Shown here one piece after another: positions 1 through 64,000 of a DNA stretch of 64,000 nucleotides; positions within the stretch are counted from its first letter, which is position 1; each line of letters opens with the position of its first letter. The position numbers were made by a program, and so were the translations under genes. A model generated the notes under the pieces. It searched no databases and was not told where the DNA came from. It saw only the letters and a program-made list of their open reading frames with translations. This DNA comes from Naegleria gruberi (Eukaryota), in the NCBI GenBank assembly GCA_000004985.1, contig GG738871.1. The stretch is one strand, 5' to 3'.

Positions 1-1004
1 TTAGCCACTAAAAATATTACACTCTTATTCTTTTTCAAATCCTCATTCAAATATTCGATAGCATCCAATGATTCATTCAGAGCAGTCAGTGCCAATTCCA
101 AATCATTTTTCAATTCTCCCCATGCATATTGAATGCAGAGTGGATTGGCACAAATGGCCTTCTTCATAAATTCCTTGTCAGATCGAATGGACATGTCCTC
201 ATCGAGTAGACATTCAGGATCTTTTGATATTTTTGAAAGTAGCAACTCTTCTTCATATAGTGAATCATATCCTGATTGACCATATGCTACTTTCAATACT
301 TCATCATCATCTTCAAATTCTTTAGCATATTCAATTGCATTTCCATTCTGTTTCACTGCTTCCAACACAATTTCCTTATCAATAAATTCGGCAAATTCCA
401 AAGCAAATCCATTTTGTTTGACAGCTGCCAAAACGACTTGTTTATCCTCTTTGAGTGTGAAATGAACAAATTCCAAAGCATACCCATTTCTCTCTACAAT
501 TTTCATTACAAATTCCTTATCAATATTCAATGGAGTAATTCTCAAATATTCCAAACTATGTCCAAGAGCAATATCCACAATTTCTTTATCAGATTTAAAT
601 GCATTATCACAATAAACAAACGAATTCGGACTATTCCTAATAGCAGTCAATACAATTTCTCGATCCATTCTCAATTCCTCACTCAAATGTTTCAACAAAT
701 TTCCATTTCTCTGCAGGGCGAATAATAAAACTCTCCTATTTGACTTGACATCTTCTGATATGAAAATCCTCTCAGGATCCATAAATCTAATAGCAGCCAT
801 ATATAATTCCGGATCATTTCCAATCATGGCTGCTAATTCAGGTGAATGTTCAACACATTTCAAAATATTCCTCTCGTGTGTGAATTTTTGTGCAAGTAAT
901 TGATGAAGATCGTGATGGGAACAATACGATAAAGGTGAATCATCACTCAAAATAATATTAACCCTGACTTGATGGTCGTGTGATTCAGCTTGTTGTTGAG
1001 ACAT
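1..1004 (-). CDS. Repeat protein with DUF4116-like ~30-aa repeats (motif 'AVKQNG.ALE[FY]A..D.EIVL'). Partial: the 3' end runs off the window start.
   Basis: The minus-strand ORF opens with ATG at 1004..1002 and reads MSQQQAESHDHQV.... It has no stop before position 1. There are at least 6 tandem repeats with a conserved NG.ALE[FY]A core. Plus-strand ORF 276..725 is the low-complexity antisense of this gene. Confidence 0.5.
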   Translation of the reverse strand, partial: MSQQQAESHDHQVRVNIILSDDSPLSYCSHHDLHQLLAQKFTHERNILKCVEHSPELAAMIGNDPELYMAAIRFMDPERIFISEDVKSNRRVLLFALQRNGNLLKHLSEELRMDREIVLTAIRNSPNSFVYCDNAFKSDKEIVDIALGHSLEYLRITPLNIDKEFVMKIVERNGYALEFVHFTLKEDKQVVLAAVKQNGFALEFAEFIDKEIVLEAVKQNGNAIEYAKEFEDDDEVLKVAYGQSGYDSLYEEELLLSKISKDPECLLDEDMSIRSDKEFMKKAICANPLCIQYAWGELKNDLELALTALNESLDAIEYLNEDLKKNKSVIFLVA

Positions 1005-1315
1005 TTTTTTTATGGAAACTATAAGAATTGTAATCTTCTGGATTTTTTCATCACCAACAGGTTTGCTCCAGTTTCTTATATGAAAGTCGTTCTCTTGTTT
1101 GTTGTTTTAACATTCTCAAAACAACTGTTAAGAATATGCGGCTTAATTTTCTCAATGTGAGGATTTTTTGAGTGTGGTTTTGTGTGGCGAATTAAAGTGG
1201 TGTCAAGGAACATTTTTGGAAAGGAGGGTGAGCTTGGAGTATTTTAGGAAAGGTGTCGAGTTCAATATGGAAGAAATTAACATTAAAATTCAAGTTAATT
1301 TACAATTTATTTACA

Positions 1316-3583
1316 TTATTCCAGAATTGAGAGTGAGATTATCATTTTAGTATTAGGATCTCTCTTCAAGTCGTACTTGTTCATTTCAATCATTCCAAGA
1401 TCGTATCCCTTCATACTACTCAAATCTTTAACAATTTGATCAGTTCCGAAATATGGATGGCTCACAACAGAATTATCAGTAAATCCATGTCCAAGAGTAA
1501 TACACTCAACTCCATTAATTGAAACAACATGTCCTTGATCAACTACCAAATTATAGACATAATCACAGGCAACATCTTGAGGTGATTTGATATCGATTGG
1601 GAATTTCCATTCACCCTTAACTCTTACAGGGTGATATGGGGTAATGTACATTCCATTCATTTCACACAATTTGACAATAGGGGAAGGAGTCTTGCTCTTC
1701 AAGACGCATAAAATAGTGGCATATGAATCACCATTCATGTTCTTAACTCTGTCTCCTTTCTTAATTTCAGAAACCTTCTTGACAGAGTTGTCATACATTG
1801 TGATTAATGAATTACCATCGAAGCAAGAACCACCTGCATTGTAGTATGAGCTCATGTTTGTTGGGGTGTTATAGCTGCCACCACCATAGGAATAGACATT
1901 TGATGGTTTTGGAGGAGGAAGTTTACAAAAGATGTCATCTGCAACAGATTGCAAAGCTTCAAACAAGCTTCCACCAAAGATTTGAACACTTGGGTCTTTG
2001 AAATTGTGGCATTGTTGCATCCAGTTAGCACGAAGGAGAGAAGGCAAATAGTGATAACCCCACTTATTCATGAACTCTTGTTTGGAGAAGGCAATAGATA
2101 CTTGACCTTCGTTTGTATTGTCACTCTTAATATCTCTAACTAGAGCACTGACACGTTCATCTGTAAAGGATGGTAATTTGGCAATAGTTTGCAAGAAGGA
2201 TTCTAATTGATGTTTGCATTCCTTACTACTGTCATCTCTGCTACTGTTACCATTTCTGTAGGTTTGAATACATTTTTCAACACATTCAATGAACATTAAT
2301 CTTGTCAAGTTGGCATCCATATCAGTAGCTTGTTCTGAGGAGAGTGATTGATTAACAGGTTCAACTTTTTCAATAGAATGGTGATTGTAAGTGAGATCAA
2401 CCTTAATGGCAGGCAAATTATTGGCATGCATATCGACATCAATAATATAATCTCTTGATTGTTGGAATTGAACTCCTCCCATTGAAATTGTGAATTGTTT
2501 TTCATTGGTACTGTTATTTCCATTTTGACTGGAACCGTAAACGTGTGAAATCTTGGCACCGTTCATTGAGGAAATGACCAACTCGGCTCTTCTAACAGCA
2601 GTACATAAAATATTACTCATCATGTTAACAAATGTTGTTCCAACCATGGAACAATCAGGAATATAAGAGTAAGCTCCACTTCCATTCATTGCAATATCTT
2701 TCAATAAGGCACTATCCAAACTGTATCCAAATCCAAAGCTGTGAATTGTGGAATTCAATGGATGTTCCTTAATGTACTTTTCAAGAGTTGGGACAATACC
2801 TCTTGGAGGATTAATGTTAGGTTCACCATCTGTGAATAGAATCAAACAAGTATTGGTCTTTGCACAGAGAGGATTATTAAGACTGGATTCCATTCCCAAT
2901 CTCAAACCATCCCATACATTGGTAGATCCTTCAGGTCCTAAATGTTCCAACTTTTCAATGGCCTTCTTCTTACCAACTGCATCCATTTTAGTGAGAGGAA
3001 GTTCCATTCTTGCAGAATCACTGAATGGAATGAGAGAAATTTGATCCTTTTCATTCATTAATTCAATAAGAGTTCTAACAGAGTGCTTGACCAAATCCAA
3101 TCTTGAAAATCCAGTATTTTCATTGGAAGAACTCAAATCTTCAGCACTAGATCCCATACTTCCACTCACATCGAGAATGCATACCAAATTACATGGTTGA
3201 CGTTGACCTCCAGTAGGTGGTGATACCTTAACATGAATTCTTCTCTTTGATTCACTCACTTGCTTTGAAACAATTGTCAAATTCAAAGAATGATCTTCAA
3301 TATCTTGCTCAACCAATGGTGTGACTCTATTCACAACAATAGGAGTATTTCCATGAACCAATTGTTCAATAGTATTTCTCAAAGCAATATTCGATACCAA
3401 CAACTCCTTGCTCATGGCTTCTCTTGTCAATGGTGAAGTAGCATGAATAGTCAACCAATGTTCAATTGCTTCTCTTTCATAGGTTTGACCATCGGTACCA
3501 ATAACAGGATCTTTCATAATTTCCTGTGTGATTGGACAATAAAATTCATTTGGATAATTTCTTTGAGTTGATGATGATGACAT
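1316..3583 (-). CDS. U-box E3 ligase domain + von Willebrand A domain + C-terminal Hint (hedgehog/intein-type autoprocessing) domain protein. 755 aa, single exon.
   Basis: The N-terminus 'FYCPITQEIMKDPVIGTDGQTYEREAIEHWL' is a U-box. 'CILDVSGSMGSS' is a vWA MIDAS DxSxS motif. The C-terminus 'CFDGNSLITMYDNSVKKVSEIKKGDRV...VVDQGHVVSINGVECITLGHGF' is a Hint module that begins with the nucleophilic Cys. The start is a genuine ATG at 3583. Confidence 0.75.
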   Translation of the reverse strand: MSSSSTQRNYPNEFYCPITQEIMKDPVIGTDGQTYEREAIEHWLTIHATSPLTREAMSKELLVSNIALRNTIEQLVHGNTPIVVNRVTPLVEQDIEDHSLNLTIVSKQVSESKRRIHVKVSPPTGGQRQPCNLVCILDVSGSMGSSAEDLSSSNENTGFSRLDLVKHSVRTLIELMNEKDQISLIPFSDSARMELPLTKMDAVGKKKAIEKLEHLGPEGSTNVWDGLRLGMESSLNNPLCAKTNTCLILFTDGEPNINPPRGIVPTLEKYIKEHPLNSTIHSFGFGYSLDSALLKDIAMNGSGAYSYIPDCSMVGTTFVNMMSNILCTAVRRAELVISSMNGAKISHVYGSSQNGNNSTNEKQFTISMGGVQFQQSRDYIIDVDMHANNLPAIKVDLTYNHHSIEKVEPVNQSLSSEQATDMDANLTRLMFIECVEKCIQTYRNGNSSRDDSSKECKHQLESFLQTIAKLPSFTDERVSALVRDIKSDNTNEGQVSIAFSKQEFMNKWGYHYLPSLLRANWMQQCHNFKDPSVQIFGGSLFEALQSVADDIFCKLPPPKPSNVYSYGGGSYNTPTNMSSYYNAGGSCFDGNSLITMYDNSVKKVSEIKKGDRVKNMNGDSYATILCVLKSKTPSPIVKLCEMNGMYITPYHPVRVKGEWKFPIDIKSPQDVACDYVYNLVVDQGHVVSINGVECITLGHGFTDNSVVSHPYFGTDQIVKDLSSMKGYDLGMIEMNKYDLKRDPNTKMIISLSILE

Positions 3584-3999
3584 GATCAGCTGATGTATAT
3601 TATTATATGTACAATAGTATGTCTTGGTGTTGTTCTTTTTTTCTTATTGAAAAAGTTCTTCTCAGATTTTAAGAGTTCCTTTTAAAGGCCATTGCTAAAT
3701 TACTATCGGAGAGTTGAGAATTTGATTGATCTTCAATTTGTAAATTGTTCTCTCTTCATTGAAAGCGCTGTGAACTTTGATAATTATCAACAAATTCTCT
3801 TCTCTGTCTTCTCATCATCAAATGATAATTCTAAATTTATGCAAATTCTCGGCGGGTAATGAGAAGAAGAAGTAAATGAAGTAAATGTGTTATTTTGTAT
3901 ATATACAAAAGGTATTCTCTCTCATATGGATGTGTTTTTAATTGGTAATATTAAAGTTGCTGATTCGATCGAATGAAAAGCGCTGCAAGTCTTTAATTT

Positions 4000-4599
4000 T
4001 TATTTAATAATTAATAAACAGTAATATTTAAATATTGATGATGTTTGTTGCTCTGTTCTTATTAATCGTTTGAATAATTCTTCCTGAATCAAATCATTGG
4101 ACTTTTTCAGAGCATTTTGTAATTCTTGTAATTGTTTAACACTCGAAAGGGATGAAATTTCATCTGCTGAAATGGTTGCTCTCTTTACAAGATCAGATTT
4201 CAATTGATTATTCTTTGAATTTTCCATTTCTAATAGGTTACATTGATTCTTGAATGAGGTAAGCAACATTGTTATCATTTCAAATCTTTCATTCATTGGT
4301 GTTTGCATCAATTTGTTTTTCATTTCTGTATTAATTTCTGGTGCCTCAATGCCCTGGTTGTAATATTCCAAGTTTCGTTTGTGTAGTTTCTTATAACCTT
4401 CTTTAGTTTCCTCGGTAGCTACCTTCCACATATTGGCCAATTCTCTTTGGATTTCCTTTTCGGAATAGGTCTCACCAAGACGAGCCCTAACTTTTGCTCT
4501 GTTATCTAAATTTCAGTTTACCAAAATTAATTCAGAGTTTGAATTAATAAACTGCTTACCATTACAAAAGAGAATATATGAAGAACAGGGTTTTTTCAT
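4000..4599 (-). CDS. HMG-box DNA-binding protein with a coiled-coil tail. Two exons (4599..4560 and 4505..4000) with a 54-nt GTAAGC..AG intron at 4506..4559.
   Basis: The spliced product 'MKKPCSSYILFCNDNRAKVRARLGETYSEKEIQRELANMWKVATEETKEGYKKLHKRNLEYY' matches the HMG-box consensus (P.S.Y..F....R.......E......W....E.K..Y). Exon phases are consistent: exon 1 contributes 40 nt ending in phase 1. Confidence 0.6.
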
Positions 4600-4733
4600 A
4601 TTCATGAACATCTCAAGTTGTTTTTTTTTTGATTTTGTAAATTATCTATAAATAGTCTCCACCCGAACTGTGGAGGAAATAACAAAAGGATTTAAATTCA
4701 AGATCATTAATTTTTGACAAGAATTAGTTTGTA

Positions 4734-5931
4734 TTAATTATTGAAATTCAAAGTATCAAAGAAGGATTTCACTTGATTTTCCATATCTTGAATGTACTTT
4801 TCCTGTTCTTCCTCTTTGCCAATGAACCAACTTTGATAACAAGTCAAACACATGGCAAACGAAACTGCATTGAAATATTTCCTCCGTTCTTGATATCCTT
4901 TCCAGAAGGTTTCTGGATTCATATTTAGAGAAGGAAGAAGGTGTTTGTTCATTGATTCAATCATGAATTCTCGTTCTTCATCGTTGGTTGCATAATTATA
5001 AAGCATTTCTGAAATATCTTCATCAATGATTGAGAAGGAAGACCATTCCCAGTCAATTATGCCAGTAATGACTTTTGTTTGAGGATCTACAAGTGTATTA
5101 TTTGGAGTAATATCAATATGGCAAATTGACATTAAATTATACGGAAACTCTATTGTTGTTTCTAACATGTTCAATAAATCGTTGGAATTTAGTAACAAAG
5201 TAAGATAAGGAACCATTCTTGATAATTTTCATATCTTCCAATCGAAAATCAATTAAGGAAATGATGTAATCATTGAAAGAACGGAATGGACCTTTTAAGG
5301 TATCACAATTAGGACCAATGAGGGCAAGTACTTGACCATTTTTCATTTCAATACCTTGATAACATCCAAATAAGGGATTTGGCCCAGCTTGATCGTTATC
5401 ACAAGTTCTTGTGAGGAATTTTAAATCACTCAATTTGGATCTTTCCTTAACTATTTGATTCAAGTAATGTTTTCTTTCGTCAGTGGTCATGTCACCATAA
5501 ATTGTGTTCAATGTTATTCCTTCACACTTTGACATGAAAATGTATTCGTTTCCAATTAAATCACCTTCACAATCGTATCCATAAATGGTTGGCACTGGAA
5601 AATCTTTAACATTCTCACTAAGGAATTGGATCACCAACACTTCATTGAGAGTTTTCAATCTTTTCCAATTTGGGGGCAAAATTTTTACAATGCTCTTCAA
5701 TTCCTTATCATTTAATTTAATGGTCAAACAATAGACAGCATTGACAACTCCATTATCAATTTGTTGCACATCTATTGCTAATACACAAGTATCCGCATTG
5801 GTGCCATATTCGAAACCAATTCTTTCAGAAAGATCTCTTCGAAAGTCAGCACATTCCACCGCCGATTTGTTAATAATCTTGAATGCCTTTTCATTATCCA
5901 ATTGAATATCATAACGAGTGGATTCTCTCAT
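4734..5931 (-). CDS. Aminoglycoside-phosphotransferase/choline-kinase-like (APH fold) kinase. Two exons (5931..5214 and 5161..4734) with a putative 52-nt intron at 5162..5213, or else a frameshift.
   Basis: The C-terminal ORF carries 'ICHIDITPNNTLVD...GIIDWEWSSF' (APH catalytic loop HxDxxxxN plus DWE). The two overlapping track ORFs (5137..5976 and 4734..5216) differ by +1 frame. A 52-nt GTTCCT..TTAG intron restores the frame, giving '...KIIKN|ETTIEFPYNLMSICHID'. The donor is non-consensus, so a sequencing frameshift is equally possible. The track start at 5976 is TTG. The first in-frame ATG is at 5931. Confidence 0.5.
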
Positions 5932-6290
5932 TTTTTCTAGTGAATGAATTTCAACTTTGAATATTAACCACTTCAAATATTAAAATCTTCATTTCAAACT
6001 CGAAATTGAAATCAAAAACCTTAATATTTCTGAAGCAATTATCTTTCCAATTCGATTCCAGAGAGTTATTAAAGGTGTTATGCTCAATCATTGATCATAC
6101 ACTTTGGTAACACTATAAAATTCGAGTAATTGAGATGTTTTCTATTCCCTTACAACGACTTCTTCTATTTTTAAAGGTCATTACATAAAAATTCAGATGA
6201 TGAACTCTGTAAAACAACGCCAAGATAAAAACCCGCCAAAATTTTTAGCCTAGAACTATAAATTTCAAAAAAACAAATCAAATTATAGAA

Positions 6291-7376
6291 ATGATTAGCA
6301 ACACTGTTAATAACAGCAACAATAACGCACCTAATGCTTCCGAACCAATTGAAATTAAATTAAATTATTTGATGAAGAAGCATGATGATGATCAAATTAT
6401 TGAACAAAGTTTGCCTTCCTTCTCTCCTTTGGAAAATCTTCAAGATTTGAAAGATTATATTGCAAATCAATTTAATTCAAATTTGATGAATGATGATGAA
6501 GAACCAAAATCTGTCAAGATTGTTAAAGTTAAGGATTTCAAGGCAAAATCTGGTAAAAAGTTTAGAGCCCTTCATACTGATGAAGATTGGACCAATTCTA
6601 TCAATTCCATTCTTCAACATCGTCTTGATTCCTCTACCACAACTTCTGTTGAACCATTCATTGTTGATTTCAAGATTAGAATGAAAAAGTCCAAGAAGGA
6701 TAAAGTTTCTAATGATAAGAGTGAAAGAAAAGCTGAAAGAGAGCTCAAGAAACAAGAACGTCAAGAAAAACGTCGTTTCCAAAAGGAAGAATCTCAAAAG
6801 GTTCATGCTGATGATTTAATTCTCGTAGATGAAAGTACTGGAATTGCATCCAAGATGAATCCAGAAATTAGTAGAATTATCATTGATGGTAATAATCTCT
6901 TCTTCCAAACCAATACTTTGAGAGGTTTAATTCTCAAGAGTAAGAAGAAACACCAAGTTGAAGAATTACTTGTCCACATGGCTAAAAAGTATTCTCAATT
7001 CTCTGAAACAACTTTCAATCAAAAATTGAATTTAATGCATGTTGTTTTTGATGCTTCAAGCAATCAAGTTAATGGTACTTCCAATGATGGAACATTTGTT
7101 GTTTCATCTGCCAAGAAGGAAGGATTCACCATTGCTGATGATATGCTTGTTGAATTGGCAAATCGACAAAATATTGCTGGCACTTTGGATTCTTGTCTAT
7201 TTGTTACATCTGACAGAGGATTGAGAGAACGTTTGAAGTCCATTGGAGCTAAATGTATCAAGTCTGGAAGATGGATGGCATTTGCTCATGCTCATCTTTG
7301 TCCAAATGCAGCCACCACTTCAATTGATGAATGGACTGCTCAATTATGGAGTCAAGTTACTAATGAAAGTAACTAA
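6291..7376 (+). CDS. Possible PIN/NYN-like nuclease domain protein (YacP-like), with an N-terminal ubiquitin-like region and a central K/E-rich linker.
   Basis: The C-terminal half has 'IIIDGNNLFF', 'VVFDAS', 'TIADDMLVE' and 'FVTSDRGLRERLKSIGAKCIKS', which resemble the acidic-residue pattern of NYN/PIN domains. This 361-aa ORF begins with a real ATG. The family assignment is tentative. Confidence 0.5.
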   Translation: MISNTVNNSNNNAPNASEPIEIKLNYLMKKHDDDQIIEQSLPSFSPLENLQDLKDYIANQFNSNLMNDDEEPKSVKIVKVKDFKAKSGKKFRALHTDEDWTNSINSILQHRLDSSTTTSVEPFIVDFKIRMKKSKKDKVSNDKSERKAERELKKQERQEKRRFQKEESQKVHADDLILVDESTGIASKMNPEISRIIIDGNNLFFQTNTLRGLILKSKKKHQVEELLVHMAKKYSQFSETTFNQKLNLMHVVFDASSNQVNGTSNDGTFVVSSAKKEGFTIADDMLVELANRQNIAGTLDSCLFVTSDRGLRERLKSIGAKCIKSGRWMAFAHAHLCPNAATTSIDEWTAQLWSQVTNESN

Positions 7377-7702
7377 ATTAAGATACCACTCAAAGATTAC
7401 TCTTAATAAAAGAAGTCTTTTCTTAAATTATGATGCAAATTAATGAAATGTTCATAAAGGACAGTGGTGTAATAGTTTACAAAATATTGAGAAATGAAAT
7501 TAAAAAAGGAAACTTTCTAAATTCTGATAAATTATTATGCAAATTGATGGATTTTATTATCATTTTCATCAATAATAAGGTGATTTACAATCCAATATCA
7601 CAAACTTCTTTTCACAAACCTCATTATTCCCTAACCAAACCTACTTGTCAATTATAAACAAACAACTGTCACTTTTCAAACATTAAAATCAACACAAAAA
7701 AA

Positions 7703-8630
7703 ATGGGCAACAAACTCTCCCAAGCTGAAAAGCTCATCAAATCTGGTCAAAATTGCGACCTCGACTTGGATGAAAAGGAAATCAACAACAAGGAATTAGC
7801 ACAACTTTCCGATCTTCTCAGAAATAACAATACTTGTTATGCTCTCCATTTGAAGGCAAATAATTTTGATGAGAAGGGATTGGAAGCACTTGGAGAGGCG
7901 TTGCAGACTAATAGATTTTTGAAAAGATTGTATTTGAATAATAATAGAATTGGTGATGTAGGTTTACAACAATATTAAATAGTATTTAATATTTAAATGA
8001 TGATCAATGTTAATTAATATATTTAATTAAAATAATGATAATAATAATAATAATGGATGATATTCACTTTAGGTTGGATGTAAACATTTAGCTGATGCAA
8101 TTAAACGTGTGACAGCTCTTGGTATGATTGACATGTCAATGTCTGGTATTGGAACACAAGGAGCTAAATTCTTGGGAGTTTCTCTCGTTCTTAACAATTC
8201 CATTCACACAATTTACTTGACTGATAACACAATTGGTGCTGAAGGAACCAAAGCTTTGGCTGAAGGTTTGAAGGACAATAAGAAACTCAAAGTTTTGGAC
8301 ATTTCAAGAAATGATATTGGAAATGATGGAGCTGTTGCTTTGGCAGAAATGTTAAAAGTCAATTCAGTGTTGGAACAATTGTATATTGTCAAGAATAATA
8401 TTGGCACAACTGGATCCATTGCTTTGGCTGAAGCTTTGGTTGTAAATAAGGGAATGAGAAGTTTGAATATGGATTTTAATCCGATTGGTGATGATGGTGC
8501 AACTCCTTTCATGAAGGTTCTTCGTGAAAATGACAAGATTGAAAAGATTGAATTTGATGATAAGAGTATTTCTGAAGATTGGAAGAATGAATTTAGAATG
8601 AGATTACAAAGAAAGCAAGAAGTTCGTTAA
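7703..8630 (+). CDS. RNI-like leucine-rich-repeat protein (ribonuclease-inhibitor-type LRRs) with an N-terminal MG.. myristoylation-type start. Two exons (7703..7957 and 8073..8630) with a 115-nt intron at 7958..8072.
   Basis: 'MGNKLSQ...' is followed by repeats of 'L..L.L..N.IGD.G..ALAE.L' ('NNNRIGD|VGCKHLADAIKRV' spans the splice). The intron is GTAGGT...TTTAG and both exons are in phase 0. Confidence 0.7.
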
Positions 8631-8811
8631 TTATTTCTACTTTGTAATGACTATTGCGTGTTAATTGAATTATTGAACTATTTTGATGTTGTATTACCAT
8701 AAATACACAACAAATTTGCAAATCTAATTTGGATGTTAGTGTGTTGTCAAGTTGAAATCATACCACTAAGTTGTTGTTTCATAATTGTTTTTTGAATTGA
8801 GAAATTAAGAT

Positions 8812-9843
8812 TTACTTGTTTACAACAAATTCATCATCACCAAAAGTCACAATTATCTTGGCCTGTTGGTTAGTGAATGAGTCAGTTAGAAAATATGTAG
8901 ATTCTGGAAATATTTTAGTAACATCTTCCAGAGATTTGCAATTAGAAAGTTGTTGTTTAGCTGTTTTCATTTCCATTTTGGTTACAACTTTGTTAAAAAG
9001 TAGTGTTACTATACTATCATCACAATTCTTTAAATTGACAATTTTTGGAAGGGAAAGGTTGAACATTGCATGATAAATAGGTTTTCCATAATAAACTTTT
9101 AGAGAAGTCCAATTCAATACCATAAAAGGTAATTTGAAGAAATTTTCACCCAATGTTGACAATATCTCTTGATTTGTTAATTGCAAATATTTTTCCAATT
9201 TAGATATCATCTTCCAACCAAAATATATTACAATAGCTGATGGATGTTGAAATGGTAAACCATTTTTGTCAATTAGAGTATTCCATTCTATTATGTCTTT
9301 ATCAACTTCGTCTTGATATAAAAGTTTAGTTTTTGAGATGGTACCATCAGGATACTGAATAGTTGTCACACACATTCTATCAGCCCCTTTCTTATTCTTT
9401 GTTTTTTGGTAGATGTAATGAATTCCATCTTCACTAGTATCACCATTTAATGCAATTACTTTTGTTTCAACATTAAACTCCTCTAATAAAATAACAGATT
9501 CTTTCCATAACAATGATTCTAGCAATGCATTTGTTGGTACCATATTTGAGAAATATTCTTTAAACAAAATATTATTATTCCCCAATATTCTATGAGCATG
9601 GCATTTGGCTACTTCAAAACTTGCATTAAACTGTTCAAACTCAAGCCCATGGAGATTTTGAACACCCTTATTCCGAATACAACTACTTAACTTGTCAATA
9701 AAATCGCTAAAAACAGTATCTCTTGTTGGAATGGAAATATCGAGTGGTAAATTTGGTTGTACGACTATAAAATCAGTATCTACAGTATCCAAAGTAATAC
9801 ATCCATTTACTTCTAAAGATTCAATTGAAAACTTTTGCAACAT
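8812..9843 (-). CDS. Hypothetical protein, 343 aa. It lies immediately downstream of, and may be fused to, the P-loop NTPase gene.
   Basis: The ORF is long and begins with ATG. I recognise no domain. It sits only 75 nt downstream of the 9919..11418 stop on the same strand. A GTAATC..AG segment of 33 nt (9897..9929) would join the two ORFs in frame. Confidence 0.45.
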   Translation of the reverse strand: MLQKFSIESLEVNGCITLDTVDTDFIVVQPNLPLDISIPTRDTVFSDFIDKLSSCIRNKGVQNLHGLEFEQFNASFEVAKCHAHRILGNNNILFKEYFSNMVPTNALLESLLWKESVILLEEFNVETKVIALNGDTSEDGIHYIYQKTKNKKGADRMCVTTIQYPDGTISKTKLLYQDEVDKDIIEWNTLIDKNGLPFQHPSAIVIYFGWKMISKLEKYLQLTNQEILSTLGENFFKLPFMVLNWTSLKVYYGKPIYHAMFNLSLPKIVNLKNCDDSIVTLLFNKVVTKMEMKTAKQQLSNCKSLEDVTKIFPESTYFLTDSFTNQQAKIIVTFGDDEFVVNK

Positions 9844-9918
9844 AATATTTCTTCTAACTCTTCTGTTAATTAAGTGATAAGAAAAAATGGAATCAACTAT
9901 TTCTGAATATTCATAGAA

Positions 9919-11418
9919 TCAAGGATTACCTCTTTCAATGTTATTAAATATGGATTGCCAGTTAGATCCAGAGAAAGCCATTGCGTTTAACATGTATTCT
10001 ATTAATCTTGGAACACCACAACATCTATTTAAACACTTTGATAATTCTGGATGTGTCAATAAATTTGAATAACTCAATCCCAAGTTTGTAGCTTGTTTTG
10101 TACATCTTATTAAGTAGTTACGTAGAAATTGTAAAATATCTACCATAGACATACGTAGTCTAATAGGTTGGATATGGAGAATTGGATGAGTTGATTGTTT
10201 AATAGCTCTATTAATAGGTGTAAATGATAATCCAGAAAATATTGGAACAAAGAGTATATCTGTTAGACATTTAGTACAAACCTCTCCAAAAGTATTAATT
10301 GTCACATCTAAACCAGATCTAATTGTGTCGTCCACAACTTCTTCCAAATACTTATACTCATTCTCATTCAATTTTTGAAATTCATCAATAACCACAACAA
10401 TTGTAATCTTTGAAGAGGCAAAATATTCATCTTTAAGCCAAGAACAAAAATTAGCAACACTATCCAAGACCCAGTCGTTTTCATTAAATTCAGATTGCAA
10501 GTAATAAGTGGAAAATAAATAACACAATCTAATAGCAAAAAATCTATTTGCATAATTTGGAGTCTTAATGTAATCACTTTTGTATCTACCATAACCCATT
10601 CCATTTCTTCCCATTGGCAAGTACAATTCAATTCTGATATCTAAATATTCTTGTAAACTCTTATCTTCACAAACTTGTTTTGCACAATTAATTACTTCCA
10701 TTGCATTTCTAGTTTTTCCTGTACCTGGTGAAGTTGCAAATACAATGATTGGTACTTGGGTTTTATCAAGAGTGGATTGTAATGTATTATTTGAAAATCT
10801 TGTAAGTAAAGTCTTTGATATAGTTTTTCCTAATTCTTCTACTCCAATAAATTCCATAAAAGTACTGGCATTATTGAGAGCAGATATCTGTTGTATTCTG
10901 CCTTTGTTGATATCAATAATTGATTTTTTCTCTTTTAAATTACCAGAAATTAATAAACCACCAATCCATAATATAACAACCATAATACTATTTTGATCAA
11001 CATTTGGGAACTTTTGGGATATGGTGGTAATTGCTTCGGATAGGTTGATAGGTTGGTTTCTAATAATACTACCAATACTTTCACCACAGAAATCACCTTC
11101 ACAAAATAAACCTGAAACCTCCTTGCTCAAACCAACACCACCCTTATTTCTCTCAGTACATAACAAATAAAAAACTTCATCCTTTGTCCAATCCAAGTAC
11201 GGTGTATCCAATAGTTTTTTAATATAATCATCCGAATGTTTTATGATACCACTTTCAACCTTTGCCTTTTTGTTATAATCTTCCGATGCATTAATTTTTC
11301 TTTTTTTATCTTTTTCATCCAACAACTCCTGTGTAATAATATTAATATCCGACCGTTCTTTGTTGATTAGGTTTTCAATATCTTCAGACAAAGTTTCGAT
11401 CATGTGTTTTTCCTCCAT
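9919..11418 (-). CDS. P-loop NTPase of unrecognised family (Walker A 'ATSPGTGKT', Walker B 'IVVVIDEF').
   Basis: The 499-aa ORF starts with ATG. The central region has a GxxGxGKT P-loop and an hhhhDE Walker B, followed by 'FSGLS'. No further family-level signature is recognisable by eye. Confidence 0.6.
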   Translation of the reverse strand: MEEKHMIETLSEDIENLINKERSDINIITQELLDEKDKKRKINASEDYNKKAKVESGIIKHSDDYIKKLLDTPYLDWTKDEVFYLLCTERNKGGVGLSKEVSGLFCEGDFCGESIGSIIRNQPINLSEAITTISQKFPNVDQNSIMVVILWIGGLLISGNLKEKKSIIDINKGRIQQISALNNASTFMEFIGVEELGKTISKTLLTRFSNNTLQSTLDKTQVPIIVFATSPGTGKTRNAMEVINCAKQVCEDKSLQEYLDIRIELYLPMGRNGMGYGRYKSDYIKTPNYANRFFAIRLCYLFSTYYLQSEFNENDWVLDSVANFCSWLKDEYFASSKITIVVVIDEFQKLNENEYKYLEEVVDDTIRSGLDVTINTFGEVCTKCLTDILFVPIFSGLSFTPINRAIKQSTHPILHIQPIRLRMSMVDILQFLRNYLIRCTKQATNLGLSYSNLLTHPELSKCLNRCCGVPRLIEYMLNAMAFSGSNWQSIFNNIERGNP

Positions 11419-11771
11419 CCTATTTTTTAAATTTTTGTTTTTTTAATTTTTAAAAATTGGTTAAAGTTTTCAACCTGTTCTTGTTTCTGACCTCATTGTT
11501 TGAATTTTAGAAGATCAGGCGAAAACACTTCTGGTGAGAGATTCTTCTTCTGAACGATCCTATACATTACTAATCGTTTCATTGTTCTTGAATTGAATAT
11601 ATTTCTCGGAATCAGTGAACTGGCATTAATAGAGGAGGTTGTGTTTCAATTTCTCATTACTTGTCTGACTTGTTTCTTTGAAACCACTCTGTGTAACACA
11701 CCATCAAGCAGATTAAATTAAAATTTTGAAAATTTAAATTTTATAAAACCTAAAACGAGTTGTGTGAAATC

Positions 11772-12659
11772 TTATTCTTCCTTATTGGTATTCGACAACT
11801 TTTCTTTTGACTTTTCCTTAAGTTTCATCATGTTGGATTTTCTTTCTCCGGTAATCTTGTGTAATTTCTTTCTTCTCCACAAAATCTTGAATTCATTTCC
11901 GAACCATTCAGAACATCCTCCTCTATAGTTCAAAGTGTTTTGGAATCCCATTTCTTGCAAAATCATACAAGCAGCTTCACTTTCAGCAGGAGAATCACTG
12001 TAACAAATAATATTGGAATAAGCTTCTGGTAATGGTGCACCATATCTCTTGTTAAAAGCTTCAGCCTTCAATCCGACAGCACCTTCTTTAATATCAGTGA
12101 AAGGAATGTTGACTGCTCCTGGTATCATATAGTCCAAAGCACGGAAAGCAGAACGAACGTCTACTACCATATAATTGTAAACATCCTTAGGTTTTTTCAA
12201 CAATTCTTCCAATTCAGCCTTGGTAATAACTGGTGAAATTCTATCGGCAAGTTGTGGAACCATATCAAAAACACATGGTATATCGGCAATCTTCTTTCCT
12301 TGAACTGAGTTTTTAAAGTATTGTGGTTCTCTTTCATCTTCCCACAAAAGATCGTATTCTCTTCTATATGTACGTTTGTTGGCTTCTTCTTGTGCGGCAC
12401 GTTGAGATTCATCAAGGTCTACATCAATAGCAACATCTTCAGTGAGTTGGTTATATTGTTTTAATTTGTTCAAAATACGTTCGGTAACTTGATCTTCAGT
12501 AAAAGTCTTTCCACTCAAAACTGGTACATCGACAGGTTCGGATGATGTTGTAGCAGTTTTATCCAAAATTCTAATATTTGTATAATAATTATTGAAAGAA
12601 CAAATTGATGATGGCAAGAAATTCTTCTTTGCTGTTAATGTTACTAAACGTCTCATCAT
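11772..12659 (-). CDS. Rhodanese-like domain protein with a basic N-terminal presequence that is possibly mitochondrial.
   Basis: The C-terminus 'IICYSDSPAESEAACMILQEMGFQNTLNYRGGCSEW' fits the rhodanese/Cdc25 fold consensus. The N-terminus 'MMRRLVTLTAKKNF' looks like a targeting peptide. The start is ATG at 12659. Confidence 0.55.
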   Translation of the reverse strand: MMRRLVTLTAKKNFLPSSICSFNNYYTNIRILDKTATTSSEPVDVPVLSGKTFTEDQVTERILNKLKQYNQLTEDVAIDVDLDESQRAAQEEANKRTYRREYDLLWEDEREPQYFKNSVQGKKIADIPCVFDMVPQLADRISPVITKAELEELLKKPKDVYNYMVVDVRSAFRALDYMIPGAVNIPFTDIKEGAVGLKAEAFNKRYGAPLPEAYSNIICYSDSPAESEAACMILQEMGFQNTLNYRGGCSEWFGNEFKILWRRKKLHKITGERKSNMMKLKEKSKEKLSNTNKEE

Positions 12660-12783
12660 GATGAAAATTTTTTAATATTTTTTTCTGATGCAAAAAAAAT
12701 TTTATTTTTAATTGAATTATTAATTTTCTCTTTTCAAAACCATCACTGCTACGAGAAGTGTAAAGATAATTCTTATAAAACTC

Positions 12784-12980
12784 GATTATGAGAATGAATA
12801 GAATGCATTGATCCAACTCATTACATTGAAAAAAAAGAGGTGAAAAACTTTATTAATTACCATCAATTATAAAATTTACGATTATGAGAATGAATAGAAT
12901 GCATTGATCCAACTCATTACATTGAAAAAAAAGAGGTGAAAAAGCTTATCAATTACCATCAATTATAAAATTTACGATTC
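12784..12980. repeat. Tandem direct repeat with a 96-bp period, about 2.1 copies (unit 'gattatgagaatgaatagaatgcattgatccaactcattacattgaaaaaaaagaggtgaaaaa(c/g)(t/c)tta(t/a)taattaccatcaattataaaatttac').
   Basis: Copies start at 12784, 12880 and 12976 (partial) with 3 mismatches. It lies in the 350-bp divergent intergenic region between the gene starts at 12659 (-) and 13009 (+). Confidence 0.85.
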
Positions 12981-13008
12981 CGCGCCTAAAAAACACAACA
13001 AAAAAGAA

Positions 13009-13593
13009 ATGAGAAACATCCTCAATCATCATACTTTTGAAGAGAATACAGTGCCACGACCACACGATCAGACAAAGAAAGCCCTAGATCCCTTTCTGAG
13101 GGAGGCAATGGAAGCACTCTCTATAAATTTACAAACTTTTATGAAGTATACTGATTTTCATGAGAGTAAGGAGGGAAGATCGTTAATATTTGGTGTCTCG
13201 GCTCCAACAATTAGTTTTAGTTGCTCGACGAATAATAGTGTTTCCATGTCTACTTCCATGATGAGGCAATCAATTATTGGAACTAGTTTGTTGCAATTTG
13301 ATCCTGATTGTGTTGAGGAAGAAGAAATTATTCTCACTGAATCGGAATACAAACAATTGGAGGAAATTTACTTTAATCCCCTCAAGTACTTGGCAGAAAC
13401 TCTGAAGATTTTGAATGAAAACAAGCCAACACAAATTGAAGAGGATAAGTATGGTCTTGAGGAACTTCATTATGATGATGAATTGGATCAAGATTCTAGT
13501 ATTATAACAATTCAGAAGGAAACACCAGAACAAGCTCCTCCACCAGCCAAACCATTAATAATTAGAGGAAGAGCTAAAAGAAAATTTTACTAG
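13009..13593 (+). CDS. Hypothetical acidic protein, 194 aa.
   Basis: The ORF begins with ATG and ends 'PPPAKPLIIRGRAKRKFY' (basic tail). No domain is recognised. Confidence 0.45.
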   Translation: MRNILNHHTFEENTVPRPHDQTKKALDPFLREAMEALSINLQTFMKYTDFHESKEGRSLIFGVSAPTISFSCSTNNSVSMSTSMMRQSIIGTSLLQFDPDCVEEEEIILTESEYKQLEEIYFNPLKYLAETLKILNENKPTQIEEDKYGLEELHYDDELDQDSSIITIQKETPEQAPPPAKPLIIRGRAKRKFY

Positions 13594-13912
13594 TAATTGA
13601 AATTGTCATGAATTTAAATTGCCTGTTTTATTTTGAAATGCAACAGTAATGTCAGTTCATTGTTATTGGTTCTAATATTTGAGGAGTAAAATTAACTCTC
13701 CAAAGACAAGTAATATATGAGCAGTGAGGAATGAATAATAGAGTTCTAACGAAAAGTTATTTGAAAGAATGATCCATTTATCATCATTTGAATTTTATTA
13801 TTCCACATTCCAACGAACTAATAAAACCATTGAATCAACTCCTTACCTTAATGTTTAAATCAACCGGTCATCACGTCAATTAATATTCGAATTATTTAAT
13901 GTTCAATTAAAA

Positions 13913-14386
13913 ATGAGAGTACTCTTAAAGTTCAGAACCACTGCCAGATTATTCAACTCTTCCAAATCAACAACAAACACCTCGCCAGTTACCTCTGCTG
14001 TAGCTTCCGAAACCAAGTTTGAACCAATTTGTGCACAAAAAGGACCGTACGTTGTTACTTTGGAGGAAGGAAAGAAATATGGTTGGTGTACATGTGGACT
14101 CTCTGAGAAACAACCATTTTGTGATGGAAAGTAAGTTTGTGATAAATATTATCGGAACATCGGAATTGATTCTTGAAAATTTTGATAACATAGACATAAA
14201 GGAACTGGAATGAAGGTATGTTTAAATTATTTAACAATTTCAATTAATTGAGGTGTCATCTTTAATTAGTCCCTTAAATTTGAAGCTACACCAGAGTTGT
14301 GTGATAAGGAAGTTTATCTTTGTGGATGTAAACAATCCAAAAATCCACCATTCTGCGATGGTAGTCATTCCAATTTGTCCGAATAA
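13913..14386 (+). CDS. CISD3-like protein with two CDGSH iron-sulfur domains and an N-terminal presequence. Three exons (13913..14130, 14194..14215, 14270..14386). The middle exon is a 22-nt micro-exon.
   Basis: Exon 1 ends '...WCTCGLSEKQPFCDGK' followed by GTAAGT. The micro-exon encodes '(K)HKGTGMK' and is flanked by ..ATAG and GTATGT. Exon 3 encodes 'SLKFEATPELCDKEVYLCGCKQSKNPPFCDGSHSNLSE*'. Splice phases are 2, 0 and 0 and are consistent. The result reproduces the C.C..S...P.CDG.H spacing of both CDGSH motifs and the inter-motif 'TG..PLKF' segment. Confidence 0.65.
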
Positions 14387-14490
14387 ATTGTTTCAATTTG
14401 TAATTCAATTCTATTTGAAAATCCATTGTAAACTCGAAATATCATTGCAAATAATCTTATGGAAATATTTCAAATAAAAGAGTCTTCAAT

Positions 14491-15243
14491 CTAATCTTGA
14501 TACCAAAATACGACTGAAAATCTTTCTGCATGATCTGGATGATTTTTCTTCTGTATTTCATTTCTAATTCCATGCACATATTTATATCTGATATCATCAG
14601 CCAGAATAACTAAAGATCCATTTGGTAGTAAAACTCTAAACTCATCTGGACATTCCTGCACTTGTTCAATTGTAAAATTGGAAGGAGGATCAATCATGAA
14701 ACTCATTGTAGCATCATTTCCGAAAGATAACATTCCAATTGTTGGACCCAATCCTCTACTATCAATATGAAGAGGACATCCACTTTTTTCAATATCTTGA
14801 TAATGATTAATTTGAATAGTATTCGGAACAATGTTTGGATAGTCTGAATTCTCCAAACTGGACAGGGACATTACTGATGGACAAGGTCTCTTTCTCTTGT
14901 AGAAGAATGGTTTCAATGTTTGAATGTAGGCGAAGAGAGTTGGAAAGTACAAATCGGCACACTTTTCAACTTGACTCTCCGAGTGTACATTAAAGATGGA
15001 TCGTTTTAATTGTGGATTGGCAAGGAAGGGTTCATGTTTTTGCAAGTTTTTCAATTCATTCCAAATGGTTTGAGAGTCTTTTGGAGAGATGAAAGTAGGA
15101 TGATAGAGTGCTGTTGGTGGTGTTTGTTCTAAATCGGATTTTAATATTTGAACAGCAGGATTATTGGCAAGAAGAGGAGCAATAAAGTTGGTTGACGAAG
15201 CTGCTGATGTTTGCTTATTAATGAGTCCTTTGAGAAAATTCAT
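14491..15243 (-). CDS. AlkB-family 2OG-Fe(II) dioxygenase.
   Basis: 'NHYQDIEKSGCPLHIDSRGLGP' contains the H.D motif. 'LVILADDIRYKYVHGI' carries the distal His. 'RFSVVFW' is the Arg..S motif that binds 2OG. The ORF is 250 aa and starts at ATG 15243. Confidence 0.7.
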   Translation of the reverse strand: MNFLKGLINKQTSAASSTNFIAPLLANNPAVQILKSDLEQTPPTALYHPTFISPKDSQTIWNELKNLQKHEPFLANPQLKRSIFNVHSESQVEKCADLYFPTLFAYIQTLKPFFYKRKRPCPSVMSLSSLENSDYPNIVPNTIQINHYQDIEKSGCPLHIDSRGLGPTIGMLSFGNDATMSFMIDPPSNFTIEQVQECPDEFRVLLPNGSLVILADDIRYKYVHGIRNEIQKKNHPDHAERFSVVFWYQD

Positions 15244-15886
15244 TTTTTTGAATTGTTAATCTTGGGCAATTGGATGAAAAGAACATAAGTAGGCAATTTG
15301 AAAATATCCCTTCCAAAATCGCTGGAGACTTTTTGTCCACTTTTCACCATCAGAATTTTTTCCACCGGCTAGCTGGCAAAGTGGGAGGACAGCTTCCATT
15401 TCAACTTCTAATTCGATCATCACAACAATAAAAAATATTCGTGATGGTGGTAGTAAGCAAGAAAACAATTTAGAGCAATAACTTATTATTACTTCATGAA
15501 AACAAAAACTAACAATAAATTGCTTTATCACAACATCATTGGATAATATTGAGTTTTTTTCTTCTGTTTATTGTTCAAGTTTGCTATTGAAAAAGGTTTG
15601 TAGCTGGTGGACAAGCGTAAGACTGGGGCATCGAAATAGAAAGTAAATTAGAAGCCGTCCTCTCACTTTGCAAGCTCGGGGCTGGAAAAAAATCAAGCGA
15701 AAATTTTATCGTTTTTCGTCACAAAAATGAAGCTTGAAAATGGAAGGGATATTTGAAAACCATCTTGGTTGTGTTGACATGAAGTTTATGTTAAATATCA
15801 ACAGTATTCAAAGTCCGCATTGGATTAAAAAGAAGTTAAAATGTAAATTTTGAATTTTTGAATTTATATGGTGTGTTTTAATTTAT

Positions 15887-16501
15887 TTAATAGCCTAATT
15901 CAGCCAACTTCTTGACAACAGTTTGGAATTCAGTGTTACCACTCAATTGTTCAGTAGCTTCACTCTTGAGATTTTGCAAAGTCTTGACTTCAGCAACGTA
16001 AGCTTGATTTTGTTGCTTTCTTTGTTCTTCGTATTTAACAACAACATCGTGATACTTCCAACCCATTCTCTTCAACAAGTCACCGACTCTAGTAACAGGT
16101 GAGCTTGGCTTCAAGATGGTAACAGCGAGAGCAGATGGACAGACGAATCTCTTAACTTGGTTGTATTGAGCTGGGACACCGTCGAAGAGTTCCAATCTAG
16201 CCAAAGCTTGTCTACCCTTTTCAGTCTTTCTGGAGACCATAGCTCTGATGATCTTGTAGAGATGTTGAGATGGAGCTCTGTGATGGAATGGACCCTTTCT
16301 TGGATTGGTGTTCATTCTCTTTCTCAAGTATGATTCGTAAGCTTCCTTGTTTCTCTTCATCTTACCTTGGATAAGGAGTTCTTCACATCTGACGACGACG
16401 ACCTTCTTTCCGCTCAAAGCTTCCTTGGCAACGTGGGCAGCGAGACGACCCAAGATGTGACCCTTACCATCGAGAACAACAGTACGATTGAATGTAGACA
16501 T
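15887..16501 (-). CDS. RPL13A: 60S ribosomal protein L13a (uL13).
   Basis: 'VVLDGKGHILGRLAAHVAKEALSGKKVVVVRCEEL...RKRMNTNPRKGPFHHRAPS' is a near-universal uL13/L13a signature. Codon usage is more GC-rich than in neighbouring genes, as expected for a highly expressed gene. Confidence 0.92.
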   Translation of the reverse strand: MSTFNRTVVLDGKGHILGRLAAHVAKEALSGKKVVVVRCEELLIQGKMKRNKEAYESYLRKRMNTNPRKGPFHHRAPSQHLYKIIRAMVSRKTEKGRQALARLELFDGVPAQYNQVKRFVCPSALAVTILKPSSPVTRVGDLLKRMGWKYHDVVVKYEEQRKQQNQAYVAEVKTLQNLKSEATEQLSGNTEFQTVVKKLAELGY

Positions 16502-17448
16502 CTTTAATGAATAATGATAATAACAATAATTGTTGTGAAGAGATTCAAATAGTACATCATCACAATAGGGGAAGTAAGTATGAGGTGAGTTTGACAGAAT
16601 AAAATGCTACGTACTTTTTGCGATTTTTTTTTCGAACAAGTTTTATAAAATATAGTGGGGTTGGAGTTTTACAATGAAAACATTTGTGAGCCAAAATTTG
16701 CTTGCCAAAAAAACTCTCTTCGGCAAACAAGAAAGAAGAGGCTCCTATGCAATAATAACAATTAGCTAATGTTGGACCAGAGGATATTGTAGGAATTATC
16801 AAACATGGGAAGTATGATCAACAACAAAGTATCATTTCATCAATCTTGCATAGTGATGAGAGAAAATTAATATTCATGTGTTTTGATCATCAAACAAGAG
16901 CCATACATGGCACGGAAATCTATTGAATATAATTTTTGGATAAATTAACAGGAACACAAATACAAAACAATTAGGTATTGCCATCATCATGGAGTTCTTC
17001 CTGGTCATTTGTGAATTATTCATAGAGCTGCAACATCCGTGTCTTCTGAAAATTTTCTATTTTCAAAATCATTCTTGAATTTGAAAGTTCTTGTGAATGA
17101 TGAAAAACTCTTCATTCCTTAGAAATAGGCACATTTCACCTTAAACAATGATATTGACCAATAAGAGTGGTAATGTTGATTGTTAGGATACTTTGCTTCT
17201 CACATATTCATAATAATAGACAAACCATTGGTTGTTTTCATTGACATGTGGTAATCTTCAATCCTATGACGAAGCAACCTCCTCAACACTCGACACTGGA
17301 TAAGAAGCTCTCTATAGCTTAATGAAAAGAGAAGGTATTGGTGTTGATAGAATAGCATAAGAATGTCATGACGCATTGGGTAGAGAAACTCAATTACCTA
17401 GATTACTTTATCAAGCACAAATTTTGCGACATTTGATTTCAGTGTGCA

Positions 17449-17521
17449 GCCCCGCTAGCTCAGTCGGTAGAGCGTTGGACTTTTAATCCAACGGTCGTGG
17501 GTTCGAGCCCCACGTGGGGCG
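17449..17521 (+). tRNA. tRNA-Lys (anticodon UUU).
   Basis: The 73-nt sequence gccccgc/ta/gctcagtcggtagagc/g/ttggacttttaatccaa/cggtc/gtgggttcgagccccac/gtggggc/g folds as a cloverleaf. It has a 7-bp acceptor stem (one G-U), a D-arm, the anticodon loop cTTTTaa and a GTTCGAG T-loop. No CCA is encoded, which is typical for eukaryotes. Confidence 0.92.
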
Positions 17522-17634
17522 GTTGCTTTTAGCTTTTTCAAAACTCCGATTGTAAAGATTTTTTAAAAGAGGAGACATCTTTGCTGGATGAGTTTCGATA
17601 TTGCATCAGGATCCACAAAAAGAATAAGAAAAAA

Positions 17635-18504
17635 ATGATTGAATTGATTCTATCTGCTTGCATTGGTGCTGTGTTATGTTTGGCTTTTGTTTATTTTAAA
17701 CAGTATAACAGGACTGACAATGTAAAAGAGTTCAACAACATTCAAAAGTACTCTTTATACACTCCTAAGCACTACAAAGTTGAACTAGATCAAGATTCCA
17801 TTCAATTAATGAAAGATAACTCCTTTGGCATTCTCCTCACCTGGAAAGGATCTGAATTACACACTTCTCATGTTCCCTTCTTGGTAGACGAAACGAATCC
17901 AAACTCTCTCAAGTTGCATTTCCATTTAGCCAAGCAAAATCCTCATTGCATGGCTTTGGAAGAATTTGCTAAAAAATCCTCAACTTCTAATGGATGGAAT
18001 TGCAAGGTTATCTTTGTGGGACCACATTTCTATATTTCACCAAAATGGTTTTTGGGAGGATTGGAAGGTCAAAAGAAGAAAGTCCCAACTTGGAATTTCA
18101 CAGCAGTTCATGCCCATTGTGATTCATGCCAAGTTTATGATTCACCAGATGAAAAGCATAAGATTGTTAGTGATTTGACAGTTTTCAATGAGGATTGGTT
18201 GATGGAGCATTTCAGAAATCCAGTGAAGGAATTGGACGATTACAAGTATGATTTCTCAAAGACTGATGAGAAATATGCTGAACAAAAATTGAAGGCAATT
18301 GTTGGATTCACACTGATTGTTAAGGAATTGAAGGGAAAGTTCAAACTCTCTCAAAACTTATCAAAGGAAGAGAGAATTTCAATTATTGATGGATTGAATA
18401 GACAAGGATATGATCTTGCAATTGATACTGGAGTACATATGAAAAGAACAATCACAGTTGCATCTAAATTTAATAATCTTGACAGAATAAATTATATTAG
18501 ATAA
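17635..18504 (+). CDS. PaiB-like FMN-binding protein (FMN_bind_2 / 'transcriptional regulator PaiB' family).
   Basis: 'VIFVGPHFYISPKWF...VPTWNFTAVHAHC...AIVGFTLIVKELKGKFKLSQNLSKEER' matches the PaiB family blocks (GPH.YISP.WY, VPTWNY.AVH, I.GF...I..L.GK.KLSQNR). The track start 17581 is TTG. The first in-frame ATG is at 17635. Confidence 0.7.
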   Translation: MIELILSACIGAVLCLAFVYFKQYNRTDNVKEFNNIQKYSLYTPKHYKVELDQDSIQLMKDNSFGILLTWKGSELHTSHVPFLVDETNPNSLKLHFHLAKQNPHCMALEEFAKKSSTSNGWNCKVIFVGPHFYISPKWFLGGLEGQKKKVPTWNFTAVHAHCDSCQVYDSPDEKHKIVSDLTVFNEDWLMEHFRNPVKELDDYKYDFSKTDEKYAEQKLKAIVGFTLIVKELKGKFKLSQNLSKEERISIIDGLNRQGYDLAIDTGVHMKRTITVASKFNNLDRINYIR

Positions 18505-18619
18505 TGAATTGCAAGATAAGGAAAGATGGAAATATGGTTATGAAAGAGTCCTTGATTGCTCTTTAGAGTTATTATTATTCAAAAACATATGTGCCACCAC
18601 TTTAGTTTAACAAAAGAAA

Positions 18620-20839
18620 ATGCTCAATCATCTACCGGATGAAGTTCTTCATCTTATTGGTCAATTTATCATCAGTACAGACCAAGACCTTCTGGAATCC
18701 CTCTACGAAAGACAAATACAACCCTCTTCCTCAACTCTTGCACAATTTCCCTTCCGATCTATTGTCAAGCACTCTATCACAGCTTGCCATTACTACTTTT
18801 TTCTTCTCGGAATGTTGAACAAGGAGTTTCATCATCGAGTCAACAATAATCCATACTTTTGGAAGAGGAACTTATTCTATTTGGATCAATTAACTAGAGT
18901 TAATCAGATTGGACATTTCTCAGCAGACAATGATGAGGATTTATATGAGGAGGAATATGATGAAGAAACGGATGAAATTATTCAAGTATTGGTTAGGGAG
19001 AGAGAACCAGCTAGAGTTATTAATTATAAACAAATTAGAGAAATGATGGAGAAGTGTGAATTGAGCAGAGTGTTTTTAAAAGTGGAAAACAAATTGATTC
19101 AAACAATGGTGGATGAATTTTCAAATTCTTATCATGTTAGGGAGTTGATAATTGATTGTAGGAATGTGGATATGTTTTCAGTGTTTGATTTAATTGTTCA
19201 TCATTGTCCTTTCATTGTGAAGGTGAGAATTTTGGTGGAGACATTAAGAACTGATTGCGTTGTGAAACGAATTTATCAGCAAGACTCTTTAAAAGTTAAA
19301 TGTCCACTGAAACAATTGAGAATTATAAATCCACAAACGAATAATTTAACTGATTCTACTAGGAGAGTATTTGATCAGTTGATGGAAAATTATCTTCCCG
19401 AAATGAGTGATATTGAGGAAATTGCACTACCATTTTGGACACCATCCATACTCGATTCTATATCTTTGAATTGTAGACATGTGAAAAAGTTAATTCTATT
19501 AGGAGAGTTGGCTCCAGGTGAATACAACCAAAGTTTTGAGAATATTTGTAACAATATAGAGGCATTGGAATCTTTTATAATTTCCAAATCTGTAGTGAGG
19601 GGATTTTATGTGGATATTGGACAAGCTCATTTCATGAGAATTCTAACCAAATTTTCAAAAACCTTGAAAGAGTTTGTGATGGGAACCAATCTCTCAAGAT
19701 TTTCATCACCTCGTCCTGAAGAATCTGTTCAATTTGAAGAGGAATTGGCTGCAAACCTACCAACACAATTGGAAACACTCATCATTGAAAATATTCCAGA
19801 TCACTATTATAATTCCAGCACTCCTCTTGCATTTATTAACATTCTTACTAGTTTATTCAATAGGAATCAGACCAATAATTTTCAATTCCATTTCAAGAAT
19901 TTAATAATTGATTTGAATAATTTTCATTTGGATAATTTTAATTCCATCTCTATGAGACATGTTCAAAATTTATATTTGAGATTATCCAACAGTGAGGAAA
20001 TTTTTTTGTATTTATCAAAGAGAGAATATGCTTCAAACATTAAAACTCTGACACTGGATTTGTTTCTCTCCACTATAAGTGAAGCATCAAACATGTTGAG
20101 ACAACCATTCTTCTCTAATGTAGAAAATTTGATACTTGTTAATTATGGAAATTCCTTGACTGATTTGACACCCCTGTCTATTATTCCAAATATAAGGAGT
20201 TTGAAATTAATGTCATATTTAAATCAACCTTATGAATCACTCTACAGTGAAGATATACCTATGAGGAACACATTATCTAATCCAGGAACTTGTTTCATGT
20301 TCAACACTTCACCATCTTTGGAAGAGATTGGGGTATCAATTGATGAAGATTTGGATTTATTTGAGTTGGATATATTTACAAATATCAAATCCATGACAAT
20401 TGATTCACAGTACTTTTATTCAGATATTTTGAGAGTTTTGTCTCCTCTGACAAGAAAATTTTCCAAATTGGAAAGTTTTGATATTTCTATTCACTCTGAT
20501 TTGATAATTGATTGCACTGTTTCAGAAAAATTGAGAATTATGAAGAATATCAAGTATGCAAGTTTATCTATTGAAGGTGATGAAGATTGCAATAATGGAT
20601 TGGAATTGTTAATTTTATTTTATATTATCACATTTGGAGCATTTGTTTCGGATTTCAAATGTCACTCGTTGAAAGAACCTAGTGAGGATATTATTTCAAT
20701 ATTTGATGATATATTTTACAAATTCATCTCAGAGGACGATCATTCAATGCATGAAGAAATTAACCAATCTTTTACAAGACAAATAATTGAACGTTTGAAT
20801 TTTAGAAATTCATCTGATTCAATGGAGGAAGAAGAATAA
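18620..20839 (+). CDS. F-box-like protein with an LRR-like C-terminal region, 739 aa.
   Basis: The N-terminus 'MLNHLPDEVLHLIGQFIISTD' fits the F-box core (LP.E.L..I..). The rest is a leucine-rich region with irregular repeats. Confidence 0.5.
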   Translation: MLNHLPDEVLHLIGQFIISTDQDLLESLYERQIQPSSSTLAQFPFRSIVKHSITACHYYFFLLGMLNKEFHHRVNNNPYFWKRNLFYLDQLTRVNQIGHFSADNDEDLYEEEYDEETDEIIQVLVREREPARVINYKQIREMMEKCELSRVFLKVENKLIQTMVDEFSNSYHVRELIIDCRNVDMFSVFDLIVHHCPFIVKVRILVETLRTDCVVKRIYQQDSLKVKCPLKQLRIINPQTNNLTDSTRRVFDQLMENYLPEMSDIEEIALPFWTPSILDSISLNCRHVKKLILLGELAPGEYNQSFENICNNIEALESFIISKSVVRGFYVDIGQAHFMRILTKFSKTLKEFVMGTNLSRFSSPRPEESVQFEEELAANLPTQLETLIIENIPDHYYNSSTPLAFINILTSLFNRNQTNNFQFHFKNLIIDLNNFHLDNFNSISMRHVQNLYLRLSNSEEIFLYLSKREYASNIKTLTLDLFLSTISEASNMLRQPFFSNVENLILVNYGNSLTDLTPLSIIPNIRSLKLMSYLNQPYESLYSEDIPMRNTLSNPGTCFMFNTSPSLEEIGVSIDEDLDLFELDIFTNIKSMTIDSQYFYSDILRVLSPLTRKFSKLESFDISIHSDLIIDCTVSEKLRIMKNIKYASLSIEGDEDCNNGLELLILFYIITFGAFVSDFKCHSLKEPSEDIISIFDDIFYKFISEDDHSMHEEINQSFTRQIIERLNFRNSSDSMEEEE

Positions 20840-20894
20840 GACTGAACAATACAAAAAACATTAAGCAAGTGATGAGAAAAATTGTGATACATAT

Positions 20895-21992
20895 TTATCT
20901 AATATACACATCCAATTCTTGGATCTTCTCATTTGGTTTGAAGTCAAACTTGTTAAATATATTCTTATCATTACACAAGTTGGCTACTTCAGTGCTACCA
21001 CCTGGGAAGTTGGTACCAATCAAACAATAGTCATTTCCAACTAAATTACATCCAGCTGTTTCCTTGTGGAAGATTACTCTATTGGACAAATCATTAGTTA
21101 ATCCACTACAGACACCAACCTTACTAATAGTAAGAGAAGCAATATTGAAAGTTGCGTATTTACCCTTTCCGTTTGTTATCATGATTATAGAGCTAATTTC
21201 CTTCAATCCTACCCATCTTTCAATATTGACAGATTCTCCCTTAAAGCTCAATGGTAAAACTATATTTTCGCTATTGATCGGTTCAAATTTACTACTTCTA
21301 GAGGAGACTAAAGTCCAACCTCCTCTCAAAGTGGTCATATCACAATAGGCAATGAATCTATCTGTCTTGTTTTTGATCCAATACTTGCCTGATTTGAGGC
21401 CAGCAACAGTTGCATTGTACAATCTACAAGATCTCAAACCTTCTCCAACAGTGTAAGCTCCATCTACGACTCTCAATCCAATATCATATTCTCTTTCGGA
21501 AACTTCTCCTGTACTTGATTTTTCTTCATCATCACTATCTGTTTGACCTTCTGTATTAACAGTTGGTACAAATTGTGTATTGGATGGTGCTGAAGTTGTT
21601 GTAGAAGCAATCTTAATATTATTGGATGCTGAGGAAGCAGTCTTCATTGATGATGATACTTGACTCAAACCAGGTTCCTTCTTACATAAAACACTCAATG
21701 AATCAACTTGCATCTGCAATGTTTTATCCAATCTTTTATATTCCTTCAAGTTGGCTTCAAAATTCATAGTTTGTTCTCTCAATTCATCCTTCTTGTAGGA
21801 AAACGCTCCCGATCTTCCCATCTCATCAAAGGCTCTCATTAAGATGTTACTCTCCTCTGCGCTTCTCTTAACATCTGATAATTCTTGTTGTTTTTGTTGA
21901 AGGAGATCACAAGGAGTGAGTGCGATGGTCAAAAGAGTGTGAAGTACCAACACGATGGACAAAGCCAACAAGGCCCTATGCAGTGGTTTCAT
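20895..21992 (-). CDS. Type II membrane / signal-anchored coiled-coil protein with a C-terminal fibrinogen-related-domain (FReD)-like region.
   Basis: The N-terminus 'MKPLHRALLALSIVLVLHTLLTIALT' is hydrophobic and is followed by a coiled coil. The C-terminus 'CRLYNATVAGLKSGKYWIKNKTDRFIAYCDMTTLRGGWTLVSSRS' matches the FReD core 'C....G...SG.Y.I........VYCDM.T.GGGWTV'. Confidence 0.55.
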   Translation of the reverse strand: MKPLHRALLALSIVLVLHTLLTIALTPCDLLQQKQQELSDVKRSAEESNILMRAFDEMGRSGAFSYKKDELREQTMNFEANLKEYKRLDKTLQMQVDSLSVLCKKEPGLSQVSSSMKTASSASNNIKIASTTTSAPSNTQFVPTVNTEGQTDSDDEEKSSTGEVSEREYDIGLRVVDGAYTVGEGLRSCRLYNATVAGLKSGKYWIKNKTDRFIAYCDMTTLRGGWTLVSSRSSKFEPINSENIVLPLSFKGESVNIERWVGLKEISSIIMITNGKGKYATFNIASLTISKVGVCSGLTNDLSNRVIFHKETAGCNLVGNDYCLIGTNFPGGSTEVANLCNDKNIFNKFDFKPNEKIQELDVYIR

Positions 21993-22153
21993 TTTTTTCT
22001 TAGAGATGATATTAAAATAGGTGAGCAGTAATAGAATTCCTTTTAAAGATAAATCATTACTTAATATATTAAGGTCACGATTCGGTCAATTGTCCAAGGC
22101 AACCTTTTTATTTCGAATATCAACCATCTGACATTCTATTTTATAGCAAGTGT

Positions 22154-22408
22154 TTATTTGCAATTTTGAGGAAAAAGTCCCTTCTTTTTTTTATCACGAG
22201 GATATCTCATAATTCTGGAAGGACGAGGTTCAATGAAGGATCCAAGCACATGTATAATTTGAAGTTTTTTCAACAATTTACTGTTGGGGAGGGAAATACG
22301 TTGTTGATTAATTTCGAAATCTTCGTCATGAACAGCTTCATTTTCGAAAGACGAAACAAAAATAATAAAGATAAAGAGAAGGGAAAGGAAAGAGATTGTG
22401 ATTAGTTT
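22154..22408 (-). CDS. Small secreted hypothetical protein (signal peptide 'MKLITISFLSLLFIFIIFVSS').
   Basis: This 84-codon minus-strand ORF runs from an ATG to a stop and starts with a canonical signal peptide. It lies between two larger genes. Support is weak. Confidence 0.3.
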   Translation of the reverse strand, partial: KLITISFLSLLFIFIIFVSSFENEAVHDEDFEINQQRISLPNSKLLKKLQIIHVLGSFIEPRPSRIMRYPRDKKKKGLFPQNCK

Positions 22409-22449
22409 CATGAATCTAAACGGATTTTTTCTTTTCGTGTTGGTATCAT

Positions 22450-23760
22450 TTGGAGTGTGCATTGAGTCAAGACAAATTTGGACTCCAAAATAAGATTATT
22501 CCCTTAAATGTAAGTTTGAGCTTTACAATTTGGCTCTATATTGAGCTTTTCCACAACTTTGAATGTTCTGAACTGTTGGTCATTCTTTCCAATGCAATTT
22601 GCATATTCAAGATCCTCCAGCCAAACTCGTTTGTTGATACAGAATTATTGGAACAATTTTTGAATATGCAACGTGATGGAGTTGACGAAAAGTTTATTGA
22701 AATATATGATAGTAGTATGAACTGGTTTGTAAACTTTTTCAAAAAAAAAATGTCATCACTTGATAGCTCTTCCTCCCTTTCGGAAAGAAAATTGAACAAA
22801 CAAGAAGACTGCTCTAAAATTATTCTCTTTGATTTTGTGTGCAATAGTCAATCAAGTTTACATTCCGATAAAGCTCGAAATGATCATCACCAATTATTAT
22901 CACTCCTAAAGAAGAAGATTAGCACGCCTAAAGGCGTGAGCTTTCCACTCGCTACCTATTCATCAATTGATGCTGTTCAAAGTTTGCCAACTGATTTCTT
23001 TTCCTATGAAGTTAAAATTCTCTACAAGTACAATGCCATTCTTTTGGGTGGGAATAACAAGACATTCTATTTATTAGATATTGATACTAGAAAAGTGAAA
23101 CAGATTATTGCTGTGGAGGGATTGAGAGGGAATTGTTTTCATGTGGAGGAGTGTGCTATTGATGGACAGGATTATATTTATGTGACTAGTTGTAATTTAA
23201 TCAAATATAATTTGACCATGTTGATTCAGGGTAAATCATCTCACGAGTGCTTGGTGTGGAGGTCGGATTATCAATTACCTAATTCGTGGGGAGTGGCAAA
23301 TTTCAAGAATGATGTGTATGTGTGTGATTTTGAGAAGGGATTATTGAGATTTGAGAAGAGTAACGGCAAGTTCATTTCTTTAAATCGTGGAAATGGTATG
23401 TATGGTGTTGCCTTCACTCCAGAAGATGAAATGATATTGAGTCATGCAGATCATTTTGAGCAACGATTGGAAATTCATACTATGAATCAGAATGGAGAGT
23501 GGATTTTAAGAAATGTCAAGAAAAATTCAGAAACGAACATCTTTATGGATCCATATAGTATTTTCTATGAACCCATTACACAATACATTTATGTGAGCGA
23601 TTGTACAAATGGAAAGATTGTCGTTTTAGATAAATTATCACTCAATGTGGTGAAAAATATTGAGGGTTTGAGTATGAATTATGCAATTGGTGTAGATAAA
23701 AGGAATGGAAACTTGTATGTTTGTACTGGAAATGGTGGAACATTACATTGGATACATTAA
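22450..23760 (+). CDS. NHL-repeat / six-bladed beta-propeller protein. The 5' exon structure is uncertain.
   Basis: The C-terminal half has NHL-like blades ('VYVCDFEKGLLRFEK', 'IYVSDCTNGKIVVLD', 'LYVCTGNGGTLHWI'). The track start is TTG. A GTAAGT at ~22508 and an upstream ATG that encodes the signal-peptide-like 'MNLNGFFLFVLVSFGVCIES' (22411) suggest additional 5' exons that I could not phase. Confidence 0.5.
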   Translation: MECALSQDKFGLQNKIIPLNVSLSFTIWLYIELFHNFECSELLVILSNAICIFKILQPNSFVDTELLEQFLNMQRDGVDEKFIEIYDSSMNWFVNFFKKKMSSLDSSSSLSERKLNKQEDCSKIILFDFVCNSQSSLHSDKARNDHHQLLSLLKKKISTPKGVSFPLATYSSIDAVQSLPTDFFSYEVKILYKYNAILLGGNNKTFYLLDIDTRKVKQIIAVEGLRGNCFHVEECAIDGQDYIYVTSCNLIKYNLTMLIQGKSSHECLVWRSDYQLPNSWGVANFKNDVYVCDFEKGLLRFEKSNGKFISLNRGNGMYGVAFTPEDEMILSHADHFEQRLEIHTMNQNGEWILRNVKKNSETNIFMDPYSIFYEPITQYIYVSDCTNGKIVVLDKLSLNVVKNIEGLSMNYAIGVDKRNGNLYVCTGNGGTLHWIH

Positions 23761-24080
23761 TAGAAAGAAAACTGGACTGTCATAGAACTCGTTCAAATGT
23801 TAAATTATTACTTGTAATATCTTATATGATGTATAGTGTCAAGATGTGAGATTGTTGGATTAATACTATTGAACTATTTTCAGTGGTGGCAAGGCAGTTT
23901 GCAAGTTCCAAACGTGCTTTCCTTCTTAATAGAGTACAGCTAAGGACATTATAATGTATATAGTTGTTAAGGATGAAATAACATCATTCCATCCATCACA
24001 TTTTACAATACTGTCTTTCACATCCTGAATAAATACATCAATTTTTCATTCAAAATTAAAACAAAAAAAATTATTAATCA

Positions 24081-24632
24081 ATGAATTCAGAATCAACTTT
24101 AAGAATGTATGACAGCAATACAGGCACTTATCATTCACAACAAGAACCTTATTTAAAGAAGAAACCCAACTATCTTTATCAATATTTCAATTATTACTCA
24201 ACTAATATTATGCCACAACTAAAATTTGATGGTTCACATCTTTGCCATCCAAATAGATGTTGTAAATGTGCATTTGTTGAATATTTAAATTATGGTATGG
24301 GGAAGGCACAATTGTTATGGAATCCAATAAGAAAATTCCATCAATTATTATTCCATCTACCACTTTACCTTTTGCCATTTATAGGTCTGTTACAGACTTA
24401 TAAAATCCCAAACATTGGCAATGTAGAATTACTTGACAATAGGTTGTTTAAGGACATATTATTTCTCCATTTTGATAATAACTACCAGTTTTGGGAATTG
24501 AAAGTGGTTTTTTGTTGTTTAATCCTAATGCAAAAAATCATTCTTCAACCAAGCCACATTCTTCACATTACATCAATTCTGATTGAGGGTCCAAATAACT
24601 TTTCCAAATTCATAATATTTTCCCAAGAATAA
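24081..24632 (+). CDS. Hypothetical protein, 183 aa.
   Basis: The ORF runs from ATG to a stop with no in-frame stop for 183 codons in AT-rich DNA. No domain is recognised. Confidence 0.3.
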   Translation: MNSESTLRMYDSNTGTYHSQQEPYLKKKPNYLYQYFNYYSTNIMPQLKFDGSHLCHPNRCCKCAFVEYLNYGMGKAQLLWNPIRKFHQLLFHLPLYLLPFIGLLQTYKIPNIGNVELLDNRLFKDILFLHFDNNYQFWELKVVFCCLILMQKIILQPSHILHITSILIEGPNNFSKFIIFSQE

Positions 24633-24849
24633 TTATTCTTGTTCAAACTGACTTCGAAGTCCACAGTTAAATCAATGAATATCAATTCATGATCAACTCT
24701 ACCAAAGTTAATTACTTACATTAATTCCAAGGATTTTTGAAAAATAAAATTTGAATTTGATAATAATTTATTATATAGATTAGAATAACAAAATGGAAAT
24801 TAATTTAGAAGTAAACTTCTTTTATTTTGAAAGAGATTTTCATGACCTC

Positions 24850-25644
24850 TTACTTGGAATTTCTCCATTTATTTACATTCAAACCAACATTAAAAAGATT
24901 CAAAGCTAAACCTCTGTAAATTGGTGGAACGAGAAGAAAATTGAAAAATGTGGAGAATGGTTGGATTTTCAAGTTATTCATGTGATATTCCTTGTATTCT
25001 GAAGTGAGTCGTGACTTGATTGTTGTTGCCCATGCATTAATTCTTTCACCAATTGATTGATTGAGTAGTGACTTGTCAAATATGAAATCTAATGTTGTGG
25101 AACTAATGAAATAGACGCCTGTCATTAGAAGTGCATAGCTTGATTGTTCGATGAGTACTCGTTTGGCACTCCAGACCAAACGTTGTGGAGAAAATTTGGT
25201 CAACCATTGCAAGTTGATTGTATGTGGCGAGTATTGAACTATTGAGTTGGTAATTCCCCTTGTCAACCCATTATTTGATAAGAGAAGTTGATTATTTGTT
25301 GATTTTCTAAAGAATGGTGATGGAACCTTATCAATATGAATCTTTGGAAGTGGCAGTGAGTTGCCTTTGACATTTGGCACAATCTTATCCAAAGCTCTAA
25401 ACCAATAATGAAGAGTTGGTCCCAACACACATACTCCATATATAAAAGACTTTACAGAACGACTATAATCATGTTGATATTGACCCTTCTCTGTTGAATT
25501 ATTTTGCAAATAATTTGCATGTTGAATAAAAGCATCACTGACAGTATAACATGTGGCAGCTGTTAACCCCTTTGTTATGAGTGGTCTTTTAATGAGGTTT
25601 TGAGAATACAAAGACCATCCCTTACTAAACACATTGTGAAACAT
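24850..25644 (-). CDS. Mpv17/PMP22-family peroxisomal or mitochondrial inner-membrane protein.
   Basis: 'YSQNLIKRPLITKGLTAATCYTVSDAFIQ', 'FIYGVCVLGPTLHYWFRALDKIVP' and the C-terminal 'FNFLLVPPIYRGLALNLFNVGLNVNKW' match the Mpv17/PMP22 conserved blocks. The start is ATG at 25644. Confidence 0.7.
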   Translation of the reverse strand: MFHNVFSKGWSLYSQNLIKRPLITKGLTAATCYTVSDAFIQHANYLQNNSTEKGQYQHDYSRSVKSFIYGVCVLGPTLHYWFRALDKIVPNVKGNSLPLPKIHIDKVPSPFFRKSTNNQLLLSNNGLTRGITNSIVQYSPHTINLQWLTKFSPQRLVWSAKRVLIEQSSYALLMTGVYFISSTTLDFIFDKSLLNQSIGERINAWATTIKSRLTSEYKEYHMNNLKIQPFSTFFNFLLVPPIYRGLALNLFNVGLNVNKWRNSK

Positions 25645-26043
25645 TTAGTTTTCCAATTCGAATTTATCAGAATTAATCAAACTCTCAAAGTCAGCCCACT
25701 GAGTTGTTGTTTTCTTGTTTTTTTCTAGTTGAATTTGTGTCGAGTCTAGTGAAAGGAAATGGTATTTAAGAGAGTACGGAGAACGGACAAGGTACGTAAA
25801 TACGTTCTTGAATTTTACTTTCTGCGTGTCCATAGCTGCTTTTCACTGTTATGGCTTCCTATCCTTTTTTGAAAAATGCGAGGAAGTGGAATCTGCACAG
25901 TACTCAAGTGAGCGTATTATTAATAGAATGCGCCATCATTGAGGAAGTTTACGAATTGAGGAGGGTGTACAATTATGAAATGGTGATTGGAAATTTCTAA
26001 CATGTGTTTACGCCACTTATTGAAAGTCAACAGTCAAAGTGAA

Positions 26044-27360
26044 TTATTGTTTATTTGCTGATGATGATGGTGCAACACTACCCGATCTACAGTACGATCC
26101 AAAATTGAAAATGAGCATGAATGATAAAGCCAATAGATCAGCAACCTTGTTAGGTTTGCAGTCTGGATCACTGGTCATGATTAAAATTCGGGAAATGAGT
26201 GCAGAATATTCCATTGAGGCTCCCATTATGTTAAAATGAGTAGAATTGGTCTGAGTACTTCCATCTTGGAATGACAAATCAGATACTGGAACACACTTAA
26301 TTTCTTGCAAGTAGACAGAGAGGAGAGACATACAAAGTGATCCCATCATGGTCTTATCTTTGGCAGTCACCAATGAATGAATAAATTGGTGAGCTAGCTC
26401 CCTATCGTCCAATCTATCGAGAACATATCTTGTAAAACCTAACTTCTTCTCTAAATATTGGGCAATTATTGGTCTTCTCTTGCAATAGTCTTCATCTGAT
26501 TCGAATTGTTTTGGTTTGGTAGCCAAGGATTCAGAAGAAGAGGAAGAAGTAGCACCTCCTTGGCTAGTGGTTGGTGCAAACTGAGGAACACCCATCATTT
26601 GAGGATATGAATAGTAATCGTATGATTGAAATACAGGAGGTGCAAAGTAAACTGAAGGTGTATATGCTTGAGGAGTGCCACTAGTACTCTCTTCCTCTTG
26701 AAAATATGAATTCATATCTGGAGAAATATTCTCAGCCTTTCTCTTCTTATTCCTCTTCTTACTTGAATCAATGTCTACTGAGAGAGCAGAATCACTGGAA
26801 AGCCTTGTAGTTTGCTCCACTCTTTTTGGAGGCGAAGTTTTCACACTTTGAGAATTTGGTGAAGGCTTTTTGGTGGCTGCTGATGAGGAAGAAGCAGAAA
26901 CAGGTGTTGGAGGAGGTGATCTTCTTACTGGTTGCTTGCTTGTTTTGATTGGTTGTTGAGTTGTCTTTTCAATTGAACTATTACCATTATTCACTAATTG
27001 AATTAATGTTGATCCAGCACTGTTTGAACTAATTGTGGCTACTCTTGCATTATTTGTATTACTAGTATTATTGGTAGTAGCAGCAGTATTATGAGAACTA
27101 GTTATAGTACCATTTGATAGAGTAGTATTGGTGCAATTCTCCATTCCGCCACTTCCTTGAAGGAGGCTAGTGAATGATGTTGTAGATGAGGCAATAGTGG
27201 TAGAATTACTTGCACCACTACTTGAACTCGCATTGGATGATCGTTGAATAGTAGCATTGCTATTGGTGCTGTTTGGAGGATAAGTCAAAAGTTTAGTATA
27301 TTGTTTAGGCTTGGCATCATTTGAGCTGAGTGCTGTAGTTGTTGAAGGGAATGGAAGCAT
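26044..27360 (-). CDS. Ser/Thr/Asn-rich hypothetical protein with a structured C-terminal region.
   Basis: This is a long ORF. The track start is TTG and the first ATG is at 27360 ('MLPFPSTT'). The N-terminal 300 aa are low-complexity S/T/N. The C-terminus 'RRPIIAQYLEKKLGFTRYVLDRLDDRELAHQFIHSLV' is unassigned. Confidence 0.45.
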   Translation of the reverse strand: MLPFPSTTTALSSNDAKPKQYTKLLTYPPNSTNSNATIQRSSNASSSSGASNSTTIASSTTSFTSLLQGSGGMENCTNTTLSNGTITSSHNTAATTNNTSNTNNARVATISSNSAGSTLIQLVNNGNSSIEKTTQQPIKTSKQPVRRSPPPTPVSASSSSAATKKPSPNSQSVKTSPPKRVEQTTRLSSDSALSVDIDSSKKRNKKRKAENISPDMNSYFQEEESTSGTPQAYTPSVYFAPPVFQSYDYYSYPQMMGVPQFAPTTSQGGATSSSSSESLATKPKQFESDEDYCKRRPIIAQYLEKKLGFTRYVLDRLDDRELAHQFIHSLVTAKDKTMMGSLCMSLLSVYLQEIKCVPVSDLSFQDGSTQTNSTHFNIMGASMEYSALISRILIMTSDPDCKPNKVADLLALSFMLIFNFGSYCRSGSVAPSSSANKQ

Positions 27361-27622
27361 GTTGCTTTTTTTCAATTTGAAAAATTCAATAGTGTGAAAA
27401 GGCTAACTATATGAATGTCGTAGGCTGGTTGTTTCAAGGCTAAAGTTCAACAGTCTAGCCTTTGATAATCACATTTCACAAACAATCATTCAGTCTAAAA
27501 TAGTCCAAATTGGGAAGTATTGAATTAGATACAAGAATGAATAGGGAGATTTTCCAAATTGGTTGCAATGATGATGATGTTTCTTCTTCATACACTCAGT
27601 TTGTTCAGCTATTCGAAACAAA

Positions 27623-28228
27623 ATGGTAGAACATCCACAAGTAGTAGAATTCAGTTTTGATGGAATAAGATACCTCATCAAGGACCATGAGAAAGTCAAA
27701 AGCCTTTTCAATGAATACTTGAATGGAACCAACACTTCACAAACTCACAAACGCCAACTCGTCAAACAATTCACCACAGAAATTGTCAAGCATGCTTCAA
27801 GTGAGGAAAGATATCTCTATCCAATCCTTTTAGAAAAGATGGGAAATGAACAAGCCAAACTCTTGTACAATAAGAATTTGCTAGATGATTTGATTACAAA
27901 GGAAATGTTACGTTTCTTCGAGACGAGTGTAATTCGTAATGACTTTGATTGGCACGTGTTTGATAAGGCTGTTAGGAAATTCATCGAGATGGAACTTCAT
28001 CACATTGAAGAGGAGGAAAAGGATGTTTTTCCGATTATTAGACAATCACTTAATGAGGAAGAATTAGCAACACTAGAAGATGCAATTAAATGGGCAAAAG
28101 ATCACGGGCCAACTCACCCTCATCCGATGGAGAGTATGACAAATCCACAAGCTGCAATAACTCATCCAGTTACAGGACGTTTGGATCGCTTACGTGATGA
28201 GAGAGAACAAAATGCAATGAAGGATTAA
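27623..28228 (+). CDS. Hemerythrin-like (HHE cation-binding) domain protein.
   Basis: 'IKDHEKVKSLFNEY...', 'ERYLYPILLEKMG' and '...HHIEEEEKDVFPIIRQ' carry the paired H...E and H..xE motifs of the hemerythrin/HHE fold. The protein is 201 aa and starts at ATG 27623. Confidence 0.65.
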   Translation: MVEHPQVVEFSFDGIRYLIKDHEKVKSLFNEYLNGTNTSQTHKRQLVKQFTTEIVKHASSEERYLYPILLEKMGNEQAKLLYNKNLLDDLITKEMLRFFETSVIRNDFDWHVFDKAVRKFIEMELHHIEEEEKDVFPIIRQSLNEEELATLEDAIKWAKDHGPTHPHPMESMTNPQAAITHPVTGRLDRLRDEREQNAMKD

Positions 28229-28637
28229 ATCTGTACATTTTTTTATATTTTTTTCTAATTTTTCAATTCATCAAAAATCTCACACCAAAATCTTTCATTA
28301 AGCAAGTCGAAAACAAGAACCAACAACCTGAAGAAGAATAACATTTGAGTTGTCTTTATTGGAGTGATGATGCACTTTGGCAATGCTTGAAAATCGATTT
28401 TCATTAAACAGAATCCTCAATCAAAATCAATATATAATGTCTACTAATAAGTTTTTAAAAAGAGCACTTACGAACAAATATTTCATCCAACAAAACACAA
28501 GATAAAAACAATAACAACAACATTGCAAATTTTCTTCTTTACTAGACCGGAATATCATCCTCTCCTCTGTGACTACCTATAAGTGGTAGAAAAAGTAATC
28601 AACAAGAACGAGATCAAATTCTATTGCTGATTAAAAA

Positions 28638-29824
28638 ATGTATCAAAATGGCTCTAATCAACCCAGTCCAACAACCAACAATAATAATATGGGTTTTCGG
28701 CAGCCACGAAATATGAATAACACTAGCAGCAATAGCAATAATCAGTATATTGGTGATATACCATATGGAATGACGGAACAAATGATGATGATGCAACAAC
28801 AACAACAACAAAATAATCAATTACCTCCCTCACAACAACAACACTATTCACCGAGAAGTCCCTCATCTCCAATTCTCTATGTTCATCATTCACAACAAGT
28901 ACAATCACCACCACCACAACAGCAATTATATAATAATATGGCAATGCAACAAGGTTCATTCATGGGTAGTGGAGGAGGAATTGTATATAACCAACCTCAT
29001 CCATCACAACAACAAACTAATAATTACATTGATGATGGAAATTTATCGGCAACAGGAAGTGTTGGTTCAATGAGAATGGCTCCTAGTATAGGTATTCGTC
29101 CATCATCTAATACTTCATCTTATTATGCGGAATTGCAAATGGAATCACAAGCCCTTTCTCAACAATTTGAAAAACTCAAAGATCAACGAGTAAGTTTTTA
29201 ATAATAATAATAGGAAATTAAATTGAATATATTTAAATATTTAGAATCAAGTGAGAAATGAATTGGGACATTTGGAGGAATTAATTTTCAAATATCAAGA
29301 AAGAAAGAGCATGATGGAAGATAAGGAAAGGAGATTGGATAAACTACAACAAACAATACGACAGAAATGTAGGTTTTTGTTCATGATTTGAAATTATTCA
29401 TACAATTCATGATCTGGTAAATTTGAAAATTAATCAATGAATTCCGATATAATTTCATATTGTATTATCATATTATCATGATTGAAAAACAATTTTAGTG
29501 AAAGGTGTACAGGAAAAGATTTTCAAACTAGATGAGAAAACTAACAAGGGTGAAGAAATCAAGTACAAGGCTCAATTTAATGGAAAGATTAATAATAATA
29601 ATGGAAGAGGGGATGAAACAAATAATAATCAGGGATCATCCCCTGCAACAATACCCGAGGAGGAAATTACTAACAACTTGACTAACAATAATCAAATTTT
29701 GGAATCAATTACCATTTCAGATGTTCAATCTGAAGATGATAATGAATCACAAAATTTAGATGATATCATTAACGAGGATATAGACGATGATGCTTGGAGT
29801 ATACGAGTGGAGGAAGTGATTTGA
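28638..29824 (+). CDS. Q/N-rich coiled-coil protein with three exons (28638..29189, 29245..29368, 29499..29824).
   Basis: Exon 1 ends '...EKLKDQR' followed by GTAAGT. There is a 55-nt intron to ..TTTAG, then exon 2 'NQVRNELGHLEELIFKYQERKSMMEDKERRLDKLQQTIRQK'. A GTAGGT donor follows and a 130-nt intron leads to ..TTTTAG and exon 3 'LKGVQEKIFKLDEK...'. Phases are consistent (0, 1). The N-terminus has an M4Q6 tract. Confidence 0.5.
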
Positions 29825-29868
29825 CTAGTGTTTCTAGAGTTTCACTTCCAGCCAACATTTATCATCAA

Positions 29869-31101
29869 ATGAGTAATAATAATAGAACTCAAATTAGTCA
29901 CAATGTTTACCGACCTCAATTATCAACTAGGAATAAGCACAGAGCTTTTCAACATCACACCTTGGACGATGTCGTTTTCAGTACTCAATTTAGAACTCGT
30001 TCAGCATCATTTAATTTTCAACAATCTACTTCTGGCCAAATGACACCCAGAACCTATAGAAAGAAGGTTTTGAAAGAATTGGCTGACTCTGATACACCCT
30101 TTGATCTTTCTGAATGTACATTAAGAGGACATACCAAGAGTATTACATCCCTACACATGATTGGCTCTCGATTTGTCATTTCAGGATCAGCTGACTGCAG
30201 TGTACGTGTCTGGGATTTACAATCAAAGAAGTGTCTTCAAACTCTTTTCGGTCACTCTGGTTGGGTTCGTTCAGTAACCTCCGATTTTGTTGATGTAACA
30301 GAAGGTGAGGAATACGAAAGACTCATTGACGATTTAAAGTTTGTAGTGAGTGGCTCTGGAGATGGTACAATCAGATTGTGGGATGTGAGTAATCCAGACC
30401 TTGAAGAAAAATGTCTGAGAATTCTGAAAGGACATGAAGGAGGTGTCACCTGTGTGAAGAGTGATATCAATGGTGTTATCATCAGTGGTAGTGTTGATAA
30501 GACTGTCAAAGTTTGGGATAAGAATCAGAGTGAATGTGTACAGACTCTAATTGGACATGAAAGATATGTCAAGACACTCCAATTCAAATCTCAATTCCTA
30601 GTGACAGGAGGTGGTGATAAGTGTATGCGTTTGTGGGATTTGCGTTCAGGAAAATGTAATAAGAGAATTAACACTCACGATGCAATTAATGTATTGCAAT
30701 TTACCGATGATAGAATTATTGTTGGTTGCCAGAGTGGACAAATCTTGGACTATGATCTTAAAGCTGGAAAACTTTTGGATTCTCTTGCAAGTCATGGAGG
30801 CCCAATATCTGGATTGAAATTCCTTGGGTCAAGGCTCATATTTTCATCAACTGTACCAATAACTTCAGCATTTAAGAATGGTACAAATGAAACTGCTGCA
30901 TACTCCTCAACAAGAAATTCAACAAGCAAGATGAATGGTAGATCATTCCTCTGCCTTAATCCGATTGAATATAATTTGGAAACAAAGAAAACAACGAGAG
31001 AATTTTTTGGACACATAGGTTCTGTAAATAGTTTAGATTTCAGTTCCACAAAATTGGTGACAGGTTCAACGGACCACACCATTAAATCATGGACACTGTA
31101 A
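29869..31101 (+). CDS. WD40-repeat protein (Cdc4/Fbw7/beta-TrCP-like WD blades). No F-box is recognisable.
   Basis: There are at least 6 blades with the pattern 'GH...V..L.......SGS.D.T...WD' (for example 'LRGHTKSITSLHMIGSRFVISGSADCSVRVWDLQSKKCLQTLFGH'). The track ORF (29794) starts at TTG and overlaps the upstream gene by 31 nt in another frame. The first in-frame ATG is at 29869. Confidence 0.7.
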   Translation: MSNNNRTQISHNVYRPQLSTRNKHRAFQHHTLDDVVFSTQFRTRSASFNFQQSTSGQMTPRTYRKKVLKELADSDTPFDLSECTLRGHTKSITSLHMIGSRFVISGSADCSVRVWDLQSKKCLQTLFGHSGWVRSVTSDFVDVTEGEEYERLIDDLKFVVSGSGDGTIRLWDVSNPDLEEKCLRILKGHEGGVTCVKSDINGVIISGSVDKTVKVWDKNQSECVQTLIGHERYVKTLQFKSQFLVTGGGDKCMRLWDLRSGKCNKRINTHDAINVLQFTDDRIIVGCQSGQILDYDLKAGKLLDSLASHGGPISGLKFLGSRLIFSSTVPITSAFKNGTNETAAYSSTRNSTSKMNGRSFLCLNPIEYNLETKKTTREFFGHIGSVNSLDFSSTKLVTGSTDHTIKSWTL

Positions 31102-31130
31102 AGACAGGGAATTTTAAGTCAAAATAAAAT

Positions 31131-32428
31131 TTAATAGGACACTTGTATTACTAAAATGATTACAAACACAATTGAGTACAAGAGTGATGGATTGTGGTGA
31201 GTGGAGAGTGGACTTGCATTTTCTGTATCATTGTTCTTTCTCAATAATTCCAAATCAGATTCATTGAAAACCTTCAACTTAACAATTTGATCAATCCATC
31301 CTTTGAAATATGGAACTGATGTGTAGACTCCTCTATTTCTAATAGCATTTCTTGAACATGCAAGTCCTTTTAATTAAAATATTAGCATTTTCAATAAAAT
31401 TAAGAGTTGTACATAAATATTAACACCAATTCAATGTAAAAAAACTCACCATAAGAAACTAATCCAGCTATGGAATAACAATAAAATTCTTCAGATTCTT
31501 CACACGAACCCTTATTCTGAAACAAGGCACTTCCAGAGTCACCACTGCAAGCATCAGAGCCATCCTTACCTGCACATATTTGCCCTCGGTTCCTTGATAT
31601 AGAGAGTCCAATATTTCCACAAGCACGCTCATTCAAGAGTGGAAAATTAGCTTCTTTCAGTAAATAGGTCGATTTCTTATCGTTTGGATCACTGCCCCAA
31701 CCAGCAAGTGTTAAATCAGTTCCTTCTTCGGGATTATCATCTGGAATTTCAATGGGTCTTATGCTTGTTGAAAATTCAACAGCATCTTTCAGCTCAATTA
31801 GAGCAATGTCATTCACAACCTCACTCGAATCATACAATGGATGTGGAATGAGCTGATTGACCTTCTTTCTAATACATCCATTTCGTTTCACATTCATTCT
31901 ACTACTACACTTTCTAAGATTTGAATTTCCCAACACAACACTCAAAGTACTCGCATCTAATTTCCCACCATTATCATCAAAGCAACAGTGACTAGCAGTG
32001 ACCAACCATCGATGGTCAATCAATGAAGCACCACACAAATGATAGGAATCTCCTTCAATGGTCACTTGAAGAGAGGCTGCATGTGGAAATTGGTGATCAT
32101 CAGAAACAATTTCACCTCCCATTATTTTAGAATTCCTTAGACGATACAATTTATCAAGTAGTTGACCATATGGATTATTATTGGAAATTGTCAACTTGTC
32201 CACTACATGATTCTTTGTTTTAATGGAAACTTCATTCGTTATTGTTGCTGTTGCTGTTGATTCAATATTGTTGAGGGTTGAAAATGCTTTTGAGTTTGTA
32301 ATGAATATTGGTTCTGGATTGTCGAGTAGAATTTGAAAAGATAATAACGAAACCACCACCAGTAAAAGGAGTGATAGAACAATGCATGATGTAACCAACA
32401 ATGCACAAATCTTGTAATTTTTTGTCAT
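31131..32428 (-). CDS. Type II transmembrane trypsin-like serine protease (S1 family). Two exons (32428..31450 and 31365..31131) with an 84-nt intron. There is an apparent 1-nt frameshift in exon 2.
   Basis: The N-terminus has a TM anchor 'ICALLVTSCIVLSLLLLVVVSLL'. 'IMGGEIV...LTASHC' is followed by 'NDIALIEL' and 'GDSGSAL', giving the H/D/S triad. Exon 1 ends '...GLVSYG' with a GTGAGT donor. Exon 2 starts 'LACSRNAIRNRGVY' but the expected 'T.V..Y..WI' continues in the +1 frame ('SVPYFKGWIDQIV...') from about 31321. Exon 2 length is therefore 235 rather than 236. Confidence 0.7.
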
Positions 32429-32582
32429 GGTTAATTGTTATACTCAAATGATAGTTTCCAAGTCAATTGAGTTTTGTTATCTTTCAGAAAAGGAAACTGT
32501 TAAAATTTGGAAATTGAGTAAAACAGTTTGAGGTCAGCAAGATAATTTACTCAACCTTTATTCAATGTAGAAATTGTACAAT

Positions 32583-33417
32583 TTAAACCTTATTTTCCTC
32601 AACTGATGTTTGTTCCGAAAATTGTGTGTTAATAGTGTCGGCTTTTGGTGGTTCTTCCACTATAGTAACTTCCACAGGTTTAGTAGTATTATCGGATGAT
32701 GTATTAATAACTTGTTGAACTTCTTGTTGTTGTTTGATGGATTGTTCTAATTGTTCCTTCTTCAAATCTTGTTGTTTTTGATAATTAACAAACATGCCTT
32801 CAAACAATTCTCTTGGCTTGTAGAATGCTCCAACAAAGATCTTTGGATAGACAACAGCAGAGACAAAAGCAGCAGCCAAAGCATAATTTCTAATGGCGGC
32901 TTTTGGTTGGAGATTGAATGGAATAGCTAAGAGAGCAAGTCCAGGAATGACAAATTGTGGATTAGAATCCTTCCACTTGAGAGTTGATTCTATTGTTGCT
33001 GTTGTTGTTGTTATTATTATATTAAAATTCAATCAAAATAATTATTCATCATCATATTCATATTATTAATTCCAATATTATTAAAAGCAATCATTTTGAT
33101 CGTAATATTAATCATATCATCATAGCAAATATATCATCGTCATTAAATATATATTTAAATTCATCATCATCATATTGCGCAATAAGAAAAATTCCGGCAC
33201 AACAACAATATTCAAACTTACATTCAGTAGTTTTAACAGTATTATCCTTTGTTTCAGTGACGAATTTAGAAGTGGCATCAATTGTAGAGGTAGTCTTCTT
33301 AACAGTACAATCCTTCAAAACTAACAGGCTGTGGAAGAATCGTCTGACTGGAGCCCATTCTCCTTCCCAGACAACAACACGTTCAATGCGGGTTTCTTGT
33401 TGCTTGTTTTCACTCAT
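32583..33417 (-). CDS. Small membrane protein of unknown family. Two exons (33417..33222 and 32998..32583) with an intron of ~223 nt.
   Basis: Exon 1 reads 'MSENKQQETRIERVVVWEGEWAPVRRFFHS...TTE' followed by GTAAGT. The acceptor is AACAG (or CAATAG 9 nt later, also in frame). Exon 2 reads 'TIESTLKWKDSNPQFVIPGLALLAIPFNLQPKAAIRNYALAAAFVSAVVYPKIFVGAF...' and includes two hydrophobic segments. The phase (1) is consistent. Confidence 0.45.
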
Positions 33418-34237
33418 TTTTATTGTTCTTGTTGATGATATGGAATTATTTTATATCCTTATTTAAACAGGTATGATGCAGGGAAGGAGACGATTTTGAG
33501 AAAGGATGATCAGCATTTTCATCTTGATTGTGTTAGCCTGAAGGTAAATGGTAGCTTAACAGAATGCTACTGCTAACTTGGGTAGTTTGAAAAAAGTTAG
33601 CGCCAATAGTTTTCGTTTTTTAAAAAATTAAAAAACATACAAATATTCAACCCTTCACCTCACTAATTCCGAACTAGCAGTGGATAAAAGAGTGTTAGAA
33701 AATGGGTATGGTTATGAAGGTACAGAGGAAGGGCTGATATTTAAAGGAATATAACTAAAGGAAAAGGAGGATTTTATGAAAAACTTGTTCAAGATAAGAA
33801 AACACTTTATCATTTGAGAAAAAGAACATATTATCTATTATCCTTCATTTACAAATAATTTGACAATGTTCATAACTCTCTGGAGCAATGTTTCTACTGA
33901 CATTGGTTGTATCAAATGAACTTGATTACAGAGCAAATCAACAAAATTGTCGAACAGTTATGGGAAGAAAATTGGTCAGTTCAACCATTGAGTTAGAAGA
34001 TCAATTCCTTGGTAAATTGCAACAACATTGTTATTTTCATAACCATCAACTTCTAAATGTGGAGCTTAGTTGTCAAAACATAGCCCTCACTATGTGTTCT
34101 GACATTCGAACAAAAAACCAGATCACTGAGGATACTAGAGGTTCGTTTCTGTGAACTGGTTTTCAACTCTGAACATCAAAAAGCTTTAAATCTCAACCTG
34201 CCAACCATCAAAATGAACACAATCAAAAAAAAACAAT

Positions 34238-35491
34238 ATGAAAATTAGCCAATTATTGTGCTGTATTGCTCTCGTTCTTGGATACTTATTCATCCAAGTT
34301 CACTCACAAGCAACCTTTGATATCAAGGGTAAGGTCATCCCAACCAACAAGTTCTGTAAGAGAAGGATTGATATCTCCAAAGATGACTCTGCCAAGACTG
34401 TTAAATTCTCAACCACCTCCCTCTGTGCTGCTGATAGAAAGAATGGAACAGCTATTGGAGCTTTCTCTTCAATGGATTATGTTGCTTCCATTGTTCGTTT
34501 CCCAATTATTGGAATGAAAGCCAAGACAACTGTCAAGGTTGTAACACCAATTACAAAGGTTGAACGTGACTTGTCCATTGTTGTTGGATCTGCTTTTGGC
34601 ATTGACAGAATTATTGAATATCAAGAAGTTAATGGTCTTGAAGGTTATCAACCTGGCAATGATACAATTGTTAAACTTTACAATTTACGTGAACAAAATT
34701 GGAAGGTTTTAGATCTCTCCAAGAAGCTTGTTGAAGGAACCAATGATACTTTTATTTATCAAGCTCTTGTTGAAGCTAACGTTACTGGATGTTGTACTGT
34801 TAGAATGAGTGCTGTCATTTCATCTGCACCAATTCAATTCACATCACCAAAGGTTGCTGCTCGTACTGGTGTTACTCAAATCTTGAGTCCATCTTCTTTG
34901 AAGGTTACCTTTGAATTGTTAAATATTCAATATTCTCAATCATCTGGCTCTTATATTGCTTTGGGAACTGTGGTTGCTTTCCGTGGTTCTAGACGTGATA
35001 AGGTTTCAACTGATAATGATGCATTTGCACCATCAAGTGGTAATTCTAGACAATCAACCAATTATGAAAAGCCAGATGATGCTAGTGATGATCAAGCTGT
35101 TACTCAATTTGATAATGATTTGAGTACTCAATTAGATGGTAATCAAGCAAGTCTTCCAAAGCCATTCTTCAGTTTCCAAAAGTTTATTTCCAAGTACTCT
35201 TCTAGCTCTCCAACTGTTGTCACTCGTGGAAAGTTGATTTACACTCCAATGAACACCATTGAAGTATTGAACTCTGATGAACAATTTATTAAGGATTCAA
35301 TTGAAACTTCTGGAACAGTTGTTGCTCGTTTCTGGGTTTCATTGACTGAAAGAGTTGAGAATGCTGTTTGGGATCCTTCCAGTGGCAGTCAAGAAAATGC
35401 TGATTATTTGACCACCAGTGGTGCTAACTCTCAATCTTTGATCAGTTTCTTGGTTGTTTTGCTTTCATTTATTATATGTAACTTGTTGTAA
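34238..35491 (+). CDS. Secreted, probably GPI-anchored, Ser/Thr-rich surface protein.
   Basis: It starts with the signal peptide 'MKISQLLCCIALVLGYLFIQVHSQA' and ends with a hydrophobic tail 'SLISFLVVLLSFIICNLL'. It is 417 aa with multiple N-glycosylation sequons. Confidence 0.55.
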   Translation: MKISQLLCCIALVLGYLFIQVHSQATFDIKGKVIPTNKFCKRRIDISKDDSAKTVKFSTTSLCAADRKNGTAIGAFSSMDYVASIVRFPIIGMKAKTTVKVVTPITKVERDLSIVVGSAFGIDRIIEYQEVNGLEGYQPGNDTIVKLYNLREQNWKVLDLSKKLVEGTNDTFIYQALVEANVTGCCTVRMSAVISSAPIQFTSPKVAARTGVTQILSPSSLKVTFELLNIQYSQSSGSYIALGTVVAFRGSRRDKVSTDNDAFAPSSGNSRQSTNYEKPDDASDDQAVTQFDNDLSTQLDGNQASLPKPFFSFQKFISKYSSSSPTVVTRGKLIYTPMNTIEVLNSDEQFIKDSIETSGTVVARFWVSLTERVENAVWDPSSGSQENADYLTTSGANSQSLISFLVVLLSFIICNLL

Positions 35492-35632
35492 ATTAATAAA
35501 CAATATTGTGTGAGACAAATTAATTAATTGGTTTCTCTTTCAGAATTTCGGATTCACAGTTCTTTCCAACATACAGGGAGGGATTTTTCTTGTTCATTAC
35601 AAATCAAGTCAGATCCAGGAGCAGCCAAAGGT

Positions 35633-38600
35633 TCAGTATTTAATTTCTGAATTCAACAGTAAGTTTGACATACCTGTTCCATCAGTTACAATAGAAACAA
35701 ATCGGCAATCAAGTGGGTTAGTATTAGGAAAGAATAGTTGGATTGGAAGTAAAATAAAAAATGTCATTGCTGATAATTGAACAGCAATGCAGTAATGTTT
35801 TGCATTGCACTGGAGTGTAAAATTGCCTATGCCTATATCTGTTGGATTAGGAGTCCAGGTAATTGCTGTGGAAGTATACTGAGATAGAGCTTGATGAGTT
35901 GCTGTGTCACGATTTAATTGTCTGATATTGTTATTGAAATTGATATTTTGAGGGAAAAGTGAATTGATAGAACCATTCATAGGTGTTATTGGCATTCCTA
36001 TCATTGAATAATTGCTACTTCCAAATTGAAAATTGAACATGACTGTTGTTGGTATAGTTTGTGAGGATGATATTGAGCTGGAAGTGTTTGGTGGATTGGC
36101 GGATTCATTTCCTTTCTTCTTCTTTTGATCATTTTCCCAAACAATAATTAATTCGTGTTCTTTTCGTTTCTTCTCATTCTTCTTTCGTTCTTTTTCTAGT
36201 ATTTCTTGCTCCTTTCTTTGCTTTTTCTGTGCTATTCGTTCCTTTTCTATTCTACTCTTATCGAGCAGTCTAGAAAAAACGAATTGAGGAGTCAAGTTTG
36301 GGTTTAATTGGTAATCGAGTAAAAATTTCTGTAAATCCCGTAAATTTTCTTTGGCATTTTTCATCAATTTCAATTGATATGTCTGTATTTCTTGGGTTGT
36401 AAATTTCTTTTGCATACTTGATTTGTAGGAGGTAGATATTGTTATACAGGAGTCTAAGGTATTACTGAACTTCTTTAGTTTTGATCTAATGTGTGATACT
36501 TGAGTATTACTAAGAGTGAATGAAAATTCAAACTTTTTCTGGTAGAAATTTTTGATGAAAGAGTTAACAGAAGAACACAGATCACAATCACAATCAAACT
36601 CTGAGGGTTGTGAGAAGCAAATTGTTAGCGCTTTTCTATCATTGATGCACTTTTCTAAATACTCTATACTTGTTTTCATTAATCTTACCCAATTTTGTAA
36701 AGCACCATTTGTACAAAGAGACTGAAAATTATTTCTTACAAAGTAAGTGTCCAATATTTTAACAATGGTAAATATAACTTCATCCTTATCCATCATTAAT
36801 TCCCAAACCTCAATTAATTTGCTAATAGATTCATACTCTTTTGTATCAAATAAATTTGAAAAAATTGTTTCATGCTCCTCCTGTGTTTTCAATAATTTGT
36901 TTTCAATAATATATTTCCTAAATCCAGAATAGAAAAGTTGAACATCTTTGTTTTCAACATCTTGCTTATAATTTTCAAAATATGTAGATGGCTTTAAATT
37001 TGAAAACAGTACAGAGGGCTCAAATGTACTGTAACCATAATCTTGAATGAGCTGTAAGGATTTTGGGTAATCATTTTTCAGGTAGATGGGTATGAGACAC
37101 TGTGCAAACTCTCTTGTCAAGAATATATCACAAATAAAGAGACTATAATATGGGTCAGATTTCGTAGCATTCGATTCTATTATCGATCTAAAAGCCGGTA
37201 AAAAGAGTTCTGAATCGAATTATAAAGGGGGAAGATTCAACACAACTTACCCTTATCGAAAGAATATACTACATCTCTCTGCTTTTCACAAAATCTATAA
37301 ATTTTTTCCATGCAATCAAAGGACTGAATTACAGGACTAGCTCTTTCGACAATAATTCTCATATCTTCCAAATTGAAATATTTCTCAAAAATATTTAAAT
37401 AATATGATAAATGATAAGTTTCCTTCTTCTTCAATATATCTACAACAAATGAAGCGTAAATATCTCTGAAAGTAGCAAACCCAAACTTATGCAATAATTT
37501 CTCAAATATTACCGATGAAATATTTTGGAAATTACACTTTTTAAGAAGAAAATCTTCAGCTAGCTCTTTGCTATCCAGCTCTATCAATACATCCAACATC
37601 TTCTCATGTTTTGTTCCTTTTACAGAAGAGTCCCATCCAAAAGAAGAAGTATTGAACCAAAAATCAGTAAACTGCTCATAAAAACTTTTCAAATATTGCT
37701 CACTTCCAATTTTTAGCAGATGTTTGAAATAGTGGAGTGTAAAGAAGAACCCCAAATTAAAGTAAGAGTAATCCTCATCTGGAAGAATAATCAAACACGT
37801 GGTTCTGTACCATTTTGATGATTGAGTTCCATAATTTCCTTCAAGAGAAAAAATTACATATTAAAAAAAATCAAATAAATACCTGTTTGATATTCAACGG
37901 ATTGCAATAGTTTCATATCATTAGCTCTTTCTTTTGGGAAGAATTCATTTAAATCTTGCGTTAGTTCGGCATAAATTGGCTCATTATTATAAAATATCTT
38001 TGAAATTTCAAAAGTAGCACCTTTTTCAAAATCTCCATCACTATATCCATCATTAACTCGTTTCGTGATAAATGCTGGAATAATTAAAATTTTCAAACAT
38101 GTGTCTTTTAAGGCAGAATAGATTTTGTAATCATTTCCTTTCAAATTTTCACACCCAAAAACTAGACTCTCTGATGTATAATCATGTTCCAATAAATAAA
38201 TTATAGATTTGTAGTAGAGATCGCCTTTCAACCATGAAATCAACTGCTGACTCAGCATTTCTAGATCATTTTCAATGTCTACAATGGGTAATGGTTGGTT
38301 GATATCATGGGTCGTGACAATAATATTATAAACTAGACAAGTTCTATATCCACTTGTCAAAGGCATTACTGCATGATCACAATCCGAATAGAATGAAATG
38401 AAATGGGCAGAGGTTGAAGCATCTTCGTCTGAATAATCAATTTCCCTTTCACTCGAATTATGTCTAATTTTAAAAGAACCTCCTTCATAGAGGGATGGTA
38501 AAATAATTGCCAAGGTGCATGTTTGTTGACATTCCTTTTCTTTGTGAAAATCAAAATGACCTCCTTTCTCGTATAATAATAATTTGTGCAATTTACATGG

Positions 38601-39137
38601 ACTTTGAACCACTTTCTTGTGTTTCTCAATTCCCAATCCACTTTTGATTTTTGAATTCAATAATAAATGCAATTCTTTCTGCCAGACTGGATTAGTAATT
38701 CTGAATTGGTGTGGTTCCAATTCGAATGAATTTCTCACTTGATCATGAATTGTTTCCTCACCCTTTCCAAATGGTGATTTCTTCCCAATTCGTATAATTT
38801 CATCAGCCTGTTCTTTGTAAATGATTGGCAATGCAATAGGTTTATATTTCTCTACATTCTCTTCAGTAATTATTAATTCAATTCCAGGCACTTTCATCAC
38901 ATCAGGAAGACGATCATAATAATAATAATTTCCTCCAACTGATGTAATATTTGTAAAGGTATTCTGCAGCCTTCCAAAAAGATCCTCCATATTGAAGGAA
39001 TTATCATGATCGGAATCACTTTCATTTGCTTGATCGGATGAATCTGTGTCATTTACTTCTTCAGTTTTAATTTCATTGGTTGCGTGATGTTCGTTTGTTT
39101 CTGCGTGAGAGGATGCAAGAGTTTCATTTTGCTCCAT
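35633..39137 (-). CDS. Large protein with an N-terminal prolyl-4-hydroxylase-type 2OG-Fe(II) oxygenase domain and a long C-terminal extension. Three exons (39137..37883, 37838..37251, 37176..35633) with introns of 44 and 74 nt.
   Basis: The oxygenase core is 'KLHKLLLYEKGGHFDFHKEKE...TLAIILPSLYEGGSFKIRHN...HFISFYSDCDHAVMPLTSGYRTCLVYNI', with H.D, a distal H and R..(C/S). Exon 1 ends '...VEYQTG' with a GTATTT donor. Exon 2 begins '(G)NYGTQSSKWYRTTCLIILPDEDY...' and ends '...VVYSFDK' with a GTAAGT donor. Exon 3 begins '(E)SNATKSDPYYSLFICDIFLTREFAQCL...'. All phases are 1 and consistent. The track 'M' residues at 39185, 37794 and 37120 are GTG/TTG artefacts. The first ATG is at 39137 ('MEQNETL'). 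Confidence 0.6.
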
Positions 39138-39546
39138 TTTTTGGTGGAAATTTATGCTCTTTCCCGCCAAGATAAACGTTGCCACAGAGAAAGATAAAAA
39201 AATGTGGTGATATTATTTGAATGTTTGATAATGTTTAGATGGAGGTGTTTCTGCTTTTTCTCCATTATAAAATACTAAATATTGAAATATTGTTAATCAA
39301 ATATGATGAAATTAATAGTAACATTTGGAAACTTTGATCATCAGAAAACAAAATGTGATACTAATAGACAACTAGTAGTTGTTGGATAATCAATTTAGAG
39401 ATCTTCATTTCGGATGGAACAATAACCATCATGATGCATATAAAATTATCATCACATAATTAATTCCAAATCAGTACATTTTCATCGAAATGGATAAAAA
39501 CAAACGATTAGAACAAAGCAAACTAAAAAATTGAGTCAAAAGGATC

Positions 39547-41298
39547 ATGTCTATTAACACCACTTTCAATCAAAAGACTACTCAAAGTGGAGAACCTCCA
39601 ATGATGATGAGAATGACAAATAGTAGTACACCACCACTAACACCAAAGAATTGCCTCCCTATTTTCGTCTACAATGATTATGGGAAATTAATTAGAGAGG
39701 AACAGCAACAACCTACTGATATTATTACTAATAACAATAATTCAATGATGAGATCTATGCCAACTACCAATAGATGGGAAACAAATCCACAAACACCATT
39801 AAGTGTTTCTCCTTTCCAACCACTTTTACCGATTCCAAATTTCTCTCATGCATTCATTGTGGGAAATTTGCCACCAAGTGTGTCAGTGAGGAGAAAGAAT
39901 AGGAAAATGTCAGAGAAACCAAAAAACAACTCTGCACCAAGTAAAATAATGCATCAATTAGAATTATCAGTATTGAATAATCAGAGAAGAATTGCACCAA
40001 AAGGACCTCTTGCTGATATTTCTAATATACAACTTCCTCAACAAGAATCAACAAATAAGAGCAATAACACAACACCTAAAAAACCAAGAATTAGGCAATT
40101 AATGTTAACAACTCCCCTTAGAGAAAGCCTTCAATCAAACCAATCGGCCAGAAGCAAATACATTGATGAAGAAGCAAATAATTATTCTATTAATGATAGT
40201 CCTGAAACAACAATTATTAAAACCAGCAATACAAAAGATAGTGAGCATAAGGCAGCGATGGCAACTAATTTGGGCTTATCTACTGATGATTTTGAGTGCA
40301 AACCATTCGAAACCACAACACTACCTTCCGTCATTGATAAGAATTATCTGGTGGTTGATAAGGAAGGATGTACACAATTAGCACTCCTTCCCAATCACAT
40401 CCCAACAAGTGTGTGTAAACTTATTGAGGTGAAGTGTAGGAAAGTTTCTAACTTGAGACATGCCTTAAAAATCCAAAAGGCATCATTTTACGTCAATTGG
40501 TGGACTAAAAGTCAGCCAATGGGCTATATGTGTAAAGATAACGAATCTGAAATTGGAAAAGTTGTCAATGAGATTGCAGAATTACTCTCTGATCATTGTA
40601 GAAATTTATTACGAATGTGCAATGAGAGAGTGTACAAGAAAATTAGTGAGCTGAAGGAAGACAAGTTTTTTGCACCTTGTATTTGTTTTAATATATTGGA
40701 ACATGATTTGGAGAGCAGAATTACGAAATTTCATCATGATAAAATGGATTATGGAGTTTCAGTTTTATTCTATTTTGGAGACTATAGTCGAGGAAATTTG
40801 AATGTTTTGGATGCAGGATCTTCATCAACCATTGTCACACGACCTGGTGATGCTGTAATATTGAGAGGAAATTACTACAAGCATTCTGTGCAAAACATTG
40901 AACCTGGGAACAATAAGGCAAGATACAGCATTGTATTTTTTGCTCATTCGACACATTTCCTTAAGAAAAAGTATGAACTCTCCCCTGCAGCTGCTAAGAA
41001 GGCATTCTTGGTTGACAATCCTGATTTTGTTTCCATAAAGAAGAGAAAGCAAGCCAGTTCCTCCTCAGATGTGAGTGTAAAGAAATCAAAGAAATCCACT
41101 GAAGATAATGTAGAATTCATTCAGACTCACACCTACTTGGGCAATGGTTACAAGTCTGGTCACAAGAATTATCAATATTATGTTAAATTTAATAATAGTG
41201 ATCAGAAGGAGTGGAAATCTTACGAAAGCTTGCCGAAGCAAGCAGTTGCCTCCTATTGGGTAAAATTCAAAAAGCTCAAATCTTTGAGCAATCAATAA
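39547..41298 (+). CDS. Tet/JBP-family 2OG-Fe(II) dioxygenase (NgTet1-like catalytic domain) with a C-terminal chromo-like domain.
   Basis: The catalytic region 'KNYLVVDKEGCTQLALLPNHIP...KFHHDKMDYGVSVLFYFGDYSRGNLNVLDAGSSSTIVTRPGDAVILRGNYYKHSVQNIEPGNNKARYSIVFFAHS' aligns block-for-block with the NgTet1 sequence as I recall it ('...KPHKDNLDITPSSLFYFGNF...VQPGDVLFFKGNEYKHVVANI...LVYFAH', quoted from memory and unverified). The C-terminus 'EFIQTHTYLGNGYKSGHKNYQYYVKFNNSDQKEWKSYESLPKQAVASYW' has the chromodomain pattern (aromatic cage Y/Y/W and the 'W....L' turn). The N-terminal 270 aa are low-complexity. Confidence 0.8.
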   Translation: MSINTTFNQKTTQSGEPPMMMRMTNSSTPPLTPKNCLPIFVYNDYGKLIREEQQQPTDIITNNNNSMMRSMPTTNRWETNPQTPLSVSPFQPLLPIPNFSHAFIVGNLPPSVSVRRKNRKMSEKPKNNSAPSKIMHQLELSVLNNQRRIAPKGPLADISNIQLPQQESTNKSNNTTPKKPRIRQLMLTTPLRESLQSNQSARSKYIDEEANNYSINDSPETTIIKTSNTKDSEHKAAMATNLGLSTDDFECKPFETTTLPSVIDKNYLVVDKEGCTQLALLPNHIPTSVCKLIEVKCRKVSNLRHALKIQKASFYVNWWTKSQPMGYMCKDNESEIGKVVNEIAELLSDHCRNLLRMCNERVYKKISELKEDKFFAPCICFNILEHDLESRITKFHHDKMDYGVSVLFYFGDYSRGNLNVLDAGSSSTIVTRPGDAVILRGNYYKHSVQNIEPGNNKARYSIVFFAHSTHFLKKKYELSPAAAKKAFLVDNPDFVSIKKRKQASSSSDVSVKKSKKSTEDNVEFIQTHTYLGNGYKSGHKNYQYYVKFNNSDQKEWKSYESLPKQAVASYWVKFKKLKSLSNQ

Positions 41299-41357
41299 AA
41301 GCAATAATTCCAGCGTAATTAAATTTGTGAAAGATTATTTTATTACCTATAATCAAC

Positions 41358-43496
41358 CTAGCTCAATATTAACTTGAGAACTTCATCATTTGATTTATCT
41401 GACAGAGTAGTCTTGAAAGTAAGCACTCCATTCAACAGTGAAATTACATAAAGAGTTTTTTCCTGTTCGCCTGTCTCTACAAACATAGAGTTAGATCTTG
41501 GATAGATATTAACAGCATTTGGACGTTCAGAGAGTTGTTTCCTAAATGTCCAAACTAGAGTTCCAGATTTGATATCAACACAATAGACCGATAGATAAGT
41601 ATCACCAAATAAATCTTCAGTTTCCACATCATCCGCCATCTCATCTTCATTGGCAGGTTCTTCCATTGTTTCCTCAGATTCATCCTCAATATCTACTACT
41701 TCTTCCTGTTGTTGTTGACGTTCTTTCAATGGCTTATGTACACATGCAAAGTAAATATTGCTTCCGTAGAGATAGTATGATTTGCAAGAAGTCTTGGCAG
41801 GTATTTCCAAAGGAACAGACCAAACAATAGATGGTGTTAAAACCTGCTCAACTACCTTCTCACGATTTCTAAAGTGTCTTTCATGTTCTACATTCACAGC
41901 AACTGATTTTAAGCATGAACATCCCTTCTTGTAAGGCAAATTGCCAAAAGTTGCCTTCTTTTCATTGGCTTGATAAGGTGAGAGGTAAACAAATCCACCC
42001 AAAGACTTTTCTTCATCCTCAAAAATTACAAGAGGCTCTCCTGAGGCAAGATTATTTCTATCCTTGTCAAAACCGGAAAAGATATTCTTCAATTGATCTA
42101 TATCAAATACACTCCCAGAGGCAAACAGATTGTTTGGAGTGACATGTAAATTGCCTGAGAAGGAATCTCCAACAGTAGTTCCAGTCATAGATAATAGAGA
42201 GAAATGACTCTCAGATCCTGTTAGCAGATATATTTGATTGTCATCTGTTACTATTGAGGATATTAATCGATCTACATTAGCAACATCCTTTAAGAGCCCA
42301 ACTTCGCGTAAAGTCATTCTATCCAGTATATGGACATTATGCTTTTTTGTCTTTACAATGTAAAACTTGTCGATAGGTAAGAGTGATGAGGTAGCCTCTT
42401 CTAATTCTTCCTTTGGGAGTTTTACACGAAGTGTTACGAAATGTCTACACACGCCTTTCATATCTAGCAAGGCAATATAATTTGGAAATTCTAATACAAT
42501 TTTTCTGGTTAAATGATCATAAAATACAAATAAAAGATTATCCTTAAAGAATTCCTTTCTTTCCCTCTCTACAACAGACTGAAATTCATAAGACTCCTCA
42601 AATTTTCTGGTATCATTGGCTTCATTTTGAAGCTCAATCATTCTTTGTTGCCATTCAGCACTATTAATTGCTACTTGTTGATTTTTCATAGTGTCATTGA
42701 ATGTTTGTCTCAATCGTTCCCTTCTTTCCTTGTCCTTGAGGGTCAAAAGCTCCCTCTTGAAAGTGCTAAAGGCCTTATCCTGTTGCAATTTTACCTCCAA
42801 AGGTTTGATTTGATTGAATGCATCTTCTGAGAGTGAAAGAACTGTTTGACCAGTTGGAACATCTACCACTTGAAAAGTATCCTTCCCTCTATTTGGATCG
42901 AATATAAATACATAATCAGTACCAGTGTAAACTCGTTTTTGTTCAGATCCAGACTTGTTGAAAATCTCAAACCTTTCATGTATGTATGGAGAATGAATTG
43001 AAGTCATTTCTTTCAATGAGGCAATTGTATTTGGCAATGTATAAATCACCTTGCTTTGCAAAATATCAAAACATGATTTTCCATCCTTTAAAAAGGTATA
43101 TCTGTCTCTATTCTTGATACTTCCCTTCAAACACATTTGATTCCAAGACTTTGATACTAATCGACATGTTTGAATTTCCTCCAAGGTAAGAAAAGCCAAT
43201 GACGTGCTGATACAATCTTCAACAGTCATAGATACAAACTCTGATGAAGGCTTTTCACCCATAACCATAAATTGAAGTTTTCTTCGTTTGAGACTTCTCA
43301 GAGTAATATCATTGGTCAAGACTTTTCCAGAGCAAATAATTTTAGTTCTTGATGGTGGTATCCCAAAGTCCTGCTCCAATTCTTTCTTGATGGTTTGTAT
43401 GCTGGTATTTTCATCCAAGTCTAGAGTACATTTGGTTTTCTTACTCAGAATGTTGAAAGATACATTCACTATACTATTATTATTATTGGAAATCAT
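41358..43496 (-). CDS. Protein with an N-terminal ubiquitin-like domain, an F-box-like motif and a C-terminal beta-propeller-like region.
   Basis: 'VSFNILSKKTKCTLDLDENTSIQTIKKELEQDFGIPPSRTKIICSGKVLTNDITLRSLKRRKLQFMVMG' has a UBL fold signature. 'LAFLTLEEIQTCRLVSKSWNQMC' is F-box-like. The track start 43541 is TTG and the first ATG is at 43496. Confidence 0.5.
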   Translation of the reverse strand: MISNNNNSIVNVSFNILSKKTKCTLDLDENTSIQTIKKELEQDFGIPPSRTKIICSGKVLTNDITLRSLKRRKLQFMVMGEKPSSEFVSMTVEDCISTSLAFLTLEEIQTCRLVSKSWNQMCLKGSIKNRDRYTFLKDGKSCFDILQSKVIYTLPNTIASLKEMTSIHSPYIHERFEIFNKSGSEQKRVYTGTDYVFIFDPNRGKDTFQVVDVPTGQTVLSLSEDAFNQIKPLEVKLQQDKAFSTFKRELLTLKDKERRERLRQTFNDTMKNQQVAINSAEWQQRMIELQNEANDTRKFEESYEFQSVVERERKEFFKDNLLFVFYDHLTRKIVLEFPNYIALLDMKGVCRHFVTLRVKLPKEELEEATSSLLPIDKFYIVKTKKHNVHILDRMTLREVGLLKDVANVDRLISSIVTDDNQIYLLTGSESHFSLLSMTGTTVGDSFSGNLHVTPNNLFASGSVFDIDQLKNIFSGFDKDRNNLASGEPLVIFEDEEKSLGGFVYLSPYQANEKKATFGNLPYKKGCSCLKSVAVNVEHERHFRNREKVVEQVLTPSIVWSVPLEIPAKTSCKSYYLYGSNIYFACVHKPLKERQQQQEEVVDIEDESEETMEEPANEDEMADDVETEDLFGDTYLSVYCVDIKSGTLVWTFRKQLSERPNAVNIYPRSNSMFVETGEQEKTLYVISLLNGVLTFKTTLSDKSNDEVLKLILS

Positions 43497-44148
43497 GATT
43501 CTCTTATTAATTTGAACTTGTTGAAGATGTATGATGTACAAGAAAAAATCAATCGATTCCGAAAACTACACTTTCAAAATATGATCAATTTTTAAGCCTG
43601 AGCAAATGATGAAACTCTATTCCCAAGCCTTCTTCGCTTTTTTTTGTTTGTTCTATTTTTGCTTCAAAATTTGCTGCTCTTGGTCTTTGAACAAAACATT
43701 GTTCTTGAAGCAAATTTTTCATCAACATAAGCTCTCATATGTAACAATAACTTTGTCCTAACTACCTCCTCTCGGAACACCAAATAATATTATCATCCAA
43801 ATACCATCCATTAGGAGTCAATAATTTTGAAAGAAGATTAAATTCTTGATGATTTTTTTCAAGCTCCAAAAAATGGCTCCTTCCTTCTCGCCCACACCAA
43901 ATGGCAAAACAATAATTTCAGCACAGCAACAGCTGCAGTCGGAGTCTTCATTTCGTGATGAATGTGTTTGTGGAGAGAATGTTGAATGGCTTGGTTGATT
44001 TATCTACATCTTCTATTGTACCACTTATTGAATCTTCTTCATCATCTTTGAAAGGGAATCAAATCAATAATAATCAGGACTATGTATTGATAGTATTAAT
44101 GCAAACTTTGATAATTCATCCATTACACCAACAAAAGCCATCATTAAC

Positions 44149-45618
44149 ATGTCGATATGGGGATTTGAGGATATTCTCTTCTTGTTTATTTCATTAATTT
44201 GTTCTCTTGTTCTCATTAGATCATTCATGAGAAGGAGGAAAAAGCAACAACAACGAGAAACATCATCCACAACAATAGCAACTACAAATAATGTACATGA
44301 AACCTCTGGTTTATCATCAATAATAACAAAACCAAGTCCAGTCGATATGATGGCAGGAACAGCTACTAAAAAACCAAAAATCACACGACACTACCAAGAT
44401 GGACACTCCTTTCCACATACTGCCTCTATTATCATCATGATCATCATTCTCTGTTTATCATACAGTACTATTCTCACTATACAGTGCATCTACATGGGCC
44501 AAGCTGCTTACAATATGATGAATGAAGATTCCTATCACAGCAAGGAAATAATTTTAGGATTTGATGCTTCAGTGAGAGGTCTCTTCTCTATTGCCTATCT
44601 TGCCCAACTTGTTCTCTCACTTAATTACTTTACAATTTTGTACAAGTTTTCATCAAGGCACTTGGCTCACAAAATTGTTTTTGCAGCTATTGGATTGTTG
44701 GGCTGTTTGAACTTGTCCCTCAATGTAGTTTCTCACTTGTTCAAAATTCTCTACACTTATTTTAATATCAAGTTTGCAGGAAGTGGACCTGCTACATTAT
44801 TGGTTGAACAAATTTCCATCCTAGTTTCTGCCTCAACATCAATATTTTTATCACTAATTATTGCACTTGCAGCAGTTTTGTTCGCATTTGTTAATAATCC
44901 TAATAATATGAGGAGATTAAGATCTAGATTAATTCTTTTTATTTTCCTGCATCAATTTGTTTGGATTATTTATGAAACTTATAGAATTATTTCACAATTT
45001 GATATATTATTTGGAATTCAATTGGTATCATGGCCAGATTTAATAATGCAATCAATAATGTATCTCCTCTTGATTACCTATGTATTGATAGTGGTGATAA
45101 CAATTGCACTTTTCAATAGAGGAAATGAACATCAAGCTCTTCTTTCTACTGAATGGATGGCACTTATTGAGGATGAGGATGATGCTGAACCAACCATTTT
45201 CGATTTCCAAGCCAAATCCAGAGCTATTCATGCTCGCCCTAACATGGATCAAATTCCAACTCACTCCCTCTCCCCTCACTCATTCAATAATATGAGTGAA
45301 AGTACCTATGGAGCTATGGGTTATAACAGTATGGTTGGTAGTTTACCGATCGGTATGAGAAAGGCAACACCAAACACTAGCTTGGGTTTTGAAGCATCCA
45401 TGTATTCCACCAATCCAGTTAATGCCCAATCTAGTGCCAATAATAATAGACATTCTGGAAACAATCAAGGACGTCTCAATACCTCCTCATCCATTATTTA
45501 CAATCGTTCCGACAATGTACCAATTCTCAAAGAAGAAGAACCTCCAAAAGACACCATTTACTCCTCCAGTCTTACTTCTAACAATTCATCATCCTCCTGG
45601 ACACACAAACTCAACTAG
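44149..45618 (+). CDS. Multi-pass (about 7 TM) integral membrane protein with a Ser/Asn-rich cytoplasmic tail. Possibly a GPCR-like or TOM1/THH1-like family member.
   Basis: The protein is 489 aa and starts with a real ATG. There are at least 7 hydrophobic helices, for example 'ILFLFISLICSLVLI', 'IIIMIIILCLSYSTILTI', 'LFSIAYLAQLVLSL', 'IVFAAIGLLGCLNL', 'ISILVSASTSIFLSLIIALAAVLFAF', 'LILFIFLHQFVWIIY' and 'IMYLLLITYVLIVVITIALF'. Confidence 0.5.
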   Translation: MSIWGFEDILFLFISLICSLVLIRSFMRRRKKQQQRETSSTTIATTNNVHETSGLSSIITKPSPVDMMAGTATKKPKITRHYQDGHSFPHTASIIIMIIILCLSYSTILTIQCIYMGQAAYNMMNEDSYHSKEIILGFDASVRGLFSIAYLAQLVLSLNYFTILYKFSSRHLAHKIVFAAIGLLGCLNLSLNVVSHLFKILYTYFNIKFAGSGPATLLVEQISILVSASTSIFLSLIIALAAVLFAFVNNPNNMRRLRSRLILFIFLHQFVWIIYETYRIISQFDILFGIQLVSWPDLIMQSIMYLLLITYVLIVVITIALFNRGNEHQALLSTEWMALIEDEDDAEPTIFDFQAKSRAIHARPNMDQIPTHSLSPHSFNNMSESTYGAMGYNSMVGSLPIGMRKATPNTSLGFEASMYSTNPVNAQSSANNNRHSGNNQGRLNTSSSIIYNRSDNVPILKEEEPPKDTIYSSSLTSNNSSSSWTHKLN

Positions 45619-45847
45619 AGTTGTACAACCATAATATATTAAAAATAAACAGTACAATTCCCAAATCAAGATTTATTTAAACAATGATTAGTAATTTCCA
45701 ACAACAACTGGTATGTTATGCAACACCGAATTTGCTTAAACATTGTTACAATAACAAGTGCAATTTCCAAAAAGCAAGTTTCATGAATTTGAGAGAAATA
45801 TAAAAATATTTTGTTGAACAAACCACTGAACTTTAAAACTGAAAAAA

Positions 45848-46990
45848 ATGTTCAAAGGTTACTCTTCCATTCAAAATCACTTTCTCAAGGACGTTGATTC
45901 CTATCCACTCCAAACACAATACGATCCACAGGTACCATGGATCGTAACAGAAAAGATTCACGGATCAAACTTTAGTTTTGTAGTGAGTCTTGTAAAGGAT
46001 GATGCTGCATCAATTGATGATAATAATTTACAAATTCAGGTGGCAAAACGTACGGAAATTTTGGCAGATAATGATCCGTCTTATTATCCAAAGGCTGTTC
46101 GATCAGTTCGTGAATTATATGATGAAAAGATGAAATTGTTATTTAAGAATTTGGCTCTTGATTTGGAAAAGAAGAGAAATGTAAAACTTGTTAGTTTGAG
46201 TGTTTTTGGTGAATTATTTGGTGGTAATTATCCACATAAGGATGTAAAGAATGTTGGTGATAGAGCTCCGATTCAGAGACATGTGTATTATTGTACAGAT
46301 TTTGATTTTTATGTATTTGATATCTTTGTTTTTACAAAGAGTGATGATCCTAATGAAAAGAGATTGAATTATTTCCTTTCCTATGATGATATGGTGGAAC
46401 AAGTGAAAAAAACTGGTTTGGATTGTTATGCAAGAGAATTATTTAGAGGTAAATTGGAAGAATGCTTGAATTATGACAGTGTATTTGATTCTGTCATTCC
46501 TTCCACAATCTATGGTTTACCAGACATGCCTCATCACACCAATATTTGTGAAGGTATCATTATTAAGCCACTTATTGATATGAGGACTGATAAAAATGAT
46601 AGAATGGTTATCAAGAAGAAGAATGATAACTTTATGGAAAAAATTGGTCAAAAAGACAAGGTCAGAAAGGAAAGACTAGTAAAACAAAATACTGGTAAGA
46701 AATTCATTGATGATAAATCAGAACAAGCTATGAGTGATGTCCTCTCCTACATGAATGAAAATAGACTGGAAGGTAACATTTCAAAACTAGGTGACATTTT
46801 CAATTTCCCAAAAATTAGGGAAAGTTGCGTCTATTTACTTGCCCAAGATACTTTGAAGGACTATAGAGAGGAGAATTCTGAAGTGTGGGATCAACTTCCT
46901 AAGGAAGATCGTAAAGCAATCTCTGGTGCCTTACCTGCAATTGCTAAACGTTTTGTTGAGGAATATGTCAGTAAGAATAAACAAAATTAA
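45848..46990 (+). CDS. ATP-dependent RNA ligase of the phage T4 Rnl2 / kinetoplastid editing-ligase (REL) family, comprising a nucleotidyltransferase domain and a C-terminal domain.
   Basis: The N-terminus 'MFKGYSSIQNHF' parallels the T4 Rnl2 N-terminus as I remember it ('MFKKYSSLENHY', from memory and unverified). 'WIVTEKIHGSNFSF' is motif I (K.HG.N, with the AMP-lysine). 'LSVFGELFGG' is motif III. 'DFYVFDIFV' is motif IV. 'CEGIIIKP' is motif V. 'MVIKKKND' is the K.K.N motif. The protein is 380 aa and starts at ATG 45848. Confidence 0.8.
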   Translation: MFKGYSSIQNHFLKDVDSYPLQTQYDPQVPWIVTEKIHGSNFSFVVSLVKDDAASIDDNNLQIQVAKRTEILADNDPSYYPKAVRSVRELYDEKMKLLFKNLALDLEKKRNVKLVSLSVFGELFGGNYPHKDVKNVGDRAPIQRHVYYCTDFDFYVFDIFVFTKSDDPNEKRLNYFLSYDDMVEQVKKTGLDCYARELFRGKLEECLNYDSVFDSVIPSTIYGLPDMPHHTNICEGIIIKPLIDMRTDKNDRMVIKKKNDNFMEKIGQKDKVRKERLVKQNTGKKFIDDKSEQAMSDVLSYMNENRLEGNISKLGDIFNFPKIRESCVYLLAQDTLKDYREENSEVWDQLPKEDRKAISGALPAIAKRFVEEYVSKNKQN

Positions 46991-47173
46991 TCTTACTTTC
47001 ATTAAGGTCATTTATTCCAACTTGATTATCACTATTGTTGCGATGGTATTGGGTAGGAAAATGGGTTGTTAGTGGAAAGGTCAGTAAGGTAAATGCATCT
47101 ATTTAGAGAAAATTCTTTAGGTTGTTTTTATTTACATTAATATAAATTCTTTAAAAGTCTTTAGTGAAAATCA

Positions 47174-47794
47174 TTACAATAATTGACATTGTCTATTCTT
47201 TCTCGATAACAATTCTTGTTGTTTCTTTTCCTTATTTTCAAAATATAAACGAATCACTTGATCAAAAACATTCTTCACTCCAGCACCTGTCTTTGCCGAA
47301 CATTCAACATATTTGGCTGCCTTGACATCTGCTCTGAGTTTTTCTCCCATTTCTTGTGAAATGACAGTTTTTCCTCTTTCTTTCAGTTTTTGTAAAATAG
47401 TTTCGTCTTCCCTCAGATCTGTTTGTGTTCCTATCAGAAGGATTGGCACATCCTTGCAGTGGTGGCGCACTTCTGGACACCATTTGAGTTTAACATTTTC
47501 ATAACTAGCTGGGATGACTGTACTGAAACACATGAGGAAGGTTTGTGTTCCTGGATACGAAAGTGGACGAATCGAATCAAAACTTTCTTGACCAGCCGAA
47601 TCCCACAATCCCAAATTGACAATATTTCCATCAACCTTTACACTGCAACTATAATTATCAAAAACAGTTGGTAAATATTCCTCAGTAAATTTATCATTGG
47701 CATAGACGTATAATAGACATGTCTTTCCTACTGCACCATCACCTACGGTAACGCACTTGATATGAGTAATGGAAGTCATTTTGTTGTTGTTCAT
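47174..47794 (-). CDS. Rho-family small GTPase (Rac/Rho-like) with a C-terminal CAAX box 'CQLL'.
   Basis: '[17 protein letters not shown]' is G1. 'YLPTVFDNY' is the switch I region. 'WDSAGQE' is G3. 'TQTDLRED' is G4. 'CSAKT' is G5. The C-terminus is 'KNRQCQLL'. The likely true start is the internal '[10 protein letters not shown]'. Confidence 0.88.
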
Positions 47795-48134
47795 TTCTTT
47801 TTGTCTTTGAACTCTAATTCGTTTAGTTTCGTTTTGAATCTAATGCTGCTAAAAGTGAAGAAACCTCACCAACAAGAGGAACAGAGAATATATCGAACAC
47901 GGAACAAGATAGGAATGACCTTATCACTCTTTCAAAATCCTCAACAAACTAATTGGTAGGGAAATATACTAAACCATATTAGAAAAAAAAAGAGACAAGA
48001 CTATTACGCACTTGATTGCAATATGCAAGACATCTGAGTGTTTCTATCTGTTGTAGTTTTTGCATTTTCAAGGAACTTGGAATTTACTTTCGAATCACTT
48101 TACAATATGATTCTTCTGTAAACAAATATTTACA

Positions 48135-48847
48135 CTATTTATTCTTTTTAAATGTTGATTTGACTTGATTATTCCCCTCCTTATATCTGTAAACAGTTAT
48201 TTTAATATTGGTTTCAGAGAAGAGTTCACAAAGAATTTCCTTCACCTTCTCCCATTCCAACTTATCCAAACCAATTCCTATTTGTGGCATTGCTAAATTG
48301 GTGATATTAAACCTCAGCATGTGTTCCTTCATGTGGGCAAGACTGGATTTTAATGATTCGTAGGTTGGCACATGGAAATATCGTTCCTTAGTTACCAAAT
48401 AACTTTCATGAAAAATTTTAAAGAATTTCATGTGTTAAATTTCCATATTTCAAGATAAAACATACTAGATCATCATTTCCTCATTAGGAACATACAGTGT
48501 GGCCATTTCTCCAATTTTAGCACCCTGTTCTTTCAATCCATCCACACATCCATATTTTTCCTTGAAAATAACTGCAATTCCTGCTCCCATATTCAAATCA
48601 ACACTCACACAATGACACATGCTTTTGGAAATTTTCAAAGTGGAATCTCTCGATTATCGGAAAGAGGTACTTGTGAGGGGACTGTTTCTTTCCAATCGGA
48701 GCTCTTCAACGAGGTGAATAAATCACCATCCATTTCAGTGATGAGAAATTCATGGGAATGATTGGTCTCGAGATCTAGTTGTGGTGAATGATCTTGTTTC
48801 ATTTTTTTAAAGTAAATTTGGATTTTGCATTCACACAAAGTTTTCAA
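48135..48847 (-). CDS. OARD1/TARG1-like macrodomain (O-acyl-ADP-ribose deacylase / ADP-ribosyl-Glu hydrolase) gene. There is a 63-nt intron at 48403..48465 and an apparent frameshift in the 5' coding region (~48630..48660). It may be a pseudogene or a sequence error.
   Basis: The spliced 3' part 'MCHCVSVDLNMGAGIAVIFKEKYGCVDGLKEQGAKIGEMATLYVPNEEMMI|YYLVTKERYFHVPTYESLKSSLAHMKEHMLRFNITNLAMPQIGIGLDKLEWEKVKEILCELFSETNIKITVY' aligns along its length with the human OARD1 sequence as I recall it ('CRMGAGIAVLFKKKFG...[74 protein letters not shown]', from memory and unverified). The expected upstream 'ITEMDGDLFTS' (OARD1 'ITYVKGDLFACP') is present but in the -1 frame (track ORF 48635..48847). The switch must occur within about 20 nt, which is too short for an intron. 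Confidence 0.6.
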
Positions 48848-48923
48848 AATGAAATTGTAATGTTATTGGAAATAAATTAGTGGAATATTTTCTGGAACTT
48901 GTTTAGTCGAAACTGTAACATGT

Positions 48924-51134
48924 TTATTCACTGAAACAATGGATGGACACATCAGTTAGGTAGGCCAGTTGAGGATAAAGAGAAAATTGAATAAATGACT
49001 TGTACCTTTTCATCAATTCCACAATGGTCAAATCTTCCAAAGATGCCAAATCTGTACTTGTTAATGAAATAAATGGTCGATGTCTTTGATTAGAATCTAC
49101 AAATATTAAATTTCTCAAACTCAACTTGGGATAGAGTTCATCAATGATTTGTTCCAATTTTTTTGGACTTTTAAATTTGGTTAGAATATCTACATAGTGA
49201 GGGGATGACAATGCAAATGCGGTAAGGTACTTGTAGATGAATGGATCTTTTAGTCTACTTCTGTAATTATCGAATATCTGGTTGATGGAATGTCTGAAAT
49301 ATTGATTAAACATGGAAATGTAGTTTTGCTCCTCTTTTTGACCTTTGTCCATTAGACAGCAAATGACTTGATTAAGGACAATTCTCAATTCTCGTGGATA
49401 AACTTGGGAAATATTGGTTGTAAATTCAACCAAGATTTTGTCTAGTAAATTCTTTGAGTTTTGATAATGTGAATCTGTGAGATATCTTGGATAATATATA
49501 ATCACTGCTTCCTTTCCTTCCTTAATCATATTGAAACATAGCTGGTATGATTTTATAATTGTATGGGTGGTGGTAGTGTGATTGGAAAGTTGTGCTTTCA
49601 GAATGTAGAAAATAGCTGAGAGGAATGGGCTATGATTTTCAATTTTGTGTTCATTAAAGTAACATTCCATACAGCATTTGACTAGTATTTCAAGTTTACC
49701 AATTTTTGGAATCATGTTGGTGGCTATAAAAGATCCAATTGAAGTATAGGGTATCAAAATGAAAGCCTTAAATGCTATGGATTCTAAAATATTTCTTTCA
49801 GTACTCTGACTTGGGTTGAACAAGATCAATTCGTCAGTCTTATCATAAAATAATTGTTTTTCACGTACTGATCTCATATATATTTCATGCAAACTAGCAT
49901 GTTTGAGTAGTTCATTAAAAAGATCCAATTCTTTGCTCTCAATAATTTCATGTTTAGAAAGTCTAAGTTTGAGCTTGTCTTCCTTACTGAATGTCCTATT
50001 GACGAGCAAAATCATGTCATTGTAATATGTGAAAAGATTTTCCGAGGTTGGTTGTTTCAGAGCTGAAATGAAACTTGCAGTGACAGCATGCAGAATTATG
50101 TAAAAATTTCGAGACATTCCTAAACAATTATAGTGTGTATGTGATGTGATACTGACTTTCATCTTTCTTGAAAAACATTCGAAAATTTTCTGTGCATATG
50201 TTGATTGAAGTTCTCTATTACCAATAGAAATCAAATAGTTCATTACAATATCTAATGTGAATACGGACCCATAGTGTTCATATTTGTGTAGAAACTCTCC
50301 ACTCTTTGCAGATTTACAAAAGAAGTACTTTGTAAATATATGAAGCAAAATTTCAAATAGATCCATTTCAGTATTTGGTAAATGATCTTCCTTGCTCAAG
50401 TCAAATTTGATTGAATCCATCACATCATAAACTTTACTAAAATTCACATCAACATCTTGTAATTTCAATGAAATAGATGCAGTCTTATAGAAATTCGTCT
50501 TTAAATACTGATATAATACATATTGAACATATGAATTTTCCATTTTCGAATTGAACTCAACAATCCAATCTTGTGAAACTCCACACTTTTCAAAATCAAT
50601 CACCAAATAAGCATAAAACAAGTATAAAACAATTGCATTAGCAATCGAAATCCAAAACGAAACCAATTTCCTTCTCTTCCTAATTTCCTCCACATCATTC
50701 AATAATATCCTATCCTCCCTAATCATGAAAATCAACTCATCCACAACAATCATCAATTTCTCAACTCTCTTCATCATGAATTCTTCTTCATCATTTCGAA
50801 TATCGGACTTTGGAAAAGCCTTTGTGATTTGCTTTCTAAAGAAAATATTTCCTTCCTTAGGATCACGAAATAAATTATTTCCAATTAATTCCTTGATAAT
50901 TCTGGCTGAAATTTCATCAAAGGAATTCTCTCCATCTTCTTCTTCTTCTTCTTCATTGATTAATAATAATTTTTCCCATTCAAAGGTAATTTTACAATAA
51001 TTGTAGTGTGATTTTTCGTTAATAGTTTCATCGGAATGATGATTTGATATGAAGTTAAAGAGTGATTGAATTATTTCTTGATCATCAAAAAATGTTTCCA
51101 ACTCGTCTATGAAGTGAAAATTGGAGGTTATCAT
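48924..51134 (-). CDS. Large hypothetical protein, about 737 aa.
   Basis: The ORF is long. The track start 51146 is TTG and the first ATG is at 51134 ('MITSNFHFIDELETFF'). There is an acidic stretch 'EEEEEEDGENSFDE' and an internal hydrophobic segment. No domain is recognised. Confidence 0.5.
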   Translation of the reverse strand: MITSNFHFIDELETFFDDQEIIQSLFNFISNHHSDETINEKSHYNYCKITFEWEKLLLINEEEEEEDGENSFDEISARIIKELIGNNLFRDPKEGNIFFRKQITKAFPKSDIRNDEEEFMMKRVEKLMIVVDELIFMIREDRILLNDVEEIRKRRKLVSFWISIANAIVLYLFYAYLVIDFEKCGVSQDWIVEFNSKMENSYVQYVLYQYLKTNFYKTASISLKLQDVDVNFSKVYDVMDSIKFDLSKEDHLPNTEMDLFEILLHIFTKYFFCKSAKSGEFLHKYEHYGSVFTLDIVMNYLISIGNRELQSTYAQKIFECFSRKMKVSITSHTHYNCLGMSRNFYIILHAVTASFISALKQPTSENLFTYYNDMILLVNRTFSKEDKLKLRLSKHEIIESKELDLFNELLKHASLHEIYMRSVREKQLFYDKTDELILFNPSQSTERNILESIAFKAFILIPYTSIGSFIATNMIPKIGKLEILVKCCMECYFNEHKIENHSPFLSAIFYILKAQLSNHTTTTHTIIKSYQLCFNMIKEGKEAVIIYYPRYLTDSHYQNSKNLLDKILVEFTTNISQVYPRELRIVLNQVICCLMDKGQKEEQNYISMFNQYFRHSINQIFDNYRSRLKDPFIYKYLTAFALSSPHYVDILTKFKSPKKLEQIIDELYPKLSLRNLIFVDSNQRHRPFISLTSTDLASLEDLTIVELMKRYKSFIQFSLYPQLAYLTDVSIHCFSE

Positions 51135-51862
51135 TGTTGTGATCAAAATTTTTGATTTTTTTTGAATTTTTTAAATATTATTGAAAATTACTTTTTGGTG
51201 AGGGAGACCATTTATAGGAGTATTGGGTTTACAACACACTACCTAACAGCATAAATAGTTATCAGATATTCTATAATAACAAGATCTTTACATAACAAAA
51301 TTGGAAGAAATGCATTTCATCTCCAAAACTAAACCAAACTAAACATTAGAATCACTGATTGTAAACTTCTTACAGTATTTTCTTACATTCCAATTCCCAT
51401 TTAGAACGTTTGCTGTTCTTCCTTACGAAATCCTTGACGGCAAGACAAATCGCATCACAACTCGAGATAATCTAAAGAAATTCCCATCCGGTTTGGTTTT
51501 TCTAGAGTTCCTCAACGATAACCTCTCTCGTAATCAAATATTTGATTTTTCTTGAAGTTTTCCTTTCCCTCATACATTTACAAATAACCCCCAACACTAT
51601 CTTGCACATCATTTATCCATCACAACAACAATAATCACGCATTTTGTATTTTAGTCTTTGTTCCGTTGGAATCAGTGCAGGACTCAGTTTTCTGTTGATT
51701 TCTTGCTCATTTTTGTTAAGAAATAAGAGAATAGAACTTGCAAATTTCATTTGCTCAAACCAAAAACTAAAAAAAAAGTCATCGCAACAACAAGTTTGCG
51801 AATTCAAAATATTAAAACTCTCTCTAACGTGTTTTTGGCATTTTTCAATTAAACTCAGCAAA

Positions 51863-54370
51863 ATGTCAACAATCAAATCATCAAGTAATAACTATTGTAT
51901 AAATGTGTTGATGGTAATGATCATGATTATCATTTCTACCATCATCACATTAGCCGATTGTCAAACAAGTATTAGTATTCCTTTTGATACAACAATTACA
52001 AATGTCTCTCCAAGAATAAGTATTCCTCAGAATTCAGAAGCATACAAGGTAGAAAATTGGGTTGCCTATGGTATTTATCTTGGTATTGTTTTCCTTGTTA
52101 TTCTGGCAATAGGTGTTATATTCTACTTTGTTGCTATTTGCTTCTTTTGCTTTAGATTGTGTGGTTTATGTGGTGGTTGTAAGCCAAAGGTAAGTAATTC
52201 ATGTTGTAAATTCATGCATTATGAACAATTGTTGTTGATACATATCAATTAACCTCCTTCCGAATCCTCCTAATCAACAATTATTATTTATTCGAAACTA
52301 TCAATAATAATATTCTAATGCCTGATTTGGAAATTGGATAACTATGAAACTTTGTGTCGAATTGAATCATTGTAGAAAAAAGGATCTTCTCGTCCATATA
52401 GAAAGAAGGACATGTTAATCCCAGCTATATTGACCATGATTATGTATATTGTTATTTTGGTCTTGGGTATTTTGGGAATAATCTTCTCTGCATTATTCTC
52501 TGTAAATGTTCGTACATTGGTGAAAGAGACCAGAAGTGTAATTTCAGGTGTTAATGGTACAATTAATGGTGTTTCTAGTTTGGGAACTAGTGCTGAATCA
52601 AATATTCCAATTTTGGTCAATGGATTTAGCTCAATTTTGACAGATGCTGAGCAATTTGCCACTCCAATTAATAATATGACCAACACTGTTCAATCTGGTA
52701 TTAATGCCATGGTGTTTATCAATAGTACAACTGCTCCTAAGATTTATGCAGATGTTGAAAATGTTAGAGCTGATTTGAGAATTTTGTACAATAATAGTCG
52801 TTTGAGTGGTGTTCCAAATCCAGATACTGCCATTCCAAATGTTCAGTCACAAGTTGAAGCTGGTATTAATACTGGTGTTTCTTATCTTGAACAAGGTAAG
52901 ACCACTATTGCTGGTGCCAAGACAACCTTAGATAACACCATCTCTACAACTCGTTCAACCATCAACTCAACTGTCTATGATACTGTCAAGGGAAGTGTTA
53001 TTAACACTTTGAATTCAGTCACTAGCCAAATTTCTGGTATTAACAACATGATTAATCAATATGCTCCTTCCACTACTATTGATGAAGCTCAAACTATTAT
53101 TTATAGTGTTGAAAATGCAAGAATTTCTCTCGTTACCATCTTTTTCGTATGGTGTGCCTTTTTGTACATTTTTGCATTGCTTGGTATTTGCTGTAAAAAG
53201 GCCATTCTTGTGGAAATTACTTCATGTTGTACTTGTGCCACTGCTTGGTTATTCTTTTTGGTTGCTTCTCTCCAAATTCCAATCTTTATTCTGGTTAATG
53301 ATTTGTGTAAGACTGCTCCAGGTACTGTCTTGTATATGTCTGATGATGTTGGTGGTCCAGTTCTCGCTAGCACTGGTTTCAATATCACTGTCAATGCCTC
53401 TGTTATCATTCAAAGAGTTGCCAACTGTTCTGGAGATCAAAACTTTATCACTAGTGCTTTGGGTAATGATTATTTGACTTCATTGGGTCTTTCAAGCATG
53501 TTATCATCTGCAACTGGATCTATCAAGGGACAACTTGATAGTTTTAACATTTCTTCAACTGTTGATAGTGCCAAAGATTTGATTTTACAAGCTAATATTA
53601 CAAACATCAAGACAGACTACTCTGCTGACGTATTTGATGCACAAACCAAGTTGAATACGGCCATAGCCCAATTATCAAGCATTGAAAGTTACAGCGGATT
53701 TTCAATGAAAAATGTTACAAATGCATTGGATGAATTGAATGCATACACTACTCAATACGGATATTATTATACATTGGCAAACATTACCTTGCTTGATCCT
53801 GACTCCAGTCCATTCAACGTTACTGAAACTTCTCGAAACAAAACTCGTGACGAAAAGGATCAAGTCTTGACATTATTACAAATCTATAATGAGACAATGA
53901 CTGAAGTGAATGCTGTCAATGCCACTCTTAACAGTGTTAAGACTGGTCTCAGTACTTTATACAATGATTTTGTTCTCCTTTCTTCTGAAATTGCTCCAGT
54001 CAAGGCATTGCCAACTACTCTTGTTGATCAATTAACATCATTGGCAAATTCTGTAATAGCATTTGTGAATGGATTGAAAACAAGTATTGACAGTTTAGTT
54101 ATATCAGTGCTGACAAGCTACATTAACGCAACACTAAAAGATTCACTAGGATGTGCATATGTGGGAACCTATGTCAGTACCATCAACTCTACAGTTTGTT
54201 ATGGAATGACCAATCAAACTTTCTTAACTGGTCTCTTCTCCATCATGATTGGTGTAGCAATGATTATTCTGTTCTTCATTCTCATTATTCTTGGTAAGAG
54301 AATTAGATATCAAGCTCGTAAGGGAGAAGACACTGGTACCGATACTGTCGAAATGGATATGCATCACTAA
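51863..54370 (+). CDS. Prominin-like pentaspan membrane glycoprotein. Two exons (51863..52189 and 52376..54370) with a 186-nt GTAAGT..TGTAG intron.
   Basis: The topology is signal/TM1 'VAYGIYLGIVFLVILAIGVIFYFVAICFF', then the Cys-rich juxtamembrane 'CFRLCGLCGGCKPK|KKGSS', then TM2 'LIPAILTMIMYIVILVLGILGIIF'. A ~220-aa N-glycosylated loop follows, then TM3/TM4 'LVTIFFVWCAFLYIFALLGICC...AWLFFLVASLQIPIFILV', a ~300-aa loop, and TM5 'LFSIMIGVAMIILFFILIILG' with a short basic tail. This matches the prominin (CD133) 5-TM, two-large-loop architecture. A stop codon lies immediately 5' of the acceptor in frame, which fixes the exon 2 boundary. Both exons are in phase 0. Confidence 0.55.
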
Positions 54371-54688
54371 GAATATATAAATATTCAATCTGTATAAACT
54401 AGTTACAAAATACTACCTCCAACTCATGGAAAAGTTTTGAGTACTAAGCATTTTTTCAAAGATCTCAACATTAATAAAAAATAGAACGAAACTCTAAAGG
54501 ATCGTCACAATTAAACTGGACTCTGAAACGTAACACCTTCAACCTTTTCAACAATCTTCTTATTGTTCAAGATTGTGAATAAAGTTCCCTTGTCCAAACG
54601 TGATTGAATAATCTTCGTCAAATTCATTGTAATTTAAATAGAAAGCAAATTGATCTGCTATGAGAATCAAAAAGAAATAAACAACGAC

Positions 54689-56738
54689 ATGCTAGCAGCA
54701 GTATTATCAACTTTAACCGTCGTCGGCTTAAAATCCTCGAGTGAAAGAAAACCAACAATTGCATTACCAGATTGTGCAAGTCATCATTTGGATACAGATG
54801 GAGCTCAAAGACAGCAACAACGTTACCATCATGAAGTCATGCTGACGATGAAGGCAACAACAACTGCTTGTGGTCATAGAATGGGAAGTAGGAGGTGTCT
54901 AGGAAGATATTCTCCAATACCAACCAGTTTGTTGGATTGTACATTGGGATGTAGGGATATTGTGATGGAGATTATGAAGTTTATTAGTGATGAGGAATTA
55001 CTTGATCATTTGATGAGATATTTGGTGAGTTTTCCTGATTTGGTAAATGTGGAAAATTGTCTTCCTATTGTAATGCAAAGAAGAGTTTGGTATTGTAACA
55101 ATCAATTGCACATGGACTTTTTGAGTGAATGTGTTCAAAATGTTCCAACCATGAACAATACTGAACTAATCTTGGGGTTTTCTCAATTTCCACCACAATT
55201 CTCTTCCTTCATTGAAAAGTTCTGTTTCGTTCATTTAAATAACATTTCAACTACAAAAAGACAATTGATTGAGTTGATGAATGCCACTACAAGCAAGATC
55301 CAACGCTTAAAGTTTACAAATTTTAAATTCAAAGATCCTGAAACTGAATTACCATCCACAAGAACTTTCAACATTTCACCAAATTTGAAAACGCTTTCGT
55401 TTAATATTGATTGGTCAACCATTTTCCAATTTTGTAAAAAGAATAGTGAAACTAGTACACTTCAATTTTCATCATTAAATTCAGAGTTAAAGAAAGAAAT
55501 TGAGAACCCAATAGTTCTCTTTCCAACCATTTGGATTTAAATTCTTCCAACATTGATGAATTGGGCTTTAATGATTCAGTTAGCGTTAGTGATAAATTGC
55601 TAATTTCTCTAATTGGGCCCAAGTTGACCAGACTCTCACTAGCGAGACCATTATTGAACCTTTCTGAAATTGCTCCAAATCTTGAATATTGTGAGATGAA
55701 CATCTTCCCAGAACATCCAATAGAAACAACCACTCTCTGTGTCAAATACCCTTTACTGTGGTATTCTCAAATCTTCCATCTCAAAAAGTTAAGAAAATCA
55801 TTATTGTGAAATTGTTAACTTTTGCAGAAAAAGAAGAGAAGAAAAATTTGAGATTTTTATTGTCTAGAATGTTAGTTTGCTATCCTAATTGTGAAGAGTT
55901 GATTATTCCAGAGTCTTACTTGAAGTTGGTAAATGAATCTGACTTGAATGAAGAAGAAATTCAGAGCTCATTGAAGAGGATTATTATCAAACATTCCAAT
56001 TCCACGCAACCATCCAAGTATGGAACACTTAAATTTGCATTGCAAGGTTTCTTCTCAAAGGCAACTATATCATTTGATGAAATTAGAAAGGATGAACTCC
56101 AATTCGCAACTCTTCCTTCCAGCAATAGAACTATCATAGTTGACTGTTATGAAGATGTACTTTTCAAAAAAATTGAAAGTACTGAAAAGCATTTCAAAGT
56201 TATGGACAATTCTCTCATTAAGAATCGTATTAGAAACATGAAGATTGAATTCGCTCAATGCATTATTTCTAACAACTATTCAAAATTTGCAATCATTGAT
56301 AATTCCTTGAATATGTTAGAAGGATTGAAGCGTAACAAAGAGCTCATGCTCCAAACAATTCATCAAGCCATTGAAAACTATCATGATATCTTTACCAATG
56401 ACCAATTATATCAAGAAATTACTGAAAGATTTGATGCTTGCTTATCAACCATTGAAGGAGAATACTTTAGCGAATTTCACTTCTCTAAATATTATAGTGA
56501 ATTGGAAACTCTCTTCCACCAAATGGTTCAAGTCATTGAGGATAATGGCTATCCATCAAAAGTTCTATTCAATGAACAATGGTTCAACGAGCAAATTGTT
56601 GAGCTGTATGGTTATCAAAGTGAAGAAGTTCAAGTTTACGAAGACTCACAGGAAGAAATGGAGAAGGCAATCTTTGCTTTAATGTTAGATGAAGAAGAAA
56701 CAGTGGATATTGAAATTGATGATTGTGAAATGGAGTAA
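54689..56738 (+). CDS. Hypothetical protein encoded by three consecutive ORFs in different frames (54650..55540, 55531..55809, 55758..56738). It is probably one gene with unresolved short introns or frameshifts.
   Basis: The three long ORFs are on the same strand and abut or overlap with frame shifts of +2 and +2. The C-terminal ORF ends in an acidic tail 'DEEETVDIEIDDCEME'. The first ATG is at 54689. No domain is recognised. Confidence 0.35.
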
Positions 56739-57099
56739 TATGATTAACAAAATTAGTTTTTCTAATTATTTGCGTAGTTTCGGATCTCCCCCATGATTTC
56801 ATTGGTAAAGTTTATTAATTATTATCCTATTGGAAAATCCAGACGAAATCAAGACAATCAAGATTGAAGAAGTAAAGAAATAAAATTAAACTCAATTCAG
56901 TTATTTTCCAGTACTTTTACAACAGATGTAATTTATGATGTTAGAGTCCTTTCAAAACCTCAATAACAAAATTTCAATTTTCAATTATGAATTCCCTCAA
57001 AACCTTTCTAACCAATTTTTCCCGCCTTTTTTTTGAAAATCATTGAGGTTCCATGATGAGGCTTTGCGGGAGCGCCAAATATTTGCACTCTTAAAAAAA

Positions 57100-59117
57100 A
57101 TGAAGCAAGGCTCCAGGCTCAGTGAGGCCATACAACTCTTCTTTAAAGATGGTGCTGTTCATGCGAATAGGCAGGATATTGCCATGATCGATATTGTTAA
57201 TTCAACCTTTCATTCGATAAAAAGGTTGTTTTTAAGCCAGAATAAAATCAAACACTTGCACGGCATGAGCCAATTTAAGGATTTGAGGATACTTTCACTG
57301 TCTTATAATTATATAGAAGATTTTAGGGAATTAAAGTACATTCCGGCATCGGTAGAGAATTTATCTCTAGAAGGGAATCCGATATCAAACCATCCTAATT
57401 ACCGACTAAATGTTATTGAAAATATACCACAATTGAAAATACTAGATACAAAACCGATTAAGGATTCGGAGAGAAAGGATATTCATGAAGCCAATCAATT
57501 GGCTGATTATATTCCTAAATTGTTGTTTGCCTTGGACAAACTCTGTTCCAAGACTTACAAGGACCTTGTAATGCTTGGAGCACAGGTAGAACAGTACAGA
57601 AAATATGGCAATCTCTCTCCGAACAATGTAGAAAATGAATTTGAATTTAGTTTTCCATCTTATATACCCAAGAATGGAGAATATAAGCGATGTGTCAAGA
57701 GAATACCTCCACTCTCTGATGTTAAGGATACTAGGATAACTGTTGAGGGTGTAAGAAATTTAGCAAGAAATATGTTCGATGAAACTCTGATAAACTCCAC
57801 TCTTGACGAATGCAACAATGTTGCAGAATTGGAATTGGATCGTTTCAAATTGGAACTAAAGGAATCGATTGTAAAACAATATAAGGAAGTTAAAAAGTAT
57901 GCAAATGCTGTTGCATGCTTGGAAAAGGAACAAAAATTTGTTGTATATTCTGGAGATCAAACACAATTGTACATATTTATCAAGTGCATGGTTCAAGTTG
58001 CCAATCAATTATGTAAGTATAATTGATAATAATAATAATAACCAATAATCAAGTTGAAAGAGAAAATGAACGAGAACGATTGATGACCTATTTGAAATAT
58101 TGTGAAGCAAACATGCCAAAGCCAGTAGTGAAAGAAGGAACCAACAAAACTCCAACTCCAATTCTTCAACCAACACTAGACAAACCTAAAGTAGAACGCT
58201 CTGAAAAGGAACAAACCTGTACAAGTCAAATCAGTAAACCACAAGATGAAACCCCTAGGTATCAAAGAAATGATTCATCGAATGGTTCAATAGAAGATGA
58301 CGATACAGTGGTGATTTCAGAAGATCAACTCACGAGCCCAGAAAAGAGCAGGACGATAAGCGTGACTACTGCTCCTGATTCACTCCTTGAAGATAATGCC
58401 TTTTTCCTTACCAAATCCACGGCCCTTCACTATAAGAAATGGAACAAGCTATTCTCAAAAGCAAAAACTAGTATTAGTGTACAGGAATGTGGTGGTGATG
58501 AACAGGAAGCTGAGAGGAGGGCAGATGAATACAGAAATCAAAAGCTAAAATCAAAAGTTCTAGATTCTCTCAAATACTACAAAGATAAGAAACAAGAATA
58601 TAGAGCTCATTATGAGAAAAAGCGAAAATTGAAAAATATCAAAGCTAGGTCTTTTTATGTCAAATCTTTGCAGAGCAAAGCTTTTACTGCACTAGTTCAA
58701 AACACTCAAAGAAGACAAAACTTTAAGCGAGCAATAAGAATTCTAAGAAAGGTAAGATACGAGCTGATAATGAAGAAGTTCTTCGACTCCTGGAGATCTC
58801 TCCTTCTAAGGTGTAGTGATATTAGACCTCTCACTGCACCACCAAAACCACAGGCATTGTACGATAGTGATAAGGAGAAGCCAACAACACGAGAAGAATC
58901 AAGTAAGAATAAGTATTATAGGAGAAAAGATAGGCCGCAATCTGCTGGGAATGCTCTGACAAAACAGAAAGACAAGGAAAATGAGGCAGAACAAAATGGA
59001 TACAAGCAAAAACATCGATATAAGGAAAAAACTGAAGTAGATGGTCCAGTTTATGTTAAGAAGGAAAAGAGGAGGCGAAAAACAGTTGTAATGTTGTCGG
59101 TGGCTAGTAATTTCTAA
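57100..59117 (+). CDS. Leucine-rich-repeat (SDS22/LRRcap-type) plus long charged coiled-coil protein, possibly centrosomal or ciliary LRRC-like. Two exons (57100..58012 and 58054..59117) with a 41-nt GTAAGT..CAAG intron.
   Basis: The LRRs are 'IKRLFLSQNKIKHLHGMSQFKDLRILSLSYNYIEDFRELKYIPASVENLSLEGNPIS'. Exon 1 ends '...ANQL' in phase 1. Exon 2 begins '(F)ERENERERLMTYLKYCEANMPK...' and continues as a K/R/E-rich coiled coil. The upstream in-frame TTG ORF from 57043 may add N-terminal residues. Confidence 0.55.
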
Positions 59118-59144
59118 GTAAATACTTAATAGTTCACAGAATTT

Positions 59145-61157
59145 TTATTCTTCAGATTCTTGTCCTCCTCCTATTGGTTGATCTGATTTTTTCTTATCAG
59201 GCTTTTGAGCTGCAGAAGGATGTTGAGCTAATTCTTCTGGAACAGTATTCTTAGTAGACTCGAGCATTTTCTTCAAATCATACATGATTTCAGTATCATC
59301 TTTTGTGAGGAAAGAAACAGCCCTACCTGTTCTACCAGCACGACCAGTTCTACCAATTCTGTGAGTGTAAGCAGAGATGGTTTTTGGAAGAGAATAGTTT
59401 ACAACCAATGTCACACCACTAATATCAATACCTCTACCCAAAACATCAGTTGCCACTATAACATCAAATTTACCTGATTTGAATGCCTCAAGAGCAGAAT
59501 TACGTGCCTCTTGTGATTTGTTACCATGAATAGATGTTGATCTGAATCCTGCATTTGATACAAACTTGGCAATCGCATCAACTTCCTTCTTCAAATTACA
59601 AAATACAATAACAGGTGGATCTGCATCATATAAGAGTTCCAATAATTTGTCTCTCTTGGCATTTTCATGTTTGATCCACATGACTTCTTGTTCAATACGT
59701 TCAACTGCCCTACCAACTTCACCTACAGCCACAGTAACTCTCTTTTTGAGATATTTCATGGCAATGTTCTCAACTTCTGGAGGCATGGTTGCACTAAATA
59801 ACATGGTTTGTCTTTGAATATGGGTTGGCATATTTTCCAAAATTGTATTTACATCCTTTTCAAAATTCATTTCAATCATTTTGTCTGCTTCATCCAAAAC
59901 TATAAAATGACATTGATTGAGAACAACAATTGAGTTATTCAAGCAGTCAATGAGACGACCTGGTGTGGCCACTAGAATTTCACATCCTCCTCTAATTAAT
60001 CTACTTTGTTTTTCAATACTGACACCACCAATAATTGCCTGCACTCTAAATTCGAATTGTCTGGCATATTTAGTGGCTTCTCTCTCGATTTGTTCAGCCA
60101 ATTCACGAGTTGGTACTAGAATCAGGCCATACGGACCATCTTTAGCAATCTCGTCATTCATTCTAGGTAATTTAGCAATTTGACAACACATTGGAATGAT
60201 ATACGATGCTGTCTTACCGGAACCTGTTTCAGCAAGCCCAACAAGATCGATACCATTCATGGCAATAGGAATACATTGTTTTTGTACAGCTGTTGGCTCT
60301 TTAAACTTTAAATCTGTAATGGCATTAATAATTTCTAGTGGAAGTAGTGTTGTTTCATCCCAAGATCTTAGTGGAGGTGGAACCCTTCCTCCCTTAACAA
60401 CGATATCAAAGTCCTCTCTGAAAATTCTCCAATCTCTGTCAGTCATTTCATTAACTGATTTCTCAGTCCAATTTCTTTCATCCTCAATTTTATCTTTACG
60501 AATCTTTTTCTTTTGATTATTTTTCACAGTAGAATGAGAAGAGGAGATTATTGAATTCTTATCAGTTGTGTCATCCTTTTCATCCCACTCAAAGGAAATT
60601 TTAGTTTTTTCATTGGTTCTTTGCATTCTCTTTTTGGTTGCCTTTTTTTCTGTATAACTCGATTTAATTTCATCAATTTCACTTTTATCCATCAATTCCA
60701 AAGGATCAATAATATTAATCGATTGCAAATTAGAAAATTGACTAGTTTTTGTTTGTTCTTCCTTCTTTTCATCGGTTTGTTTGATTCTACTGGAAATGTC
60801 AATTTTTCTCTCCTTTTTAGAGATAAAAACTGGCTTATCCTCATCCTCATTATTGTTTTTCTTTTCCAATTCCTCTATTGTTGGAGGTAATGTTCTTTTC
60901 AATCGATTGATAGTCTCCTCCGTTGAAGATGACGACGATATATTATCATGTTTGATCAGTGATTCAGTCACTCCATTGTTAGTATTAGTGCCATTATTAC
61001 TATTAGAAATTTGTCCATTACTCTCACCATTCACAGATTTGGTTGATGATGTTCCTGTTACTGATGATGAATTAGGAACTACCGAAGACAATTGTTTCGA
61101 AGGAGGATTCGTTGAACCCGGATTGTTCATCAACTTTTGCAGTAGCAATCTATTCAT
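59145..61157 (-). CDS. DEAD-box RNA helicase of the DDX23/Prp28 (U5 snRNP 100 kDa) type.
   Basis: The N-terminus has a charged/Ser-rich region. The core shows 'AETGSGKTASY' (motif I), 'PTRELAEQI' (Ia), 'LDEADKM' (DEAD), 'SAT' (III) and 'HRIGRTGRAG' (VI). The protein is 670 aa and starts at ATG 61157. Confidence 0.88.
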   Translation of the reverse strand: MNRLLLQKLMNNPGSTNPPSKQLSSVVPNSSSVTGTSSTKSVNGESNGQISNSNNGTNTNNGVTESLIKHDNISSSSSTEETINRLKRTLPPTIEELEKKNNNEDEDKPVFISKKERKIDISSRIKQTDEKKEEQTKTSQFSNLQSINIIDPLELMDKSEIDEIKSSYTEKKATKKRMQRTNEKTKISFEWDEKDDTTDKNSIISSSHSTVKNNQKKKIRKDKIEDERNWTEKSVNEMTDRDWRIFREDFDIVVKGGRVPPPLRSWDETTLLPLEIINAITDLKFKEPTAVQKQCIPIAMNGIDLVGLAETGSGKTASYIIPMCCQIAKLPRMNDEIAKDGPYGLILVPTRELAEQIEREATKYARQFEFRVQAIIGGVSIEKQSRLIRGGCEILVATPGRLIDCLNNSIVVLNQCHFIVLDEADKMIEMNFEKDVNTILENMPTHIQRQTMLFSATMPPEVENIAMKYLKKRVTVAVGEVGRAVERIEQEVMWIKHENAKRDKLLELLYDADPPVIVFCNLKKEVDAIAKFVSNAGFRSTSIHGNKSQEARNSALEAFKSGKFDVIVATDVLGRGIDISGVTLVVNYSLPKTISAYTHRIGRTGRAGRTGRAVSFLTKDDTEIMYDLKKMLESTKNTVPEELAQHPSAAQKPDKKKSDQPIGGGQESEE

Positions 61158-61381
61158 TTTTTTATTTATTATTATATTGATCAGTACTAATTTAAATTAT
61201 TAGTATTGTTATTGTTTGCTACAGGTTAAGTTGTTAATTAATGAAGAATTGGAGAGTGAGTCATTTGTGAGTGGCACAGAACAGTATGCAACCTTACAAT
61301 TGCAATCTTCCGAAGGAATATTAACTCCCTCTGGAATGTTTCGTTATTATACATTAAATTCTGTAAAGTCAGCATGACCAC

Positions 61382-61889
61382 TTATTCAAGGAGTGATTCG
61401 ACACATTTTCTCACTCTCTTCCTATATTCCTTCTTATCATTGACAAATAATTTAGCAGCTTCTGGATTGGCTGGAGAATCTGGATTAGGATCTTCTAATA
61501 AAGATAAGATACTAGTGAGAATCGAATCGACTGTATAAATTGGTGACCATTTGTCCTGTACAATATCCAAACAGATAGAACCATCCTTATAAACATTTGG
61601 ATGGAAAATTTTGCTTGTAAATTTAACTTTTGGTGGTTTTGAAGGATAATCAGTTGGGAATGTTAATCGGAGGAAGAAGATACCACCTTCCCAGATTGAA
61701 TCCATAGGACTGTAAGCTTGTTTGTAATTTTCCAAATTTCAAAAAAACATACCCTGTAATGGTTGCGTTCCAAACATACAGATCATTATCACTTTCAGGG
61801 CTTGCTGTAATTCCTTCTGGTGGATCCTTTTGTATTTGTTGAAGATCGGATAAGAGACGAAGTTTGCTACTACTTCCACTATTGCTCAT
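61382..61889 (-). CDS. Ubiquitin-conjugating enzyme E2 (Rad6/UBE2A-like). Two exons (61889..61753 and 61709..61382) with a 43-nt GTATGT..TTACAG intron.
   Basis: Exon 1 reads '[46 protein letters not shown]'. Exon 2 reads '(G)[81 protein letters not shown]...' and includes the HPN motif and the catalytic Cys. Phase 2 is consistent. Confidence 0.88.
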
Positions 61890-62409
61890 ATTTTTATTTT
61901 TAAATTTAAAAAATTAATACGTTATAAAAATAGTTTCAAAGGCTTCTTTGATTTTTTACTTCCGTAAGAAGATCAATCCTCAATAACAACCTGCTTGTTT
62001 TTGCTATTATGAGCAAACGATAATGATTCTTCTTAATAATTTTTAAATAATATCTTATAATTTAATGAGGAGAATTAATGTCGGAATGTAGAACAGTAGA
62101 ACATTATTTTGAATCTCATGTGGGATAAAATCATTTCCTCATTCGTTGTTGTCATCAAAGGGAGCTGTTCCTTTCACTCTGATGCACTCTGTACTCTACA
62201 GCTCGTACACAACATTATCACCAAAATAGGCCGGTAAGGTTTAGGCTGTGTGGGGTGATTCGAGTTAACGTTGTGAGAGACCACAAGCATTTAACAACAC
62301 AACGATACTATTAACTTCCTTGTGTGATTTCGACTTGTCGCTGTCAATGTTTAAATTAATTCAAAAAAAACATCTAACAACCATTATTTAAAGAGAGCAA
62401 TTTTGTAGG

Positions 62410-64000
62410 ATGCGTGCTCTTCAAGTTTTGTTTTGCATAGCCTTGTTGATGGTGATGCTAGTAGATAATTCTTATTCCATTTACTCTAACTCTGCTTCTG
62501 TTTGTTCATGCTCTGGGAGTTGCCCATCCAGTTTTGGACAATTGACATATGATACTACCAATTCTGTGTTCTATACTAGAGGAGATACCAGTATTTATTC
62601 CTGCTCTAAAACACAAACCACAGGTAACAGTATTTCCAGTCTTGTTGGTAGTGTTCCATCGGTTGGTGATAATGTGGTTTTTACCACAGTACAAAGCAAA
62701 GGGGTTGTAATTTATGATCAATATAATGACGGGACAGAACAAGTTGTGACTTATTACATTGATGATACCTCCAGCGTAATCGATAATATTACCTTTACAC
62801 CTGGTGCAGTAAACCTCAAATCTGGAGATGGTAAGTTTTTTTAAAATGTTAATAACAATGTTGACATTTGACAATCAAAGTAATCTTGCTTTCCGATAGT
62901 ACCAACAATGAAATCAATTCTATTCAGATTGGAATTGGTACCCCAACCTTGTTATTTTCTGCCAATGCCCCTGTAAAGGATGTGGTTTTTTCTACAGATA
63001 TCTTGTTTGTAGGTCTGGAAAATCAAGTAGTTCTCTATAATCCTACTACTTTATTAAATATTGATACAACATTTTCAGGAGAAACTTTTGTTAGCATTCT
63101 TTATATGAGTGGTGTTGTGAATGATAAGGTATGTTTTGAAATGATGTGTTATTACAATAATGTATTAGATTTATCTTGTGGACAGTATCTCTGCTTCCAG
63201 TTTTGCAATTAGAAGAATATCTTTTTCTGGATCACATGAAACAGCAACTATTAAAACTATTTATACAACCACTTCTTCCATTAGTGGTATTTATGCAGTT
63301 AGTGATTCTGAAGTTTATTTCATAGAAGGCACGGAAATTAGAAAGTTACAATTCGATTGCACTGCCGGAGAAGTAGCACCAATTTGTGAAAATTGCCCAA
63401 CAGGCTACAGTTCTAGCTCACCTTTTGCAAGTTGTTTCCCTGTTTGCACAGGTGATTGTAATAATAATGGAGTATGTGTTGCTCCTGAGGTTTGCTCCTG
63501 TAATGCAGGTTTTAATGGAAGCAAGTGTGAAAACACAATTCCATTTTGTGGAGGTATTGCTGGAAACGAAACCAATGTTTGTAATAGTAGAGGTGTTTGT
63601 GTTTCCACTAATTTATGCGAATGTTATGACAGTAATAGTTATGGTGGAAACTTGTGCGAAACTGTAAAATGTTTTGGAAAGCTCAGTACAGATATTTTAT
63701 CTGTTTGCAGTGGTAATGGAACTTGTGATGCAGTTGACTTTTGTAATTGTGATGCTACTCACGGAGGAAGTAATTGTGATATTGTGAAATGTAATGGAAC
63801 CTTGGCAAATGAGACTTCAGTTTGTTATGGTCATGGTAAATGCATTAATGTAGATCTTTGTGACTGTAATTCAACTCACTGGGGTGGTGTATTTTGTGAA
63901 ACACCAAAATGTAATGGAATTCTAGCAACAGATACAAATGTTTGTAATTATCAAGGAGTTTGTTCAGGAGCTGACTTGTGTGCTTGTAATTCAACATATG
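62410..64000 (+). CDS. Secreted protein with multiple tenascin-type EGF-like repeats. It is partial because the 3' end runs off the window. Exons are 62410..62830, 62881..63128 and 63169..>64000, with introns of 50 and 40 nt.
   Basis: It starts with the signal peptide 'MRALQVLFCIALLMVML'. Exon 3 carries at least 8 repeats of 'C.NG.C.....C.C.....G..CE..KC' (for example 'CTGDCNNNGVCVAPEVCSCNAGFNGSKCE'). The donors are GTAAGT and GTATGT and the acceptors are CAAAG and ATTAG. Phases are 1 and 0 and are consistent. Track ORFs 62868..63212 and 63386..63667 are fragments or wrong-frame pieces of this gene. Confidence 0.6.

Follow-up and report, generated by a model that had tools for sequence, protein, structure and literature searches.

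Within the 64,000-nt stretch of Naegleria gruberi DNA analysed in the current study (the window), the plus-strand segment 13913..14386 carries a small gene in which three exons are separated by two short introns. Exon 1 (13913..14130, +; 218 nt, 41% G+C) begins with the ATG and encodes an N-terminal extension (residues 1 to about 36) and the start of a first CDGSH module (including residues C59, C61, C70, D71 and G72). Its 3' end reads ...CCA TTT TGT GAT GGA AA, where the final AA opens codon 73, which is broken in phase 2. Intron 1 (14131..14193, +; 63 nt, phase 2, 27% G+C) extends from GTAAGT to ATAG, and its bases 2–4 (14132..14134) form an in-frame TAA. It is followed by an exon of 22 nt, ACATAAAGGAACTGGAATGAAG (14194..14215, +; 36% G+C), and then by intron 2 (14216..14269, +; 54 nt, phase 0, 20% G+C), which extends from GTATGT to TTAG. 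Exon 3 (14270..14386, +; 117 nt, 37% G+C), which ends with the TAA stop codon (14384..14386), contributes the SLKFEA linker strand as well as the second CDGSH module, with C98, C100, C109, D110, G111, S112 and H113.

Flanked by the acceptor ATAG and the donor GTATGT, the 22-nt exon is internal and falls within the size range of micro-exons (about 30 nt or less). A sequence-only reading of this DNA had described the same exon, with the same flanks and with introns of 63 and 54 nt, and its description is exact to the base; the phase-2 GTAAGT donor that it placed after the first motif, PFCDGK, directly follows 14130. The length that it gave for the product, 129 aa, has to be corrected, as the CDS joined in silico is 357 nt with its stop codon and specifies 118 aa.

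The 118-aa product is identical to a protein deposited as EFC43778.1, XP_002676522.1 and UniProt D2VHC6 (NAEGRDRAFT_68169, "predicted protein"). This exact match to an N. gruberi record identifies the window as nuclear DNA of that species, and means that the model, micro-exon included, is already public. Agreement with the annotated exon structure was judged from the identity of the proteins and from the fact that one sole GT-AG model reproduces that protein. The exact gene model is already present in GenBank, RefSeq and UniProt, and its recovery is a correct, ordinary finding. Since the RefSeq model may itself be computational, it does not constitute independent proof. The protein cluster to which the 118-aa protein belongs contains no transcript-derived copy, its members being the genome-derived model and a 73-aa ORF fragment. 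RNA-seq of N. gruberi exists (PRJEB23822; PMC6142364), and a literature search on micro-exons in Naegleria found nothing relevant.

The 73-aa fragment (P0002) represents exon 1. It was produced by a prokaryotic gene caller from contig L003 (1936..2157) of the ENA metagenome assembly ERZ929261, and is the cluster representative of the cluster that contains the true 118-aa protein. The ORF list of the window also splits the gene, as the sequence-only reading had remarked, here into ORFs of 73 aa and 29 aa. That reading further expected automated gene finders to miss a micro-exon of this kind, which is not the case here, since it is annotated in N. gruberi, N. lovaniensis and Willaertia magna.

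Two other features of the window may be described. The spacer between an AlkB-like gene (14491..15243, minus strand) and RPL13 includes about 446 nt (15305..15750) that are missing from contig L003. This insert has 19-nt terminal inverted repeats (TTTGAAAATATCCCTTCCA / TGGAAGGGATATTTGAAAA) and 65-nt subterminal inverted arms with 78% complementarity, and has the appearance of a strain-polymorphic, MITE-like insertion. Its end sequence was not found a second time in the window. Scans for tRNAs and Rfam families gave only one RNA-family match in the window, a tRNA-Lys gene (anticodon UUU; 17449..17521, plus strand), which is unrelated to the micro-exon.

The encoded tandem-CDGSH protein

The codon of K73 is completed by the first base of the micro-exon, which then specifies H74, K75, G76, T77, G78, M79 and K80. 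H74, the codon of which occupies 14195..14197, is the predicted His ligand of cluster 1 and is kept in all 120 homologues of the alignment. Across the same 120 sequences, K75 is found in 92, T77 in 83 and G78 in 58, while 70 of them have S at position 73, 23 have K and 21 have A. The stretch KGTGMK corresponds to the turn into the strand that links both modules. The earlier proposal that this exon supplies the His of the first motif, together with the linker that follows it, is borne out by the invariance of H74 and by the alignment of HKGTG to a bacterial protein of solved structure, 3tbn_A. The data support a requirement for the micro-exon in the in-frame joining of both CDGSH motifs, with the motif 1 His and the KGTG linker as its contribution.

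The Pfam zf-CDGSH family matches the product in two stretches, with 68.8 bits against a cut-off of 29.5. The best sequence matches among solved structures are 3tbn_A, a type 6 CISD of Magnetospirillum (1.3e-26), 6z1p_AV of Tetrahymena (5.7e-19), and 6avj_A, the human CISD3/MiNT protein (7.5e-17). The description of the gene as CISD3-like with two CDGSH motifs, made originally from the letters of the sequence, agrees with these scores, and the alignment to CISD3/MiNT proteins that was suggested with it does recover the human protein. The alignment to 3tbn_A is free of gaps across both splice junctions (query PFCDGKHKGTGMKSLKF vs PFCDGSHKGTGLAPVAY; PFCDGsHKGTGl), and 6z1p_AV carries the same PFCDGKHKGT as Naegleria.

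Seven types of CISD were defined by Lin et al. (2011), who named N. gruberi among the eukaryotes with type 6 CISD (PMC3174974). The type 6 consensus, [hydrophobic-CXCXX(S/T)XXXP-hydrophobic-CDG(S/T/A)H], occurs twice per chain (PMC3174974). Motif 2 of the Naegleria protein, LCGCKQSKNPPFCDGSH, fits this consensus fully. Motif 1, WCTCGLSEKQPFCDGKH, fits it except for a Lys at the S/T/A position, giving CDGKH where the consensus has CDG(S/T/A)H, a variant that is present in 23 of the 120 homologues. The eight ligand residues, C59, C61, C70 and H74 of the first site and C98, C100, C109 and H113 of the second, are all invariant in a 53-sequence alignment (A1).

An AlphaFold2 model built on the 53-sequence alignment has pLDDT values of 92–96 over residues 41–110 and of 51–58 over the N-terminal 30 residues. 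Foldseek comparison of the model with the PDB returned 3tbn (1.3e-9; TM by target 0.85) and 6avj_A (1.5e-8; TM 0.80, rmsd 1.1 Å over 82 columns), and the predicted fold is the monomeric pseudo-dyad fold seen in 3TBN and 6AVJ. Judged from its sequence, the product is a tandem-CDGSH ("type 6", CISD3/MiNT-like) protein, of a family that is well characterised. With MmCISD of Magnetospirillum magneticum (3TBN) and human CISD3/Miner2/MiNT (6AVJ) it shares a single chain that carries both CDGSH motifs in tandem, all eight Cys/His ligand residues and the predicted fold, at 45–50% identity over the domain. It would hold two [2Fe-2S] clusters at 3Cys-1His sites, each cluster being bound, most likely, via three Cys and one His.

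The N-terminal extension of about 36 residues, which coincides with the region of low pLDDT, is basic and rich in Ser/Thr (6 K+R, 1 D+E, 13 S+T), and is missing from the short homologues of about 80 aa. It may represent a mitochondrial presequence. Human CISD3 reaches the matrix by means of a targeting sequence (PMC7050145), and the Naegleria protein, if targeting is judged from composition alone, most likely acts in the mitochondrion as well.

Whether such a protein is free in the matrix can be questioned, as tandem-CDGSH domains like that of Naegleria also form part of large complexes (6Z1P chain AV, 7W5Z chain FS and 9FQ8 chain 4T). With the splice model accepted as correct, the product could serve as a structural component of the mitoribosome or cytochrome c oxidase, and not as a free, MiNT-like cluster-transfer protein of the matrix. 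The match to the Tetrahymena mitoribosome (6z1p_AV, see above), with which it shares the CDGKHKGT form of motif 1, favors such a role, as do matches to Tetrahymena complex IV (7w5z_FS, 3e-11) and to a complex IV subunit of Perkinsus marinus (6.9e-8; sequence match 9fq7_4T, fold match 9fq8_4T). The Tetrahymena and Perkinsus subunits are, however, longer (121–188 aa vs 118 aa) and have extensions that tie them into their complexes, whereas the Naegleria protein, known here from its sequence, is closer to 3tbn_A, a free bacterial protein, in both sequence and size. Its predicted structure lies within an rmsd of 1.1 Å of human MiNT, compared with 17.8 Å for 6z1p_AV. A subunit role is regarded as unlikely, and a free, MiNT-like protein is the preferred reading; the splice model is unaffected by this question.

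Alternative splice models

One- and two-intron GT-AG models were enumerated for the locus, with introns of at least 30 nt and an open reading frame that begins with the ATG (13913) and closes with the stop codon ending at 14386. This gave 771 open-frame models (31 with one intron and 740 with two), which were scored against an HMM of 110 short homologues, none longer than 95 aa and each called as a single continuous ORF. The proposed model ranked at the top with 130.5 bits, the next best reaching 120.8 bits and the median being 43.4 bits. Because it has the best score among 771 models, the arrangement of junctions is considered to be beyond chance. Both CDG.H motifs are present in only five of the 771, all of which have the intron 14131..14193, and none of the 31 single-intron models retains the pair. 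The claim of the sequence-only reading that the micro-exon connects the two CDGSH motifs in frame is upheld by this ranking, and by the absence of gaps from the 3tbn_A alignment.

The choice that is left concerns the boundaries of intron 2. Four further models have an open frame and keep both CDG.H motifs, among them one with an intron at 14220..14285, which would extend the internal exon to 26 nt, and one with an intron at 14216..14296, which would start exon 3 later; the proteins specified are 105–114 aa in length. They match the homologue profile with 110.5–120.8 bits, but all four fall 10–20 bits under the proposed model and lose residues of the conserved SLKFEA strand, in which F84 is kept in 100 of the 120 homologues. 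The positions of the GTATGT donor (14216) and of the acceptor that precedes TCxxTxAAATTTGA are, in addition, shared with N. lovaniensis and Willaertia magna. Other boundaries for intron 2 are, on these grounds, very improbable, and 14216..14269 is retained as its position. Homology and comparative genomics (see below) both point to the three-exon junctions given above.

The predicted products of incorrect splicing are all defective. In an unspliced transcript, translation would end after K73, leaving a first site with three Cys and no His. With intron 2 retained, a stop codon is reached after 11 further codons, giving a protein of 91 aa without the second module, and skipping of the micro-exon causes a frameshift that leads to a product of 141 aa without the second motif. 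Since each of these products is truncated or frameshifted, both introns must be removed if a functional two-cluster protein is to be made. The micro-exon would, by the same sequence evidence, be essential for the CDGSH iron-sulfur protein of N. gruberi.

Conservation of the micro-exon in related species

The orthologous loci of N. lovaniensis (P0003) and Willaertia magna (P0004) were compared with that of N. gruberi. At each of them exactly one three-exon GT-AG model yields the annotated protein. The lengths of exon 1, intron 1, micro-exon, intron 2 and exon 3 are 218, 63, 22, 54 and 117 nt in N. gruberi, 200, 204, 22, 107 and 162 nt in N. lovaniensis, and 161, 39, 25, 39 and 114 nt in W. magna. 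In all three species, intron 1 is in phase 2 and interrupts the codon preceding the His ligand, while intron 2 is in phase 0 and precedes the Ser of SLKF. The donors, six out of six, are GTAAGT or GTATG(T/C). Between N. gruberi and N. lovaniensis the micro-exon is 82% identical, and the flanking introns only 30–45%. Synteny is also kept, with the genes for the AlkB-like 2OG-Fe(II) oxygenase and RPL13 located downstream on the opposite strand. Contig L003, which is N. gruberi-like (98–99% identical), differs within the gene by five substitutions, all of them in exon 1, with both introns, the micro-exon and exon 3 unchanged.

That the locus is not spliced as proposed, and either gives the 73-aa exon 1 product alone or is a decaying pseudogene, can hardly be entertained. 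The 73-aa ORF product is on record from the nearly identical contig L003, but it contains neither the second module nor the invariant His. The micro-exon and exon 3 are in frame and conserved in three species while the introns diverge, and L003 itself is unchanged from intron 1 through to exon 3.

The introns that flank the micro-exon are not universal in the family, because a homologue on the eukaryotic contig L004 (JGI metagenome 3300062347, Ga0606064_0149; 4001..4393) consists of one continuous ORF. This intronless homologue is 130 aa in length, has CDGKH as its motif 1 and carries a basic N-terminal extension of its own; the contig is gene-dense, and the neighbouring genes are PTEN-like, RING and PTH2 genes. 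The Naegleria gene, in which two introns set off a 22-nt exon, differs in this respect from both the L004 homologue and the short homologues of about 80 aa, which are continuous ORFs. The best 120 homologue matches include N. lovaniensis and Willaertia magna but no orthologue from N. fowleri, the gene model of which may be absent, fragmentary or lower-ranked.

Splicing mode and significance

Taken together, it is held with high confidence that NAEGRDRAFT_68169 of N. gruberi is the gene of a 118-aa tandem-CDGSH protein, most likely with two [2Fe-2S] clusters and most likely mitochondrial, and that it is interrupted by two short introns placed around a 22-nt exon. The micro-exon would be included constitutively. 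The introns are short (54–63 nt here, and 39–204 nt in the relatives) and have strong GTAAGT or GTATGT donors, and each is probably recognised across the intron. Two modes of recognition, intron definition among them, are described in a published account (PMC5762160), and intron definition probably applies here, to go by intron size. Under intron definition there would be no practical lower limit to the length of the exon in between, and 22 nt would present no obstacle.

The Naegleria exon is like the constitutive micro-exons of short-intron genomes, being a 22-nt internal coding exon that keeps the frame and is flanked by canonical GT-AG introns of 54–63 nt. The neuronal micro-exons of animals are subject to regulated inclusion according to tissue type, and nothing suggests such regulation in Naegleria. 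Unlike the neuronal kind, the Naegleria micro-exon specifies a predicted metal ligand that is invariant, and it is kept in three vahlkampfiid species.

A more speculative proposal, which we regard as decidedly improbable, is that the micro-exon acts as a splicing checkpoint, with intron retention or exon skipping being regulated, for example under iron limitation or anaerobiosis, or, separately, that the CDGKH protein is built into the mitoribosome or complex IV of Naegleria as an Fe-S subunit. A checkpoint role is conceivable because the micro-exon both carries the His ligand and sets the frame; if true, regulated intron retention or exon skipping would switch off production of the two-cluster protein. 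Constitutive inclusion remains the preferred reading.

For the handling of eukaryotic contigs, the locus illustrates how ORF calling in the prokaryotic style cuts the gene down to a 73-aa fragment that is without the ligand, while the correct eukaryotic gene model, with its micro-exon, is recoverable from the raw sequence. The value of the finding is otherwise that of quality control. For the biology of these amoebae its interest is mild, and evolutionary: it provides a clean example of what would be a constitutive micro-exon in a short-intron genome, a metal-ligand exon of 22–25 nt that has been held across Naegleria and Willaertia while the introns around it changed five-fold in length.

Follow-up and report, generated by a model that had tools for sequence, protein, structure and literature searches.

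Two genes for different 2OG-Fe(II) oxygenases, one of the PHD/P4H type on the minus strand and one of the Tet/JBP type on the plus strand, lie head-to-head at 35633-41298 of the 64,000-nt stretch of DNA analysed here (the window), and most probably, at a probability of roughly 0.7, they are two independent genes that are neighbours in the compact genome of Naegleria gruberi, an ordinary adjacency. Nothing points to a specific functional coupling of the two. The source of the window was identified as strain NEG-M and locus tags were fixed by exact-sequence look-ups; a literature search with these tags and with the accessions gave no results. The identities of both genes and their divergent layout, as described in an earlier note on this DNA, were confirmed by gene models and homology. 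The co-regulation or functional link that the note read into the layout found no comparative evidence, the pairing being absent from the comparators.

The minus-strand gene is composed of three open reading frames (39185..37854, 37794..37237 and 37120..35633), which the splice model joins in frame to give a product of 1128 aa with its ATG at 39137; all features of this gene are on the minus strand. Exon 1 (37883..39137) encodes aa 1-418 and the first base of codon 419, and its first 27 aa were independently called on a metagenome contig (L001). Intron 1 (37839..37882, 44 nt, GT..AG, phase 1) is validated by homology, since splicing joins QTG to NYGTQSSKWYR and so recreates the near-invariant family motif TGNxGxxxxxWY. 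Exon 2 (37251..37838) encodes aa 419-614 and is followed by intron 2 (37177..37250, 74 nt, GTAAGT..AG, phase 1). Some intron must lie in this region, since read-through meets a stop; the 74-nt form fits the frame, acceptors at 37210 and 37111 likewise preserve it, and the junction falls in an unconserved stretch with pLDDT below 50 (aa 602-636). Exon 3 (35633..37176) encodes aa 615-1128 and the stop, its 3' end being uncertain, and is assigned to this gene because it carries the conserved C-terminal family module (DCDCDLCSSVNSFIKN..FEFSF..VSHIRSKL). The three-exon gene and the CDS start at 39137 given in the earlier note were thereby upheld, as was its 44-nt intron; for its 74-nt intron alternative acceptors remain, and the extension past the oxygenase core, put there at ~700 aa, is instead ~850 aa. 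No deposited protein identical to the 1128-aa model was found, and the public model therefore differs in some detail.

The N-terminal domain of the product was modelled with confidence by AF2 and contains a DSBH 2OG-oxygenase core (38313..38840, approximately aa 100-275), the fold of which is closest to prolyl-hydroxylase-type enzymes. Every one of the best structural matches, which had the higher Z scores and the best Foldseek E-values, was a protein hydroxylase or PKHD-type enzyme (PPHD, PHD, PhyA-type, Tpa1 and vCPH). PF13640 (P4H type) is the sole Pfam family matched by the long PHD-like proteins, and was matched by 36 of the 37 alignment members (best E 2.4e-9). The Naegleria protein is the one that failed in the full-length scan, its exon-1 product scoring 23.6 bits against a gathering score of 27. 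The P4H-type assignment was borne out, with the Naegleria copy itself below the Pfam threshold.

The string GGHFDFH (aa 192-198), put forward previously as the oxygenase motif, is present, and CDHAVMPLTSGYRTCLVYNI occupies aa 253-272. HFD is not the metal motif, however; the conserved histidine is the second one in the string, and the metal motif reads H198-K-E200 (38538..38546), with a distal H255 (38373..38375) and R265 (38343..38345). Among the homologues, 58 of 62 fit the pattern G..F..H.D, and H-x-D is missing from just one of 63 sequences, the Naegleria protein, which has a two-residue deletion here. Activity may be altered or lost, since Glu200 stands in place of the family's invariant Asp after this deletion. 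The residues H198, H255 and R265 and the motifs LLLY and SGYR are retained, and an HxE metal motif occurs naturally in the 2OG oxygenases JMJD2/KDM4 and JARID (PMC2938197, Table 1). The proposed reaction is hydroxylation of a side chain in a protein substrate that the long extension would recognise.

Beyond the core lies a second alpha/beta domain (37780..38273, aa 289-438, spanning intron 1) with the motifs LEHxYT, LKGxD and TGNxG..WY, invariant alignment columns at H318, Y320, K333, D336, G419, N420 and Y429 and pLDDT of ~80-90, over which no Pfam model matched. It is followed by a weakly conserved, all-helical middle region (36620..37773, approximately aa 441-800; AF2 secondary structure, pLDDT 45-85), for which the PDB matches of the family profile were confined to designed helical-repeat proteins. 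A weak Imm30 match in the middle region (E=6.6e-5, below the cut-off, in one of 37 members) was treated as spurious. The conserved C-terminal module (36305..36595, aa 809-905, pLDDT 70-88) runs in the order CxCxxC, helix, strand, helix, beta-hairpin, helix, and in the alignment the Naegleria copy lacks the family signature TxRxGxPHxLxxTK. The translation ends in a lineage-specific tail (35636..36304, aa 906-1128) to which no homologue aligned, consisting of a K/E-rich helix, an N/S-rich low-complexity stretch and a hydrophobic end, part of which may be non-coding.

By its sequence, the minus-strand protein belongs, as a divergent member, to a widespread family of long, uncharacterised PHD/P4H-clade 2OG oxygenases. 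It shares the family architecture of DSBH core, alpha/beta domain (LEHxYT, LKGxD, TGNxG..WY), helical region and C-terminal module, and matched a Willaertia homologue at E=5e-61. The family spans at least 591 species of bacteria and is patchy among eukaryotes, and ~500 residues of these proteins have no Pfam model. The C-termini of 22 of 62 members, mostly fungal-type, have a SIM-like [VIL][VIL]DL[ST] motif preceded by a KR-rich stretch, a combination suggesting that those proteins are nuclear.

The plus-strand gene, NAEGRDRAFT_68183 (39547..41298; XP_002676528.1, D2VHE0), is a single exon encoding 583 aa, its frame being supported by comparison with L001, which shows low divergence and a 3-nt indel that leaves the frame intact. 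No 2OG or Tet family was found for this protein in Pfam at E<=1, and its models do not appear to capture the NgTet clade. An N-terminal S/T/N/P-rich low-complexity region (39547..40311, aa 1-255), also devoid of Pfam matches, precedes the Tet catalytic domain (40342..40980, aa 266-478), which phmmer aligned to residues 43-254 of the NgTet1 chain (4LT5/5CG8) at E=1.3e-18. The segments FHHDKMD, YYKHSVQ and ARYSIVFFAH aligned with PHKDNLD, EYKHVVA and WRIGLVYFAH of NgTet1, so that the Fe(II) triad and the 2OG arginine are intact: H396-x-D398 at 40732..40740, the distal H446 at 40882..40884 and R459 at 40921..40923. These matches support the Tet/JBP identity proposed earlier, and on sequence the protein is an NgTet1 paralogue of this family. 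Only 16 relatives were detected among 1.84 billion representatives, and the named ones among the ten looked up were N. gruberi paralogues. The enzyme would be expected to use Fe(II) and 2OG to oxidise 5mC (or T) in DNA at its 5-methyl group.

The C-terminus of NAEGRDRAFT_68183 holds a small, weakly supported chromo-like domain (41107..41271, plus strand, aa 521-575). A single-sequence AF2 model gave a beta-beta-beta-alpha arrangement (E12-20, E31-38, E44-50, H54-71) at a low mean pLDDT of 67.6, and the candidate cage aromatics Y, Y, F and W are present. The best PDB sequence match, the cpSRP43 chromodomain, was not significant (E=0.63), Foldseek likewise gave nothing significant (best E=0.73, all E>=0.7) with chromo and chromoshadow domains among its top matches, and no Pfam Chromo match was found in the protein. 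The chromo label of the earlier note is weakly supported. The domain probably serves as a chromo-like chromatin tether. It is shared by none of the detectable Tet relatives; in the ten looked up of 16, matches end at approximately query residue 265. On the same sampling, NAEGRDRAFT_68183 was the only detectable member of the narrow clade with a chromo-like extension.

The start codons of the two genes are separated by 409 bp (39138..39546, no strand). Of the ~410-bp divergent promoter described previously, the spacing holds; this spacer presumably carries both promoters, as at other divergent junctions in the genome. No notable repeats and no Rfam match were found in it, and compared with strain L001 it showed 22 differences per kb against 7.4 per kb in the Tet CDS. 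Head-to-head junctions account for 9 of 34 in the window and their gaps span 247-1809 bp (median 457 bp), which makes a gap of 409 bp typical. The window also holds an AlkB-type 2OG oxygenase, NAEGRDRAFT_68170 (14491..15243, minus strand, 250 aa), at a distance from the minus-strand gene of 20.4 kb when measured to its 3' end and 23.9 kb when measured to its start codon. This third dioxygenase, noted earlier as AlkB-like, was verified by PF13532 (E=1.2e-10; 42.4 bits, the gathering score being 31.2) and by the segments HIDSRG, YVHGI and RFSVVFW, which supply HxD, H and R. Three 2OG-oxygenase genes among ~35 in the window constitute a local excess (~0.2 expected if such genes make up ~0.5%, an assumed figure).

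Conservation of the pairing was assessed in Willaertia, fungi, bacteria and contigs of the nearest Tet relatives, a set that left out N. fowleri and N. lovaniensis, and the arrangement was absent from all of them. Judged by the synteny condition set in the earlier note, the proposed link failed in each of these comparisons. No Tet gene was found within 10 kb of the two Willaertia magna homologues or beside the two fungal loci, no neighbour was conserved across 80 bacterial loci (largest neighbour cluster, 4 of 80), and no P4H-like gene was found on two contigs of the nearest Tet relatives. The same arrangement was seen only in one Naegleria strain (L001), which is 98.85% identical and thus uninformative on conservation.

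Several other explanations of these data were considered. It is barely credible that the three minus-strand reading frames are separate genes or that the model is mis-joined: homologues from bacteria (as a single ORF) to fungi hold in one polypeptide the N-terminal, middle and C-terminal motifs that fall in exon 1, exons 1/2 and exon 3 of Naegleria, each ORF when unspliced stops just past a GT donor, and UniProt accession order appears to leave one entry, D2VHD9, between the flanking D2VHD8 and D2VHE0. Set against this are the second intron, which has two alternative in-frame acceptors and no homology support, the mismatch with deposited proteins and the final ~170 aa, which resemble non-coding sequence. 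More thought is due to the possibility that the PHD-like protein of Naegleria is a pseudo-enzyme that has lost catalysis and whose fold is kept for a scaffold or binding role. It alone lacks H-x-D, it alone fails the full-length PF13640 scan and it has lost the GxPH..TK signature from its C-terminal module; we nevertheless consider this unlikely, as the remaining catalytic residues and the LLLY and SGYR motifs are kept, other 2OG oxygenases naturally use a Glu at His+2 to bind metal and the N-terminal domain is confidently modelled. That the substrate of the family is nucleic acid and not protein, making the locus a site of two nucleic-acid modifiers, is highly improbable given the protein hydroxylases and PKHD-type enzymes at the top of the structural matches, PF13640 as the only Pfam match, the failure to detect a nucleic-acid-binding domain and the absence of a conserved DNA-repair neighbour in 80 loci.

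A further interpretation takes the pair as a functional module, in which a shared bidirectional promoter would co-regulate two enzymes of one chromatin or oxygen-sensing pathway, the DNA-modifying Tet and a hydroxylase of protein or nucleic acid. Neighbouring divergent genes frequently share regulation, which counts against chance adjacency, as do the three 2OG-oxygenase genes in ~35 and the nuclear-type C-termini of fungal members, which are compatible with a chromatin role beside Tet. Head-to-head starts less than 1 kb apart, the use of Fe(II), 2OG and O2 by both enzymes, the C-termini suggestive of the nucleus and the third 2OG gene in the window would fit such a module. It remains quite improbable, because the pairing is missing from every comparator examined, its spacing and orientation match the base rate of the window, and the intergenic region is featureless and diverges faster between strains than coding sequence. 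There is only a very slight chance that the long PHD-like family represents a novel class of protein hydroxylases acting at chromatin or in the nucleus of eukaryotes, a role suggested by the NLS-like and SIM-like C-termini in fungi, and that its adjacency to the only chromo-tagged N. gruberi Tet paralogue forms an oxygen- or 2OG-responsive chromatin module in which the PHD-like protein modifies Tet or histone partners.

Under the favoured reading of two independent neighbours, the pairing itself carries little weight, being a chance-level arrangement of genes that are both already annotated as predicted protein in the public genome. The points of value are the chromo-tagged Tet paralogue and the large family, as yet without a function, behind the minus-strand gene, which is a reasonable target in the search for a new protein-hydroxylation substrate. 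NgTet1 oxidises 5mC to 5hmC, 5fC and 5caC (PMC4678852), and the in vivo substrate of the present paralogue is of interest because N. gruberi, although it has Tet-like genes, showed no detected 5hmC in its genome (PMC12344493).

In comparison with known systems, NAEGRDRAFT_68183 and NgTet1 belong to the same organism and family and align over the whole catalytic core, including HxD, the distal His, the Arg and the F-A-H strand, but core similarity is modest, and at 583 aa against the 327-residue crystal chain of 4LT5 the paralogue adds a disordered N-terminus of 255 aa and the C-terminal chromo-like domain. The latter has the predicted beta-beta-beta-alpha topology of chromodomains (HP1/CBX, cpSRP43), with VEFI...YYVKF...EW...LP in register with cpSRP43, although without a significant sequence or structure match. 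The minus-strand protein was compared with the PHD/P4H-clade hydroxylases Pseudomonas PPHD (4IW3), Dictyostelium PHD (6T8M), human PHD2/EGLN1, PiuC and Tpa1/OGFOD1, with which it has 10-17% sequence identity; no PDB match to such enzymes was obtained by sequence, even with the family profile. It is four to five times their length, with three extra regions outside any Pfam model, and has HxE where they have HxD. At 18-25% identity, the Naegleria copy stands furthest from the rest of the long PF13640 family; it lacks the invariant Asp and GxPH..TK and carries a low-complexity tail of 220 aa. Bacterial members are encoded by intron-less, stand-alone genes and are ~750 aa long. The full architecture, including CxCxxC..F..R.H, is common to the Naegleria protein and family members such as those of Willaertia magna (ABK040_000505), Verrucomicrobiales (VMN36_12705), Agrocybe pediades (D9613_008503) and Bemisia tabaci (LOC109037454).

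The Tet gene (39547..41298, plus strand) and the PHD-like gene (35633..39137, minus strand) are most likely two independent genes. They are arranged head-to-head as the earlier note had described, and the distance between the two start codons, put there at ~410 bp, is 409 bp. Of the 34 junctions between ORF-level genes in the window, nine have this orientation; their gaps range from 247 to 1809 bp (median 457 bp), and a spacing of 409 bp is therefore typical. The number of adjacent 2OG-oxygenase pairs expected from n(n-1)/N is about 0.16 for 50 genes among 15,700, a rough figure, as 50 2OG-oxygenase genes were assumed and the observation was post hoc. The spacer between the start codons contained no notable repeats and gave no Rfam match.

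The pairing was sought wherever relatives of the Tet or the PHD-like gene could be assigned to a contig. In Willaertia magna, the divergent neighbour of one PHD-like gene (P0001) was located at 186 bp and encodes an FG-rich protein of 1191 aa, a 227-aa protein is encoded upstream of the other (P0003), and no Tet match was found by tblastn within 10 kb on each side of either gene. At the Agrocybe pediades and Phanerochaete sordida loci the neighbours included a tandem paralogue and no Tet/JBP gene. Clustering of all flanking ORFs from 80 bacterial loci identified no conserved partner and no flanking family present in more than four loci; the neighbours at two bacterial loci, checked by Pfam, were unrelated. 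Two contigs that carry close Tet relatives encode nothing related to the PHD-like protein, and on one of them (L091) a small zinc-ribbon protein was the head-to-head neighbour of the Tet relative. The earlier note had suggested co-regulation from the pairing and had made the finding dependent on synteny in relatives; judged by this, a functional link is not supported, the pairing being absent from the Willaertia, fungal, bacterial and Tet-relative contigs examined.

A metagenome contig from a second Naegleria strain (ENA ERZ929261, contig k127_432051) was 98.85% identical to positions 39055..43989 of the window over 4.9 kb, with the gene order unchanged. Coding sequences differed at 7.4 and 4.6 positions per kb, with an in-frame 3-nt indel among the differences, and spacers at 22 to 186 per kb, 3 to 40 times the coding value. 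The adjacent gene (41358..43541, minus strand, 727 aa) lies tail-to-tail, 59 bp downstream of the Tet gene, and its product combines a ubiquitin-like domain with a possible beta-propeller and a weak F-box match that stays under the Pfam threshold. The third 2OG dioxygenase suspected in the window, of AlkB-like type, was verified (NAEGRDRAFT_68170, 14491..15243, minus strand; PF13532, E=1.2e-10); it is labelled only 'predicted protein'. The window also encodes a 755-aa protein with U-box, VWA, Vwaint and Vint (Hint-type) domains (NAEGRDRAFT_58186, 1316..3583, minus strand) and an Rnl2-type RNA ligase with RNA_ligase and T4_Rnl2_C domains (45848..46990, plus strand), labelled in GenBank as 'mitochondrial RNA ligase'.

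Three minus-strand ORFs on the 417,575 bp scaffold carrying the window were spliced in frame to give a protein of 1128 aa from an ATG at 39137. The proposed three-exon gene is consistent with this join, in which the introns measure 44 nt and 74 nt. Intron 1 (37882..37839, minus strand, 44 nt, GT..AG, phase 1) was confirmed by homology, because splicing restores the family motif TGNxGxxxxxWY, here QTG/NYGTQSSKWYR with the junction after QTG, whose G, N and Y do not vary across an alignment of 37 family sequences. Intron 2 (37250..37177, minus strand, 74 nt, GT..AG, phase 1) falls in an unconserved stretch with pLDDT<50 in the AF2 model; an intron is required at this site because a stop is met on read-through, and in-frame acceptors are also present at 37210 and 37111. 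Exon 3 carries the C-terminal module of the family (CxCxxC..F..P...F....R.H) and, since this module lies in one ORF with the oxygenase domain in the bacterial homologues, its sequence clearly places the exon in the minus-strand gene. The last ~170 residues of the model are doubtful. This tail (35636..36140, minus strand, aa ~960-1128) is N/S-rich and then hydrophobic ('HYCIAVQLSAMTFFILLPIQLFFPN') and resembles translated non-coding sequence; enumeration of introns at the 3' end identified a GTATGT donor at 35673 which could generate alternative short last exons. No deposited protein was an exact match to the 1128-aa model. The gene upstream of the minus-strand gene, NAEGRDRAFT_49477, is labelled 'predicted protein' only.

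The alignment-based AF2 model of the PHD-like protein was confident over aa 50-440 (mostly 80-95); confidence was lower for the helical middle and intermediate for the C-terminal module. Foldseek matches (E about 1e-5) were concordant with the prolyl-hydroxylase/PKHD clade, and the predicted fold is of this clade, in agreement with the P4H-type fold originally assigned. The metal motif had been read as 'HFD'; it is instead the following histidine (H198) that is conserved in the family, with x-D-T-E-K after it. The pattern G..F..H.D was present in 58 of 62 homologues, and in none was the Asp replaced by Glu. The Naegleria protein reads H-K-E-K (38538..38546, minus strand, aa 198-200), Glu200 being brought to His+2 by a 2-residue deletion that removed the Asp, and it alone among 63 family sequences has H-K-E for H-x-D at the metal site. 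The GxPH..TK signature has likewise been lost from its C-terminal module, and it was the one member of the alignment to fail a full-length PF13640 scan. It is more divergent than any other member of the family.

The H-K-E site would be a rare natural exchange of Asp for Glu, or it would mark a pseudo-enzyme, the protein in that case having turned into a non-catalytic relative. H255, R265 and the neighbouring motifs are retained, and an HxE triad occurs naturally in other 2OG oxygenases (PMC2938197, Table 1); by this analogy, activity of the Naegleria protein is possible but not assured. As an active enzyme, and judging from its structural neighbours, it would hydroxylate a protein side chain, with the substrate recognised via the second domain, the helical region and the C-terminal module.

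A homology search with the minus-strand protein yielded 62 relatives, the closest being two Willaertia magna proteins (E=5e-61 and 6e-55, 30-33% identity). The remainder were from metagenomes, a Verrucomicrobiales MAG, many Agaricomycetes, Dothideomycetes, Eurotiomycetes and the whitefly Bemisia tabaci. Family members are 725-1324 aa in size, except for a 673-aa and a 1614-aa protein. Species-representative prokaryotic genomes were scanned with a pattern based on the bacterial subset of the alignment; at least 591 bacterial loci were located, and the phyla among the matches listed were Verrucomicrobiota, Bacteroidota, Planctomycetota and some Proteobacteria. The family is a stand-alone gene in these bacteria (at least 591 species-level genomes), and its eukaryotic occurrence is patchy (Heterolobosea, many fungi and Bemisia tabaci), which suggests spread by horizontal transfer. 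Two same-strand tandem members of 1054 aa and 1120 aa in Agrocybe pediades (JAACJL010000031.1; 5575..13820 of locus L008) indicate a local duplication in Agaricomycetes, and Phanerochaete sordida has multiple copies on one contig.

PF13640 was the sole Pfam family matched, in 36 of the 37 aligned members. No Pfam model covers the ~500 further residues, which include the invariant motifs LEHxYT, LKGxD and TGNxG..WY. PADLOC and NCBIfam scans gave generic 2OG-domain matches only, with no defence system or named family. An Imm30 match in exon 3 (E=6.6e-5, below cut-off) was found in one of 37 members and was rejected as spurious. In 22 of the 62 homologues (fungal-type, P0010-P0062) the motif [VIL][VIL]DL[ST] is found within 40 residues of the C-terminus, usually with a KR-rich stretch before it and acidic residues after it; this ending resembles a nuclear localisation signal with a SUMO-interaction motif behind it. 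It was missing from the Naegleria, Willaertia and bacterial members.

The Tet gene (NAEGRDRAFT_68183, XP_002676528.1, D2VHE0) is one ORF of 583 aa, labelled only 'predicted protein', for which a Pfam scan reported no family. Its Tet/JBP identity, as first proposed, was confirmed by a match of aa 266-478 to NgTet1 (5CG8, 4LT5; E=1.3e-18, phmmer against PDB sequences), with the H-x-D (H396, D398), distal His (H446), Arg (R459) and F-A-H strand in register. When 1.84 billion representatives were scanned exhaustively by HMMER with aa 255-583 as the query, only 16 relatives were detected. Among the ten looked up were the N. gruberi paralogues NAEGRDRAFT_46005, 79850 and 76485, the others being from metagenome or SRA assemblies; in these ten, a near-identical strain copy aside, matches stop by query residue 265, and the C-terminal domain is therefore peculiar to NAEGRDRAFT_68183. 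A full-length homology search returned just the 99%-identical metagenome copy, candidates being swamped by low-complexity words; the catalytic domain by itself gave no match as a query, and a metagenome scan for relatives with flanking sequence found none.

The C-terminal domain (41107..41271, plus strand; modelled as a 73-aa segment by single-sequence AF2) was predicted as three strands and a helix (pLDDT 68), a topology shared with chromodomains. The 'chromo' label given earlier agrees with this topology. The top PDB sequence match was the cpSRP43 chromodomain at E=0.63, and Foldseek returned nothing significant, with chromo and chromoshadow domains scattered among the top matches. The domain is therefore called chromo-like, with weak support. 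A chromo fusion was reportedly predicted earlier, by Iyer et al. in 2009. The predicted reaction of the Tet paralogue is oxidation, in DNA, of the 5-methyl group carried by 5mC (or T), and the chromo-like tail and disordered N-terminus may target it to chromatin.

The head-to-head arrangement is ordinary, and both genes belong to known superfamilies in a published genome. The long PF13640 family, uncharacterised and widespread, is a more interesting by-product than the pairing. The NgTet paralogues of N. gruberi, eight in number, are already known in the literature. Stepwise oxidation of 5mC by NgTet1 has been described in vitro (PMC4678852), yet in this organism only 0.28% of cytosines are methylated and 5hmC is not detectable (PMC12344493).

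What the first reader, a model, noticed from the sequence alone, without database searches (positions are those of the whole stretch)
39547..41298. Tet/JBP 5-methylcytosine-dioxygenase-like gene fused to a C-terminal chromo-like domain
The catalytic core (about 40370..40960) reproduces the NgTet1-type Tet/JBP blocks, including the H.D triad, 'LFYFG', 'RPGDAV..RGNYYKHSVQNI' and 'FFAH'. The last ~55 residues ('YQYYVKFNNSDQKEWKSYESLPKQAVASYW') look like a chromodomain aromatic cage. A methyl-lysine-reader-like module attached directly to a DNA base oxidase would couple histone-mark reading to 5mC/T oxidation within a single polypeptide. I am not aware that this exact architecture has been characterised. 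A ~270-aa low-complexity N-terminal region precedes the catalytic domain.
Basis: partly seen in the sequence, partly recalled or inferred. Interest (0 to 1): 0.75.

Follow-up and report, generated by a model that had tools for sequence, protein, structure and literature searches.

The report
Naegleria Tet paralogue with degenerate chromodomain
This gene is a catalogued but uncharacterised Naegleria gruberi member of the Tet family of DNA 5-methylcytosine oxidases. Its tail is probably a worn-down chromodomain that has lost most of its methyl-lysine-binding pocket, so it is an interesting paralogue rather than a new kind of enzyme.

Summary
The ORF 39547..41298 (+) is real. It is identical to N. 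gruberi XP_002676528.1 / NAEGRDRAFT_68183 (583 aa, "predicted protein").

**Tet/JBP domain: firmly supported.**
- Residues ~255-506 match NgTet1 by sequence (E 2e-18).
- All three Fe ligands, the two arginines R391/R459 (NgTet1 R224, which pairs with 2-oxoglutarate, and R289) and three of four base-contacting residues are conserved.
- Pfam Tet_JBP scores below threshold, but Pfam also misses NgTet1 itself.

**C-terminal 66 residues: probably a diverged chromodomain.**
- Pfam and a canonical chromodomain profile do not detect them.
- They align without gaps to the Pfam-positive chromodomain at the same position in the nearest paralogue, NAEGRDRAFT_46005 (BLASTP E 8e-4; 0 of 5000 shuffles reach the score).
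- The model gives the β-β-β-α chromodomain topology (pLDDT 68-84).

**Aromatic cage: not supported.**
- Only one of three cage positions is aromatic (D520, F548, S551; S551 is Ile in another strain).
- The domain is basic (pI 9.3), whereas typical chromodomains are acidic.

So the Tet-plus-chromodomain architecture exists in Naegleria, in cleaner form in the paralogue. Methyl-lysine reading by this protein is doubtful. Interest is modest.

The parts
39547..41298 (+). Complete single-exon gene, 583 codons plus TAA. It equals N. gruberi NAEGRDRAFT_68183 / XP_002676528.1 / UniProt D2VHE0.
   Evidence: ORF list. Exact-sequence look-up in the protein collection. A 99%-identical allele lies on a metagenome contig with the same downstream neighbour.
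39547..40308 (+). N-terminal region, residues 1-254. It is S/T/N/P/Q-rich (47%), has basic NLS-like patches (RRKNRK, PKKPRIR) and no recognisable domain. It is probably disordered.
   Evidence: No Pfam hit. Composition. No homologue covers it other than the 99%-identical allele P0001. Three of the six amino-acid differences between strains fall here.
40309..41064 (+). Tet/JBP-type Fe(II)/2-oxoglutarate dioxygenase domain, residues 255-506. It comprises the double-stranded β-helix core plus two trailing helices.
40732..40740 (+). H396-x-D398, the first two Fe(II) ligands (NgTet1 H229/D231). D401 (40747-40749) corresponds to NgTet1 D234, which contacts the cytosine N4.
   Evidence: Invariant columns in the 15- and 21-sequence family alignments. 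Residue mapping. Coordinates checked. NgTet1 residue roles are from PMC4678852; the Fe-ligand numbers H229/D231/H279 are from my own knowledge of the 4LT5 structure.
40882..40884 (+). H446, the third Fe(II) ligand (NgTet1 H279). Nearby are R459 (40921-40923, = R289), V463 (= V293), and F465 and H467 (40939-40947, = F295 and H297, base stacking and N3 contact). R391 (40717-40719) = R224, and C380 replaces A212.
   Evidence: Residue roles from PMC4678852.
41065..41097 (+). Basic Ser/Lys linker (SDVSVKKSKKS). Together with the preceding IKKRKQ it is NLS-like.
   Evidence: AlphaFold pLDDT <50 for model residues 255-265, which are protein residues 509-519. Residues 491-517 carry a net charge of +5.8. 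Two of the six strain differences fall here.
41098..41295 (+). Diverged chromo-like domain, residues 518-583. Elements: β1 523-530, β2 542-547, β3 554-558, α 564-581. Cage-equivalent positions are D520, F548 and S551; the structural Trp is W556.
   Evidence: BLASTP against the chromodomain of paralogue P0003 (Pfam Chromo 28.8 bits, residues 461-514): E 8e-4. Smith-Waterman score 58 against shuffles of 25.6±5.0, with 0 of 5000 reaching it. It is the top hit when that chromodomain is searched against all 320 window ORFs (phmmer E 0.007). AlphaFold gives β-β-β-α with pLDDT 68-84. Against: no Pfam Chromo hit, and a canonical chromodomain HMM scores it at background level.

Best explanation
The gene encodes a paralogue of the Naegleria gruberi Tet-like dioxygenases (the NgTet family). 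The central domain is an Fe(II)/2-oxoglutarate dioxygenase. By analogy with NgTet1, it flips a 5-methylpyrimidine out of duplex DNA and oxidises the methyl group (5mC to 5hmC, 5fC and 5caC).

Retention of the Asp that contacts the cytosine N4 amino group (D401 = NgTet1 D234) favours 5mC over thymine as the substrate.

The enzyme is flanked by two regions:
- a long, probably disordered N-terminal region with nuclear-localisation-like basic patches;
- after a basic linker, a C-terminal domain descended from the chromodomain that the nearest paralogue (NAEGRDRAFT_46005) still carries in canonical form.

In this protein the chromodomain has diverged. Two of three aromatic-cage residues are lost and the surface has become basic. 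It most likely serves as a chromatin, nucleic-acid or partner-protein tether, not as a classical methyl-lysine reader.

Shown: family membership, fold, conservation of catalytic residues, and similarity of the tail to the paralogue's chromodomain. Inferred: activity, substrate, and what the tail binds.
For: **Identity**
- Exact match to XP_002676528.1.

**Tet domain**
- NgTet1 E 1-2e-18.
- Exhaustive HMMER search of 1.84 billion representatives returns only 16 hits, 15 of them in the Naegleria-type Tet clade.
- H396, D398, D401 and H446 are invariant across the family, and R459 is nearly so.
- R391, V463, F465 and H467 match NgTet1 R224, V293, F295 and H297. Their roles are documented in PMC4678852.
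- Model pLDDT 87.5, pTM 0.73.
- No amino-acid difference in residues 255-490 between two strains, although six occur elsewhere.

**Chromo-like tail**
- In a neighbour-joining tree of the catalytic core, the query pairs with the chromodomain-bearing P0003 in 31 of 50 bootstraps. It falls in the clade {query, P0002, P0003} in 47 of 50.
- P0003 residues 461-514 score as Pfam Chromo above threshold. They hit Clr4, CDYL, MPP8 and HP1 chromodomains at E 3e-5 to 8e-4.
- The query tail aligns without gaps to this chromodomain at the same position in the protein.
- All 30 PDB hits of the joint profile are chromodomains.
- The best PDB hit of the tail alone is a cpSRP43 chromodomain, in register, at E 0.69.
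- The predicted β-β-β-α topology coincides with the aligned chromodomain elements.

**Loss of cage and change of charge**. S551 is Ile in the other strain.
Against: - No enzymatic data exist for this paralogue.
- NgTet1 N147, which contacts the cytosine O2, aligns with K321. That column varies across paralogues, so base recognition may differ.
- A212, whose size limits iterative oxidation in NgTet1, is Cys here.
- N. gruberi DNA has little 5mC (0.28%) and no detectable 5hmC (PMC12344493). The in-vivo substrate of any NgTet is therefore uncertain.
- The chromo assignment rests on one transitive link. Pfam Chromo gives nothing. A canonical chromodomain HMM scores the tail no better than random window ORFs. 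hhalign gives P of only 0.02-0.1.
- The AlphaFold alignment for the tail held only the 99%-identical allele and P0003, so the predicted fold may partly echo P0003.
- I could not run a fold search on the tail alone.
- No orthologue with this tail was found outside N. gruberi, so conservation of the tail cannot be assessed.
Confidence: 0.7

Rival explanations
1. The C-terminal domain is a working methyl-lysine reader, possibly with a non-canonical cage built from other aromatics such as F524, Y530, Y535, Y545 and F548. It targets the oxidase to methylated histone tails.
For: The domain is aromatic-rich and one canonical cage position is retained (F548). The paralogue P0003 has an intact Y/W/Y cage, so the ancestral fusion probably did read methyl-lysine. 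From general knowledge, some chromodomains bind with two aromatics, for example CHD1.
Against: Cage positions 1 and 3 are D520 (or a gap) and S551. Position 551 is Ser in one strain and Ile in another, which argues against constraint there. The domain has pI 9.3 and net charge +3.6, against pI ~4.9 for P0003 and HP1 chromodomains. That is unfavourable for binding basic histone tails.
Confidence: 0.15
2. The C-terminal tail is not a chromodomain. The resemblance is chance plus compositional bias, and the tail is simply a basic NLS or nucleic-acid-binding extension.
For: No Pfam Chromo hit even at E ≤ 10. A canonical chromodomain HMM gives 0.5-1.4 bits for the isolated tail and -2.3 bits for the full-length protein, below several random window ORFs. 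The closest non-gruberi relative, P0002, ends without such a domain, and none lies downstream on its contig. The AlphaFold result could be biased by P0003 in the alignment.
Against: There is an ungapped 55-residue alignment to the P0003 chromodomain at the equivalent position of a sister paralogue. None of 5000 shuffles reaches its score, and it is the top hit among 320 window ORFs. The β-β-β-α prediction has pLDDT 68-84. The only two PDB sequence matches of the tail alone are weak, and the better one is a chromodomain in the correct register.
Confidence: 0.2
3. The enzyme is a Tet-fold protein whose physiological substrate is not DNA 5mC. It could be thymine in DNA (JBP-like 5hmU formation) or RNA m5C. 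Alternatively it is catalytically dead and acts as a scaffold.
For: No 5hmC was detected in N. gruberi DNA and 5mC is very low; the authors of PMC12344493 suggest thymine or RNA substrates. NgTet1 has minor thymine activity (PMC4678852). N147 is replaced by K321.
Against: D401 (= D234) is retained, and it specifies the cytosine N4 amino group in NgTet1; D234N shifts NgTet1 towards thymine. All metal-binding residues and both arginines (R391, R459) are intact, so a dead enzyme is unlikely.
Confidence: 0.25

Closest known systems
NgTet1 (N. gruberi Tet-like dioxygenase; PDB 4LT5, 5CG8, 5CG9)
   Same: Same organism and same family. About 28-29% identity over the catalytic domain, and the model superposes at 1.6-1.9 Å. 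The Fe triad, the two arginines R224/R289, D234, V293, F295 and H297 are all conserved.
   Different: NgTet1 is 321 aa and has no C-terminal domain. The query adds a 254-aa N-terminal region and the chromo-like tail. N147 becomes K321 and A212 becomes C380. The query belongs to a different sub-clade.
NAEGRDRAFT_46005 / XP_002682154.1 (P0003), the N. gruberi Tet paralogue with a canonical chromodomain
   Same: It is the nearest N. gruberi paralogue by catalytic-domain tree and E-value. The order is the same: Tet domain, post-catalytic helix, linker, C-terminal chromodomain. The tails align without gaps.
   Different: The P0003 chromodomain passes Pfam, has an intact Y/W/Y cage and is acidic (pI 4.9). 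P0003 also has a ~70-residue insert in the β-helix and a ~50-aa acidic tail after the chromodomain. The query's copy fails Pfam, keeps only F548 and is basic.
Targeting modules on other Tet/JBP enzymes: the CXXC zinc finger of TET1/TET3 and the J-DNA-binding domain of JBP1
   Same: The logic is shared: a base oxidase joined to a module that chooses where on chromatin it acts. This rests on general knowledge and was not tested here.
   Different: Those modules read DNA (unmethylated CpG, base J) and are unrelated in fold to chromodomains.
Plant chromomethylases (CMT3/ZMET2; PDB 4FSX)
   Same: A chromodomain within a DNA-5mC enzyme, linking histone methylation to DNA methylation state. ZMET2 chains appear among the PDB hits of the P0003 chromodomain.
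   Different: They are writers (methyltransferases), not oxidases. Their chromodomain is embedded in the catalytic domain and has a working cage.
Chromodomains that lack a full aromatic cage: chromoshadow domains and group I retrotransposon integrase chromodomains
   Same: They keep the chromo fold after losing cage residues, and serve for protein-protein or other tethering rather than methyl-lysine reading. This is from general knowledge and serves only as a lead.
   Different: No sequence relationship was demonstrated here. The comparison is functional only.

Membership tests
Tet/JBP 5-methylpyrimidine dioxygenases (2OG-Fe(II) dioxygenase superfamily) | HxD...H facial triad for Fe(II) | tested here: met
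   H396, D398 and H446 align with NgTet1 H229, D231 and H279. They are invariant in the 15- and 21-sequence alignments.
Tet/JBP 5-methylpyrimidine dioxygenases (2OG-Fe(II) dioxygenase superfamily) | Arginines that bind 2-oxoglutarate and stack on the base (NgTet1 R224, R289) | tested here: met
   R391 and R459. The role of R224 is described in PMC4678852.
Tet/JBP 5-methylpyrimidine dioxygenases (2OG-Fe(II) dioxygenase superfamily) | Double-stranded β-helix fold closest to solved Tet structures | tested here: met
Tet/JBP 5-methylpyrimidine dioxygenases (2OG-Fe(II) dioxygenase superfamily) | Residues that hold the flipped 5mC (NgTet1 N147, D234, F295, H297) | tested here: inconclusive
   D401, F465 and H467 are conserved. 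N147 aligns with K321 in a column that varies among paralogues.
Tet/JBP 5-methylpyrimidine dioxygenases (2OG-Fe(II) dioxygenase superfamily) | Pfam PF12851 Tet_JBP above the gathering score | tested here: not met
   The full protein gives no hit. The isolated domain scores 18.9 bits against a cut-off of 34.9, although Tet_JBP is the top family. As a control, NgTet1 itself gives no Tet_JBP hit, so the model is insensitive to this clade and the failure is not informative.
Tet/JBP 5-methylpyrimidine dioxygenases (2OG-Fe(II) dioxygenase superfamily) | Oxidation of 5mC (or T) in DNA | not testable with these tools
   Needs recombinant enzyme and LC-MS.
Chromodomain (Pfam PF00385; chromo-like fold) | Pfam Chromo above the gathering score | tested here: not met
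   No hit at E ≤ 10 for the full protein or the isolated tail. A canonical 10-sequence chromodomain HMM gives 0.5-1.4 bits for the isolated tail and -2.3 bits for the full-length protein, which is background level.
Chromodomain (Pfam PF00385; chromo-like fold) | Significant similarity to a bona fide chromodomain | tested here: met
   This holds only for the paralogue P0003's Pfam-positive chromodomain: BLASTP E 8e-4, 0 of 5000 shuffles, and phmmer E 0.007 as the top of 320 ORFs.
Chromodomain (Pfam PF00385; chromo-like fold) | Three-stranded antiparallel sheet packed against a C-terminal helix | tested here: inconclusive
   AlphaFold predicts β523-530, β542-547, β554-558 and α564-581 with pLDDT 68-84. 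The alignment for this part was only the allele plus P0003. No fold search of the isolated domain was possible, because hits are dominated by the dioxygenase.
Chromodomain (Pfam PF00385; chromo-like fold) | Aromatic cage of three residues (HP1 Y24, W45, Y48 type) | tested here: not met
   The equivalent positions are D520 (or a gap), F548 and S551. S551 is Ile in strain variant P0001.
Chromodomain (Pfam PF00385; chromo-like fold) | Methyl-lysine peptide binding | not testable with these tools
   Needs peptide array, ITC or NMR.

The most novel reading that the evidence does not exclude
After duplication of an ancestral Tet-chromodomain fusion in the Naegleria lineage, one copy (46005) kept a histone-methyl-lysine reader. 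This copy (68183) re-purposed the chromo fold into a basic module that binds nucleic acid, the nucleosome acidic patch or a partner protein. The two oxidases would then be sent to different chromatin compartments. That would be a natural experiment in how a reader domain is re-tooled on a DNA-base oxidase.
Probability: 0.3. Interest if true: 0.5.

Novelty: new member of a known kind. Interest (0 to 1): 0.3.

Why it matters
Tet enzymes need something to tell them where to act. A Tet joined to a chromodomain would link histone marks directly to DNA demethylation, mirroring the plant chromomethylases that link H3K9 methylation to DNA methylation.

Naegleria has two such proteins. One has a textbook chromodomain and the other, this gene, has a degenerate basic one. 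Comparing them biochemically would show whether the fusion reads histone marks and what happens when the cage is lost.

It also bears on the open question of what the eight Naegleria Tet paralogues do in a genome with little 5mC and no detectable 5hmC (PMC12344493).

The gene, its family and its fold are already in public databases, and the better example of the architecture is the paralogue elsewhere in the genome.

Tried and rejected
- **Word-indexed homologue searches.** The three searches returned almost nothing: only the 99% allele, then none, then the allele plus P0012. The exhaustive HMMER search was what recovered the family.
- **Single-sequence AlphaFold.** It failed, with pLDDT 30. 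The 21-sequence alignment fixed this.
- **Canonical chromodomain evidence.** Pfam, my own HMM of 10 Pfam-validated chromodomains and hhalign all gave non-significant results. I therefore do not claim direct similarity to canonical chromodomains.
- **Fold searches.** Both were dominated by the dioxygenase domain, so the tail could not be assessed. afdb50 was unavailable.
- **Metagenome scans for further Tet-chromo relatives.** The alignment had no usable conserved stretch. Two scans found no relatives.
- **Hidden chromodomain exon downstream of the closest outside relative, P0002.** None was found.
- **dN/dS between strains.** There are only 9 substitutions (3 synonymous, 6 non-synonymous), too few to use.
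- **Literature.** Hashimoto 2014, Iyer 2009/2013/2014, Pais 2015, Tahiliani 2009 and Pastor 2013 are not held. Full-text searches found no paper naming this accession or a Tet-chromodomain fusion. My recollection that this is one of the eight published NgTet paralogues, and that a Naegleria Tet-chromo fusion was noted earlier, is therefore unverified.
- **Other paralogues in the window.** None was found.
Full report
**1. What is in the sequence**

The window carries one uninterrupted ORF on the + strand from ATG 39547 to TAA 41296-41298, encoding 583 aa. Its translation is an exact match to the deposited Naegleria gruberi protein EFC43784.1 / XP_002676528.1 / NAEGRDRAFT_68183 / UniProt D2VHE0, annotated only as "predicted protein". 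The surroundings fit that origin:
- GC content is about 33%.
- Long ORFs are densely packed.
- Nearby genes have eukaryotic domains: U-box-VWA-Vint, ubiquitin plus F-box, and a DEAD-box helicase.

A 99%-identical allele (P0001, 582 aa) lies on a 4.9-kb metagenome contig with the same downstream neighbour.

**2. The catalytic domain is a Tet/JBP dioxygenase**

Sequence evidence:
- A sequence search of the PDB finds the NgTet1 chains 4lt5_A and 5cg8_A at E 1-2e-18, over query residues 266-478.
- An exhaustive HMMER scan of 1.84 billion cluster representatives finds only 16 proteins. Apart from one leucine-rich-repeat false positive, all belong to the Naegleria-type Tet clade. They include N. gruberi paralogues 46005, 79850, 76485 and 76676.
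- In the family alignment P377, N382, H396, D398, D401, D435 and H446 are invariant, and R459 is nearly so.

Mapping onto NgTet1. My recalled NgTet1 sequence was checked against every residue number quoted in PMC4678852 and against the PDB alignment.

| Query | NgTet1 | Role in NgTet1 |
|---|---|---|
| R391 | R224 | ion pair with 2OG; stacks on the base |
| H396, D398, H446 | H229, D231, H279 | Fe(II) ligands (numbering from my knowledge of 4LT5) |
| D401 | D234 | contacts the cytosine N4 amino group |
| R459 | R289 | conserved Arg |
| V463 | V293 | lines the hydrophobic pocket |
| F465 | F295 | stacks on the base |
| H467 | H297 | contacts N3 |
| K321 | N147 | contacts O2; this column varies among paralogues |
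| C380 | A212 | pocket size limits iterative oxidation |

The residue roles, apart from the Fe ligands, come from PMC4678852.

Structural evidence:
- AlphaFold2 on one sequence failed (pLDDT 30).
- With the 21-sequence family alignment it gave pLDDT 87.5 and pTM 0.73.

Pfam's Tet_JBP model does not reach threshold. The whole protein gives no hit, and the isolated domain scores 18.9 bits against a cut-off of 34.9. NgTet1, a crystallised and assayed Tet, gets no Tet_JBP hit at all. The miss therefore reflects the model, not the protein.

**3. The C-terminal tail**

Evidence against a direct link to canonical chromodomains:
- Pfam Chromo finds nothing in the whole protein or the isolated last 84 residues, even at E ≤ 10.
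- I built an HMM from ten chromodomains that each score 61-78 bits on Pfam Chromo. It gives the isolated tail 0.5-1.4 bits and the full-length protein -2.3 bits. Several random window ORFs score higher.
- hhalign gives P 0.02-0.1.

Evidence for an indirect link through a paralogue:
- The nearest N. gruberi paralogue, P0003 = NAEGRDRAFT_46005 (575 aa), carries a C-terminal chromodomain. It passes Pfam (28.8 bits against 25.1, residues 461-514) and hits the Clr4, CDYL, MPP8 and HP1 chromodomains in the PDB at E 3e-5 to 8e-4.
- The query tail aligns to exactly that segment over 55 residues without a gap. BLASTP gives E 8e-4. The Smith-Waterman score is 58 against 25.6 ± 5.0 for shuffles, and 0 of 5000 shuffles reach it.
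- When the P0003 chromodomain is searched against all 320 stop-to-stop ORFs of the window, this tail is the clear top hit (phmmer E 0.007, 11.6 bits, next best 5.0).
- The two catalytic domains are also nearest relatives: sister in 31 of 50 bootstraps, and within {query, P0002, P0003} in 47 of 50. Both proteins share the post-catalytic helix and basic linker.
- A profile of the two tails hits only chromodomains in the PDB (30 of 30, best E 7.7e-4). The tail alone gives only two weak PDB matches, and the better one is a cpSRP43 chromodomain in the correct register, although not significant (E 0.69).
- The AlphaFold model gives β 523-530, β 542-547, β 554-558 and α 564-581 with pLDDT 68-84. This is the chromodomain topology, and the elements fall where the alignment puts them.

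Caveats:
- The alignment for this part contained only the allele and P0003.
- I could not run a fold search on the tail alone.

I rate a chromodomain origin at about 0.75-0.8.

**4. The aromatic cage is not there**

- In the alignment the P0003 cage residues are Y, W and Y. The query has D520 (or a gap), F548 and S551.
- Position 551 is Ser in this strain and Ile in the other.
- The domain is basic, with pI 9.3 and net charge +3.6. The P0003 and HP1 chromodomains have pI about 4.9.
- The preceding linker is also strongly basic.

A classical methyl-lysine reader is therefore unlikely. A nucleic-acid, nucleosome or partner-protein tether is a better guess, but it remains a guess.

**5. The N-terminal region**

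Residues 1-254 have no Pfam domain and, apart from the 99%-identical allele P0001, no homologue. They are 47% S/T/N/P/Q with basic patches. Three of the six amino-acid differences between strains fall here and none falls in residues 255-490. There are too few substitutions for a formal selection test.

**6. How it most likely works**

By homology with NgTet1, the enzyme flips a 5-methylpyrimidine out of duplex DNA into a pocket formed by F465 and R391, with D401 and H467 on the Watson-Crick edge. It then oxidises the methyl group using Fe(II), 2-oxoglutarate and O2.

- Retention of D401 favours 5mC over T. In NgTet1, D234N shifts specificity towards T (PMC4678852).
- C380 in place of A212 may limit iterative oxidation. 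This is inferred from the A212V phenotype.
- The flanking regions probably supply nuclear import and targeting.

Activity, substrate and targeting are all inferred. N. gruberi DNA has only 0.28% 5mC and no detectable 5hmC, and the authors of PMC12344493 raise thymine or RNA as alternative substrates.

**7. Comparison and novelty**

The gene is a member of the Naegleria Tet family. From memory, it is one of the eight NgTet paralogues listed with the NgTet1 structure. I could not retrieve that paper.

The Tet-plus-chromodomain architecture is real in Naegleria but is best represented by paralogue 46005. The present gene is a diverged second copy whose chromo-like domain standard tools do not annotate; no precomputed Pfam domains are recorded for its near-identical cluster representative. 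No paper in the searchable library mentions either accession or a Tet-chromodomain fusion, and no biochemical work on it is known to me.

I therefore class it as a new member of a known kind, of modest interest. The chromo call is probably right in fold but wrong in its cage and reader details.

Noticed in passing
window 37854..39185 (-): A 443-aa ORF lies head-to-head with the Tet gene, separated by a 361-bp intergenic region (39186..39546). By eye it shows a prolyl-hydroxylase-like 2OG-oxygenase pattern (LLLYEKGGHFDFHKEKE ... EGGSFKIRH ... FYSDCDHAVMPLTSGYRTCLVYNI). It has no Pfam hit and no PDB sequence hit. If it is real, two divergently transcribed dioxygenase genes share a promoter region.
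   Followed up: partly
window 41358..43541 (-): A convergent downstream gene encodes a ubiquitin-like domain plus an F-box and a possible C-terminal β-propeller. The same gene sits next to the Tet allele on metagenome contig L001.
   Followed up: partly
window 1316..3583 (-): A U-box-VWA-Vwaint-Vint (Hint-like) multidomain protein, with strong Pfam hits.
   Followed up: no
L001 491..2239 compared with window 39547..41298: The second-strain allele differs by one Met deletion (codon 19), 6 non-synonymous changes and only 3 synonymous changes. None of the amino-acid changes lies in the catalytic domain (residues 255-490). One is S551I, at the chromodomain 'cage-3' position.
   Followed up: yes
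not in the window: Pfam PF12851 and the NgTet1 sequence: Pfam's Tet_JBP model gives no hit for NgTet1 itself and only sub-threshold hits for most Naegleria-type Tet proteins. Domain-based surveys will therefore under-count this clade.
   Followed up: yes
P0003 (NAEGRDRAFT_46005), elsewhere in the N. gruberi genome: This paralogue has a ~70-residue low-complexity insert inside the β-helix, between the third Fe ligand and the conserved Arg. It has a canonical chromodomain with an intact Y/W/Y cage, followed by an acidic ~50-aa tail. It is the better candidate for a true histone-reading Tet.
   Followed up: partly

Follow-up and report, generated by a model that had tools for sequence, protein, structure and literature searches.

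RNA ligase 2 of phage T4 (T4 Rnl2, gp24.1; PDB 2HVQ, 2HVR, and 1S68) is composed of a nucleotidyltransferase (NTase) domain and a helical C-terminal domain, which binds the substrate directly and is required for the complete sealing reaction. Its residues Tyr-5, Glu-34, His-37, and Asn-40 are presumably essential, and their counterparts are counted below as conserved positions only. The motif I lysine is Lys-35 in T4 Rnl2 and Lys-87 in the trypanosome editing ligase TbREL1 (PMC12440814, PMC4599027). T4 Arg-55 and TbREL1 Arg-111 contact the phosphates/ribose of ATP as well as the adenylylated 5′ end, and roles are also described for the motif V lysines (PMC4599027, PMC12440814). TbREL1 Phe-209 stacks on the adenine, and the T4 Rnl2 residues Arg-266 and Asp-292 form a salt bridge (PMC4599027).

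The kinetoplastid editing ligases REL1 and REL2 (TbREL1, PDB 1XDN) belong to the same superfamily and adopt the same NTase fold. They carry basic presequences of 27–103 residues, a pair of loops that bind RNA, located between motifs III and IIIa (about 167–177 and 190–200 in TbREL1; PMC4599027), and a diverged, distantly homologous C-terminal domain that binds KREPA OB-fold partners (PMC4599027). A non-kinetoplastid discoban member of the Rnl2 family is DpRNL (deviant RNA ligase 2) of Diplonema papillatum, a protein of 203 residues with a vestigial C-terminus, proposed rewired ATP contacts, and no recognizable targeting signal (PMC4599027). The published tree places it, without support, beside XP_002674912.1, another Rnl2-family protein of Naegleria gruberi (PMC4599027). 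N. gruberi itself has an unusually rich RNA-repair repertoire, with 15 putative RNA ligases published (PMC4408790). Among these, the Rnl5 ligase NgrRnl (PDB 5COT) experimentally seals 3′-OH/5′-PO4 nicks with an RNA 3′-OH strand, and the Rnl5 architecture joins a defining N-terminal domain to an NTase domain that has no further domain on its C-terminal side (PMC4408790).

The gene considered here lies on the plus strand of a 64,000-nucleotide stretch of N. gruberi DNA (the window) at 45848–46990, the coordinates at which the preliminary description had placed it. The ORF listing gives an uninterrupted frame of 380 codons plus stop in a single exon, with in-frame stops just 5′ of it, the closest at a distance of six codons from the ATG. 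An exact-product look-up in the contig index gave no match; a homology search and a cluster look-up identify the product, at 100% identity, as XP_002676530.1 (EFC43786.1, D2VHE3). GenBank and UniProt name this protein "mitochondrial RNA ligase", and Unciuleac and Shuman (RNA 2015; PMC4408790) included it among the five "Rnl2 family members" of N. gruberi. The Rnl2-family assignment is already published and is not new; as a discovery, a gene annotated in both databases and listed in 2015 carries small weight. The enzyme is a reasonable, unsurprising target among the 15 RNA ligases of Naegleria, and a literature search by accession, in which one paper mentions the protein, found no published biochemistry, assay, or localization data for it. 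The features of the gene are as follows.

45848–46990, plus strand: complete CDS of an Rnl2-family RNA ligase (ORF listing, 100% identity, upstream in-frame stops)
45848–46624, plus strand: nucleotidyltransferase (adenylyltransferase) domain, residues 1–259 (Pfam PF09414 at residues 30–257, T4/REL1 alignment, AF2 pLDDT >90 over most of it)
45953–45970, plus strand: motif I, KIHGSN, from residue 36, with Lys-36 as the predicted AMP-accepting lysine, and His-38 and Asn-41 (invariant columns, T4/REL1 alignment)
46049–46051, plus strand: Arg-68, equivalent to T4 Arg-55 and TbREL1 Arg-111 (invariant alignment column)
46205–46225, plus strand: motif III, FGELFGG, from residue 120, with Glu-122 equivalent to T4 Glu-99 and REL1 Glu-159 (alignment block REL1 155–215)
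46304–46324, plus strand: motif IIIa, DFYVFDI, from residue 153, with Phe-157 and Asp-158 equivalent to T4 Phe-119 and Asp-120 and REL1 Phe-209 and Asp-210 (alignment)
46550–46570, plus strand: motif IV, EGIIIKP, from residue 235, with Glu-235 equivalent to T4 Glu-204 and REL1 Glu-283 (alignment)
46607–46624, plus strand: motif V, VIKKKN, from residue 254, with Lys-256 and Lys-258 equivalent to T4 Lys-225 and Lys-227 and REL1 Lys-307 and Arg-309 (alignment)
46625–46705, plus strand: lysine-rich flexible interdomain linker, residues 260–286 (low pLDDT; poor alignment and variable length among homologs)
46706–46948, plus strand: Rnl2-type all-helical C-terminal domain, residues 287–367 (Pfam PF18043; helices at 289–376 in the model)
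46763–46765, plus strand: Arg-306, corresponding to T4 Arg-266 of the Arg-266–Asp-292 salt bridge
46847–46849, plus strand: Asp-334, corresponding to T4 Asp-292 of the same salt bridge

The motif I lysine, on which the earlier reading depended, is present as Lys-36. Together with His-38, Gly-39, and Asn-41 it is invariant in a 75-sequence alignment, as is the Arg-68 column; Lys-36, His-38, and Asn-41 align to T4 Lys-35, His-37, and Asn-40 and to TbREL1 Lys-87, His-89, and Asn-92, and Glu-35 maps to TbREL1 Glu-86. All ATP and AppRNA contact residues that can be cited from PMC4599027 and PMC12440814 are conserved in the alignment, and so is the C-terminal pair Arg-306 and Asp-334. Every motif string named in the preliminary description is found, although its labels shift in the T4 alignment, where DFYVFDI is motif IIIa rather than IV, EGIIIKP is IV rather than V, and VIKKKN is V. 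The first residue of the protein corresponds to residue 1 of T4 Rnl2, with no N-terminal extension, and Tyr-5 is conserved. The parallel that had been drawn between the N-terminal 12 residues of the two proteins is real, with 8 of 12 positions matching (MFKGYSSIQNHF in Naegleria, MFKKYSSLENHY in T4).

The product matches Pfam RNA_ligase (PF09414) at 76.1 bits (E 4.7e-21, residues 30–257) and T4_Rnl2_C (PF18043) at 81.6 bits (E 5.1e-23, profile positions 3–81 of 82), each against a cut-off of 27 bits. The PF18043 score is close to that of T4 Rnl2 itself (84.6 bits), whereas REL2, Bodo REL, and REL1 reach 35, 26.9, and 20.3 bits, which places the Naegleria C-terminal domain much nearer to that of T4 than to that of the RELs. 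A C-terminal domain of about 150 residues had been proposed; an Rnl2 C-terminal domain is there, placed by Pfam at residues 287–367, but only 122 residues follow Lys-258. The full length of the protein matches PHROG 548 "RNA ligase" (E 1.9e-43), and its sequence matches among solved structures are TbREL1 1XDN (E 6e-12) and T4 Rnl2 2HVQ (E 4e-11).

The AlphaFold (AF2) model has a pLDDT of 90.6 and a pTM of 0.87, with low confidence only at residues 261–290 (pLDDT 58–78) and 11–20. Its top Foldseek matches are full-length T4 Rnl2 structures with both domains aligned (2HVR, E 8e-17; 2HVQ, E 1e-16), followed by TbREL1 1XDN with a TMt of 0.75. T4 Rnl2 has the same NTase and helical C-terminal architecture, collinear from residue 1, and the equivalents of its motifs I, III, IIIa, IV, and V, of Arg-55, and of Arg-266–Asp-292 are all retained. 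The two proteins nevertheless share only 29% identity. The Naegleria ligase, encoded by a eukaryotic nuclear gene, has 12 inserted residues behind motif I, an extended helix region at 81–110, and an additional loop of about 14 residues (GGNYPH...) after motif III, and it lacks the T4 insert before motif IV. That loop (GGNYPHKDVKNVGDR) is common to the bacterial and phage relatives, absent in T4, and shorter by about 23 residues than its REL1 counterpart. By sequence and modeled fold, membership of the product in the Rnl2 family is solid, and the core of the preliminary description, an RNA ligase of the Rnl2 family that keeps the motif I lysine and the other NTase motifs, carries an Rnl2-type C-terminal domain, and differs from the Rnl5 ligase NgrRnl, holds in each test.

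The ORF probably encodes a catalytically competent, two-domain, ATP-dependent Rnl2 RNA ligase of a Heterolobosea-specific clade, with a predicted cytosolic or nuclear role in stand-alone RNA nick repair. The analysis establishes the fold, domains, conserved residues, phylogenetic neighborhood, and genomic residency alongside the sequence itself; activity, substrate, localization, and physiological role are predicted as follows. By homology to T4 Rnl2 and TbREL1, Lys-36 would attack ATP to form a ligase-(lysyl)-AMP, with the nucleotide held by Glu-35, His-38, Asn-41, Arg-68, Glu-122, Phe-157, Glu-235, Lys-256, and Lys-258. AMP would then move to the 5′-phosphate bordering a nick in double-stranded RNA or in a duplex that contains RNA; the C-terminal domain, which in T4 Rnl2 binds the substrate, is conserved here (287–367) together with the Arg-306–Asp-334 salt bridge. 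The RNA 3′-OH would finally attack AppRNA and seal the nick. Sequence does not tell RNA:RNA from RNA:DNA nicks as the preferred substrate. Because the first residue lines up with residue 1 of T4 Rnl2 and no presequence precedes it, the most probable place of action is the cytosol or nucleus, where the enzyme would repair RNA nicks on its own.

Outside Heterolobosea, the ligase is most closely related to proteins encoded on Bacteroidota chromosomes and by large phages, at 29–34% identity (maximum 37% over trimmed columns). These proteins (for example from Tenacibaculum, Kordia, Chryseobacterium, Flavobacterium, and the phage-like contigs L002 and L008) rank first both in identity and in profile comparisons run either way, and they share the loop after motif III, the length class, and the N-terminal start with the Naegleria ligase. 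They are prokaryotic or viral, however, and fall outside the heterolobosean clade. In phage contig L002, the Rnl2 gene is part of a cassette for RNA repair (Rnl1, kinase/HD, CCA-like NTase, and RlaP), a context absent at the Naegleria locus. P0009 and P0021 lie on phage-like contigs and P0186 on a bacterial contig. A scan of 185,579 species genomes detected prokaryotic relatives in at least 467, with Bacteroidota making up most of the best 80, and further relatives occur in protists (Arcella, Bolivina, and a dinoflagellate) and Funneliformis fungi. The statement that Rnl2 ligases are known mainly from phages and the editosome is accordingly outdated. The second neighbor-joining (NJ) tree gathers nine heterolobosean sequences in a single clade (73%). 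The heterolobosean Rnl2 genes of Naegleria, Willaertia, and Acrasis are a duplicated clade of their own, of an age sufficient for native composition, conserved synteny, and lineage-specific introns, whose nearest relatives are those of Bacteroidota and large phages and not the editosome ligases.

A different identity for the gene product, either as another nucleotidyltransferase (a DNA ligase, an mRNA capping enzyme, or an Rnl5 ligase) or as a catalytically dead Rnl2 relic, is highly improbable. Such an identity would fit the score of 156 bits with TIGR02307, the NCBIfam Rnl2 equivalog, which is under the curated cut-off of 197.15. The same model gives 467 bits for T4 Rnl2, 411 for REL1, 489 for REL2, 214 for P0009, 192 for P0186, 175 for Chitinophaga, and 159 for Arcella; the cut-off, which picks T4/REL-like sequences and drops several of the scored bacterial and protist relatives, is treated here as a sub-clade threshold rather than a family boundary. 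DNA ligases and capping enzymes, the families in which the best matches might have fallen, are far weaker fold matches (LigIV, E 2.6e-3; capping enzyme, E 1.4e-2; both above 1e-3, against about 1e-16 for T4 Rnl2). No DNA-ligase or capping-enzyme Pfam domain matches the protein, and the model has an all-helical C-terminal domain in place of the OB-fold that follows the NTase domain in those families. An Rnl5 identity is opposed by a score of 13.8 bits with TIGR02306, the Rnl5/DraRnl model, against a cut-off of 151, and Foldseek matches to NgrRnl structures reach only E 3e-7 with a TM of about 0.35. NgrRnl shares the organism and the NTase fold but has the Rnl5 N-terminal domain, whereas in the Naegleria Rnl2 protein the NTase domain starts from residue 1 and a C-terminal domain follows; the separation from Rnl5-type ligases made in the preliminary description is upheld. 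Against a dead relic, none of the mapped catalytic residues is lost, and all are conserved in the aligned heterolobosean sequences. Also quite improbable is a mitochondrial ligase of the REL1/REL2 kind that acts on mitochondrial transcripts in an editing or processing complex. The database name suggests one, the top PDB sequence match is marginally TbREL1 rather than T4 Rnl2, and Heterolobosea and Euglenozoa are sister groups (PMC4599027). A protein without a presequence could conceivably still be imported through an internal or cryptic signal. The residues before the Tyr-5 equivalent, however, number only 4–7 (4 in the Naegleria ligase), compared with 27–103 in the RELs (57 in REL1 and 27 in REL2), where they are basic and acid-poor. 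The first 25 residues contain 2 Lys, 0 Arg, and 2 Asp, for a net charge of about 0, and the start position is identical in N. lovaniensis, an ENA Naegleria sequence, Willaertia, and Acrasis. The ligase also lacks the loops that RELs carry between motifs III and IIIa, and has about 23 residues fewer than REL1 over the block REL1 155–215. The ELFGG-YPH segment after motif III is common with the RELs but is present in bacterial and phage relatives too. A C-terminal LLAQDxLKDY stretch is likewise shared with the RELs; the likeness of LLAQDTLKDY and LLAKDALKDF was rejected as a specific C-domain affinity, as the per-domain identity is 0.23 to REL and 0.22 to the phage/bacterial proteins. T4_Rnl2_C was also rejected as a separator of Rnl2 proper from the RELs, which differ in strength alone, with REL2 passing PF18043 and Bodo REL and REL1 sub-threshold. 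Identity to REL1 and REL2 is 26–27%, and pairwise scores with T4 Rnl2, REL1, and REL2 are equal at 80 bits each. Heterolobosean proteins fit the REL clade profile worst (72–117 bits, versus 256–276 for the phage/bacterial profile). Heterolobosean and REL sequences group in 0% of 300 NJ bootstraps in each of two trees, which use simple corrected distances, have deep nodes mostly below 60%, and could mask a true REL kinship since the RELs form a long branch. The Naegleria ligase therefore does not look like a REL-type enzyme, contrary to the kinetoplastid-REL-type label it had been given, and the suggested check for a mitochondrial targeting signal yields no N-terminal presequence. The N. gruberi name "mitochondrial RNA ligase" and the name "RNA-editing ligase 1, mitochondrial" of an Acrasis paralog look like transfers from trypanosome REL that the sequence does not support.

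The preliminary description had offered an ancestral discoban enzyme or a viral acquisition as the origin of the gene, and sequence evidence leans away from a specific REL link. Vertical descent of the heterolobosean clade and the kinetoplastid RELs from one ligase of the discoban ancestor, with fast-evolving, complex-embedded RELs and Naegleria retaining the free-standing ancestral state, is rather unlikely. Both lineages belong to Discoba, and T4_Rnl2_C is retained in REL2 (35 bits) and more weakly in REL1 (20), which points to a common two-domain architecture; distance methods may misplace the long REL branch, and deep nodes are unsettled. No bootstrap replicate unites the two groups, however, and the RELs (monophyletic, 100%) instead join a dinoflagellate/MMETSP clade weakly (59%). 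The Bacteroidota/phage profile fits the heterolobosean proteins far better in both directions. The patchy spread of Rnl2 across the unrelated protists Arcella, Bolivina, and a dinoflagellate and across Funneliformis, together with reported transfer of Rnl2 genes from prokaryotes to ciliates (PMC13198582), fits repeated transfer better than vertical inheritance. It is unlikely that the heterolobosean clade is the surviving free-standing, non-mitochondrial discoban ligase that was the source of REL1 and REL2, with its Bacteroidota/phage affinity an artifact of accelerated REL evolution. If it were, Naegleria would provide a tractable "pre-editosome" enzyme that reveals what was added at capture: the presequence, the RNA-binding loops, and the KREPA-dependent C-terminal domain. 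That a bacterium or phage contributed the gene recently by horizontal transfer, or as an assembly contaminant, and that it is no functional gene of this bacteria-eating amoeba, is extremely improbable. The Bacteroidota and phage affinity of the nearest non-heterolobosean relatives and the intronless N. gruberi copy would fit it, but identity to prokaryotic and phage proteins peaks at just 29–34%, and orthologs exist in N. fowleri and Willaertia. Gene GC and GC3 (0.334 and 0.276) are typical of 30 window ORFs (0.346±0.022 and 0.291±0.030), and the flanking genes are eukaryotic, including a Ras-family GTPase. Such an origin is effectively refuted by the downstream gene order conserved with N. 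lovaniensis, where the positional ortholog contains two GT..AG spliceosomal introns. The gene is a long-term nuclear resident, with native GC3, synteny with N. lovaniensis, and two introns in the ortholog of that species. The nuclear half of the earlier phrase "stand-alone nuclear copy" is thereby confirmed, while the lone copy gives way to the five published paralogs.

A tblastn search found no paralog within the 64-kb window. XP_002676530.1 is full-length and orthodox in comparison with DpRNL. The N. gruberi paralog XP_002679286.1 (P0194, 402 residues), also on the 2015 list of five Rnl2 members (PMC4408790), has the same architecture as the ligase described here and falls in the same heterolobosean clade, as do the Acrasis kona paralogs. 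It shares only 32% identity with XP_002676530.1, has a 17-residue N-terminal extension, and pairs with the Acrasis copies rather than with the Naegleria and Willaertia ortholog group, which has 99% bootstrap support. In the first tree Acrasis P0008 was taken as a 1:1 ortholog; this was rejected after a clade-profile search and the second tree, which show that the Acrasis copies arose by duplication within their own lineage and stand closer to the other N. gruberi paralog.

The open reading frame proposed at window 45848-46990 (+) is a real gene. It is single and uninterrupted over 380 codons, with several in-frame stops in the 300 nt upstream of its ATG, the closest 6 codons before it. Its protein is 100% identical to N. 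gruberi NEG-M XP_002676530.1 (EFC43786.1, D2VHE3), which the source databases name 'mitochondrial RNA ligase'. Unciuleac & Shuman (RNA 2015, PMC4408790) reported 'five different Rnl2 family members' in N. gruberi with this accession among those listed, so its Rnl2 family assignment is already in print; in the literature searched, it is mentioned by PMC4408790 only. Moreira et al. 2015 (PMC4599027) aligned another N. gruberi Rnl2-family protein, XP_002674912.1, with T4 Rnl2, the kinetoplastid RNA-editing ligases REL1/2, and Diplonema DpRNL and placed all of them in one tree. The ligase is an already catalogued, orthodox Rnl2-family member, and what novelty remains concerns a 'mitochondrial' name that lacks support and where the heterolobosean clade came from.

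The Rnl2-family reading of the preliminary description is correct. The protein matches Pfam RNA_ligase (PF09414, 76.1 bits) and T4_Rnl2_C (PF18043, 81.6 bits; cut-off 27 for both) and, end to end, PHROG 548 'RNA ligase' (E 1.9e-43). A sequence search of solved structures returned TbREL1 (6e-12) and T4 Rnl2 (4e-11) and no others. The five motif strings quoted earlier are found at residues 36 (KIHGSN), 120 (FGELFGG), 153 (DFYVFDI), 235 (EGIIIKP), and 254 (VIKKKN), and the suspected N-terminal likeness to T4 Rnl2 amounts to 8 identities in the first 12 residues. The labels IV and V were one step off: by T4 alignment, DFYVFDI is motif IIIa, EGIIIKP is IV, and VIKKKN is V. A C-terminal domain does follow the motifs (Pfam C-domain, residues 287-367), but the tail past motif V is 122 residues rather than ~150 aa. 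The sole membership test failed was the NCBIfam equivalog TIGR02307, whose cut-off of 197 bits exceeds the protein's score of 156. T4 (467 bits), REL1 (411), and REL2 (489) score above this cut-off, while Chitinophaga (175), the bacterial relative P0186 (192), Arcella (159), and other heterolobosean proteins (150-154) fall below it. On these scores, the cut-off reflects nearness to the T4/REL seed sequences and not the family boundary.

In a 75-sequence alignment, the motif I lysine K36 is invariant together with H38, G39, N41, R68, E122, and E235. Near-invariant residues are E35, F157, D158, K256, K258, R306, and D334. The aligned T4 equivalents are K35, H37, N40, R55, E99, and E204 for K36, H38, N41, R68, E122, and E235, and E34, F119, D120, K225, K227, R266, and D292 for the near-invariant set, in order. 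TbREL1 ATP contacts E86, K87, N92, R111, E159, F209, K307, and R309 correspond to E35, K36, N41, R68, E122, F157, K256, and K258. Published work (PMC4599027, PMC12440814) documents what K35/K87, R55/R111, K225/K227, and the R266-D292 salt bridge do.

An AlphaFold2 model with 48 homologues as input has a mean pLDDT of 90.6 and a pTM of 0.87, with low confidence only at residues 11-20 and in the lysine-rich interdomain linker (about 261-286). The top Foldseek matches in the PDB are full-length T4 Rnl2 structures 2HVR and 2HVQ (E 8e-17 and 1e-16), with both domains aligned and a high global rmsd because the interdomain orientation differs. TbREL1 (2e-15, TMt 0.75) and the T4 NTase domain 1S68 rank next. 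NgrRnl, the Naegleria enzyme of the separate Rnl5 family, reaches no better than 3e-7, and DNA ligase IV and capping enzymes lie above 1e-3. With the best matches in T4 Rnl2 and TbREL1 and the motif I lysine in place, neither refutation named earlier applies.

By homology, the protein would follow the three-step route classic for ligases: ATP would adenylylate K36, the AMP would be passed to the 5′-phosphate at a nick, and the RNA 3′-OH would then attack. The T4 Rnl2 C-domain is enough by itself for efficient substrate binding (PMC4599027), and T4 Rnl2 lacking it retains step-3 activity (PMC4408790). Since the C-domain is strongly conserved, including the salt bridge, the ligase is predicted to be a self-sufficient nick-sealing enzyme that requires no OB-fold partner. 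A speculation from Shuman's group (PMC4408790) is that enzymes of the Rnl2/Rnl5 type mend guide-directed breaks in RNA, or RNA patches within DNA.

The REL-type label does not hold. REL carry 27-103 residues before the Tyr5 equivalent, basic and nearly without acidic residues, as in presequences, whereas Naegleria, Willaertia, and Acrasis ligases carry 4-7, as in T4 and bacterial proteins. In the N. gruberi protein, the N-terminus is free of arginine and its net charge is near zero; the mitochondrial targeting check suggested earlier shows no presequence. REL also contain ~23 additional residues between motifs III and IIIa, where their RNA-binding loops are described (PMC4599027); these are missing in the Naegleria ligase, whose loop GGNYPHKDVKNVGDR has an intermediate length also seen in bacterial, phage, and Arcella relatives. 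Pairwise BLASTP gives 80 bits each to T4 Rnl2 (29% identity), REL1 (27%), and REL2 (26%). The LLAQDTLKDY/LLAKDALKDF likeness in the C-domain was ruled out as a specific REL affinity, with C-domain identity of 0.23 to REL versus 0.22 to the phage/bacterial group. Because the presequence, REL loops, and specific REL affinity are all absent, the name 'mitochondrial RNA ligase' seems to have been carried over from trypanosome REL during annotation. The ligase is not REL-type, and a mitochondrial location is improbable, although a cryptic import signal could still exist.

The database names of P0001, P0192, P0020, and P0233 appear to be wrong annotations. The N. gruberi name 'mitochondrial RNA ligase' and the Acrasis kona name 'RNA-editing ligase 1, mitochondrial' both denote proteins without a presequence, and the '2′-5′ RNA ligase' proteins of Chitinophaga and Spirosoma are actually Rnl2-type (PF09414+PF18043), not LigT.

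C-domain presence fails as an Rnl2-versus-REL discriminator: REL2 passes PF18043 (35 bits), with sub-threshold matches for Bodo REL (26.9 bits) and REL1 (20.3 bits). REL C-terminal domains (P0113 REL2, P0136 REL1, P0162 Bodo REL) also retain the R266/D292 equivalents. Therefore, the C-domain with which editing ligases bind KREPA is a diverged form of the Rnl2 one rather than some unrelated module.

The ligase is flanked on one side by an unannotated 489-aa ORF and on the other by a Ras-family GTPase gene convergent with it. Surrounding features are as follows.

44149-45618 (+), ORF of 489 aa immediately before the ligase; hydrophobic stretches resembling membrane spans occur at several places, the tail is Ser/Asn-rich and of low complexity, and Pfam gives no match at E <= 0.01
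47174-47794 (-) and 48135-48431 (-), GTPase/macro region; N. lovaniensis L005 (PYSW02000009.1) 9393-10091

Downstream of the N. lovaniensis orthologue lie a macro-domain gene, a 735-aa gene, and an LRR gene, as in the N. gruberi window, where the GTPase gene and two other stretches are present besides. The N. lovaniensis macro-domain gene adjoins the ligase convergently. Its N. gruberi counterpart (58% identity; weak Pfam Macro match, last exon) is separated from the ligase by the GTPase gene, which is not at that place in N. lovaniensis. The N. lovaniensis ligase gene has 3 exons, each in another frame, and 2 canonical GT..AG introns (L005 about 8129-8276 and 8830-8887), straight after motif I (NFS|YVV) and within motif IV (EG|IIIKP). 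Neither the N. gruberi nor the Willaertia gene has introns; therefore, introns were gained or lost within the genus. The ligase ORF has a GC of 0.334 and GC3 of 0.276, inside the spread of 30 long window ORFs (0.346±0.022, 0.291±0.030). This native composition, the synteny, and the introns of the N. lovaniensis orthologue exclude contamination or recent transfer.

Beyond Heterolobosea, the best matches are metagenome and Bacteroidota proteins (30-33% identity), and the closest relatives have both viral and bacterial gene contexts. P0009 lies on a 65 kb contig (L002, Logan SRR14610203) in a phage-like array of co-directional, overlapping genes at 8001-17011 with two ligases.

L002 8001-9011, Rnl2-type ligase (P0009)
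L002 15174-16277, Rnl1-type ligase

The array also encodes an HD+AAA_33 kinase-like (Pnkp-like) protein, a PolyA_pol/CCA-like nucleotidyltransferase, RlaP, a metallophosphatase, ClpP, and an SNF2 helicase, and it resembles a viral RNA-repair cassette of unusual completeness. The phage-like contig of P0021 (L008, ENA ERZ23498485 scaffold_7, 167 kb) contains a clamp loader, phage clamp, Thy1, dUTPase, and RlaP. At 5238-7988, three genes for response-regulator receivers, one PAS-domain gene, and one HATPase_c gene stand directly upstream of its Rnl2 gene, a two-component-system-like cluster unusual for a virus. The contig of P0186 is bacterial and carries genes for ABC transporters and SHMT. When prokaryotes were scanned with each species represented by a single genome, at least 467 genomes proved to contain relatives; nearly all of the 80 best belong to Bacteroidota (including Tenacibaculum, Kordia, Flavobacterium, Chryseobacterium, and Paludibacter) and are full-length, at 29-34% identity.

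Arcella, a dinoflagellate, and the foraminifer Bolivina are among the other eukaryotes with Rnl2-type proteins. Searching with the heterolobosean profile also brought in a second N. gruberi paralogue (P0194, XP_002679286.1, likewise listed in PMC4408790), two additional Acrasis kona copies, the N. fowleri orthologue XP_044562477.1, and homologues from a pair of Funneliformis species. The Funneliformis proteins (P0216/P0274, F. caledonium and F. mosseae) are 394-aa full-architecture homologues on 39-42 kb contigs, and the gene may be fungal or may come from an endobacterium. A 2026 study (PMC13198582) places Rnl2 among prokaryote-to-ciliate LGT genes.

Bootstrap support for groupings in neighbour-joining trees (335-340 trimmed columns, 300 bootstraps)
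REL monophyletic: 100%, two trees
Naegleria + Willaertia: 99-100%, two trees
Nine heterolobosean sequences together: 73%, one tree
Heterolobosean proteins + REL: 0%, two trees

Eukaryotic Rnl2 distribution is patchy, and the heterolobosean proteins are one old clade, later duplicated. Clade-profile HMMs agree with the trees in both search directions: with the phage/bacterial profile, heterolobosean proteins reach 256-276 bits, compared with 212-249 for Chitinophaga/Arcella, 195-212 for dinoflagellate/MMETSP, 175-193 for T4-like phages, and 72-117 for REL. The preferred reading is that the clade arose by ancient transfer out of bacteria or phages. Vertical descent is less preferred; no deeper node of the trees is resolved, and distance trees cannot settle the choice.

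Rnl2 proteins of dinoflagellate MGD/MMETSP marine eukaryotes (P0176, P0185, P0174, P0175) have 48-102-residue N-terminal extensions. This is the only group tending to join the REL clade (59% NJ bootstrap), and it might merit inclusion in studies of REL origins.
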